Origin: Methylocystis sp. | GTDB lineage: Bacteria; Pseudomonadota; Alphaproteobacteria; Rhizobiales; Beijerinckiaceae | Direction of reading: 5' to 3' | Assembly (NCBI GenBank): GCA_020252485.1 | Contig: JADCCX010000041.1 | Location: 9,487-41,486 of the forward strand | DNA length: 32,000 bases | Part shown: one piece after another, positions 1 through 32,000 of the stretch | Numbering within the stretch: the stretch's first letter is position 1 | Layout: the number at the start of each line of letters is the position of its first letter | The notes under the pieces: model-generated | What the model saw: the letters and a program-made list of their open reading frames with translations, nothing else | The model's database searches: none | What the model was told of the DNA's origin: nothing | Translations under genes and position numbers: made by a program

Positions 1-335
1 CTGTGCACGGGCCGCGTGCCGCCCAGCGAGGAGGCGGGGATGCGCGCGATTTCCTTGCCGTCATTGAGGTTCACGGCAACCACCTGATTGCCGCCGGTAT
101 TGTTGAACAGCGAGACGCCATTTGACAGCGCCATGGTGTCGAGGCTGGCGCCGGTCATGGCGATGCGGTTGATTTCGCGGCCCGAGCCAACATCATAAAC
201 GCCAGCCTCGTCCTTTCCGACGACGAGCATGAGATGATCGAGCGCGGGAGCTTGCGCGAAGGCGATGGTCGAGAGCGCGGTCGCGCCAAGAAAGCAGCCG
301 ACCATTGCCGCGCTGCGGGTGAAGAAAGAAGACAT
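1..335 (-). CDS. Secreted protein, N-terminal part only (gene runs off the left window edge); beta-strand-rich, possibly a periplasmic beta-propeller type
   Basis: Absent from the ORF track because it is truncated by the edge. The reverse complement of 1-335 reads ATG(335) MSSFFTRSAAMVGCFLGATALSTIAFAQAPALDHLMLVVGKDEAGVYDVGSGREINRIAMTGASLDTMALSNG... with no stop down to position 1. AGGA lies about 10 nt upstream. The hydrophobic N-terminus ending AFA-QA looks like a signal peptide. Confidence 0.5.
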   Translation of the reverse strand, partial: MSSFFTRSAAMVGCFLGATALSTIAFAQAPALDHLMLVVGKDEAGVYDVGSGREINRIAMTGASLDTMALSNGVSLFNNTGGNQVVAVNLNDGKEIARIPASSLGGTRPVH

Positions 336-409
336 GTTTGGGGTTCCTGATCTGGAATGAAGGGTGATTGCCGGCGCGATGCTGCGCGCGGCGGGTTCTG
401 CCGTTTCAA

Positions 410-799
410 TCAGATCAGGTTGGGGGGGCCGCGTGCAGAAACGCCCGGCGGGGCGTGGGACGGCGGTAGTGCAGTGTGCCGCGCGACATGGACAGGATTA
501 TCGGCTTCCTGATCGCTCCAGGCAGGCCCAATCGATGCTGAAGCGACGGAGCCAAAGGTCTTGAATGGACAGGATGGGCCGCATGGGCATCCTGAATGGT
601 CTTTTCCGTGATCCTTCTCCGGATCAGACGGGAGAGTTAGGCCGTGCTCGGAGCAGATGATCTGCAGCGCGGCCAGCGCGTGCATCTCGCTTGTATGATG
701 GCCAACCAGACGCGCCCCAGCCAGTCCGGCCAGCACGAAGGCATAGGCCAGCAAGACACAAAATCGCCAATCGCGTGTCAGACGACGTACAGCGCTCAT
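410..799 (-). CDS. Small His/Cys-rich membrane protein, DUF2946-like
   Basis: 129-aa ORF with an N-terminal TM segment (FCVLLAYAFVLAGLAGA). It is followed by HHTSEMH, ICSEHG and DHGKDHSGCPCGPSC motifs, the layout I associate with DUF2946 proteins of metal-uptake loci. Same strand as, and downstream of, the Fur-family gene. The C-terminal third is low-complexity, so the exact extent is uncertain. Confidence 0.45.
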   Translation of the reverse strand: MSAVRRLTRDWRFCVLLAYAFVLAGLAGARLVGHHTSEMHALAALQIICSEHGLTLPSDPEKDHGKDHSGCPCGPSCPFKTFGSVASASIGPAWSDQEADNPVHVARHTALPPSHAPPGVSARGPPNLI

Positions 800-868
800 A
801 TCATTTGCTTAATCATAACTTGCCTGCCCCGTCATCAACTTCTCTCATGGCTCGAAGCGTTGCCTTTG

Positions 869-1375
869 TCACAGGGGATTTGAGGCGCACCGCGCGCACT
901 CACCTTCCAGCTCTACGATGGGATGAGCAGGCTTGAAGCCTGCATGTTCGGCGGCGCCGTGGAGCCCTTGAGCCACCAGATCCGACGGCGCTTCCTGCAC
1001 CGTGCCGCAGTGGCTGCAGACCATGAACACTACGGCTTCACCGGGGTGATGCTCGTGATCGCACGCGAAGTATGACGCCTTCGATGCAAGCCGGTGGACA
1101 CAGCCTGCCTCCTGCAGAAAGTCGAGCGCGCGGTAGACCTGAACTGCCTGGACTTTCTTCGGTAGGCTCAGGCGATCCGTGATCTCATAAGCGGTGAGCG
1201 GCTTTTGCTCGCGGGCCAGCACGGTCAGAACACGCGCGCGCATCTCCGTAAACGGGAGTTTCCGTGCCGCAGCGAACGCGCGGGCGCGTTCAATCATGGC
1301 TGCCACGTCGGAGTGGGGCGAGTGCGCATGGCCGTGCCCCTCGCATCGCTCGTGATGAGCTTTTTCGCCGGCCAT
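869..1375 (-). CDS. zur: Fur-family metalloregulator, Zur-like, with a His-rich N-terminal extension
   Basis: Winged-helix region (LTAYEITDRL...VYRALDFLQEAGCVHRL) plus CxxC pairs (CSHCG, CARC) typical of the Fur family. The ORF track starts at 1399 (GTG), but ATG 1375 has AAGGAGG (1384-1390) 8 nt upstream. The zur assignment rests on context (divergent COG0523 GTPase), not on sequence alone. Confidence 0.75.
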   Translation of the reverse strand: MAGEKAHHERCEGHGHAHSPHSDVAAMIERARAFAAARKLPFTEMRARVLTVLAREQKPLTAYEITDRLSLPKKVQAVQVYRALDFLQEAGCVHRLASKASYFACDHEHHPGEAVVFMVCSHCGTVQEAPSDLVAQGLHGAAEHAGFKPAHPIVELEGECARCASNPL

Positions 1376-1403
1376 GGCCGCGACCTCCTTGACCATCACG
1401 GTG

Positions 1404-1420
1404 GTGTAATACTATTACAC
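1404..1420. promoter_or_regulatory. Perfect 8-1-8 palindrome GTGTAATA-C-TATTACAC, candidate Fur/Zur-family operator
   Basis: Read directly from the sequence. It is AT-rich in a GC-rich genome and lies in the 82-nt divergent region between the regulator (ATG 1375) and the COG0523 gene (ATG 1458). Confidence 0.5.
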
Positions 1421-1428
1421 TTCCCTGA

Positions 1429-1445
1429 GTGTCACAACATTACAC
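1429..1445. promoter_or_regulatory. Second, degenerate copy of the operator (GTGTCACAACATTACAC)
   Basis: Shares the GTGT...ATTACAC ends with the 1404-1420 palindrome, but only 5 of 8 arm positions pair. It ends 13 nt upstream of the COG0523 start. Confidence 0.3.
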
Positions 1446-1457
1446 CCTTGGGGGATC

Positions 1458-2677
<1,220 letters not shown>

Positions 2678-2681
<4 letters not shown>

Positions 2682-3115
2682 GCGCGGCGATGCCTGCCAG
2701 GGAAGCCTGCTTGTCCGTTTGCTTCCGCTGCAAGCCAGAGGGCTGGCCCGGAGACGCTGATGCGCGTCGCCCCGGGGCCGATCTCGCCGATGCGATCGAG
2801 GCGGAAGCGACACGTCGGGGCATCGATCTGGAGGTGCTCCGCGATGTCCGCTGCATGAGCCAGTGCAAGCGGCCCTGCGTCGTGGCGTTCTCCGGCGAAG
2901 GTCGGTTCACCTATCTCTTCGGTGACCTTGACCCAGCGCGCGATGCTGCGGCTGTGCTGGATGCCTTCGCCCTTTATCGCACAAGGCCGGACGGCTTCAT
3001 GGAACGCTTCGAGCGGCCGGAGGCCTTGCATGCCGGCATCCTTGGCCGCGTGCCCCCACTGATATCGAGCGCGAGGCAAGTCGAACGCCGCCCTGCGCCT
3101 GTCGAATCCACCTGA
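2678..3115 (+). CDS. DUF1636-type metal-binding (thioredoxin-like, Cys-cluster) protein
   Basis: Cys motifs CLSVCFRC and CMSQCKRPC with [14 protein letters not shown], as in DUF1636 proteins that accompany cobW-type genes. ATG 2678 overlaps the upstream stop (ATGA at 2678-2681); the ORF-track start 2630 lies inside the GTPase gene. Confidence 0.7.
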
Positions 3116-3145
3116 TCAACTGTCCCAATTATTCCGAGGCCTGAC

Positions 3146-4693
3146 ATGACCAATAAACTCGCCGTTACACGCCGCTCGGCATTGGCGCTTGCCGCGTCGG
3201 CAACAGCACTTGCCGGGTTCCCAAATCTTGTTCGCGCTCAAGAGGCTGCGGTTCTCCGCGTCGCTTCCCCCTGGGAGTGGGCATCAAACGAGCCGACGGA
3301 CACGGGTTACATCATGGCCCGGATGCAAATTGCCGAGACGCTGGTGATGGTCGAGCCGGATGGCAAGCTGGTCGGCGGCATCGCGGAAAGCTGGACGGTG
3401 AGCGCCGACAAGCTGACCTGGCGCTTCAAAATCCGGTCTGGAGCTGTCTTTCACGATGGCACGCCGGTCACGGCGGAGGCGGCGGCAGCGAGCCTCAGGC
3501 GCTCGCTCGCCGGCGAGAGCATGCAACAGATCCCGGTCGATCAGCTCACCGTCGAGGGCGACGCGCTGGTGCTCAAGACCAAGACGCCCTTCAGCCACCT
3601 CCCGGCGGTGCTGGTGGACTACGCCTCGGTCATCCTTGCGCCGGCCTCCTGGGGCGCGGACGGCAAGGTGGCGCGCGTCATCGCCACCGGGCCGTTCCGG
3701 ATCACGGCGATCGACGGCAAGACCGTGGTCGAGCTGGAGCGCTTCGATCGCTACTGGGGCGAGAAGCCGAAGGTCGCGCGCGCCCGTTACACTGCGATAG
3801 CCAATGGTGACACGCGCACCAACGTGGCGATTGCCGGTGACCAGGACATCATCTTCACGACAGTGCCAGCAGCGACGCCCCGCATCGATGCGGCCGGACA
3901 GATGAAGGTTGAGAGCCTCACCATCCCGCGCGTGCGGGCCATGGCGTTCAATTCGGGGCTGCCGCAATTTGCGGATGTGCGCGTACGCCGCGCCATCAAC
4001 ATGGCGATTGACCGCCGGGGGATCGCCTCCGCTGTCTTGCGCCATCCCGGATCGGCAGCGACACAGCTGCTGCCTGCGGCCGTGCCTGCCTGGCATGACG
4101 CCAGCCTGCCAGCCTATGCTTTCGACGTGGCTGGTGCGAATGCGCTGCTCGATCAGGCCGGCTGGCCACGCGGCGCGGATGGTGTGCGCGCCAAAGATGG
4201 CGTCCGGCTGGCCGCAACCATGCTCACCATCGCGAACCGTCCAGAACTCACCGTGATGGGCACGGCCATGCAGGCGCAGCTCAAGGCGATCGGCATGGAG
4301 CTCTCCGTCGAGCCCGGCCCTTCGGCAGCGATCCCTGCTGCGATCCAAGCCGGCACGATGCAGATGACGATGTTCGCGCGCACTTATGTCAACGTGCCGG
4401 AGGTGATCGCCACGATCATCCCGGATTTCACGCGCGAGCGCTCGACCTGGGGCACGCTCAACTGGCCAGGCCGCGACCGCGTGAAGGCGCTGACGGATGA
4501 ATACGTTCAAAGCTTCGACGATGCGCGCAAGACCGCATTGCGCCGGGAGATCCTGAAAATCATCCAGGATGAGGTGCCGGTCGCGGCGGTTGCCTGGTTC
4601 GAACACACGGTTGCTGTCAACAAGCGGGTCAAGGGCCTTGTCATCGATCCGTTCGAAACCCGCTACATGCTGCAGAAGGTGAGCCTCGGTTGA
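3146..4693 (+). CDS. ABC transporter substrate-binding protein, family 5 (NikA/DppA/opine-metallophore type), Tat/Sec signal
   Basis: N-terminus MTNKLAVTRRSALALAASATALAG...AQE has a twin-arginine-like signal. The 515-aa size and motifs (WTFKIRSGAVFHDGTPVTA, ERFDRYWG) are typical of SBP family 5. Confidence 0.88.
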   Translation: MTNKLAVTRRSALALAASATALAGFPNLVRAQEAAVLRVASPWEWASNEPTDTGYIMARMQIAETLVMVEPDGKLVGGIAESWTVSADKLTWRFKIRSGAVFHDGTPVTAEAAAASLRRSLAGESMQQIPVDQLTVEGDALVLKTKTPFSHLPAVLVDYASVILAPASWGADGKVARVIATGPFRITAIDGKTVVELERFDRYWGEKPKVARARYTAIANGDTRTNVAIAGDQDIIFTTVPAATPRIDAAGQMKVESLTIPRVRAMAFNSGLPQFADVRVRRAINMAIDRRGIASAVLRHPGSAATQLLPAAVPAWHDASLPAYAFDVAGANALLDQAGWPRGADGVRAKDGVRLAATMLTIANRPELTVMGTAMQAQLKAIGMELSVEPGPSAAIPAAIQAGTMQMTMFARTYVNVPEVIATIIPDFTRERSTWGTLNWPGRDRVKALTDEYVQSFDDARKTALRREILKIIQDEVPVAAVAWFEHTVAVNKRVKGLVIDPFETRYMLQKVSLG

Positions 4694-4706
4694 AGGTTCG
4701 AGGCCG

Positions 4707-5636
4707 GTGAGCAGCGTGTCGACCGCGATGGCCGGGATTGCCGGCGGAACAGGCGCAGGCATTGCCTTGCGCCTGCTCGCCACGCTGTTCTTTTCGCTGA
4801 TGAGCCTGTCGGTGCGTTTGGCGTCCGTCGAGGCGCCGGTCGGCCAGATCGTCTTCTGGCGCAGCGCGGTCGCACTTGTGCCGATCCTCGTCTATCTCGC
4901 CTGGCGCAGGCAGCTTCGCCATGGGCTCAGGACCGAGCGGCCGCTCGGCCATGTAATGCGCAGCCTCTACGGCTGTGCGGCGATGTTCTTCTCCTTCCTC
5001 TCGATCGCGCATCTGCCGTTGGCGCTGGCGACGGCGCTGTCCTTTCTTGCTCCGCTCATCGTCGTACCGCTCGCCATCGCGACGCTGGGCGAGCGGCCTG
5101 GGATCGTTGTGGTGGCTGCGACGCTTCTCGGCTTCCTCGGCGTCGGGCTGATGCTCTGGCCGGCAATGGTGGGACCGGAACTCGCGGTCGGCACGCTGAT
5201 CGGCGTGGGCGCTGGGCTTGCCTGCGCTGCAACCACCGCGCTCGCCAAGACCGAGATCAAGCGTCTGACGGCAACCGAGGCCCCGGCGGCCATCGCCTTC
5301 TACTTTGCGATCATCTGCGCCGCTGGTGGTCTGGCGACGTTGCCTTTCGGCTGGGCGAGCGTGGGCCAGACGGCACTGATCGCGCTGATTGCCTCGGGTG
5401 TCTTCGGCGGTCTCGCGCATATCGCGATGACCGAAGCGGTCGCCCGCGCGCCCGTGTCGACGCTCGCGCCCTTCGAGTACACTGCGATGATCTGGGCGCT
5501 GCTGTTCGACCTCATCATCTTCGCACTCTGGCCGGGGTTCATCAGCCTCCTCGGCGCGCTGCTCATCGTGAGCGCTGCGGCCTGCGTCGCCTTCGCCGAC
5601 CGGATCGGCGCGCGGCTGAAGGGCGTGCCGGCATGA
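4707..5636 (+). CDS. EamA/DMT-family 10-TM transporter embedded in the ABC operon
   Basis: 309 aa and hydrophobic throughout, with two EamA-like halves. GTG start 14 nt after the SBP stop. Its stop overlaps the next start (ATGA at 5633-5636), so it belongs to the operon. Confidence 0.85.
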   Translation: MSSVSTAMAGIAGGTGAGIALRLLATLFFSLMSLSVRLASVEAPVGQIVFWRSAVALVPILVYLAWRRQLRHGLRTERPLGHVMRSLYGCAAMFFSFLSIAHLPLALATALSFLAPLIVVPLAIATLGERPGIVVVAATLLGFLGVGLMLWPAMVGPELAVGTLIGVGAGLACAATTALAKTEIKRLTATEAPAAIAFYFAIICAAGGLATLPFGWASVGQTALIALIASGVFGGLAHIAMTEAVARAPVSTLAPFEYTAMIWALLFDLIIFALWPGFISLLGALLIVSAAACVAFADRIGARLKGVPA

Positions 5637-6586
5637 ACGGGGTCCTGCGCGTCATCATGCTTCGGATCGGTCAGGCGCTGGCGACAGCCGCGGTCCTCGC
5701 CTCCCTGTGCTTTGTCTTCGTGCACGCGCTGCCAGGCGATCTTGCCTTGCGCGTCGCGGCCGCACGCGTCGGTGATGAGCGCGTCACGCCAGAGACCGCC
5801 GAGCGCATCCGCCGCGAGGAAGGTCTCGATCGGCCACTGATCGTGCAATACGGCCAGTGGATGGGGAACGTCGCGCAGGGCGATCTCGGCCGCTCGCTGC
5901 TTTCGGGCAAGCCGGTCACGCAGGAACTCGCGTATCACGCCTCCTTCACCCTGCAACTCGGCCTGATCGGCTGGCTCCTGTCCTATCTGATCGCATTGCC
6001 GCTCGGCATCATGGCCGGGTTCAGGCCCGGCGGCATCGTCGACCGGATGACTAATGCGCTTGCTGTGACGCTCGCCTCGCTGCCCACCTTCCTCGTCGGC
6101 ATTGGGCTCATCACGCTTTTTGCGCTTACGCTGCGCTGGCTGCCGCCGGCCGGCTTCCGGACGGGGGCGCATATGGTGCTGCCGGCCTTCACGCTGGCAC
6201 TCTCGCTCGTCGCGTTCTCAATCCCCGTGATCCGCAACGCGGTGGTGGAGGTGCGTTCGGCTTTCTTCATGACCTATGCGCGGGTGAAGGGCCTGACCCC
6301 TGCTGCCGCTTTCCGGCACCATGGGGTGCGCAACGCCGCGATTCCGGTGGTGACCTATGCCGCGCTGCAATTCGCTTTCGTCATCGACGGTTTCGTGGTC
6401 ATCGAGACCCTGTTCAACTATCCGGGCCTCGGCGAACTGCTCGTCAAGGCGCTGATCGCGCGCGATGTACCGGTCATCATGGGGGCGGGCCTCGTCATCG
6501 GCTTCGCCTTCGCAGTCGTCAGCCTGTTGGCTGACCTCATGCGCCTCTGGTTCGACCCGCGCGGGCTTGAGGAGGCACGCGCATGA
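5633..6586 (+). CDS. ABC transporter permease (DppB/NikB-like)
   Basis: 317 aa, about 6 TM segments, with the family-typical N-terminus (RIGQALATAAVLASLCFVFVHALPGD) and the EAA-type loop region. Confidence 0.9.
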   Translation: MNGVLRVIMLRIGQALATAAVLASLCFVFVHALPGDLALRVAAARVGDERVTPETAERIRREEGLDRPLIVQYGQWMGNVAQGDLGRSLLSGKPVTQELAYHASFTLQLGLIGWLLSYLIALPLGIMAGFRPGGIVDRMTNALAVTLASLPTFLVGIGLITLFALTLRWLPPAGFRTGAHMVLPAFTLALSLVAFSIPVIRNAVVEVRSAFFMTYARVKGLTPAAAFRHHGVRNAAIPVVTYAALQFAFVIDGFVVIETLFNYPGLGELLVKALIARDVPVIMGAGLVIGFAFAVVSLLADLMRLWFDPRGLEEARA

Positions 6587-7410
6587 GCCTCGTTTTCGAG
6601 CCTGTCCGCGCGCGGAGCTTGCCGACTTCCATCTGGCCGCTGGCGGCGCTGGCTGGCCTTGCGCTGACCGGCCCATTCCTTGCGCCGCTGGACCCCAATG
6701 CGCAGGATCTGATGCGGGTCATGGAAGCACCGAGCATCACTCATCTGCTCGGTACCGATCATGTTGGACGCGACATTCTCTCGCGTGTCTTTGCTGGCGC
6801 GCCGCATTCGCTTGGGCTTGCTGTCCTGTGCGTGACGCTGGCATCCAGCGTGGGCGTCGCACTCGGGTTGATCGCGGCCAATGGCGGCGCGTTTGTCAGG
6901 GCGCTGATCATGCGGCTGGCCGATCTGATGCTGGCCTTCCCCGGCCTGCTGCTGGCGCTCCTCTTCGCCGGTTTCCTGGGTGGAGGCATTTGGCCCCTGC
7001 TCATCGGGCTCAACCTTGCGCTTTGGCCGCAGTACGCCCGCATGGCCGAGGCAGTGGCCACGAGCGTTCTCCGGGAAGGCCATGTCGAGGCGGCCCGGCT
7101 CGCCGGCTTTGCGGAGCGCACCATCCTGAAGCGCCATGTCCTGCCGCCCGTGCTGCGCGCGGTGATGCCGCTGGCTACGCTCGGCGTCGGGCAGGCCATC
7201 ATGTCGATCTCGGCGCTCGGCTTCCTCGGGTTGGGATTGAAGCCCCCAACGCCCGAATGGGGCGCCATGATCAACGAACTCCTGCCGTTCCTGGCCGAGG
7301 GTTTCGTGCAGATGGCCGCGCCCTGCGCCATGATTTTCGTATCGGTGCTGACCCTGACGCTGGCGGGCCGCGCGCTTGCCGCTGATCCCACGGGAGGTGG
7401 ACATGACTGA
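6583..7410 (+). CDS. ABC transporter permease (DppC/NikC-like)
   Basis: 275 aa with LGTDHVGRDILSRV, the motif characteristic of DppC/NikC permeases. ATGA overlap with the upstream gene at 6583-6586. Confidence 0.9.
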   Translation: MSLVFEPVRARSLPTSIWPLAALAGLALTGPFLAPLDPNAQDLMRVMEAPSITHLLGTDHVGRDILSRVFAGAPHSLGLAVLCVTLASSVGVALGLIAANGGAFVRALIMRLADLMLAFPGLLLALLFAGFLGGGIWPLLIGLNLALWPQYARMAEAVATSVLREGHVEAARLAGFAERTILKRHVLPPVLRAVMPLATLGVGQAIMSISALGFLGLGLKPPTPEWGAMINELLPFLAEGFVQMAAPCAMIFVSVLTLTLAGRALAADPTGGGHD

Positions 7411-8830
7411 AGCCGCGCTCACGATCTCCTATCTCTCCATCCACGACAGGAACGGCATTGCGCTTGTCGATGACGTATCGCTGTCCGTACCGCGCGGGGG
7501 TGTTCTCACGCTGATCGGCGAGACCGGCAGCGGCAAGAGTTTGATCGCGCAGGCCGTGTTCGGCCTCCTGCCGGCCGGCTTGTCGGTCTCGGGAACCATC
7601 ACGATTAGCGGCCACAAGCCGATTCCTGCGAGCGAACCGAAACGTCTCGCCGCTCTTTGGCGCGAGCAAATCATGCTGATCCCGCAGGAGCCGTCTGCCG
7701 CGCTCGATCCGACCATGCGCGTCAAGCGGCAGATGGCGCTGGCAGGTCTCCATGAGGAAGCCATCAAGCCTGCACTCGCGGCTTTCGATTTGCCCGGTTC
7801 AACCGGAGATGCCTATCCCTTCACGCTTTCCGGCGGCATGGCGCAGCGCGTGCTGGTGGCCTCGGCGCTCGGTGTCGGCGCGCCGATCGTCGTTGCTGAT
7901 GAGCCAACCAAGGGTCTGGACGCCGACCGCGTCACTCAGGCGATCGCCACACTCAAGCGCCTGTCAGCAGCCGGACGCAGCTTGCTCGTCATCACTCATG
8001 ATCGCAGGCTCGCAGAGGAGCTTCCCGGAGAACTAGCGATCATTCGGGATGGCCGAGTTGAAGAACACGGCCCGAGCGCAGGACTGTTGTCTGCGCCGCA
8101 AAGCGACTACGCCCGAACCTGGCTGGCCGCCGACCCACGCCACTGGCCGCGCTGCCACCGCTGCTGCGACATGACGAGCCTTGCGCTATCCGCGCACGGT
8201 CTCTCCTTTGGTTGGCCAAAAAGGGGAATGCTGTTCGAGGACCTTGACCTGCACGTTCCGAGGGGCGGCGTGCTGGCGATCTCGGGGCCGAGCGGCAGCG
8301 GCAAGAGCACGCTCGGCGACATTCTGCTGGGCCTGCGTCGTCCGACCGCCGGCAGCGTCGAATGGGGCGGGATCAACATTGTCGCCGGTTCATCCGCGAT
8401 CAAGATACATCGGCAGCGCTATCAAAAGTTGCATCAGGATCCGATCACGGCCTTCGTGCCGCACCTGAACTTTGCGCGCCAGTTCCTTGCGCTCCAAGAC
8501 GTCAAGTCCTGCCTCTCGGTCGCACGCGATCTGCCGCCGCTGCTGGAAAGGCTGAAGGTCAATCATCGGCTGATGAACCGTCGCCCCTGCGAGGTTTCCG
8601 GCGGCGAGGCCCAGCGGCTCGCACTGGCACGCATCCTCCTTCTCGATCCAATAGCAATTGTCGCCGATGAGCCGACGTCGCGGCTCGACCCGGTCGTTCA
8701 ACGTGAGACGATGCTGCTCCTGAGGGCGATCGTAGACCAGAGAGGGCTAGGCCTTGTCCTGATCAGTCACGACCAAACGCTGCTCGCCGCCATCGCGGAC
8801 GAGCATCTTGCACTTAGTCCGCGACCTTGA
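7403..8830 (+). CDS. Fused double ABC ATPase (DppD/DppF-like halves)
   Basis: Two full nucleotide-binding domains: GETGSGKS/LSGGMAQR/VVADEPT/ITHD and GPSGSGKST/VSGGEAQR/IVADEPT/ISHD. ATG 7403 is preceded by GGAGGTGG; the ORF-track start 7376 lies inside the permease gene. Confidence 0.9.
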   Translation: MTEAALTISYLSIHDRNGIALVDDVSLSVPRGGVLTLIGETGSGKSLIAQAVFGLLPAGLSVSGTITISGHKPIPASEPKRLAALWREQIMLIPQEPSAALDPTMRVKRQMALAGLHEEAIKPALAAFDLPGSTGDAYPFTLSGGMAQRVLVASALGVGAPIVVADEPTKGLDADRVTQAIATLKRLSAAGRSLLVITHDRRLAEELPGELAIIRDGRVEEHGPSAGLLSAPQSDYARTWLAADPRHWPRCHRCCDMTSLALSAHGLSFGWPKRGMLFEDLDLHVPRGGVLAISGPSGSGKSTLGDILLGLRRPTAGSVEWGGINIVAGSSAIKIHRQRYQKLHQDPITAFVPHLNFARQFLALQDVKSCLSVARDLPPLLERLKVNHRLMNRRPCEVSGGEAQRLALARILLLDPIAIVADEPTSRLDPVVQRETMLLLRAIVDQRGLGLVLISHDQTLLAAIADEHLALSPRP

Positions 8831-8831
8831 G

Positions 8832-9077
8832 CTAAGCCAGGCAAGCCCGCACCTGATCGCGCAGGCGGGCGTAGTCCAGCATCGCCCGTTCGAGCGCCGC
8901 GCCGGGCGGCAGGCGCTGGATTTCATCGGCAAGCCGCGACTGGAAGGCGCTGCCGTAAACCGCGACCGGCGGGCAGACGATGGACGGCCTAGAAGGTGCC
9001 GTCGCGCAGGCGGTCAGCGAGAGCGTTGCGATCACGAGGAGCGGCAGCACCCGCATCGAGCATCCGGCCTTTGGCAT
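8832..9077 (-). CDS. Outer-membrane lipoprotein spanin (o-spanin, Rz1-like)
   Basis: MPKAGCSMRVLPLLVIATLSLTAC has a lipobox (LTAC). The mature part is Pro-rich with further Cys residues. ATG 9077 is preceded by AGGAGG (9084-9089). It overlaps the 3' end of the i-spanin gene in another frame. Confidence 0.65.
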   Translation of the reverse strand: MPKAGCSMRVLPLLVIATLSLTACATAPSRPSIVCPPVAVYGSAFQSRLADEIQRLPPGAALERAMLDYARLRDQVRACLA

Positions 9078-9222
9078 CAGAAGCCTCCTTCTGGGATTTG
9101 AGTTCGGCTTCGCGGGCTTTCGCCGCCTCGGCGGTGGCGCCCGCCTTGTTGCCGGCGGCGAAGATTGCCGCGGTGGCGACGACCACCGCGACGATGAGGA
9201 CAAGCGCGATCCAGCCGGTCAC
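8989..9222 (-). CDS. Inner-membrane spanin (i-spanin, Rz-like)
   Basis: 77 aa with an N-terminal TM (WIALVLIVAVVVATAAIF) followed by a charged helical region (AEAAKAREAELKSQKEASDAK). The GTG start overlaps the holin stop (GTGA at 9219-9222). Confidence 0.6.
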   Translation of the reverse strand: MTGWIALVLIVAVVVATAAIFAAGNKAGATAEAAKAREAELKSQKEASDAKGRMLDAGAAAPRDRNALADRLRDGTF

Positions 9223-9416
9223 TTGTTCGCCCCGGTGATCCCGGCCCGTAGGGTGCCAAGGCCGAGCGCGGCGAGGACATGGGTGAGCCAGTCGGACCCG
9301 ACATCGACGCCCGGCACGTCGATCCCGAGGCCCTTCTCGACGACGACGACCAGTACGAGCACGGCGGCGATGATGTAGGTGCGGTAGCCCGCACCGAACT
9401 GAAGAACGGCGTTCAT
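9219..9416 (-). CDS. Holin-like small membrane protein (2 TM)
   Basis: 65 aa, MNAVLQFGAGYRTYIIAAVLVLVVVVEKG...WLTHVLAALGLGTL. GGGAGA lies 6 nt upstream of ATG 9416. Located between the endolysin and spanin genes. The 209-aa ORF-track entry 9219-9848 shares only this C-terminal part. Confidence 0.55.
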   Translation of the reverse strand: MNAVLQFGAGYRTYIIAAVLVLVVVVEKGLGIDVPGVDVGSDWLTHVLAALGLGTLRAGITGANK

Positions 9417-9441
9417 GGAAATCTCCCAGGTTTGAGATGGA

Positions 9442-10011
9442 TCAGGCCTCGTTGACGGAGAGGCTTCCGCTCGCGGCGAGGGCGATGGGTCGAACGTTGG
9501 ATGGCTGGGCGCGGTAGGCCGGGCGGCGCACCGCCACGAGCCGGTTGCGCGACAGCCGCGTGATTGAAACGCGGTTCTGTTGATTGCCGCCGAGAATGTG
9601 GAAAGCGCTGGCGTCGTGGCCGACATAAAGGCCGACATGCCCGCCGCCCTTGCGCTTGAAGACGAGCAAATCGCCGAGTGCCGCCGCACCCTTCGGAACC
9701 GCGATGCCGAAGGACGCCCATTCGAGCGCCGCGAGATAGAGGCGCGGCGGATTGCGCTCGGGGCGGTGTTCGATGTTCGCGCGGTGGGCGACGATGGCCA
9801 TGAACAGGCCGCACCACGGGATCGCGTCGTGCCGATAGACGCCGGCATAGACGCGGCCGAGACCCGCGGCTTCGAGTTCCTTTTGCCAGCCGATGATCTT
9901 CGGATTGTCGGCAGCGCCGGGCGCTTCGAGCGTGCCGTATTCCTTCAGTGCTTCGAGGATCATGCGCGGGCCGGGCTCGGCTTCGAGCCATCGATATTGG
10001 GCAGGCAGCAT
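9442..10011 (-). CDS. Endolysin, TIGR02594-type (CHAP/NlpC-P60-like peptidoglycan hydrolase)
   Basis: EAPGAADNPKIIGW...AIPWCGLFMA...GGGHVGLYVGHD...HILGGNQ is the pattern of the TIGR02594 phage hydrolase family. GGAGG lies upstream of ATG 10011. Confidence 0.8.
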   Translation of the reverse strand: MLPAQYRWLEAEPGPRMILEALKEYGTLEAPGAADNPKIIGWQKELEAAGLGRVYAGVYRHDAIPWCGLFMAIVAHRANIEHRPERNPPRLYLAALEWASFGIAVPKGAAALGDLLVFKRKGGGHVGLYVGHDASAFHILGGNQQNRVSITRLSRNRLVAVRRPAYRAQPSNVRPIALAASGSLSVNEA

Positions 10012-10031
10012 GGCGACCTCCAGAAACGACG

Positions 10032-10054
10032 AAGCCCGCCAGAGAGGCGGGCTT
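10032..10054 (-). terminator. GC-rich hairpin (9-bp stem AAGCCCGCC/GGCGGGCTT, loop AGAGA), possible intrinsic terminator or attenuator
   Basis: Read directly. It lies 36 nt downstream of the stop at 10090 and just upstream of the endolysin RBS. The trailing tract on the minus strand (CGUCGUUUCUG) is only weakly U-rich. Confidence 0.4.
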
Positions 10055-10089
10055 TGCGTCGGGTTACGGTTGGGATTGATCTCGGCGGA

Positions 10090-10431
10090 TCAGGCGTGCT
10101 TGCGCCCGTCCTCGTGGCTTTCCAGGCGGTCGATGCGTTCCCGGAACTCCGCGAGCGTCGCCTTGATCTGCGCGATGTCTGTGCGCGCCTCGGCGACCAC
10201 CTTGCGCCCGGCGATATCGTTCGAGACATCCGACTTGATCGCGCTGAGCTCCTTCGCGTTGCCGGCGAGCGTGGCATCGATCAGCGTGAAGCGGTGCGAC
10301 AGCCACCACGCCACCCGGACGAGGAAAACGATCAGGATCAGGAGCTGGGCGATGATCCCGCCAGCGACGAGCCAGGTGATCGTCAGGGTTTCCGGGGTGA
10401 CAGTGACCGCCGCCGCAGCTGTTGCGGGCAT
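10090..10431 (-). CDS. Membrane-anchored coiled-coil protein of unknown function (lysis- or tail-associated)
   Basis: 113 aa from ATG 10431 (AAGGAAG upstream). One TM (WLVAGGIIAQLLILIVFLV) followed by a heptad-like helical region (KELSAIKSDV...IAQIKATLAEFRERIDRLE). Confidence 0.6.
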   Translation of the reverse strand: MPATAAAAVTVTPETLTITWLVAGGIIAQLLILIVFLVRVAWWLSHRFTLIDATLAGNAKELSAIKSDVSNDIAGRKVVAEARTDIAQIKATLAEFRERIDRLESHEDGRKHA

Positions 10432-10578
10432 GGTTTCTTCCTTTAATTTTGCGGTTGGCCCTTGGTGGCGCACAGGGCGCGCCGTGTGGCCCAATTCGAA
10501 AGCGTCTGCGCGGACATGCGGGAGTGCGGTCTTCGCGCCGTGTGCGCGCCTGTGGCCATGGCCGAAGTCAGGGGCAGT

Positions 10579-12792
10579 TCAGGGCGCGGTGTAGCCCTGC
10601 GCGTCGAGATAGATGCTGGCACCGCTGGTGATGGCGGCCGCGTTCAGCGCCGCATTGGCGCTGGAGCGAAGCGGCGTGGGAAAGTCGATGTCCCACGGCG
10701 ACGTCATGCTGGCGGGCAGCCAGATGCGCCAGATCACCGTGGCGCCGTCCTTGATCACGAACTCGGTCGCGACCGCGTTTGTGTTGATAACCTGGATCGC
10801 GGTGACATAACGCCGGATCCCCGCGCCGACCGCTGCGGCCATCACCACGTCTGCCGTGTTGGCGATCACGCCGGCTGGCGCATAGGTCCAATCGGCTTCA
10901 GGGATCGAGAACGGCTTGTTGACGAGCGCGCCGATCATCGTCGCCATCAGGTGCACGAGATCGCCGGTCGCCGACATCGCCGCCTGATTGACGTTGGCGG
11001 CGCGCGCGCCGATCCCGACCGGGTTTCCCGCTGCCGCGTCCTGCGCCACGCCCCCGGTGACGGTGACCGCCGAGACGGCGTTCGTGACCAGCACCGGTGC
11101 CGCATCCATCTGGTCGGCCCGTCCGAAGCCGCCGATGGACTCGGTGATGAGGCGCGTGAACTCCATCACGCGGATGAAGTGCACCCGGAAATCGGTGCGC
11201 GGCAGAACCGCGCCGCCGCAGTTCGTCGTGGCGATATCGGCGCCAGTCGGTGCCGCACCGATGGGTTCGAGAACCAGCGCGGTCGTTGCGACGTCGCGCA
11301 CGCGGTAGGATCCGTCGAGCCCGAGATCGGCTCCGGACACGGCGTCACGAACGCCATGCAGATTGATGTACTGGCCGATCTGCAGACCCGACCAGGCTGC
11401 CGAACCGGTAAGGGTGAGAACATTGGCGGTGCGGGCCACAGATTGCGCGACCTGGCCGATGGGCGCTCCGAAGACGCCGCCATTCACCCGGATGACAACG
11501 CCGCCAAAGGACGTCGCGGTCGCCGACGCGCCGATGGGGATCGTGATCGTCGTGGCGCTGGGCACGCTGGCGACGGCGGTCGGGGTCGCCAGATTGGCGA
11601 AGTTCACCTGATCGCGGATGCCGAAGACCACCACAAGATCGGCGACCGTCAATCCGTGCGGCTGGTCGAAGGTGATGGTCACCGTCGCCGAACCCGCCTT
11701 GGCTGCGGAGACGATCCTGCCGACGGGGCGCGACAGGGAACGGTGGTTCTTGGCGCGCAGGCGAAGCTTGTAGTCGCGGGCCGGATTGGGAACGACCTGC
11801 GTGCGCTTGAACATGGCCGAAATCGCGCCGGCGCTGTCGATGGCCGAGCCGCTGAACGTCACCTTTTCAAGCTGAGGCAGGATCTCGAACAGGGCGGCTG
11901 GCGCGAACGCATAGGCCCCCGCCGCCGCGACCAGCTGGGTGGCGGCGGTCGACACTGAGAAGGCAGCGGCATGGTTGCCTGCGATCGTGCCGGAGGGCAG
12001 CGCGTCGCCGCCCTCGGAGCGGACATAGTAGCTCTCGTTCGTCGCGGTCGTGCCCTCGAAGACGAGGCTCGATCCGTTGCGCGCATAGCCGAGGGGATCG
12101 GCCTTGATGATCGAGCCGCTGGTGAATGGCCCGGCCGTCACCGAGGGGATGGCGCCCTGCGGCCCGGCCGTGGCGGTGAAGCTCGTGGGCGTCGGCGTCG
12201 TCGCGATGGTGAGACAGGGATAGTTGAGGCGGCTGTCGGGGACGCCGAAGATCGAAACACGCTCGCCGATCCTGAGCCCATGCGGCGCGGCGGTCGTGGC
12301 GCTGAGCGTCGTGGTCGCCTGCGAGATCGAGGCGATGGCGACCGGACCTGCCGGAACGAGCGGCACGACGCCCGGCCAGTCATCGGTCGAGACGAGCTCC
12401 AGCGAGAACTCTTGCCCGTTGATCCGCTGCGACAGCGAGATGCCGGCCGCGACGCGCACGGGCATGGTGAAGCTGTCGAGCGTCTCGATGACGGTTTCGG
12501 ATGCATCGCTGAGCGGATCCTTCGAGATCACGAGATAACTCGCGCCCGCGACATTGCCGTCGACCTGCACGATGTCTCCGGGCGCGATCTGGACGGCGTT
12601 CCAGCGCGTGGTCGTGTCGAAGGCCTCGAAGGCGTCGCGGAACTTGGTCGGCGCGCCGAGGATGCTGACCATCGGCGCGACCCGGCCATCCTGATCCTGC
12701 AAGGCAGCGCCCCGCACATGGCCCGCGATGCCGCCGGGCACGTCAGCGCCGCCGCCCGGCGCGCTCGGCCAGAGCAGATCCTTCTTCATCAC
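10579..12792 (-). CDS. Large tail fibre / receptor-binding-like structural protein with three internal HGL-type repeats
   Basis: 737-aa ORF between the DUF2793 gene and the lysis cassette. Ala/Thr/Gly-rich and beta-rich composition. Function is assigned by position only. Confidence 0.65.
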   Translation of the reverse strand: MMKKDLLWPSAPGGGADVPGGIAGHVRGAALQDQDGRVAPMVSILGAPTKFRDAFEAFDTTTRWNAVQIAPGDIVQVDGNVAGASYLVISKDPLSDASETVIETLDSFTMPVRVAAGISLSQRINGQEFSLELVSTDDWPGVVPLVPAGPVAIASISQATTTLSATTAAPHGLRIGERVSIFGVPDSRLNYPCLTIATTPTPTSFTATAGPQGAIPSVTAGPFTSGSIIKADPLGYARNGSSLVFEGTTATNESYYVRSEGGDALPSGTIAGNHAAAFSVSTAATQLVAAAGAYAFAPAALFEILPQLEKVTFSGSAIDSAGAISAMFKRTQVVPNPARDYKLRLRAKNHRSLSRPVGRIVSAAKAGSATVTITFDQPHGLTVADLVVVFGIRDQVNFANLATPTAVASVPSATTITIPIGASATATSFGGVVIRVNGGVFGAPIGQVAQSVARTANVLTLTGSAAWSGLQIGQYINLHGVRDAVSGADLGLDGSYRVRDVATTALVLEPIGAAPTGADIATTNCGGAVLPRTDFRVHFIRVMEFTRLITESIGGFGRADQMDAAPVLVTNAVSAVTVTGGVAQDAAAGNPVGIGARAANVNQAAMSATGDLVHLMATMIGALVNKPFSIPEADWTYAPAGVIANTADVVMAAAVGAGIRRYVTAIQVINTNAVATEFVIKDGATVIWRIWLPASMTSPWDIDFPTPLRSSANAALNAAAITSGASIYLDAQGYTAP

Positions 12793-12817
12793 ATTCTCCT
12801 GGATGTTGGGCTTCAGA

Positions 12818-13519
12818 TCACGCAGTCGGCGCGGTGAAGGCGAGCCCGTAGAGCACGACGCGGACGCGGCCTGCGGTGAAGTTGCCTCCGGCCGCCGTCA
12901 CCCGGATCGGCGTGTTGGCGTAGAAGGCGGTTGGGCCGATCACGCCGATGTTGGACGAACCGAGCGCGATGCCGAGCGACCCGCCGAACTGGCTCGTGTT
13001 GCCGGCCACGCCGACGTTGTAGGAGGTCGCCCCGGTGATCGCCTGCGTCGTGCGGGACGCGACCGCCAGCACGATCATGCGGTCGGCGATGATCGCGGGG
13101 CCGGTCGTGTCGACGAAGGCCCCCGTCAGCACGAGTTCCTGCTCGACCGCGATCAGGCGCAGCGCACCGCCACTTGCGGTGCCAACGATGCGATCCCGCC
13201 AATCGCCGTCGGCCCAGACAACCGTGAGGCGCTCGTCCTCGACGTGATAGCGCCAGCCGGTCACGGGCACATAGAACGCCCAGGCGTTGACGTTCCAGTG
13301 GGCGATCCGGCCCGTCTGCCCAGCCCATGCGCCCGTCGCGCCAGAGGGCACGATCCAGCGCTCGCCGTTGGCGGGCGAGCCAGGCGGCGTGGCGAGGGTC
13401 CGGCTGCGCACGCTGCCATGCACGAGCGCATCGAGCCGGATCAGCGCCTCGTTGTGGGTGACCTCCTTCTGCGCCTGCCCCTGCAGGATGAAGGGAAGCC
13501 CAAGGTTCGGTGTGGTCAT
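12818..13519 (-). CDS. DUF2793-family phage protein
   Basis: N-terminus MTTPNLGLPFILQGQAQKEVTHNEALIRLDALV is the signature start of DUF2793 proteins that follow g15-like genes. AGGAGA lies upstream of ATG 13519. Confidence 0.8.
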   Translation of the reverse strand: MTTPNLGLPFILQGQAQKEVTHNEALIRLDALVHGSVRSRTLATPPGSPANGERWIVPSGATGAWAGQTGRIAHWNVNAWAFYVPVTGWRYHVEDERLTVVWADGDWRDRIVGTASGGALRLIAVEQELVLTGAFVDTTGPAIIADRMIVLAVASRTTQAITGATSYNVGVAGNTSQFGGSLGIALGSSNIGVIGPTAFYANTPIRVTAAGGNFTAGRVRVVLYGLAFTAPTA

Positions 13520-13584
13520 GACCTCTCCTTCAAGGCATATCGCTCAGAGCGCCTTGGTCAGGTTTCGGGATCAGATGATCGGGG

Positions 13585-16500
13585 TCAGATCGTCGCCACG
13601 GCCGGCGTGCCGCGCCCGATGGCGGTCGAGAGCTGGACGACGCGGACGGTGACGCTCGCCTGCGCCGATCCGAAATCGGCGACCTGCTGGGCGGCGGTGT
13701 AGATCGCGGCGGGCGCGGATGCGGCAAGCGTGCGCAGGACCGTCGAGCCGTTCATCACGTCGACCTCGTAGCGCTCGCTCTCCTCGTTGAGCGGAACGTC
13801 GGTCAGGTCCCGCCACCAGCCGCCGTACCGCGTGCGGCGGACCCAGCTGATCGACAGATCGCCCGAGCCGTTGCGCGCACCCCGGACATGTGCAGGCGAC
13901 CAAGGCTTCAGGGCTTCGCCGCCATTCGCGAAGCTGATCTGTCCAGACTGGTCGCCGGTTGGCCCTTGCGGCACGGGCGCGAACCGCCAGGCGATAGCGA
14001 GGCCGATGCTGGACGCCGAGAAGGTCGGGCGCTCAAGGCGGCCGGGATCAAGCAGCACGAAGCGCGAGCCGCTGGCGTGCGTCGCGATCCGGTGCTCCGT
14101 CCCGAGCCGCCCGCGCAGCAGGCGCGAGAGCCGATAGCGTCCAGGCCCGGTCAGCACCGCGTTGGCGAACTGGATGATCTCGCCATTGATCAGCGCGCCA
14201 TTGGCGCCATCAAGGATGCGGGCATCGGGCAGGCTTTCGAGCGAACCGAAGGCGAGTTGCACCTCGATCACATTGCCGTTGTCCCAGACATGCGCCGGTC
14301 CAGCCCCAAGCGCAGTCACCGTGTCGCCGATCACCGAGGCGACGTCGGCGACGCCGGAGACGGTGTAATCCAGCCCATCCGCCGTCGGCCTGAATAATGA
14401 GACGCCCCGGAACGGCGCGCCGCCGAGCGAGCAGGCGGCCATGTAGAAGGATGTCGCTTCGCCTGCCTCGGCTTCCGTCAGCAATGGCAGGTCCATCAGT
14501 TCCACCCGCGTCGGCGAGGCGGTATCCGGAACGTTCGGCTGCAGGTCGCCCGATCCGGTCGGGACGGTGACGAACTGCGGCAAGTCGCCGTCGGTCGCGA
14601 CGCCACGCACCAGCACGAGCCCCGGCTTGCCATAGGTCACGGACGTCACCCGGAAGCGGCGGATCGCGCCATCGACCGGCACCTCGATCACGTCCGTCGG
14701 ATCGATGCGGATCGCGCGCGTCGGCAGCTTGGCCTCGAGCGTGACGCGGCCCTGCCAGATTTCCCGCAAGGCACGCTGGGCAATGGTCTGTGCTTCCTCG
14801 ACCGAGAGAATGAGCGGCAGAGAGAAGGTGGTCACGCTGCGCGAAGTGCCGAGCTGGCGGCGACCCGTGACGGTCGAGCTCTGGTAGTCGCGGGCCTCGT
14901 CGAGATGCACGACATCGATCGAGATCGGCAACTCGACATCCTGCGCGCGCTCGATGCGGATGCGCGCCCGGTCGCCGTCGCCTTCCGCCGCGCCGAGATC
15001 ATTGGCGTCGATGGCGACGATGGTTCCGCCGCCGCGCTTGACGAAGCGCAATACCCCGCCACTCTCCACCGCGTCGAAGAAGAACGCGGTCTGCAGGACG
15101 GAGATCATCTCGCGCAGCGACTTGCGCTCGCTGACGACATAGCCCGAGACCTCGTCGGTGAGGCTCGTCACATCGATATCGGCATTGGAAAGCCCGGCGC
15201 AAAGGCACAGATCGCGCACGATCTCGGAGAGCTGCATGTTGCCGATCTTTCCCTGAACCCAATGGCCGAGGCGGTAATTGTCGCCGTCCTGCCAGACCCG
15301 TTTCAGCGACGGGAAGAACGGGTAAGGCCGCGCGTCCCAGCACCAGAGGAAGCGCGGCCCGATCATCCGCCGCCCCTGGCCGTCGAGCGGATTGTTCGCC
15401 GGATCGCGCCACCAATCCTCGGTGCCCTTGATCGCGACGCGCTGGACCACGCGGTCCACGGATCGGTTCGAGTACCAGGGGTAGAAGCTTTCCGCCGACT
15501 TCGGGTCGACGAAGACGTTCGGGCGGTTCGGCGAGCAATGGACCGACGGAAAGCCGTATTCGGTGAGCCAGACCGGCTTCATCCGCGGCGTCCATGCGCT
15601 CGCAGGTCCTGTCGGAACGCCATTCACGCGCGGCGTGTGGGCGTTGTCCCACCACCCGCGCAAGTCCTTGATGGCCCAGAACGGCTCGCTGATCGGCGAC
15701 TGGACGCGGTTGGAGCCGCGCCCGGCAAGATCGCGGTCAGCCTCGCTGGAATAAAAGTAGCTGATCAGTTCGCCTGAACCCCAGCCCGCGCCGATGGTCG
15801 CCGGGTCGGTCAACGAGCGGTCGCTGTCAGTGACAGGGAAGTAGGCGTCGATTCCAACCGCATCGATGTTTGGGTCGGCCCAGAGTGCGTCGAGCGGGAA
15901 GTCCACATTCGCCCCGCCACGGTCGTTGTAGCGGTACTCCGACCAGTCGGCGGCGTAGGTGACGGTGCAGTTCGCGCCGAGCCGGGTCTTCGCCTCCGCC
16001 GCGATCTGCCGCCAGAACGGCACGGCGGGATAGGCTCCGCTTCCGTCCCGGATGCGGTTGAGGCCGACCATCTCCGAGCCGATGGCGAAGGCGTCGACGC
16101 CGCCCGCCTGTTCGCACAAGGTCATGCAATGGCGGATGAAGCGCAGATATCCCGCCGGACGGGTGAAGAACCCGGCGACATCCGCCGCAGCGCCCGTGAT
16201 CCTGCCCCGCCAGGGGAACGGGGCCGGATCGGGCGGCGGAATGTCCATCATGATGAAGGGATAGAAGAGGACCTTGTAGCCCCGCGCCTTCAGTTCCTGA
16301 ACCGCCCGGATGACCGAACCGTCGCTGATCGTGCCGCCATAGGACAGGGCGGACTGCCCGTTCGGCAGCGTGTAGGAGGTGACGACTGGCCAGACCGACC
16401 GTCCTCCACCCGCGACCGACCAGAGATGCGGCGCGGTCTCACCCCCGAACGCACCCGACTGACCTTGCGCGTACTCGCATTTGGGCACGAGATCGCAGGT

Positions 16501-17406
16501 CGCAACATCGATCGATGTGCCGAACCAGGCGTAGACGAAGTTGATCCATTCGACATTCGGCAGTTCGCGCTTCAGGTTGTCGATCGAGACGAGGAAGTCC
16601 GAGCGCTTCGTGCCGGTGTTGGCGTTGATCGCCGCCTGCGATCCCGCCGAGCCGTGACCGACCTTGCGCACGATCTCGGTGTCGGTGACGAATTCGCCCG
16701 AGGCCGGGATCAGGCAGACGCCCGCGACGAGGTGGCGCGCATTGCCTGGATCGTCCGAGCCCCGATAGACCTCGACCTCGAAGTTCGGAAATCGATTCCC
16801 GAACGGCGTGAGCTTGAAGTCCTCCAGCATGACCGTGACGAGGCCGCGATGGGCTGGCGTCCGGCCAGCGCCTTCGACCGCCGCGACCAGCGGATCGGGT
16901 GACTGCGCTTCCTCGCCATAGCCGACCCGGATCGCGCTGACATGCTCGGGATCGAGCATCGTGTTGTTGACCCAGATCCGGTAGACCGCCGTGACCGGGC
17001 CTTCGCAGACGCCGAGCAGGATGTCGGCCGAGTATTCGTAGCGCGTGCGCACTGTGGTCTGGCGGCGACCGCCGCCGCTGCCGCTGCCCTTGCCGCCACC
17101 GCCCGTGGTCTCGGTTTCAGTGATCGCGGTCTCCTTGATGCCGCGCACCCAGATGATGTTGGCCGCGATGCGCCCGCGTCCCCAGACCCTCGGGATCGGC
17201 TGGCCATAAGCAGAGCCCGAGACCTGCAGATCGGTGACGCGCGCGCCCTCGCTCCTGGTGACGGCCGCGGGACCGGCGCCGAACAAATCCTGCTCGATCG
17301 CCGCGCCGAGATAGGACCCCAGCATCGCGCCCGCCGCCTGGCCAAGCCCGCCGCCGATGGCGTTGCCCGCCCAGGCGCCGGCGACGGTCAGGATGAGTTG
17401 CGCCAC
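13585..17406 (-). CDS. RcGTA g15-like host-specificity / baseplate protein (GTA TIM-barrel-like domain plus phage tail domain)
   Basis: 1273 aa with a GTG start. It has the Gly-rich N-terminal module, a central region with glycoside-hydrolase-like TIM-barrel character (VLFYPFIMMDI..., AFAIGSEMVGL, WLTEYGFPS) and a C-terminal tail-protein region, matching large g15-type proteins of alphaproteobacterial GTA and phage clusters. Confidence 0.88.
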   Translation of the reverse strand: MAQLILTVAGAWAGNAIGGGLGQAAGAMLGSYLGAAIEQDLFGAGPAAVTRSEGARVTDLQVSGSAYGQPIPRVWGRGRIAANIIWVRGIKETAITETETTGGGGKGSGSGGGRRQTTVRTRYEYSADILLGVCEGPVTAVYRIWVNNTMLDPEHVSAIRVGYGEEAQSPDPLVAAVEGAGRTPAHRGLVTVMLEDFKLTPFGNRFPNFEVEVYRGSDDPGNARHLVAGVCLIPASGEFVTDTEIVRKVGHGSAGSQAAINANTGTKRSDFLVSIDNLKRELPNVEWINFVYAWFGTSIDVATCDLVPKCEYAQGQSGAFGGETAPHLWSVAGGGRSVWPVVTSYTLPNGQSALSYGGTISDGSVIRAVQELKARGYKVLFYPFIMMDIPPPDPAPFPWRGRITGAAADVAGFFTRPAGYLRFIRHCMTLCEQAGGVDAFAIGSEMVGLNRIRDGSGAYPAVPFWRQIAAEAKTRLGANCTVTYAADWSEYRYNDRGGANVDFPLDALWADPNIDAVGIDAYFPVTDSDRSLTDPATIGAGWGSGELISYFYSSEADRDLAGRGSNRVQSPISEPFWAIKDLRGWWDNAHTPRVNGVPTGPASAWTPRMKPVWLTEYGFPSVHCSPNRPNVFVDPKSAESFYPWYSNRSVDRVVQRVAIKGTEDWWRDPANNPLDGQGRRMIGPRFLWCWDARPYPFFPSLKRVWQDGDNYRLGHWVQGKIGNMQLSEIVRDLCLCAGLSNADIDVTSLTDEVSGYVVSERKSLREMISVLQTAFFFDAVESGGVLRFVKRGGGTIVAIDANDLGAAEGDGDRARIRIERAQDVELPISIDVVHLDEARDYQSSTVTGRRQLGTSRSVTTFSLPLILSVEEAQTIAQRALREIWQGRVTLEAKLPTRAIRIDPTDVIEVPVDGAIRRFRVTSVTYGKPGLVLVRGVATDGDLPQFVTVPTGSGDLQPNVPDTASPTRVELMDLPLLTEAEAGEATSFYMAACSLGGAPFRGVSLFRPTADGLDYTVSGVADVASVIGDTVTALGAGPAHVWDNGNVIEVQLAFGSLESLPDARILDGANGALINGEIIQFANAVLTGPGRYRLSRLLRGRLGTEHRIATHASGSRFVLLDPGRLERPTFSASSIGLAIAWRFAPVPQGPTGDQSGQISFANGGEALKPWSPAHVRGARNGSGDLSISWVRRTRYGGWWRDLTDVPLNEESERYEVDVMNGSTVLRTLAASAPAAIYTAAQQVADFGSAQASVTVRVVQLSTAIGRGTPAVATI

Positions 17407-17417
17407 GGATCGGACCT

Positions 17418-18050
17418 TCAGGCGGTGAGTTCGAACGAGAAGTTGGGCAGGCGGTTGCCGAAGGGCGTGATCGCGAAGCGTTCCAGCACCACATAGGCAA
17501 GTTCACGATAAGCTGGCGCGAGGCCCTCGGTCGCCGCGATCAGCGGGTCCGCCGATTGGGTGGCGTCGCCGAGATAGACGCGCCGCGCGGCATAGTGCTC
17601 GGAGCCGATGGCGTTGCCGTCTGCGAACATCTTGCCGATGCCGGTGATGGGCCCTTCGCAGAGCGCAACCGCAACATCGCAGAAGTAAACGTAAGTCACT
17701 GTCGTGGTGGTCTGCCGGCCGCCGCCACCGCCGCCCTTGCCGCCGCCGCCCACCGTCTGTGTCTGGGTTCGCGTCTCCTCGTCGAAGCCGCGCATCCAGA
17801 TCACGTTGCCGGAGAGCCTCGCCTTGCCATAGACGCGCGGGATCACCGAGCCGTAGCCGGATGACTGCACGCGCAGATCCTGCAGGCGCGGGCCGGTGAC
17901 GACGTTGTTGCGCGCGCCTTCGCCGAACAACTGCTGATCGATGATGCCGCCGACATAAGAGCCGATGGCCCCACCGATGGCTTGGCCGAGGCCCGGCAGA
18001 AGCAGGTTGCCGAGCACCGCACCGCCGACGGTTAGGACGATGCGCGCCAT
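17418..18050 (-). CDS. Stand-alone paralogue of the N-terminal module of the g15-like protein
   Basis: 210 aa from ATG 18050 (TGATG overlap with the upstream stop). It aligns end to end with residues 1 to about 213 of the next gene, e.g. LTVGGAVLGN/LTVAGAWAGN, GGGGKG, LCEGPITG/VCEGPVTA, TPFGNRLPNFSFE/TPFGNRFPNFEVE. Confidence 0.75.
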   Translation of the reverse strand: MARIVLTVGGAVLGNLLLPGLGQAIGGAIGSYVGGIIDQQLFGEGARNNVVTGPRLQDLRVQSSGYGSVIPRVYGKARLSGNVIWMRGFDEETRTQTQTVGGGGKGGGGGGRQTTTTVTYVYFCDVAVALCEGPITGIGKMFADGNAIGSEHYAARRVYLGDATQSADPLIAATEGLAPAYRELAYVVLERFAITPFGNRLPNFSFELTA

Positions 18051-18484
18051 CAGGCGATCCCTGGCAGGCGAAAGGCGGCGCGGGTCTTCTCGATCCAGAA
18101 CCCGGTCAGGTCCTGTTCGACGACCGCGCCCGCCTCGCGGTAGCAATGCAGCAGGCGATTCCCATCGCTCAGGAACCCGCAGTGATGGGCCGGACCCTTG
18201 CCGACGCCGAACAGCAGGATGTCGCCGGGCAAAGCATCGGCGATGTCGATCTCGGCGGCATGCTCGGCCATCTCGTCGCGCAGGCGCTCTTCCGCCCGGT
18301 AAAGTGGCCAGGTCGCGGCGTAGTTCATCGGCTGGATGATCGCGCCGACGAACGGCTCGGCCGCACCGCGCACGAAGCCGATGCAGTCGCAGCCCGCGCG
18401 CTTGACTGCCGCCTGATGATGCCAGGGCGTGCCGATCCAGGTGCGCGCCTCGATCAGAAGCGCGGCCCGCGTGAACGTGCTCAT
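18050..18484 (-). CDS. NlpC/P60-family cell-wall peptidase (RcGTA g14-like)
   Basis: MSTFTRAALLIEARTWIGTPWHHQAAVKRAGCDCIGFV... contains the catalytic Cys context, followed by PGDILLF and GPAHHCG. ATG 18484 overlaps the hub gene stop (ATGA). The ORF-track start 18595 lies inside the hub gene. Confidence 0.85.
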   Translation of the reverse strand: MSTFTRAALLIEARTWIGTPWHHQAAVKRAGCDCIGFVRGAAEPFVGAIIQPMNYAATWPLYRAEERLRDEMAEHAAEIDIADALPGDILLFGVGKGPAHHCGFLSDGNRLLHCYREAGAVVEQDLTGFWIEKTRAAFRLPGIA

Positions 18485-19320
18485 GAGCGCACCGGATAGG
18501 AGAACACCTTGTCGTTCCCCGGAATGTGCGGCTCGCCCCGGAAGTTCAGGATATTGGCGAACTTGGCGTTGCAGGTCTCGGGTGTCTTGTCGCATCCGGC
18601 GGCGAGCACGATCTGGTCGCCGACCACGATGGGGCGCGGCATCGGCACGAACAGCCGGATGGTCTGGCCGTCATGCAGCAGCACCTCGTTGACCGCGCCC
18701 GCATTGGCGCCGGTCGTGAAGGTCGCCTTGCCGAAGGTGAAGAAGGCGGTCGCGCGCGCCGTGACGATCCGCACCATGTCGGCGGCGATCACCTGCGTCA
18801 CCGCGTAGGTGTCGGTGCGCGGGCCGAGCGCCACGCCGCATTCGGTCGATCCGAGATCGACGCGGCACAGGCGCGAGTAGAGCTTGCCGGCAGTCTGTGC
18901 GAGCTGGTTCGACAAGCCCCTGATCTCGGCAGAGAAGCGCTGATCGGCGCGCTTGATCTCGCCGAGAAAGCCCTTGCGCAGCAGGAGCCGCCCCTGCGCG
19001 AGATCGGCCCAGTTGACAATGAAGACCTCGATCCGCGCGCCGTCGAACAGACCGGCGATCAGGTCTTCGGCCCGGAGCGCCGCATCGTCGAGAAAGCCGT
19101 CGACATCGAGGTTGTCGACGGAGAGATCGGAAGCGGTCTTGATTGCTGAGGGCAGGAAGCCGGTCGACGCCACATAGGTCAGCCCGTCGACGACAAGCTC
19201 GCGGTCATGGTCGGTGAAGCCGCGAACCCAGCCATCGGCCCGTTCGAGCCGCCAGCAGGTCGCAAGCGTCGTCACCTCGCCGGCAAGATGCGCGGCGAGC
19301 GCGGGGGATGCTGATTTCAT
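18481..19320 (-). CDS. DUF2163 / BR0599-type tail hub protein (RcGTA g13-like)
   Basis: LATCWRLERADGWVRGFTDHDRELVVDGLTYVA near the N-terminus and CDKTPETCNAKFANILNFRGEPHIPG near the C-terminus are the hallmarks of this family. Confidence 0.85.
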   Translation of the reverse strand: MKSASPALAAHLAGEVTTLATCWRLERADGWVRGFTDHDRELVVDGLTYVASTGFLPSAIKTASDLSVDNLDVDGFLDDAALRAEDLIAGLFDGARIEVFIVNWADLAQGRLLLRKGFLGEIKRADQRFSAEIRGLSNQLAQTAGKLYSRLCRVDLGSTECGVALGPRTDTYAVTQVIAADMVRIVTARATAFFTFGKATFTTGANAGAVNEVLLHDGQTIRLFVPMPRPIVVGDQIVLAAGCDKTPETCNAKFANILNFRGEPHIPGNDKVFSYPVRS

Positions 19321-19604
19321 GAATCGGTTTCTTGTGGATGTCGGGTCGTGCGGGGGATAGGTACGGGTCTCAGCGCTCAGAGGGGTCGCAATGCGCCCAT
19401 AGCTGTCGTTAAAGTGCGCTTCGACTGTTTGCTGAACCGGACGTCGGAAAGCAGCCGCCTACTGGATCGGCCATTTACCTTTCTGCTTAAGAGGTACGAC
19501 AACGGTGGGCACAGCGCCTCCTGCTCATCGTTCTTGAACCGACAACAGCCGGAACCTTAACCAAGGCCGCCTCCAGCCTTTCAAAGGCCAATGGAATTGC
19601 AAGC

Positions 19605-19632
19605 TTGTCAAGCCAAGCAAACCGCGTAAACT
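19605..19632 (+). promoter_or_regulatory. Candidate sigma70-type promoter TTGTCA-N16-TAAACT for the 82-aa ORF
   Basis: Read directly. The -10 element ends 24 nt upstream of ATG 19657. Pattern match only. Confidence 0.3.
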
Positions 19633-19656
19633 GCCAACTCTCTGGGGGTTGAGACT

Positions 19657-19905
19657 ATGCTGCGGATCAGAGTCGAAGGTGACAACGAACTTCGGGAGGG
19701 CATTCGCCATCTAGCAAACAGCGCGGGCGATGATACCATAATAAGTGATGAGCGTGGTGCCACCGGCGTAGAGATACTTCAACTCGTCCTTCTGTACGGC
19801 CCTCCAGCCGTTGCACTCTTGAAGCAGATCATCGAACTGATCGAAGCTGGAAATAACGTTCGAAAGAAATGGAAAGTATCAATTGAGGGAGATGGGGCTT
19901 CCTGA
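19657..19905 (+). CDS. 82-aa hypothetical protein in the cargo island (possible EACC1-like small component)
   Basis: ATG with GGGGG 8 nt upstream; plus strand, opposite to the phage operon. The sequence MLRIRVEGDNELREGIRHL...GATGVEILQLVLLYGPPAVALLKQIIELIEAG...KWKVSIEGDG has no TM or HTH that I can assign. Confidence 0.5.
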   Translation: MLRIRVEGDNELREGIRHLANSAGDDTIISDERGATGVEILQLVLLYGPPAVALLKQIIELIEAGNNVRKKWKVSIEGDGAS

Positions 19906-20051
19906 CAGCATCGCTTGAATTTCGTTGTAAGATTGCAGTCTCAGTTTAACGGTATTTCCCTAGCTCAGTAGTACTAAGCGGCACATCCGCTCGGTTGTCT
20001 TCGGGCTCAAGCGCCAGCATCGAACCACCAGTTTGGAACCGAAATCTGGAG

Positions 20052-21461
20052 TTAGCGCCCCTGTTGTGTCACGAGGCAGGCGACAGTTTTCGTCAAGGGG
20101 TTGAGTGCCGTGATGACGTCGTTCGCTATCCGGACAATATCGTTCGAGCCTGTTGGAATTGGCCTGAGTCGCCAGTAGTCCAACCAAGACTGCAGTCGGA
20201 GGTTTTGCTCAGATGAACCTCCGACGTTCTCGGCAACGGAGAGCACGAAAGCAATTGCCCAGGCGGTGCCGACCACGGTGAAAGCTGGTGGTACTTCGAA
20301 TTTATGCATCTGAAAGAGGCAATTTTCTAGCCCAACCATATCGCAGAATACTTCTTCTCGAAGTCCCTCTGCTGCAGTCTGTGGCAAAGCTTGGTGGACA
20401 AGCGACAAAATATCTTTAACCCAGTTGCATGATTGGTCTTTGATTGCATAGTGCCCGAATTCGTGACCCATAAGGAAGTGAAACGCCACAGACTCACAGT
20501 AGCTAAACATCCATTTCTCTTCAGAGATGGCTACACGTTCCGTTCGATCAGCTATCAGCCGATCCAACACTTCAGTTGCAGCGGATGGCCCGAAAACATC
20601 TCTAAGTTCCCTCGCACATCGCCGAAACATGCCTCGGGCGCCAGCGATTTCCCCCGATAAGCGAGGCGGCAAGTTACTCGACAATGTGTTGGAAGCGTCT
20701 TGCTCTTTGTCTAACCAGTCGATTAGTGCTTGCGTTGGCTCCAATCCAGAGGCAATCAGATGGTACAAAGAAAGCGATATCTCCTGAACGAGCATTCGGT
20801 CTATACAGAAAAAACATACTAAGTTCCCTTTGTACGGCTTGCCGTACCAATCAGTCATTTTGTCCTTTTTGCTCAGACGCAAGCATGCGGTGTAAAAGTC
20901 CGTGCCCTCAACCAACAAACCTTGATAGGATGTCAAGTTAAATAGGTTTAGAGCCGACCTCCAACAGTCAAATTCATGAAAGAATTCACCATATAAACTA
21001 GATGCTGCCAAGGGAGTAAAAACTTTCTTGTCAGGAAGTAATTTCTTTACGATTTCTTCTATCCAAGGTTGACCAAAGTCACCAAATGACATTTTTACCG
21101 GCATCCCTGTGTTTCGATCTAATCGGGTTAAAATAGTATTCGGTCTCAACAAGCGAATTATCTGTAGAAGTTTCATTTGCAGATCGTCGTCGCTCATGGC
21201 GCGCCCCATGCTAACCTGTCGAGCTACACTCTCTGCTGCTTCGGATATCAGTGCAAGCTTTTCGTTTAGGATCGTGGCCACCTTGCCGCGAGTACGAGCG
21301 ATGCTGCGTGCGGCCTCGGGCGAAGTGTCGTGTCCAGCGCGATGTCCGAATTGGATTGAAGATGGTAGGAGTGCCAACTGCCGATCCTCGCGTGAACTCC
21401 TCGAGGCGATCTTTCCGCTGGCGGCCAATACCGCAACGCGGATCGCTCCACTTCCGGACAA
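20052..21461 (-). CDS. Orphan HEXXH (ImmA/IrrE M78-like signature) protein with a large unknown N-terminal region
   Basis: HEFGH at 20451-20465 (AFHFLMGHEFGHYAI), then EEVFCD about 32 residues later. AT-rich codon usage. The start is uncertain: TTG 21461 (GGGAGGA 5 nt upstream) is chosen here, with GTG 21476, TTG 21428 and ATG 21209 as alternatives. The ORF-track start 21815 lies inside the distal tail gene. Confidence 0.7.
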   Translation of the reverse strand: MSGSGAIRVAVLAASGKIASRSSREDRQLALLPSSIQFGHRAGHDTSPEAARSIARTRGKVATILNEKLALISEAAESVARQVSMGRAMSDDDLQMKLLQIIRLLRPNTILTRLDRNTGMPVKMSFGDFGQPWIEEIVKKLLPDKKVFTPLAASSLYGEFFHEFDCWRSALNLFNLTSYQGLLVEGTDFYTACLRLSKKDKMTDWYGKPYKGNLVCFFCIDRMLVQEISLSLYHLIASGLEPTQALIDWLDKEQDASNTLSSNLPPRLSGEIAGARGMFRRCARELRDVFGPSAATEVLDRLIADRTERVAISEEKWMFSYCESVAFHFLMGHEFGHYAIKDQSCNWVKDILSLVHQALPQTAAEGLREEVFCDMVGLENCLFQMHKFEVPPAFTVVGTAWAIAFVLSVAENVGGSSEQNLRLQSWLDYWRLRPIPTGSNDIVRIANDVITALNPLTKTVACLVTQQGR

Positions 21462-21472
21462 CAAATCCTCCC

Positions 21473-22054
21473 TCACGCCCTGATCTCGACCAGCGGGATC
21501 GACTGGACGTTCTGCAGGTTGTAGGCGCGTGAGATCACTTGAAGGTGGTCGGTGTCGAAGCGCACCGGCACGTCGAAGCGGAAGGTCGCGACGGGCGTCG
21601 CCGCCGGAGCCGCACCGAATGTGAGCCGCCCGGTCGCGTGATCGATGGTCGGCGTGACGACGTTCCCGTTGACGCGCACGACCACCGAGCCGACGACCGG
21701 GCGGGTGATGGTACGGATTTCGACGACGGGACCGGACGGATAGCGCTTCACCAACTGGAACACCGTCGCGCTCACCCCCTGGCATTGCTGGTCGGTGGCT
21801 TCGAAGTCGCCCCAATCCCTGAAGCGGAAGCCAAAGGCGCGGCCCTTGCGGGCGCGGAAGAAGGCAATCACCTCGGCCATCTGCTCGCGCGTGCGGATGC
21901 CGGTCGAGATGTCATACTTTGCGCGCGAGGCCGCCCAGTTCTGGTTGCGTTGCTCGAAGCCGGACGCGACCATCACCACGTCGGTCGAGTATTCCGGACC
22001 GCCCGTCGCTCCGCGCGCGATGGCGTCCGGGAATGACACATCATGGAAGCTCAC
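21473..22054 (-). CDS. DUF2460-type distal tail protein (RcGTA g12-like)
   Basis: MSFHDVSFPDAIARGATGGPEYSTDVV...SGFEQRNQNW...RFDTD matches the TIGR02217/DUF2460 pattern. The GTG start overlaps the tape measure stop (GTGA at 22051-22054). Confidence 0.85.
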   Translation of the reverse strand: MSFHDVSFPDAIARGATGGPEYSTDVVMVASGFEQRNQNWAASRAKYDISTGIRTREQMAEVIAFFRARKGRAFGFRFRDWGDFEATDQQCQGVSATVFQLVKRYPSGPVVEIRTITRPVVGSVVVRVNGNVVTPTIDHATGRLTFGAAPAATPVATFRFDVPVRFDTDHLQVISRAYNLQNVQSIPLVEIRA

Positions 22055-25000
22055 AGGTTGCGCCTCGCTCGTTCAAGCGCCGATGCCATCTCGGCGGTGA
22101 TCTGTCCCTGCGCGCGGCGGAACGAGCCAGCATCCGGCGTTGTGATGTTGAAGGTCACCACCATCGGCACGGCCTGATCGCCCCGCTGGTCGTACGCGGC
22201 GGTTTCCTTACGGTTCAGCACCCGCTCGCCGGTTTGCAGGATGGCCGGGACCTCGCCCGGCCGGATGTAACCGCCGCCATGAAGGCGCGGCGCGCCTGCG
22301 AACAGCATCGCGGGGATGTGCCGTCCGGGTCCGCCCGCACCGACCAGCCCGCCCTCGTGGAATAGTCCGGCGAAGATCTTGCCGAGTTCGCCGAAGATGC
22401 CGCCACCGGTCGCCAGCGTCGGCGCGTTGCCGCCGAACAGGAAGTTCTTGAGCGGGTTCATCACGGCGAGCTTGATCAGCTCGTTCATGATGTCGTTGAT
22501 CGCCGCCTGGCCAGCGTCTGCCCACGATTTCCAGTCGGTCTTGCCTTGCGCCAGGAGCGTGCCGAAGCGGTCCAGCGCGTTGCCGATCGCGCCCTGAAAG
22601 GCCCGCTGGGTCCCTTCCTGCCGCTGCAGCTCTGTCGTGAGCTGCTGCACCCGGACGGCGTTGGCGACGATCGCCCGGCCTTCCTCGCTGGCGAGGTCGA
22701 TGCCGCGTCGCCGCAGATCCTGTTCGGCCCGGATGGTGGCCAACACCGTCTCGCGCTGCTGCGTGGATGCGCCGATCAGGCCGATCTGGGTTTCGATCAG
22801 GGCGATCTCGGCGCGCTGATCCTGCAAGGCGACTTGCGCCTCCGCTTGGCGTTCAAGCGCGAACTGGCGCCTTGCTGCGGCAAGCGCGGCCTGTCCCTCG
22901 GCTCCAGCCGGATCGATTCCTTGCCGTCGGAGCTGCTGCTCGGCGCGGATCATGGCGATCGCTTCCGAGCGGGCCGAGGCTCCCTGCTTCAGGAGCTCGA
23001 CCTCGCGGGCAAGACCGGTGTTCTGCTGCTCGTAGTCGAAGGCCGCCTCGCGACCCGTCGTCTGCCGCCCAAGCTGGTTGAGCCGCCGGATCTGATCGCG
23101 GGAATAGCTGGCCTCGGGATCGTTCGGATCGATCCCGAGCCGCCTCAGTTCCTGCTCAAAACGCAGCTGATCGACGCCCTCGCGGCGTGCGGCAGGGCCG
23201 CGCCTGACCAGCGACAGTTCCCGCTCACGCAGCGCGATCTCGTCGCGGCGTCGCTCGATGCCCTGAAGCAGGTCCGTGCGGTTCTGCTCGCGGTGAAGCT
23301 GCTCATAGGCTTCACGCGTGCGGTCGATGATGCGGCCGAGCTTCTCCTTGGCCTCGCCTTCGGCCAGCGTCTGCGCCGTGACCAGCGGGCGCAGCGCCTG
23401 CTCGACCTGCATGATCTGCTGGGCGCGCTGGGACGACAGCGCGCCCGAGGAAATCGCCTCGTTCAGACGGCGCTGACCGTCTATCTGACGGCCCAGTTCC
23501 GACACTTGCCGGGCGGCCTCGACCGCCTGTTCGGCGATCCGTTCCCTTAAAGCCTGCCGCGCGCGGGTCTCCGCGTTGACACCTTCGCGGGCCTGATCGA
23601 CGAGCCCCTGGCGGCGTGCTTCCGCGCGTGCGGCGGCCTCAGTGCTTTCGAGATAGGCCTCGGCCAGCGAAAGCGTCGCGCGGATCGAGATGTCCGTGGC
23701 GGAGGTCTGCTCCACCACGGCCTGCGTCGCCGCATCCACCGAGGGGCGATACCGGGCGAGTTCGGTGATGACACGCCGGTAGGCCGCTTCGACCTCCGCC
23801 ACGTCCGCCAGTTTCGAGCGGACCAGCGGATCGGCAAGCGCGGCGCGGAGTACGCCTTCCTGCGTCCGCAGCCGCTCGATCTCGCGCGCGCCGGGGTTGG
23901 TGTCGCGGGCGATGTCGCCGGCCCGCACTGACTGCTCGTTGGCGCGGGCCTCCTCTGCGATCCGCCGCGCGCGCTCCTGCTGGTCGTTCAGTTGCCGTTC
24001 GAGTTCGGCGATGCGCCGCTCGACCTGAGGCAGCATCAGCGGCACGACATTGCCGCGCACGTTCGCCCTGAGGCGCTCCTGCTGCCAGCGCAGCAGCTCC
24101 AGCTCTTCCGTCGGCGTGCGGCCATCCACCGCCCGGTCGACGGCCTTGCCGAGCGCGTCGAAGGCGTTCGAGGCCGAGCGCCCGACGAACTGCCAGGCCC
24201 GGCCGAGCGCATTGACCGCCTGTTCGGCGTCGGCCAGCGAGGGCGCGAGCGCATTCAGGATGACGCGCTGCGCCTCCGCCCGGTTGTTCTGGTCGACCAG
24301 CGTGCGGACATAGACGCGGGTGCGATCGTCCAGGAACCGGATGCGATCGTTGAGTTCATCCGCGCCGCGAAGTGGATCGGCCAGCGCGCGGGCGAGTTCC
24401 TCTGCGCCTTGCTTCGTGTCGACGCCGAGCGTGACGCCAAGATTGCGCGAGACCGCAATGGCGCGGCCAATCTCCTCCGCGCCGATCTTGCCGGTGCGCA
24501 GGAATGCGACCTGCATCTCGCGAGCCGACGAGACCGAGACCTTGCCGGCATCGGCGGAGGATTGCGCGACCTGTTCCAGCTGCGCCGCGGTCGTGCCGGA
24601 CGCGCGGCCAACGCCTGCGAGCGCCGTGGCGACCGCCCGCGTCGAGGCGTCATTGGCGAACCACGCCGCCGTGAGCACGGCAACCGATACGGCGACGCCC
24701 GCGATGACGCCGCCGAAAACGCCGATGGCGGAGCCGAGCGTCATGATCGTGCCGCGCAAGCCGCCAAAGGCCTGCGTCACCTGTCCGCCCTGCTGCATCA
24801 GGATGGTCATCGGCGACATGCCGGTGGACATCGACGCGATCACGTCGTTCACCGTGTACTGAAGCGTCATGACCTGCTGGGTCGTGAGCTTCGAGTTGGC
24901 GCCGACGCCCTTGATCGCCTGCGCGGTCTGATCGAACCGCGACTTCGCCAGCGCGTTCGCCGCCGCCTGCTCGGCGGTGGTGATCGCGCCCCGGCTGGCG

Positions 25001-25407
25001 AGCGCGGCATGCTCGGCAAGTTCGGCATTGAGCCGGTCCTGCGCTGCCGCCAGCGGATCGATGGCAGCGCGCAAGGCTTTCGCGCGAGCCTCGTAGCGTT
25101 CGGCTTCCCTCGCGGCCTGTTCGAAGACTTCTGCCGAAGCGCGCGCCGAACCCGCCGTCTGGCGATCAACCCCCAGAACCTGATTGAACCGCCCCTGCGC
25201 GGCATCGGCCTGCGCCGCCATGCGGGCGGCTTCCGCCAGACGCTTGAACCGGGCGGTTTCCCGATCGGTTGCGGCTCCCGTCTTCTCAAGCGCCCGGTCG
25301 ACCTGCCCGAAGGCCTGCGTGCCCGCCTGACCCACCTCTTCGAAGGCGCGCTTGACCTCCGCCTTGCCTTCGACGCCGAGGCGGATCGAGACTTGGGTGG
25401 TGGACAT
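22051..25407 (-). CDS. Tail tape measure protein
   Basis: 1118 aa, Ala/Arg/Glu/Gln-rich and predicted helical, with a central hydrophobic Gly-rich segment (GSAIGVFGGVIAGVAVSVAVLTAAWF). Located after the chaperone pair and before the distal tail gene. At about 0.15 nm per residue this implies a tail of roughly 170 nm (inference). Confidence 0.9.
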   Translation of the reverse strand: MSTTQVSIRLGVEGKAEVKRAFEEVGQAGTQAFGQVDRALEKTGAATDRETARFKRLAEAARMAAQADAAQGRFNQVLGVDRQTAGSARASAEVFEQAAREAERYEARAKALRAAIDPLAAAQDRLNAELAEHAALASRGAITTAEQAAANALAKSRFDQTAQAIKGVGANSKLTTQQVMTLQYTVNDVIASMSTGMSPMTILMQQGGQVTQAFGGLRGTIMTLGSAIGVFGGVIAGVAVSVAVLTAAWFANDASTRAVATALAGVGRASGTTAAQLEQVAQSSADAGKVSVSSAREMQVAFLRTGKIGAEEIGRAIAVSRNLGVTLGVDTKQGAEELARALADPLRGADELNDRIRFLDDRTRVYVRTLVDQNNRAEAQRVILNALAPSLADAEQAVNALGRAWQFVGRSASNAFDALGKAVDRAVDGRTPTEELELLRWQQERLRANVRGNVVPLMLPQVERRIAELERQLNDQQERARRIAEEARANEQSVRAGDIARDTNPGAREIERLRTQEGVLRAALADPLVRSKLADVAEVEAAYRRVITELARYRPSVDAATQAVVEQTSATDISIRATLSLAEAYLESTEAAARAEARRQGLVDQAREGVNAETRARQALRERIAEQAVEAARQVSELGRQIDGQRRLNEAISSGALSSQRAQQIMQVEQALRPLVTAQTLAEGEAKEKLGRIIDRTREAYEQLHREQNRTDLLQGIERRRDEIALRERELSLVRRGPAARREGVDQLRFEQELRRLGIDPNDPEASYSRDQIRRLNQLGRQTTGREAAFDYEQQNTGLAREVELLKQGASARSEAIAMIRAEQQLRRQGIDPAGAEGQAALAAARRQFALERQAEAQVALQDQRAEIALIETQIGLIGASTQQRETVLATIRAEQDLRRRGIDLASEEGRAIVANAVRVQQLTTELQRQEGTQRAFQGAIGNALDRFGTLLAQGKTDWKSWADAGQAAINDIMNELIKLAVMNPLKNFLFGGNAPTLATGGGIFGELGKIFAGLFHEGGLVGAGGPGRHIPAMLFAGAPRLHGGGYIRPGEVPAILQTGERVLNRKETAAYDQRGDQAVPMVVTFNITTPDAGSFRRAQGQITAEMASALERARRNL

Positions 25408-25419
25408 GGACGGGCTGGC

Positions 25420-25749
25420 TCAATTGCGGTTGGTACGGCTGGCGTCGCGGCCATAGGCGGCCACGATGATTGGCTCGATCTCGGGAAGGATGTCGGCGAG
25501 GAGCGGCGAGGACGCATCCATGGCCTGAGCCAGGGCGAGGACCGCGCCGAAGTCGATGGCGTAGACGCCACCCATCACGGCGCGAACCTGTCCCGCGCAG
25601 CGGCGAATGACTTCCCAAGCGAGAAGCCCCTCAGCAGTCTCGGGCGCGTGCTCGATGTAGGCGCAAGCCCCACACCGCGATGGACAGGCGGCGCAGTAGC
25701 CCTCGCCGCCGTCGAAGTGCCAGCGCGCGAGGGCGATCAGACGTTTTTT
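25420..25749 (-). CDS. -1 frame extension of the tail assembly chaperone (gpGT-like frameshift product)
   Basis: My hand translation of the -1 frame from 25743 gives 107 codons with no stop: RLIALARWHFDGGEGYCAACPSRCGACAYIEHAPETAEGLLAWEVIRRCAGQVRAVMGGVYAIDFGAVLALAQAMDASSPLLADILPEIEPIIVAAYGRDASRTNRN*. The stop (25420-25422) lies 12 nt before the tape measure ATG. No long ATG-initiated ORF exists in this frame. Confidence 0.65.
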   Translation of the reverse strand, partial: KKRLIALARWHFDGGEGYCAACPSRCGACAYIEHAPETAEGLLAWEVIRRCAGQVRAVMGGVYAIDFGAVLALAQAMDASSPLLADILPEIEPIIVAAYGRDASRTNRN

Positions 25750-26114
25750 TCGTCGAGCCTCGTCAAGGCAGGGCCAACATAGAGCCGGTCGATGGCGTCG
25801 AAGGCGGGCCAGATTTCAAGCAGCTGGTCGATGGTCGCCGGGCTCGGATCGACGGGCTTGCCGTTCGCGTCGCCGACGCCCTCCCAGGCCGCGATGCCGC
25901 TGCGGGCCAGCGAGCGCGTGAAGGCCGCGCCTGCCGCGACGGTGGTGCTCCGGTCGAGCGGCGCGTCGCCCTCGACCTTCGTGCCGAGAGACTCGGCGGC
26001 GACGGCACGGGCGACGAGCATGTCGGCGACAGAGATCGGCCGGAACTGGATGCGCACGCCCGGCAGGATGTCGAGCCAGAACGGATCGCGGGATGGTGTC
26101 GAGAGCTTGAGCAT
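25737..26114 (-). CDS. Tail assembly chaperone (gpG-like, zero-frame product)
   Basis: 125 aa from ATG 26114 (AAGGAG 5 nt upstream). Located immediately upstream of the tape measure gene. It ends ...LDEKNV* across an A AAA AAC slippery site. Confidence 0.75.
   Translation of the reverse strand: MLKLSTPSRDPFWLDILPGVRIQFRPISVADMLVARAVAAESLGTKVEGDAPLDRSTTVAAGAAFTRSLARSGIAAWEGVGDANGKPVDPSPATIDQLLEIWPAFDAIDRLYVGPALTRLDEKNV
25743..25749 (-). promoter_or_regulatory. Slippery heptamer A AAA AAC (X XXY YYZ) for programmed -1 ribosomal frameshifting
   Basis: The minus strand reads GAC GAA AAA AAC GTC TGA in the zero frame. The heptamer sits 2 codons before the chaperone stop, the canonical position for tail chaperone G/GT frameshifts. 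Confidence 0.65.
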
Positions 26115-26225
26115 GGTGGCTCCTTCGGTTTGAGTGTTCATGGGCGACGATAAAGGCCGCTGGGAGCCCAAATTTGGCCCCTGCGCGAGACGGCTGTTCT
26201 GAAGTAATGAAAGATCGCAAGTGTC

Positions 26226-26807
26226 TTGCGAAACGCCGCAAGTGCCGCTCGGAACAGGGACTTTTTTGTGCAGATAACCGCTGGATTTTCAGGTCGTGGA
26301 CAAGCGCTCTCAAGCTTCTACGCCGCGACGTTCACCATCTCGGAAGGGGGTGAGGAAGGTGCGTTGATCGGTAGCCTGGTTCGTGATCTGCTTTCATCGA
26401 CATCGGACGAGGACATCCGCGTCTTCTGTGTTGAGGAAGACAGCCAGATCATCGGCGCAGCAATCTTCACTCGGCTGACCTATCCGGATGACCCGCATGT
26501 CGTGTTCTTGCTTTCGCCGATGGCCGTTGCGTCCGGGCGTCAAAGGAGGGGCATTGGTCAGGCTCTGCTTCGCCACGCTTTGGCAGCCCTGCGCGTTGAA
26601 GGCGTTCAGATTGCCATGACCTATGGAGACCCAGAGTTCTATGGGCGAGTTGGCTTCAGGTCCGTGACCGAAAATCAGGCCCGCGCGCCCCTGCCACTCA
26701 ACCTCCCTCACGGTTGGTTAGGACAGTCGCTGACGGAAGAGGCGATGCCAACTCTTCAAGGACCATCGATCTGCGTCCTTGCGTTGAACAGGAGCGATGT
26801 GTGGTGA
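26226..26807 (+). CDS. GNAT-family N-acetyltransferase (YhbS/COG3153-like), opposite-strand moron
   Basis: Acetyl-CoA motif A (RQRRGIGQALLRHAL) and YGDPEFYGRVGFRSV, typical of small GNATs. The ORF-track start is TTG 26226; in-frame GTG 26268 is an equally plausible start. Confidence 0.8.
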   Translation: MRNAASAARNRDFFVQITAGFSGRGQALSSFYAATFTISEGGEEGALIGSLVRDLLSSTSDEDIRVFCVEEDSQIIGAAIFTRLTYPDDPHVVFLLSPMAVASGRQRRGIGQALLRHALAALRVEGVQIAMTYGDPEFYGRVGFRSVTENQARAPLPLNLPHGWLGQSLTEEAMPTLQGPSICVLALNRSDVW

Positions 26808-26862
26808 CCTGCTCTTCCGGTATGGAAAGCGAAACACAGCTGCTGCCCAGCACGACAATGGC

Positions 26863-28110
26863 TCAATAAGACGCAACGTCATTTGTGAGCACGCAGGTCG
26901 CGGCGCGGTTCAGCACCGGATCGATCGCGGCCTGAAAGGCGAACGGGGCCTGCACGCCGCCCGGCCCCTGGATCTGCCGGTCGCCGCGCGGCAGGAAGAC
27001 CCGGTGCGCTGTCCAGACCAGCGAGGCGGCCGCGCCAGCCGCCCAGCGGAACTGCAGCTCGCAAGGCAGGCGGTTGGTCGCCTGATCGAGAAGGACGCGG
27101 TCCTCGAAGCGGGTGGTGATGTTGCCGGTGAGCGCGATGATGCCCGGATCGGCATCGGCGATGCGCCCGTCGCTTCGGATCACCTCGACCGCTTCGAGGT
27201 TGTTCGAATAGGTGAGTTCCGCCGAGATGACGTTGCCGAGCGCCACGTTGTTGCGGCGGACCTCGCCCTGGAACTGGCCGAAGCGCTCCAGCACGAACTC
27301 GGAGAGCGTGCCGGACTGCGCCGTCGCGGCGATGGTCTCGCCCTGCGCCATGATGTTGAGCGAAGCGGTGAGCAGCCCGGATCGCTGCGCCTGAACCTGG
27401 AAGCTATTGATGCGTGCGCCGTAGTTCATGCCGAAGAAGGGCACATCGGGAAGCTGGACCTCGATCGACATCGAAGGCAGAGCCTGCGCGCCCGAGAACC
27501 AGGTATGGCTGTTGGCGCCGCCCGACAGCGTCGCCCCCGACAAGGTGGCGCGCGTCGGCGCGTTCGTCGCCAGCGTCCGCGCATTGCCGCCCGGTCCCAG
27601 CACCTTCGCGGTCAGGGTGACGACTGCGCCCGCCGCCGCGGCTGCAACGTTCGCGCTCGGATTGATGATTGCGGCGAGCGCGGTGGCGGTGAGCGCCGCC
27701 GTGCCGCCAAGGTTGAACTGCTGGCCCGTCGCGCCAGAAGCGACGGCGGTATAGACCGTGCCATCGACCGTCACCGTGTCGTTGACCAGAAGGTTCGCGT
27801 TCAACGTGATCGTTCCAGTCGCGGCGTTCGCTGCGACTGTCGTCGGCGCGCCCATCAGGCCGCGCAGCCAGACGCCGATGTTGCGCGTATCCACGGGAAC
27901 GACGAGATCGCCCATGTTGGTGATCACGTCATAGACCGGTGTCAGAGGCTCGCGGCCAAAGCCGAGAAGCTCGCTAGCGATCAGGCCCTGCTCCTCGCCG
28001 AGATTGACGGAGGCGAAGGGCATACGGCGAAAGCCGGTGCCGGGCGGTGTGCCATAGGTGCTTTCGAACACGGCGGCGAGAGCCGCGTTCACGCCGCGTG
28101 CGCGAGGCAT
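26863..28110 (-). CDS. Major tail (tube) protein with a large Ala/Thr-rich insertion
   Basis: 415 aa. Its position between the tail terminator-like gene and the chaperone, together with its beta-rich N- and C-terminal parts, fits a tail tube protein. Assigned mainly by synteny. Confidence 0.7.
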   Translation of the reverse strand: MPRARGVNAALAAVFESTYGTPPGTGFRRMPFASVNLGEEQGLIASELLGFGREPLTPVYDVITNMGDLVVPVDTRNIGVWLRGLMGAPTTVAANAATGTITLNANLLVNDTVTVDGTVYTAVASGATGQQFNLGGTAALTATALAAIINPSANVAAAAAGAVVTLTAKVLGPGGNARTLATNAPTRATLSGATLSGGANSHTWFSGAQALPSMSIEVQLPDVPFFGMNYGARINSFQVQAQRSGLLTASLNIMAQGETIAATAQSGTLSEFVLERFGQFQGEVRRNNVALGNVISAELTYSNNLEAVEVIRSDGRIADADPGIIALTGNITTRFEDRVLLDQATNRLPCELQFRWAAGAAASLVWTAHRVFLPRGDRQIQGPGGVQAPFAFQAAIDPVLNRAATCVLTNDVASY

Positions 28111-28207
28111 GGGTCGTTCTCCATGTGATGCAGTTGTAGAGGGCCGAGTGGGGCAGAAACGCCGTCACTCGGTTCCAAAGGCCCGAGCGAAGTCGGAAGG
28201 CCGTCAT

Positions 28208-28648
28208 TCAGTTCAGCGGATCGGCGGTGGCGTAGGTCGCGACGATCACGACATCGGCGAAGCGGCCTGCCTGGCTGCCTGTGGTCTCGATGTCTTCGGA
28301 GTTTGGGGCTTCCGCCTCGATCCAATCGACGAGCCCGCCGAGCCTGCGGTTGGCGATGATCGCCGCACCGATCGCGGCAAGCATGCCGTCGAGCACTTCC
28401 TCGCGGGTGAGCGTCGCGCTTTCAAAGGCGGCGATCTCCACAGGAATGCGATGGGTGTAGAGGTAGGACACCGGCGAGAGCGTAACGTCGGGCTCACCCG
28501 GGTCGCCGTCGCGGATCACGACCAGCCCACCCGGCGGAATACGCTCCGGCTTGGCGAGGTTGCGCTTCACCTCCGCGCCCGGGAGGGCGGAAGCGACCAG
28601 CGCCTTCACCGCGCCGAGGACGGTCTCGCGTTTCGAGGGCATGGACAA
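28208..28648 (-). CDS. Tail terminator / tail completion protein (DUF3168-like)
   Basis: 146 aa located immediately upstream of the tail tube gene. Size and pattern (VLGAVKALVASALPGAEV...VVIRDGDPG...) are consistent with gpU/DUF3168-type proteins. Assigned by synteny. Confidence 0.55.
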   Translation of the reverse strand: MSMPSKRETVLGAVKALVASALPGAEVKRNLAKPERIPPGGLVVIRDGDPGEPDVTLSPVSYLYTHRIPVEIAAFESATLTREEVLDGMLAAIGAAIIANRRLGGLVDWIEAEAPNSEDIETTGSQAGRFADVVIVATYATADPLN

Positions 28649-28655
28649 AGAGCCT

Positions 28656-29288
28656 TCAGGAACGCGGCCAGTGCCGTGCGATCAGGGTCGGCACGCGTAC
28701 GGCTTGCCGCCTGGCGATCGCATCGATGTTGAGCCGCTTGCGCAGCGTGACCTGGGGTACGAGCAGGAACACGATCACGGTTGATTGACCGGTCTTGCGC
28801 CTGTTCGCTGTCGCCAATCCTCGCGTGTTCAGACGGGCCGTATCGGCGACCAGCAGCGAAGGTCCGCGTTTGCGGTAGACGAAGCGCAGCCGCATGCCGG
28901 TGCGCCGTTCCCAGCCGCCGGGCGTGATACGCGACGCACGGCCGTTCTGTCCTCGCCCGCGCGCTCCAGCCGCTGGTGTCGGGATCGCCAGCCAGAAACC
29001 TCGCGCGGATCGGATCGTGACGCCGCGATCGAAGGCGTCGATGAGCTTCGCGGCTTTCGACCAGACGAAGGCTGCGGCCTCCACGCTCTCGCCGACCTCG
29101 GGGAACACCTTGCCCCGCCATGTGCGTGCGAGGCGGTCACCAAGTCCGGACGCAACGACATCCTCGCGCAAGCTCTCCTTCAACTCGGTTGACGCGTCGC
29201 GCATCGCGGAGGTGACGGCACGCTCGATATCCTGCTGTGTGCCCGCCAGCGCCTTGCGCATGTCGGGACTTTCGATGCTGAAGCGCAT
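28656..29288 (-). CDS. Head-tail connector / neck protein (DUF6441-like from memory)
   Basis: 210 aa with ...GLGDRLARTWRGKVFP... and FWLAIPTPAAG motifs, located between the adaptor and terminator genes. Family recalled from memory, not verified. Confidence 0.5.
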   Translation of the reverse strand: MRFSIESPDMRKALAGTQQDIERAVTSAMRDASTELKESLREDVVASGLGDRLARTWRGKVFPEVGESVEAAAFVWSKAAKLIDAFDRGVTIRSARGFWLAIPTPAAGARGRGQNGRASRITPGGWERRTGMRLRFVYRKRGPSLLVADTARLNTRGLATANRRKTGQSTVIVFLLVPQVTLRKRLNIDAIARRQAVRVPTLIARHWPRS

Positions 29289-29292
29289 GGGA

Positions 29293-29607
29293 TCAGACCT
29301 TGACCGCCTCGCAGGTGAGGACGAGCCCCACGGGATCGGATGAGGGCGTCCCGATGACTTTGAAGGCGTCTGCGCCGATCACGACCAGATCACCTTCCTC
29401 GATTGCCGCGGCTTCCGTCCTGCGCAGGTCGATGAGAACGGTCGCCATCAAGGCGCGGGACGCCCCGAACTCGACCACGGCATCCGGGCGGCGGCGGATG
29501 ACGCGGACGGGAACACCCGGGCCGACGCCGCCTGCTTGCCACAGAGCATGCTCGCCAAGGTTCCGATCCGCGAACAGGACGTCGGTGGCGGCGGCGAACA
29601 CGTTCAC
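29293..29607 (-). CDS. Head-tail joining / adaptor protein
   Basis: 104 aa located after the DUF2190 gene. The pattern ...VRVIRRRPDAVVEFG...EEGDLVVIGADAFKVIG... resembles small phage head-tail joining proteins. Confidence 0.5.
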   Translation of the reverse strand: MNVFAAATDVLFADRNLGEHALWQAGGVGPGVPVRVIRRRPDAVVEFGASRALMATVLIDLRRTEAAAIEEGDLVVIGADAFKVIGTPSSDPVGLVLTCEAVKV

Positions 29608-29608
29608 G

Positions 29609-29944
29609 TCAGAAGCTGCCGTTCAGCCGCACACGACCGATCGTATCGTTGGCGCCGCCTGCCACCGGCTCGGTCGCCGCGCCGATCAGGGTGTTCGATG
29701 CGACCACGGTCGTCGCAAGACGGGCGGCGTTGTCCCAATAGATGCGCGCGCCGATGGCCCATGCCTGGGACGGGGCCTTGCGCAGTTCGACGACGCCCTC
29801 GGTGAGGGTTTCGACCTCGGCGTTGATCGCCGCCGATCCGGTCGCGATGCCGAAGATCGCGCCGACCAGAAGTCCGTCGCCGGAGGCGACCGCATAGGGG
29901 GCGGGAAGCGTGATGGTGTTGCCGGGCTGGATGTAGCCGCGCAT
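29609..29944 (-). CDS. DUF2190-family head protein (decoration/cement-like)
   Basis: 111 aa. MRGYIQPGNTITLPAPYAVASGDGLLVGAIFGIA...GVVELRKA...GARIYWD...IGAATEP...VRLNG is the DUF2190 pattern, and the gene directly follows the capsid gene. Confidence 0.75.
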   Translation of the reverse strand: MRGYIQPGNTITLPAPYAVASGDGLLVGAIFGIATGSAAINAEVETLTEGVVELRKAPSQAWAIGARIYWDNAARLATTVVASNTLIGAATEPVAGGANDTIGRVRLNGSF

Positions 29945-29991
29945 GGGACTTCTCCGAATGTGTCAGGTGATGGGGAGCGTTCCGGCGGCGA

Positions 29992-31953
29992 TCACGCGCC
30001 GGGATTGCGATAAAGGCCGCGCCAGTCGATCGCCTTCGCGCCGAAGTCGAGGCGGCACTTGATCTCGACACCGTCGACATCGAAGCCGTTGCGCGTCTCG
30101 ATGTAGGCGCCTTGCTGGCCTTCGAGATAGGCGTACTCGATGGTGTCGATCTGGGCGGGGTTCGCGGCGAGGTACCAGGCTGTGAGGCTCGCGGCGTCGA
30201 GACGAGGCTCGGCGATCGGCGTCAGAGTGCGGATCGAGGACGGGACCACGCTGCCGGTCTGGGCCGGCACCAAGTTCTGCGCCACGAGCTGCTCGGCCGC
30301 GAGTTCGAGCGATGCCGGCACGATGAGGTAGGCGGGCCGGACATTGAGGATCGTCTTCTTGTCGAGGCCGGTCTGCCGGGCCATGGCCGCGCGCGCCGCG
30401 CCGATCGCGGTGACGCTGAGCGCGGTGGCCGGGTTCGCCAGATTGCCGTGGTTTTGGTGGAAAAGCGCGATGGAGTCGCTCATGGCGGCGTTGGCCAGAA
30501 TGATGCCCCAGACCACGTCGCTCTCCAGCGTGGCGATCGCCGTGCCATACATCGCCGGGATACGAGTGAAGGCGTCGAGATCGTCGTTGATGAGGACCTG
30601 CCGGGTGACCGCGACGACGCGCCCATAGGTCTCGACACGGTAGCTCTCGCGCCCTTCGGCGAGGGTGCCGCGCTTGAACTCGCCGCCCTCGTTCACCTTC
30701 ACGAGCTGCGGGGCTTCGCCGAGCTGGACACGATGCATCGCCTTAAAGTCGGTCGCGAGCACCTGCCGGCAGAAGGGAACGTAGGTGCGCGGATAGGCGT
30801 CGTAGGCCTGCCGTAGCGTCTTGCCCGTCACGGCGGCAAGAACCTCGGGGAAGTCCGAGGTGGAATGGAGAGCGCGCGTGGCGATCTCGTCGCGCGACAT
30901 ACCGCGGATATTGACGCCCGAGCTTGAGAGGAACTCGCGGGCGTGCTCCACCAGCGTCATGCCGCGATATTCCCGCGCCGACTCGCTCAGCGGGAAAAGC
31001 GTCGGCGAGTAGCGGTGCAGAAGAGCGTTGGACACGGCGTCACGACGGGTGACGCGTTCATCGCGGCTGCCGAGCGGGATGCTGACCTGAGGCGAGACCC
31101 GCGTCTTCTCGGCGTCGGTCGCGACCTTGTCGAGGATCTCGCTGCGCGCTGCATCGAGCGTGACGCCGCGCTTGACGAGATCGTCGGCGAAGCTGCGCTC
31201 GAGGTGCAGGCGACCGGCAAGATCGTAGATGGTGCCGACACGTTCGCGCTCCTTGTCGCGCGCGCGGGCGGCGATCGTCTCAGCATCGATCACCGGCGCG
31301 CTCGATGCGCGATCCTGCGGTTGAGGCGCGGCCTGGCGCGTCTGCGTTTCGGTGTTGTCAGTCACAGCGTCGTCCATGGCTGCTTTCTCCTTGGATGGAG
31401 CGTCGGCACGGTGGACGACGCAGGGGTAAAGGGGTTCGTCGGCGCGGAAGCCTGCCGCCGGATCAGCGCCGATCGGCACTGCGGAAATCTCGAAGGGCGT
31501 CCAGTCGACCGCGCGCCACAGCTCGGGTGCGCCCGCCTGCTTGGTCACCTCGAAGCGATGGACCTGGTAGCCGATCGAGACCGCACGGATGTGTCCGGCC
31601 TCGACGTCCTTCCAGAGCGGTTCGACTTCGGTCCGGTCGGAGAAGCGGACACGGGCGATGCCGCGTCCGTTCTCGATGCGAGCGCTGCCCGGCACGACCG
31701 AGCCGATGACGCTGTCGAGCACGGAGGCGTCATGCACCTTCAGGAGCGGCGCGCCGGCATTCAGGCGATCGAGCCGGACGGCGCGCGGATCCATCGCCAG
31801 TTCCTCGTCGAACGGATCGCCGAAGAAGGGATTGCGGCGCACGCGCGCGCCTGTGGACCAGACCACGTCGATGGTGCGTTCGGCCGCATCGATCGACGCA
31901 GGCAACAGGTCCGCCGCCCGCGTCAGCGGTGGCAGGTCGATGTTTCGGGTCAT
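29992..31953 (-). CDS. Prohead protease / major capsid protein fusion
   Basis: The N-terminal ~190 aa carry HK97-type prohead protease motifs (LLKVHDAS...VIGSV...GHIRAVSIGYQ). A charged linker/scaffold-like segment follows, then a ~350-aa capsid-like C-terminus ending ...YLEGQQGAYIETRNGFDVDGVEIKCRLDFGAKAIDWRGLYRNPGA. ATG 31953 is preferred over the ORF-track TTG 31959. Confidence 0.82.
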   Translation of the reverse strand: MTRNIDLPPLTRAADLLPASIDAAERTIDVVWSTGARVRRNPFFGDPFDEELAMDPRAVRLDRLNAGAPLLKVHDASVLDSVIGSVVPGSARIENGRGIARVRFSDRTEVEPLWKDVEAGHIRAVSIGYQVHRFEVTKQAGAPELWRAVDWTPFEISAVPIGADPAAGFRADEPLYPCVVHRADAPSKEKAAMDDAVTDNTETQTRQAAPQPQDRASSAPVIDAETIAARARDKERERVGTIYDLAGRLHLERSFADDLVKRGVTLDAARSEILDKVATDAEKTRVSPQVSIPLGSRDERVTRRDAVSNALLHRYSPTLFPLSESAREYRGMTLVEHAREFLSSSGVNIRGMSRDEIATRALHSTSDFPEVLAAVTGKTLRQAYDAYPRTYVPFCRQVLATDFKAMHRVQLGEAPQLVKVNEGGEFKRGTLAEGRESYRVETYGRVVAVTRQVLINDDLDAFTRIPAMYGTAIATLESDVVWGIILANAAMSDSIALFHQNHGNLANPATALSVTAIGAARAAMARQTGLDKKTILNVRPAYLIVPASLELAAEQLVAQNLVPAQTGSVVPSSIRTLTPIAEPRLDAASLTAWYLAANPAQIDTIEYAYLEGQQGAYIETRNGFDVDGVEIKCRLDFGAKAIDWRGLYRNPGA

Positions 31954-32000
31954 GGGCAAAAGCTCAGGTGTCGGGATTGATGGGTTGGCCGGTCGTTTCA

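Follow-up and report, generated by a model that had tools for sequence, protein, structure and literature searches.

Variable slots between the core genes of phages have so far been the most productive source of new bacterial immune systems. In lambdoid morons and at the P2/P4 hotspots, a fixed position among core genes is empty or holds foreign cassettes in close relatives, and hotspots of accessory and defence genes in the P2 and P4 prophages of E. coli are among those described by Rousset et al. (PMC9122126). A classical moron is transcribed independently, from its own promoter and up to its own terminator, and is active in the lysogen. For the two-gene cargo considered here, the closest described systems are the ImmA/IrrE/CapP metallopeptidases (Peptidase_M78, PF06114; partners ImmR, DdrO and CapH), where an HExxH enzyme is encoded beside a small partner on mobile elements or near defence genes; type II toxin-antitoxin cargo such as HipBA, which is likewise two-gene, self-contained and mobile; and Lit (Peptidase_U49), a zinc protease from the defective prophage e14 that acts in abortive infection and cleaves EF-Tu. 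Lit is encoded by a single gene, is activated by a phage capsid peptide and has no dedicated small partner. CapH/CapP is presented as a two-protein regulatory module in a preprint (bioRxiv 10.1101/2022.04.27.489752). As for the position of the cargo, the slot belongs to a widespread tail module, the RcGTA-like g12/g13 junction of many alphaproteobacterial phages, prophages, and GTAs; in the literature, we found no description of a slot between the DUF2460 and Gp84_N/BR0599 hub genes of Hyphomicrobiales prophages.

In the 32-kb window (the whole stretch of 32,000 nt that was analysed), the DUF2460 distal-tail gene and the hub gene are separated by an island of 2,152 nt (19321-21472), which reaches from the stop codon of the former to the ATG of the latter. 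The features of the island and of its borders are the following, with the evidence in parentheses.

18481-19320, minus strand: baseplate hub or tail-tip gene, RcGTA g13 homologue (PF09931, E 3.7e-61; PF09356, E 9.8e-29)
19320-19318, minus strand: hub-gene ATG, which forms the slot's downstream edge
19321-19406, minus strand: edge element beside the hub gene, about 60-85 nt, reaching up to the hub ATG (81-90% identity to L027, L028, L051, and L050)
19321-19656, no strand: non-coding segment from the small gene to the hub gene, 336 nt, GC 0.56 (ORF, Rfam, and tRNA searches)
19605-19632, plus strand: candidate promoter TTGTCA-16 nt-TAAACT (ends 24 nt before the small-gene ATG)
19657-19905, plus strand: small cargo gene, 82 aa, "type A" partner (homologous ORFs beside large-gene homologues)
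19906-20051, no strand: spacer between the convergent stops, 146 nt (about 11 nt in homologous modules)
20052-21197, minus strand: large cargo gene for a 381-aa protein, a putative metallopeptidase that is zincin-like and belongs to no named family (homologue alignments, AF2 model)
21198-21472, minus strand: spacer upstream of the large gene, 275 nt, GC 0.60 (open frame, gene call P0001)
21414-21472, minus strand: edge element beside the DUF2460 gene, about 40-60 nt (blastn and alignments, 86-91% identity to L027, L028, and L050)
21475-21473, minus strand: TGA stop codon of the DUF2460 gene, upstream edge of the slot
21473-22054, minus strand: DUF2460 distal tail gene, RcGTA g12 homologue (PF09343, E 3.5e-65)

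The hub gene combines the Phage_phiJL001_Gp84_N (PF09931) and Phage_BR0599 (PF09356) domains. The prophage further encodes a capsid/protease fusion, a tail tube, a 1,118-aa TMP_2 tape measure, and NlpC/P60, GTA_TIM, and DUF2793 proteins, while host genes (Fur-family, CobW, and ABC-transporter) occupy positions 1-9000. Because the tape measure reaches 1,118 aa, capsid and protease are fused, and the relatives of the element are viral contigs of 40-47 kb, the element is not a GTA but a temperate, siphovirus-type prophage of Hyphomicrobiales whose tail tip resembles that of RcGTA. It shares with the RcGTA cluster the homologues of g12 (DUF2460), g13 (hub), g14 (NlpC/P60), and g15 (GTA_TIM host-specificity protein), whereas the Rhodobacterales-type loci in our survey have overlapping g12 and g13 genes (gap of -4 or -19) and hold no cargo.

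The first-pass annotation of the window had pictured the gap as a low-GC insertion in an otherwise tight tail operon, and this picture holds in every detail that could be checked. The junctions GTGA (22054-22051), ATGA (18484-18481), and TGATG (18052-18048) were reread on the minus strand as given, the gap between the DUF2460 and hub genes measures 2,152 nt at 19321-21472, and the hand counts of G+C were exact (21/60 at 20941-21000 and 42/60 at 22081-22140). The drop in GC proposed from these counts is seen as a sharp local fall in the computed GC and GC3 profiles: sliding-window GC is 0.39-0.53 within the gap compared with 0.64-0.72 beyond it, and the island is the lowest-GC stretch of 2,152 nt in the window (0.508 against a median of 0.664). 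At third codon positions, GC is 0.50-0.51 in the large ORF and 0.49 in the small one, compared with 0.84-0.87 in the five adjoining tail genes. By both measures, the cargo is foreign in composition relative to the surrounding phage genes. The two convergent ORFs that had been reported are present at 19657-19905 (+) and on the minus strand, the latter ending at stop 20052, and the 336 nt at 19321-19656 called non-coding are without a convincing ORF, tRNA, or Rfam match. Both ORFs were said to be unlike virion proteins, and neither has a match in IMG/VR, INPHARED, or PHROGs. No direct repeats flanking the island had been noticed either, and searches for direct and inverted repeats returned none beyond chance level.

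The slot was surveyed in 89 related loci with both flanking genes, taken from GTDB genomes and IMG/VR. The gap is 63 nt or less in 72 of these loci, where the flanking genes mostly overlap or sit at most 12 nt apart, and at least 290 nt in the 17 others. The two cargo genes of the window were found in 0 of the 89, which refutes their universal presence in related clusters, the circumstance under which the first-pass annotation would have taken them for a conserved structural component. In three prophages (L009, L052, and L054), the flanks are about 91% DNA-identical to the window and homology ends exactly at 21473 and 19321; the empty site in such prophages consists only of TGA-CCC-ATG, and the DUF2460 protein of the window is 97-98% identical to that of empty-slot relatives. 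In relatives whose hub is at least 90% identical, the slot is empty in 12 cases and occupied in six, with L051, whose DUF2460 side is off the contig, as a seventh occupied slot. The cargo of these slots is distinct each time, i.e., ArsR with MFS, a KefB-like protein, MarR with two ORFs, HNH_5, Ser_hydrolase with AsnC, DUF3800, or an unknown protein of 402 aa, and the slots of more distant relatives contain HipA with HTH (L012 and L041), CDF transporters, a small HNH protein, or a membrane protein. The 17 occupied loci hold at least 12 different cassettes, none matching the cargo of the window. Since the slots are mostly empty and their fillings differ, the junction of the DUF2460 stop and the hub start is a polymorphic moron hotspot, and the earlier proposal of moron-type cargo acquired at a fixed slot within a structural operon is borne out by the foreign composition and by the empty or differently loaded slots of relatives; the role in superinfection exclusion or defence that was suggested along with it is putative.

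As in morons and the P2/P4 hotspots, the cassettes of the slot include toxin-antitoxin and defence-associated genes (HipA with HTH, DUF3800, HNH). Unlike in those systems, insertion has occurred exactly in the 2-4-nt stop/start junction of a translationally tight operon, and differently loaded slots have short edge sequences in common, of about 50 nt and about 85 nt. The edge element on the DUF2460 side opens with GGGAGG right after the DUF2460 stop, and the one on the hub side also matches L059 in part. Both are common to slots with unrelated cargo and missing from empty slots; a supported RNA structure was found for neither. Because several loaded slots have these sequences in common, the data suggest an exchange of one cassette for another within a slot opened earlier, with spread by homologous recombination in the flanking tail genes, which are about 91% identical. 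Much of the cargo in sister slots (transporters, regulators) is not defence-related, so the slot by itself implies no defence function. The survey provides a harvesting rule for Hyphomicrobiales genomes and metagenomes, namely, to collect the DNA between the DUF2460 and hub genes, and the conserved edge elements could, if our reading is true, serve as a platform for defence-gene discovery in Alphaproteobacteria like the P2/P4 hotspots. Should the cargo turn out to serve neither defence nor addiction, the island would still be a clean natural case of precise insertion into a 3-nt stop/start junction.

The signals expected of a classical moron are, in contrast, not above chance in the island. 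A promoter scan returned one site where 1.5 are expected by chance, so the promoter-like site upstream of the small gene is considered only a candidate; a G-rich, Shine-Dalgarno-like run lies between it and the small-gene ATG. The terminator count likewise does not exceed chance; a weak terminator-like hairpin lies at 19977-19991 (+) in the spacer between the convergent stops, where folding is no better than in shuffled sequence (z 0.16). On the minus strand, no sigma-70-like promoter was found in the 275-nt spacer upstream of the large gene.

The large gene (GC 0.47) is co-oriented with the tail operon. Homologues of its product are rare, with 5 found among 5.8 billion clusters and 32 clusters among 1.84 billion representatives, and the distribution of the family is sporadic. 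Family-wide, the residues S236, H240, H245-E246-x-x-H249, E281/E282, C285, D286, N292, Q296, and R334 are invariant or nearly so: in 24 sequences that are 15-44% identical to the window protein, H245, E246, H249, E282, D286, N292, and R334 are invariant and E281, C285, and Q296 nearly invariant. The AF2 model (pLDDT 87, pTM 0.89) predicts a three-stranded sheet followed by two motif-bearing helices, of which 224-251 has HExxH at its end and 277-299 bears the EE..CD..N..Q residues. In this model, the acidic pair E281/E282 would follow the H245-E246-x-x-H249 motif at a distance of 32-33 residues on the next helix. Taken together, the motifs and the model indicate that the 381-aa protein is most likely a zinc-dependent peptidase of the zincin or gluzincin type. 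Foldseek searches against PDB and BFVD gave no fold match, zincins included (best E 0.5 and 0.06, TM <0.3), and the reading as a peptidase therefore draws on the motifs and helix placement only. The protein has no family in Pfam, NCBIfam, or PHROG. The cassette of the window is among the least characterised, being rare and without a family or fold match, yet it offers a confident model, an invariant HExxH-centred site, and an obligate small partner.

The few sequence resemblances that turned up are weak and confined to the motif, and they point to zinc peptidases of the ImmA/IrrE/CapP type. The RFTxAHELGHY stretch of CapP (7t5t) is similar to HFxxGHExGHY of the window protein, and the acidic cluster predicted about 32 residues downstream on the next helix would be a further point in common with ImmA, IrrE, and CapP. 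Neither window protein significantly matches a known defence, toxin-antitoxin, or peptidase family; in PADLOC-DB v2.0, the only model hit is capP, by the large protein (E about 0.04, 11.3 bits). Among the 24 family members compared, capP, again the sole PADLOC model, is matched by 9 (best E 0.0045) and Peptidase_M78 and M48 by two members each (M78 best E 0.0089). The capP and M78 scores of the window protein and the family are below thresholds and cover the motif alone. The protein also differs from ImmA/IrrE/CapP in its larger size (381 aa), in its unrelated N-terminal half, and in an 82-aa partner that lacks an Xre/cI-type HTH repressor domain; no HMM match is significant (E 0.04 against capP and no Pfam hit for the window protein, 0.0045-0.009 at best in the family), and Foldseek gave no match to solved zincins such as IrrE or CapP. 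The further invariant residues (C, D, N, and Q) are not known to belong to the M78 signature. Lit, as another prophage-encoded HExxH protein without a virion role, is a precedent for an anti-phage zincin effector; Pfam and PADLOC models gave no sequence match to it, and the analogy is one of possible function only.

The small gene faces the large gene in convergent orientation and runs antisense to the tail operon. Its 82-aa product is predicted to fold as beta-alpha-alpha-alpha-beta with hydrophobic or amphipathic helices and contains a conserved YGP motif; the AF2 model is of low confidence (pLDDT 59.5). Searches of Pfam, NCBIfam, and PHROG left it unmatched, and no HTH or other DNA-binding domain was detected. 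Hypothetical proteins of Methylocystis sp. MAGs at NCBI have the identical sequence, and P0040 aligns with it at a pairwise E of 1e-8.

In other genomes, the two genes occur together. A homologous ORF of 78-79 aa is convergent with and downstream of the large gene in L001/L002, L005, and L006-8, and co-directional with and immediately upstream of it in L046-48. A second type of small partner (type B, 97-106 aa), with no demonstrable sequence homology to the type-A partner of the window (hhalign E about 0.1), lies immediately upstream in L042-45, L113, and L116; in P0010, it forms the N-terminal part of a fusion with the large protein. The module also resides on an ICE and beside a SEFIR/TIR/NACHT gene, tyrosine integrases, a resolvase, an nSTAND1 gene, or a DDE transposase; one homologue (L111) is located among housekeeping genes. 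In every multi-kilobase context, GC is lower in the module than in its surroundings. These sequence comparisons show the two ORFs to be a conserved, mobile pair, present outside phages as well. Judging from this gene neighbourhood, the 82-aa protein is most likely a direct binding partner of the 381-aa protein, which it could serve as an inhibitor, a labile substrate, or an adaptor.

On balance, we lean towards the view that the island is an acquired moron cassette in a polymorphic hotspot and that its two genes form a protease-based conflict module, for defence or addiction. A conflict function is what we infer as most likely for the pair, along with the peptidase activity, the physical interaction of the two proteins, a trigger, and a biological role. 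The module would be expressed from the lysogen and act in anti-phage abortive infection or in toxin-antitoxin-like addiction: the small protein would restrain the peptidase until a trigger tips the balance, and the freed peptidase would then cut a cellular or phage target. The large gene has the orientation of the late tail operon, whereas the small gene is antisense to it. Read-through from the resident phage late in its cycle would hence raise the large-gene transcript and oppose the small gene, possibly providing a built-in switch. We offer only tentatively, as a possibility we would not bet on, the wider proposal that the pair represents an undescribed family of two-component protease-based abortive-infection systems moving among prophages, ICEs, and islands, with the DUF2460/hub junction as a general cassette-exchange hotspot. 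A protease-based role of the pair in defence or addiction, if proven, would add a new enzyme family to that repertoire.

A purely selfish addiction module, in which a protease toxin and a small neutraliser (or the reverse) stabilise their carrier with no anti-phage role, seems to us rather unlikely, even though several observations are consistent with it. Distant relatives show the classic layout of type II toxin-antitoxin systems, in which the small gene immediately precedes the large one or overlaps it; the module resides on an ICE, beside integrases, and in a prophage; HipA with HTH pairs fill the same slot in L012 and L041; and sporadic distribution and foreign GC would be in keeping with such cargo. 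However, in the window as well as in L001/2, L005, and L006-8, the genes are convergent and do not form an operon, the small partner lacks a DNA-binding domain with which it could autoregulate, and a toxin and its antitoxin are not usually joined covalently, as partner and enzyme are in P0010. Since a module may serve addiction and defence alike, this explanation overlaps with the conflict module that we favour.

The pair could also be a regulatory switch of the ImmA/ImmR, IrrE/DdrO, or CapP/CapH kind, in which a metallopeptidase that senses stress or DNA damage cleaves its partner and thereby changes gene expression, or affects how the host element is induced or transferred, with no effector that kills or arrests the cell. 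Here, capP and Peptidase_M78 are the sole sequence resemblances, weak and motif-limited as they are; the order of integrase, small gene, and large gene on one strand in L042 recalls immR-immA-int of ICEBs1; and in L001, the T4SS/coupling-protein operon starts right next to the module. We nonetheless consider a switch improbable: the small partner, with its hydrophobic or amphipathic helices, lacks an HTH or other DNA-binding domain, neither the M78 and CapP models nor any fold matches significantly, and the module sits amid a tail operon, distant from any lysogeny control region. Moreover, otherwise near-identical prophages do without the module, which consequently cannot be their induction switch.

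The reading of the island as inert hitch-hiking DNA, left to decay after a past illegitimate recombination and now without function, would be in line with non-coding spacers of 336, 146, and 275 nt, long for a phage genome, with a convergent-stop spacer of 146 nt compared with about 11 nt in homologous modules, and with promoter and terminator signals not above chance. Such decay is very hard to reconcile with the state of the cargo, as both ORFs are full length with all family-invariant residues intact, the identical island is present in several samples or MAGs, and 2.15 kb of useless DNA would be costly in a genome limited by capsid size. Finally, a role as lineage-specific virion or assembly components, e.g., a tail accessory protein or chaperone, might be read from the location within the tail operon, the co-oriented large gene, and the strong GGGAGG site after the DUF2460 stop with an open frame into the large gene, but is effectively refuted by the comparative data, given that none of the 89 related loci has the genes, not even prophages about 91% DNA-identical, and that they have no matches in IMG/VR, INPHARED, or PHROGs, are foreign in composition with the small gene antisense to the operon, and have homologues on an ICE and on islands that contain no phage genes. 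The open frame of the large gene extends back to a TTG at 21461-21459, 5 nt past GGGAGG, where the automatic gene call P0001 (469 aa) begins; homologues are without that extension, and alignment with them sets the start at the ATG at 21197, giving the protein of 381 aa.

The gene pair formed by the DUF2460 distal-tail gene and the hub gene had been described in the first-pass annotation as being split by a low-GC island of acquired cargo, and our analysis bore this out. The tight junctions that it listed elsewhere in the minus-strand tail operon (GTGA at 22054-22051, ATGA at 18484-18481, and TGATG at 18052-18048) were all verified, and 2,152 nt (19321-21472) do lie between the DUF2460 stop codon and the hub ATG. 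Both gene assignments also held, with a DUF2460 family match (E 3.5e-65) on one side and the Phage_phiJL001_Gp84_N and Phage_BR0599 domains of a baseplate hub on the other. The slot and its surroundings are as follows.

18481-19320, minus strand: baseplate hub gene
19321-21472: island, filling the slot between the two tail genes
19657-19905, plus strand: small cargo ORF (82 aa), convergent with the large cargo gene
21197, minus strand: ATG start of the large cargo ORF (381 aa)
21473-22054, minus strand: DUF2460 distal-tail gene

Recounting reproduced exactly the hand counts of 21/60 G+C inside the gap and 42/60 in the tape measure gene. The local drop was clear in 300-nt windows, at 0.39-0.53 within the gap versus 0.64-0.72 beyond it, so the GC profile is not flat. 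No other stretch of 2,152 nt in the entire window is as low in GC as the island (0.508 versus a median of 0.664), and the GC3 of both its ORFs (0.49-0.51) lies well below that of five adjacent tail genes (0.84-0.87).

The operon belongs to a siphovirus-type prophage structural module that occupies the minus strand from about 10.5 kb to the window end and encodes a protease/capsid fusion, DUF6441, a Phage_tube_2 tail tube, a 1,118-aa TMP_2 tape measure, DUF2460, the hub, NlpC/P60, GTA_TIM, and DUF2793. The tail tip is of the type of RcGTA g12-g15, and the hub is followed on its 3′ side by the NlpC/P60 gene and then by a 1,273-aa GTA_TIM/Phage-tail_3 host-specificity gene. The long tape measure and the existence of related viral contigs of 40-47 kb favor a temperate phage over a GTA. 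The cultured phages closest to the prophage, which include Rhodobacter and Caulobacter phages, have hub proteins less than 46% identical to this one; among genomes, its nearest relatives are in Rhabdaerophilum, Phreatobacter, Bosea, and Methylocystaceae.

Hub-gene relatives and their flanking sequence were then gathered from GTDB genomes (33 loci) and IMG/VR (61 loci), and the distance from the DUF2460 stop to the hub start was measured in the 89 loci that hold both genes, a set that is not de-replicated. The gap was 63 nt or less in 72 of the 89, most of which have the two genes overlapping or at most 12 nt apart, and it ranged from 290 to 2,718 nt in the remaining 17. No relative of either cargo gene was present at any of the 89 loci; the cargo is neither universal among relatives nor host-like in composition. 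Three loci (L009, L052, and L054) share about 91% DNA identity with the window over 4.5 kb upstream and 5.7-6.3 kb downstream, and this homology ends exactly at 21473 and 19321. The empty sites of these loci read GGGC(T/G)TGA-CCC-ATGAAA, so the island stands precisely in place of 3 nt at the stop/start junction. In relatives whose hub is at least 90% identical, 12 of the slots were empty and 6 were filled, with a seventh filled slot in a locus whose DUF2460 side lies off the contig (L051), and the cargo differed in each. The contents of filled slots, in these close relatives and in more distant loci, were as follows.

L027: ArsR-type regulator and MFS transporter
L059: 572-aa KefB-like antiporter
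L028: MarR regulator and two ORFs
L055: 366-aa HNH_5 protein
L010: Ser_hydrolase and AsnC regulator
L050: 380-aa DUF3800 protein
L051: 402-aa protein of unknown function
L012 and L041, more distant: HipA and HTH
L096 and L081, more distant: CDF transporters
L087, more distant: 102-aa HNH protein
L023 and L089, more distant: small membrane protein

The pattern seen in this survey is a moron hotspot, and the proposal of acquired cargo at a fixed slot is borne out by both the composition of the island and the polymorphism of the slot. Moron cassettes in prophage hotspots are already known as a phenomenon. As far as could be found, what is new is the slot as such, together with its precision and the edges that are shared, and a cargo family without assignment or fold match; our literature searches returned no description of either the slot or the cargo protein family. 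The hotspot can be used at once for mining accessory genes.

Filled slots share their edges. On the DUF2460 side, about 40-60 nt (21414/21431-21472), beginning with GGGAGG directly after the stop codon, are common to the window, L027, L028, and L050. On the hub side, about 60-85 nt before the hub ATG (19321-19380/19406) are common to the window, L027, L028, L051, and L050, and about 28 nt of this edge are found in L059. From prophage to prophage the edges match at 81-91% identity around cargo that is unrelated, and they leave no trace in empty slots. The simplest reading of these sequences is that the slot opened once in the lineage and that its interior was then swapped by later cassettes, whose spread between phages would rely on homologous recombination in the closely similar tail genes. 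The edges may themselves be functional, as a site of ribosome binding, re-initiation, or recombination; they gave no Rfam match, supported consensus structure, or convincing covariation. An N-terminal extension of the hub protein was ruled out for the window's hub gene, since the frame holds no start codon from the preceding stop to the ATG at 19320. Rfam returned no RNA element, and the convergent spacer between the cargo genes folds no more stably than shuffled sequence. The first-pass annotation had found no flanking direct repeats, and no flanking repeats above chance surround the island. Target-site duplications, terminal inverted repeats, and genes for a tRNA (none was found in the window), transposase, integrase, or other recombinase are likewise absent from it, and a transposon-like or integrase-mediated insertion was therefore rejected as unsupported.

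The reading frame of the large cargo gene is open far upstream, and alignment with its homologues sets the start at the ATG at 21197. The automatic gene call (469 aa) begins instead at a TTG (21461), 5 nt past the GGGAGG that follows the DUF2460 stop. This longer version is possible but not favored, because every homologue begins at a methionine matching 21197 and the 88-aa extension is not conserved. Neither cargo protein had a significant match in Pfam, NCBIfam, PHROGs, or PADLOC. Homologues of the large protein are rare: a word-indexed search found 5 proteins in 5.8 billion clusters, an exhaustive profile search placed 32 in the family among 1.84 billion representatives, and IMG/VR, INPHARED, and PLSDB contained none. 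Across 24 members (15-44% identical to the window protein), S236, H240, H245, E246, H249, E282, D286, N292, and R334 are invariant and E281, C285, Q296, G248, and W313 nearly so, giving the signature S...HFxxGHExGH followed about 31 residues on by EExFCDxxGxxNCxxQ; this HExxH-centered site is intact in the window. C234 and C293 are further conserved cysteines. An AlphaFold2 model built with the family alignment as input was confident (pLDDT 87, pTM 0.89). In it, a three-stranded sheet (91-133) precedes two long helices, of which the first (224-251) carries the HExxH at its end and the next (277-299) bears the acidic/Cys/Asn/Gln cluster; this predicted layout is as expected for a gluzincin-type metallopeptidase. 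Foldseek found no match to this model in the PDB or BFVD, and PDB sequence searches with whole-family and catalytic-region profiles gave noise, with the sole exception of a motif-level hit to CapP (7t5t; E 1.3). When the 24 members were scanned at relaxed thresholds, 9 matched capP (best E 0.0045), 2 matched Peptidase_M78, and 2 matched M48. We therefore consider the large protein a putative zincin-like peptidase of a new family.

The 82-aa protein is identical to hypothetical proteins in Methylocystis sp. MAGs, and a homologue search with it returned only itself; its relatives were thus traced through the neighbors of the large gene. At the loci of the closest large-protein homologues (44% identity; L001/L002, L005, and L006-8), a 79-aa ORF 47-52% identical to the 82-aa protein lies about 11 nt past the large-gene stop, again convergent. 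In the branch of homologue P0030, whose large protein is only about 15% identical, the small gene is 3 nt upstream in the same direction and encodes a 78-aa homologue (pairwise E 1e-8). In other branches, the gene immediately upstream encodes a small protein of another type, 97-106 aa long (P0041 in L042-45; ORFs in L113 and L116), and in homologue P0010 this second type is fused to the large protein at its N terminus (E 1e-13 to 1e-25 within this type). The predicted pattern of the two types is alike; since homology between them was unsupported by hhalign (E ~0.1) or BLASTP, they are treated as two families. The AlphaFold2 model of the 82-aa protein (beta-alpha-alpha-alpha-beta) was of low confidence (pLDDT 59.5) and not good enough to be used in a fold search. 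Pairing with a small protein is conserved in the family, and the three gene arrangements, together with the fusion, are a strong argument that the large protein acts jointly with a small one. We infer that the two proteins of the window interact physically.

At the P0010 fusion locus (L111), a divergent upstream ORF of 112 aa (5375-5713, minus strand) has a pattern loosely like that of the 97-106-aa type, with an insignificant BLASTP score (E 0.66). At L004 (1381-4218), what follows P0005, a 34%-identical homologue, is not a small convergent ORF but a gene for a 945-aa protein that weakly matches a phosphoribosyltransferase; the region upstream of P0005, where a partner may lie, is cut by the contig end.

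Elsewhere, the module was found in the following contexts, one new context having been gained from a metagenome scan.

L042: directly after a tyrosine integrase, with resolvase, HNH, and nSTAND1 genes nearby
L046: adjoining a SEFIR/TIR/NACHT gene
L112: adjoining a DDE transposase
L116: adjoining a P4-type integrase
L111: between housekeeping genes (single case)

Its GC was below that of the surroundings in every multi-kilobase context (0.52 versus 0.61, 0.46 versus 0.57, and 0.34 versus 0.61). The module behaves as an independently mobile unit that favors mobile elements and conflict-gene neighborhoods.

In the mechanism that we propose, the large protein would be a zinc peptidase, the small protein would bind it as inhibitor, substrate, or adaptor, and the pair would act in the lysogen as a conflict module, in anti-phage defense/abortive infection or in addiction. 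HExxH proteins borne by prophages or other mobile elements have precedents in such roles, namely, Lit of e14, the M78 peptidases ImmA/IrrE/CapP with their partners, and the RosmerTA peptidase, but none of these is a sequence relative of the cargo. Transcription of the late tail operon and of the large gene runs in one direction, to which the small gene is antisense, so late transcription of the resident phage would favor the large gene over the small one, hypothetically forming a switch. A candidate promoter of the small gene (19605-19632, TTGTCA-16-TAAACT) matches no better than chance. The most plausible alternative is a purely selfish toxin-antitoxin-like module. An ImmA-like regulatory switch comes second; the ImmA/IrrE/CapP enzymes are the nearest and only resemblance of the large protein, a weak one that falls short of family membership, and no DNA-binding domain was found in the 82-aa protein. 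Inert DNA ranks third, set against the family-invariant residues that are all intact in the large protein. A structural accessory is effectively excluded by the comparative data. We regard it as less likely than not that the cargo is a genuinely new protease-based defense system.

Several minor features were observed around the island. In L055 (4869-4921) and L010 (6844-6896), 52-60 nt extra separate the hub gene from NlpC/P60, two genes that in the window overlap by ATGA (~18477-18485); this is a second, minor polymorphic junction of the same operon. The 655-aa ORF at 29992-31959 (minus strand) combines a weak N-terminal prohead-protease match (Peptidase_S78) with a C-terminal Phage_capsid_4 major capsid domain, which indicates a protease-capsid fusion gene. 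Positions 1 to about 9000, beside the prophage end, hold ordinary chromosomal genes with a metal-related character, namely, a Fur-family (possibly Zur-like) regulator, a CobW-type GTPase, and an SBP_bac_5/ABC transporter. Finally, a 210-aa ORF (17418-18050, minus strand) directly upstream of the GTA_TIM gene (13585-17406, minus strand) is a paralogue of the first 213 residues of the GTA_TIM protein (48% identity, E 3e-46), and the N-terminal GTA_TIM module, with its glycine zipper, is thus duplicated as a separate gene.

Follow-up and report, generated by a model that had tools for sequence, protein, structure and literature searches.

A rare HExxH protein and its small acidic partner in the tail operon of a Methylocystis prophage: a possible conflict module

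The window, by which is meant the whole 32,000-nucleotide stretch of Methylocystis DNA analysed here, includes part of the tail operon of a siphophage-type prophage. Two minus-strand genes define the locus. On the left flank is a DUF2460 gene, encoding an RcGTA g12-like distal tail protein (21473..22054, Pfam E 3.5e-65), and on the right flank is a g13-like baseplate hub gene of the DUF2163 type (18481..19320, Gp84_N and BR0599, Pfam E 3.7e-61 and 9.8e-29); the assignment of the flanks to the tail, made in an initial annotation from the sequence, is thus upheld. The interval from the DUF2460 stop (TGA) to the hub start (ATG) is occupied exactly by a low-GC insert of 2,152 bp (19321..21472), recognised from the GC profile and from an empty site in a related prophage. 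The GC content of this cassette is 0.39-0.53, compared to 0.67 in the flanks, and it is an insertion of foreign composition. The initial annotation did not mention the low GC content.

The empty site is found in a prophage of Rhabdaerophilum calidifontis (L007), with flanking proteins that are 96-98% identical and tail genes joined by only 3 nt (TGA-CCC-ATG). Different cargo occupies the slot in L008, L009, L036 and L042, and the cargo of near-identical prophages includes AsnC with a serine hydrolase, ArsR with an MFS transporter, and MarR with YdeI-like genes. No convincing target-site duplications or terminal inverted repeats were detected at the ends of the insert, which instead consist of conserved phage backbone "brackets". 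The left bracket (21416..21472, minus strand) is about 55 nt long, as determined by blastn and by alignment with L042 and L036, and the right bracket (19321..19405, minus strand), aligned with the same two loci, comprises about 85 nt of conserved backbone directly upstream of the hub ATG.

Within the insert, the minus-strand reading frame that was initially annotated is indeed open from 21815 to the stop at 20052, and the candidate starts GTG 21476, TTG 21461 and ATG 21209 do exist in the sequence. However, the gene for the HExxH protein (20052..21197, minus strand) most likely starts at ATG 21197 and encodes 381 amino acids, because all homologues begin at this position (MSDDD...) in an alignment, because the NCBI entry (MCA3584641.1, "hypothetical protein", Methylocystis sp. 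MAG, 381 aa) is called from the same codon, and because the stretch upstream lacks a coding signature. The GC content by codon position is flat in the in-frame extension (0.63/0.56/0.59), compared to 0.52/0.40/0.51 in the gene itself. The initial 55 nt or so of this extension are phage backbone, common to sister prophages with unrelated cargo; the GGGAGGA sequence and TTG 21461 fall inside the left bracket, and GTG 21476 is immediately beyond the bracket, where it overlaps the stop of the tail gene. GTG 21476, TTG 21461 and TTG 21428 were rejected as starts on the basis of this backbone alignment, the homologue starts, the NCBI call and the flat codon-position GC. ATG 21209, four codons upstream of ATG 21197, is an alternative start. 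The original description of a protein of about 470 aa, with a start abutting the tail-gene stop and translation coupled to the tail gene, is therefore superseded: the start is 275 nt downstream of that stop, which leaves no room for coupling. A cargo-specific leader (21198..21415, minus strand) precedes the gene; its GC by codon position is flat and it is missing from all homologous proteins. Translation of this leader is unlikely, and it presumably contains the expression signals of the gene, although a simple consensus scan of it detected no sigma-70-like site.

The HExxH gene had also been termed an orphan, but a conserved 82-aa gene (19657..19905, plus strand; NCBI MCA3584640.1) is convergent with it and encodes an acidic protein with a pI of 5.0. 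The gene pair is real and conserved. In four homologous loci (L001, L004, L054 and L055), 79-aa genes that are 49-53% identical to this partner are convergent with the HExxH gene at a distance of 10-14 nt, and a convergent gene of 79-82 aa is kept in all five distinct loci of the subclade to which the window belongs. In the other subclades, a gene of about 102-109 aa is found just upstream, overlapping the HExxH start or no more than 3 nt from it, again in five of five distinct loci, and in one case (P0007) the small protein is fused to the N-terminus of the HExxH protein. The two small-protein groups (79-82 aa and about 105 aa) are probably homologous, with moderate support from hhalign (probability 71%, E 3.6e-5). 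The family of about 105 aa also precedes a second, different HExxH protein of about 550 aa (HELGH...EGLADIFAA); homology between the 385-aa and 550-aa classes could not be demonstrated past the motif. In L054, the HExxH gene is frameshifted and the partner is intact. No trace of the 266-aa and 419-aa genes located 3' of the module in L001 was detected in the window, and the unit thus consists of two genes.

No Pfam domain or helix-turn-helix (HTH) was identified in the partner or in conserved neighbours, and there is no HTH gene within the insert; the initial statement that no XRE-type gene is adjacent holds. The partner has a conserved ENP(T/S)xE / VDN segment. AF2 modelled it poorly by itself (pLDDT 58), and the Foldseek matches of this model, to PII and ferredoxin-like folds (best E 0.8), cannot be taken as meaningful. 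A promoter-like site (TTGTCA-16-TAAACT; 19605..19632, plus strand) is located 25 nt upstream of the partner gene. This site is a consensus match only and is weak by itself, because one site was found where 1.6 are expected by chance.

The initial annotation recognised two motifs in the HExxH protein, and both are present. HEFGH (20451..20465, minus strand) is on the predicted active-site helix, and EEVFCD (20340..20357, minus strand) follows 32-33 residues downstream. In the 385-aa numbering of the family alignment (A2), from which four must be subtracted for the 381-aa protein, these correspond to H249, E250 and H253, and to a putative third zinc ligand, E286, with D290 four residues on (E-x-x-x-D). 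These five residues, of a catalytic type, are invariant in 22 divergent relatives that are 15-44% identical to the window protein, and HEFGH is therefore not a chance match. N296 is also invariant, and E285, C289, C297 and Q300 are at least 90% conserved in the same set. An HExxH motif with a downstream E-x-x-x-D is the classic gluzincin signature, as in proteins of the thermolysin and neprilysin type. The presence of both elements across the 22 sequences suggests a conserved zincin signature that is probably catalytic, and the protein is a probable cytoplasmic zinc metallopeptidase of the gluzincin type, with neither a signal peptide nor a clear transmembrane segment detected in it, as first reported.

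The AF2 model of the protein is confident (pLDDT 87.5, pTM 0.89) and describes one compact body. A helix and a three-stranded sheet precede the active-site helix, and HExxH and ExxxD are placed on two consecutive long helices, the second of which (281-303) carries the EEVFCD segment and the near-invariant C289, N296, C297 and Q300. An earlier suggestion of a sensor domain fused to a peptidase fits this model poorly: with the corrected start, only about 245 residues remain N-terminal to the motif, and they are part of the single body. The structural comparison proposed at that stage yielded a confident model to search with, but a Foldseek search of PDB and BFVD with it returned no zincin and no other fold.

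The similarity to ImmA/IrrE peptidases (M78) that was pointed out initially has a local basis. Alignment of the family (A2) with 12 real phage M78 proteins (A8) by hhalign gave a probability of 50.7% and an E value of 1.6e-4, with only 16 aligned columns around HExxH; the aligned segment, hFxxaHElGHy, is matched to the HELGH of phage ImmA/IrrE, and the HELGH of CapP (7t5t) aligns as well. HEFGH is followed 32-33 residues on by EEVFCDMVGLENC, in which the E, small-residue, N/D and small-residue positions match the M78 pattern E..AN.FA..LL.P, but the F-A and LLxP parts do not. Membership in M78, in contrast, finds no support. PF06114 has no match in the window protein at E<=1, which is the outcome of the HMM search that had been proposed, and it appears below threshold in two of the 22 relatives (best 16.3 bits, E 0.0089, compared to a Pfam gathering score of 22 bits); there is no whole-domain profile similarity, and no XRE or HTH repressor is adjacent. 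Searches of Pfam, NCBIfam, PHROG, PADLOC and PDB sequences, with both the protein and the family profile, returned sub-threshold matches to the HExxH motif only (M48, E 0.22; CapP, E 0.055 and 1.5; M78, E 0.0089 in a relative). CapP is the sole PDB or PADLOC hint, and the sole match among the PADLOC-DB 2.0 models (E 0.055, on the motif). As far as profile comparison can tell, the resemblance to M78 is confined to motifs and does not extend to the whole catalytic domain.

The HExxH family is rare and is found on mobile or variable DNA. A set of 1.84 billion representative proteins contains 26 clusters of it at 50% identity, and the small partner is present at about 40 loci; no relatives were detected in 185,579 species genomes or in IMG/VR viral contigs, and a scan of JGI metagenomes returned only four loci, two of them new. 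The survey of homologue neighbourhoods places relatives on mobile elements, including an ICE beside Tiamat, and with integrases, IS elements and integrase islands; known defence systems are neighbours at only some of these loci. The module occurs as a two-gene unit in unrelated contexts, without a constant third gene, and its GC content of about 0.51 compares to 0.67 and 0.61 in its hosts. Within the prophages, the HExxH gene is absent from L007 and from all 35 other g12-g13 loci examined. This presence and absence among near-identical prophages and a GC content of 0.51 versus 0.67 are features of prophage morons or accessory cargo, for which the promoter evidence is weak. By these comparisons, the gene pair is foreign cargo in the tail operon; with sister prophages lacking the gene and no relative in IMG/VR, the HExxH protein is, on the same kind of evidence, not part of the virion. 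In the 550-aa class and its partner, PADLOC detected no matches; a "mad3" match adjoining this class in L070 was dismissed because it is just recF next to gyrB, and PADLOC matched none of the other neighbours.

Because relatives are found on mobile elements, some of them beside anti-phage systems, the pair is viewed here as a candidate new conflict or defence module and not as a lone ImmA-like peptidase. The cassette would supply a 381-aa gluzincin-type (HExxH ... ExxxD) peptidase and its 82-aa acidic, obligate companion, and together the two may constitute a protease-partner module. The small protein could keep the protease inactive, or it could be a substrate or signal relay of the protease. 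A trigger such as infection by another phage might then unleash the protease on the partner or on an essential target in the host or phage, and the lysogen or the element would benefit via exclusion or abortive infection. The mobile and defence-associated neighbours fit this idea, which was raised at the outset, and fall short of proof. Zinc binding, peptidase activity, physical contact between the two proteins, the way in which control runs between them and a defence phenotype are all inferred, and the chances that this is a horizontally acquired cassette acting as a conflict module are evenly balanced. Observations on the other side include the following: the pair has no match among PADLOC defence models, the remaining cargo in the same slot consists of a regulator with hydrolase or transporter genes and not of defence genes, and the convergent layout in the window's subclade is atypical of toxin-antitoxin-like pairs. 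A more ambitious reading, less likely than not, is that the pair represents a previously undescribed two-component system of anti-phage or inter-element conflict. The small protein, in which a hydrophobic helix-Pro-helix core is conserved, would either act as a gate on a zinc protease of novel fold or be one of its substrates. One small-protein family would then serve HExxH enzymes of about 385 and about 550 aa as a "constant" adaptor of zincin effectors, carried as swappable prophage cargo.

Other functions deserve consideration. The pair could be an anti-repressor of the ImmA/IrrE/CapP type, in which the peptidase cleaves a small non-HTH regulator upon DNA damage or another signal and switches element genes on. 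The M78-like HExxH helix and the Glu-helix pattern (E-x-x-[AC]-[ND]-x-[FV]-[AG]) are consistent with such a role, as is a partner that in most subclades lies directly upstream and overlaps, like immR-immA and capH-capP (CapH and CapP are described in bioRxiv 10.1101/2022.04.27.489752). However, the partner has no HTH or any other Pfam domain, the window protein does not match PF06114 at any reported level, the module is in a tail-operon cargo slot and not in an immunity or regulatory region, and a unit that moves between unrelated contexts has no constant third gene to regulate, so that this function appears unlikely. Equally unlikely is a plain toxin-antitoxin addiction module without an anti-phage role, which would stabilise mobile DNA with the protease as toxin and the small acidic protein as antitoxin. 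The size, acidity and position of the partner in most subclades, and the patchy, rare distribution on ICEs, integrase islands and a prophage, are as expected for addiction, but the natural fusion in P0007 and a convergent layout across a whole subclade are unusual for type II systems, and the frameshifted protease in L054 shows only that the protease can be lost. As many toxin-antitoxin pairs also have a role in defence, this explanation overlaps with that of a conflict module.

Less probable still is cargo that benefits the host without any conflict role, that is, a peptidase with a physiological substrate (for instance, in stress or peptide turnover) that is carried as a moron. The regulator and hydrolase or transporter pairs in the same slot of near-identical prophages provide a precedent, but strict coupling to a dedicated partner, extreme rarity and neighbours from mobile elements and defence islands are better suited to a conflict system. 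The start chosen in the initial annotation implied that the protein is a phage peptidase with a role in the tail or in lysis, and that its translation is coupled to that of the distal tail gene. The strand shared with the tail genes and a reading frame that stays open across the tail-gene stop speak for this, but with its actual start well beyond that stop, a closely related prophage that lacks the gene altogether, and relatives in non-phage contexts and none in viral contigs, such a function is highly improbable.

If the conflict module does work as a protease-partner switch, a new zinc protease family, with a small partner of a new kind, would join the immune and regulatory protease modules of mobile elements (ImmA/ImmR, CapP/CapH, Lit and CalpL/T), as a compact two-gene system of 1.55 kb that is easily tested. 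If the protein is a plain peptidase moron, the value of the analysis lies mainly in the corrected annotation, i.e. the start codon, the partner gene and the insertion boundaries. The DUF2460-DUF2163 (distal tail and hub) junction of these alphaproteobacterial phages is a cargo slot with conserved brackets, and it is a convenient site in which to look for accessory and defence genes.

Comparison with known systems places the pair near several of them. Like ImmA, IrrE and CapP (MEROPS M78, PF06114, COG2856; repressors ImmR, DdrO and CapH), the HExxH protein is predicted to be cytoplasmic; its active-site helix carries "hF..aHE.GHy", a Glu follows about 30 residues after HExxH in a similar sequence context, and it is found on mobile elements adjoining a small dedicated partner gene that is usually just upstream. 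Unlike them, it is over twice as large as the M78 domain, with about 245 conserved residues before the motif; its Glu motif is ExxCD whereas that of M78 is ExxAN, followed by LLxP, and its partner is a non-HTH acidic protein with no recognised fold. Lit, from the E. coli prophage e14 (Peptidase_U49), is a zinc protease with an HExxH motif, and the Gol peptide of T4 triggers it to cleave EF-Tu. It too is a prophage-borne cytoplasmic HExxH protease carried as accessory cargo, and is the model for abortive infection by such enzymes, but there is no sequence relationship (no Lit or U49 match in Pfam or PADLOC), and Lit works without a dedicated partner gene. With thermolysin (M4), neprilysin (M13) and the minigluzincins, the protein shares HExxH and E-x-x-x-D and, in the predicted structure, a backing helix followed by a three-stranded sheet, the active-site helix and then the glutamate helix. 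It differs from classical gluzincins in that some 90 residues of additional helices separate the sheet from the active-site helix, and neither sequence searches nor Foldseek detected a similarity to any solved zincin. Among defence proteases, CalpL-CalpT-CalpS and Csx29-Csx30 of type III CRISPR systems also combine a protease with a small neighbour that is a substrate or relay. Those proteases belong to other classes (Lon-like and caspase-like), and neither a cyclic-nucleotide sensor nor a CRISPR association is seen at the HExxH loci.

The HExxH gene lies within the structural module of a prophage of the siphophage type. All on the minus strand, the surrounding genes encode a protease-capsid fusion (29992-31959), a head-tail attachment protein, a DUF6441 protein, the tail tube (26863-28110), a 1,118-aa tape measure (22051-25407), a DUF2460 distal-tail protein (21473-22054), a DUF2163 baseplate hub (18481-19320), an NlpC/P60 peptidase and a 1,273-aa host-specificity protein (13585-17406). 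In the 655-aa product of the capsid gene, a region resembling a prohead protease (weak S78 match) is fused to a major capsid domain (Phage_capsid_4). Between the NlpC/P60 and host-specificity genes is a 242-aa glycine-zipper ORF (17418-18146, minus strand); it stands alone as a paralogue of the N-terminal 213 residues of the host-specificity protein (48% identity, E 1e-45), and it occurs in Rhabdaerophilum as well (L007, 7760-8488). Outside the prophage, at 1458-8830 on the plus strand, co-directional ORFs of 407, 515, 309, 317, 275 and 484 aa resemble a host operon.

Between about 19,330 and 21,400, GC content drops from 0.67 to 0.39-0.53. In the Rhabdaerophilum calidifontis prophage, with 98% and 96% identity in the flanking proteins, only CCC separates the TGA of one tail gene from the ATG of the next (TGA-CCC-ATG); between the corresponding TGA and ATG, the window carries exactly 2,152 bp (19321-21472). 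Related alphaproteobacterial phage or GTA-like clusters repeatedly use this DUF2460 (g12-like)/hub (g13-like) junction as a cargo slot: eight further loci have inserts of 1.3-2.7 kb there, and a ninth, L009, ends inside its insert (L008, L009, L013-L015, L018, L036, L039 and L042). The cargo in near-identical phages consists of an AsnC regulator and a serine hydrolase (L008), an ArsR regulator and an MFS transporter (L036), a MarR regulator and a YdeI-like protein (L042), or two unknown genes (L009). Among these phages, the insert is bordered by conserved "brackets" (~55 nt at its left end, ~85 nt at its right) whichever cargo is present, and a search for terminal repeats or target duplications at the insert ends found none. 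The HExxH gene and its partner are carried here as swappable prophage cargo.

The initial annotation correctly recognised a minus-strand ORF that runs uninterrupted from 21815 to its stop at 20052, and its HEFGH motif (20451-20465), which is followed by a downstream glutamate motif, EEVFCD (20340-20357). However, the start that it placed against the tail-gene stop, and the resulting length of ~470 aa, must be revised. The relatives found, the closest of which have 383-401 aa, all start where ATG 21197 falls, their N-termini, MS(D/N/K)..., agreeing with MSDDD. The same ATG was chosen in the NCBI annotation, in which an exact look-up, placing the window in Methylocystis sp. MAGs, finds a 381-aa "hypothetical protein" (MCA3584641.1). 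GC by codon position is flat in the in-frame extension at 21198-21476 (0.63/0.56/0.59), whereas the gene itself has a coding pattern (0.52/0.40/0.51). Finally, the first ~55 nt past the tail-gene stop are phage backbone, common to sister prophages with quite different genes there; the GGGAGGA proposed as a ribosome-binding site falls inside this segment. On these grounds the gene is assigned to 20052-21197, preceded by a 275-nt leader, with ATG 21209 as a possible alternative start.

Nor is the gene an orphan, as had been supposed. An 82-aa ORF (19657-19905, plus strand; MCA3584640.1) is convergent with it, and in every other locus of the same subclade (L001/L002, L004-6, L055/56 and L054) a 49-53% identical partner lies convergently, 10-14 nt beyond the HExxH stop. 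These two genes are the only ones common to the window and the other loci of its subclade. In L054 (10254-11486, within a 4.79-Mb assembly), the partner gene (79 aa) is undamaged but the HExxH gene is broken up over three frames, either as a pseudogene or through indel errors of a long-read assembly. In the other subclades (L043/44, L045-48, L049-52, L053 and L076/77), a gene for 102-109 aa is found directly upstream on the same strand, overlapping the HExxH start or ending at most 3 nt from it.

Both groups of small proteins are acidic (pI 4.5-5.9) and collinear, with a strand, a helix, a "(K/R)(G/N)L(T/D)G" motif, a hydrophobic helix-Pro-helix and a "K..K(I/V)" strand. An hhalign comparison of 36 with 5 sequences gives a probability of 71% (E 3.6e-5) over the N-terminal half, and the short partners are the best non-self matches of the long-group HMM among 5,329 ORFs (E ~1). 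The sequences make homology of the two groups probable, short of proof. A Pfam search with both groups gave no match, and the AF2 model of the 82-aa partner alone is poor.

The HExxH proteins are a zincin-like family, very rare and accompanied by a dedicated partner. Only sub-threshold matches, on the motif, were obtained in Pfam, NCBIfam, PHROGs, PADLOC and PDB sequences. The family comprises 4 clusters in an index of 5.8 billion proteins and 26 clusters at 50% identity among 1.84 billion representative proteins, with no members in 185,579 species (one genome each) or in IMG/VR. In a 22-sequence alignment (385-aa numbering), S240, H244, F245, H249, E250, G252, H253, E286, D290, N296 and W317 are invariant, and conservation reaches at least 90% at W49, E79, Q96, E285, C289, C297, Q300, P307 and R338. 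H-E-x-x-H followed after 30-38 residues by E-x-x-x-D is, as a sequence pattern, the gluzincin peptidase signature; the corresponding residues are E166/D170 in thermolysin and E646/D650 in neprilysin. An AF2 model from this alignment is a confident single body (pLDDT 87.5, pTM 0.89), in which a helix (66-86), strands (95-101, 108-113 and 130-137) and ~90 residues of helices precede a helix with HEFGH (228-255) and another with EEVFCD...NC..Q (281-303). This predicted order would fit a zincin core with an insertion, a fold assigned by inference, and a Foldseek search matched nothing in PDB or BFVD. Two homologues differ in architecture: P0007 (487 aa) has the small partner fused N-terminally via an acidic linker, and P0011 (534 aa) is extended at its C-terminus by ~150 residues that give weak TPR matches.

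The resemblance to ImmA/IrrE (M78) peptidases noted initially is fair at the level of the motif, but membership is not shown, and two tests of it were negative. A profile of 12 real phage proteins annotated as ImmA/IrrE, DUF955 or COG2856 aligned with the family profile over only 16 columns, "hFxxaHElGHyxl" (probability 51%, E 1.6e-4), and the sole PDB match of the family profile, CapP (7t5t), is to the same motif (E 1.5). The glutamate helices correspond position by position, with E-x-x-A-N-x-F-A in M78 and E-x-x-C-D-x-V-G here. The ~105-aa small-protein family (38 clusters) also directly precedes a different protein of ~550 aa (L069, 9299-10975; L070, 9326-10969; L072, 9323-10975), whose HELGH is followed after 63 residues by EGLADIFAA, a segment that matches the M78 glutamate-helix motif (E 3.5e-4). 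This class has no Pfam or PADLOC match. Small proteins of this kind therefore accompany HExxH enzymes of at least two very divergent types.

The two-gene module directly follows an integrase in L049, with ParA, resolvase, HNH and STAND-like ATPase genes nearby, and adjoins IS transposases (L043 and L053), a resolvase and a UvrD-like helicase (L055), a patatin (L046) or a 945-aa PRTase protein (L003). The last (1381-4218), directly downstream on the same strand in the AT-rich locus of the homologue P0004, has an N-terminal phosphoribosyltransferase domain (weak PRTase-CE match), a type seen in conflict systems. In L072, the distance from the ~550-aa class to a short pAgo system is 2.6 kb, and an IS110 element separates the two; an apparent MADS match in L070 proved to be recF next to gyrB and was disregarded. 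In L001/L002, genes for 266 and 419 aa without Pfam matches lie between the module and a Tiamat gene (L001, 11539-13777) and are absent from the window. These contexts and a module GC of ~0.51 regardless of host show that the module is a mobile unit of patchy distribution, with a tendency to occupy variable or defence regions in a sample too small for statistics.

A protease-partner switch is suggested by the invariant residues of catalytic type, by the cytoplasmic location and by an obligate small companion that may be adjacent, overlapping or fused. In the window, the HExxH gene runs in the same direction as the tail operon and its partner in the opposite one, so that late read-through would be expected to raise protease mRNA and to generate antisense RNA to the partner. 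A role of the protein in the virion is very unlikely. Instead of such a switch, the pair could be an anti-repressor with a regulatory role, simply an addiction module, or cargo with no part in conflict. The initial interpretation is supported in part.

If the pair is a protease-partner switch, the partner may act as an antitoxin-like inhibitor, or may instead be a substrate or relay, as are ImmR, CapH and CalpT for their proteases. By analogy with Lit of prophage e14, the outcome may be the exclusion of competing phages or elements. With its predicted function, this uncharacterised family joins the known theme of a metalloprotease and its partner on a mobile element.
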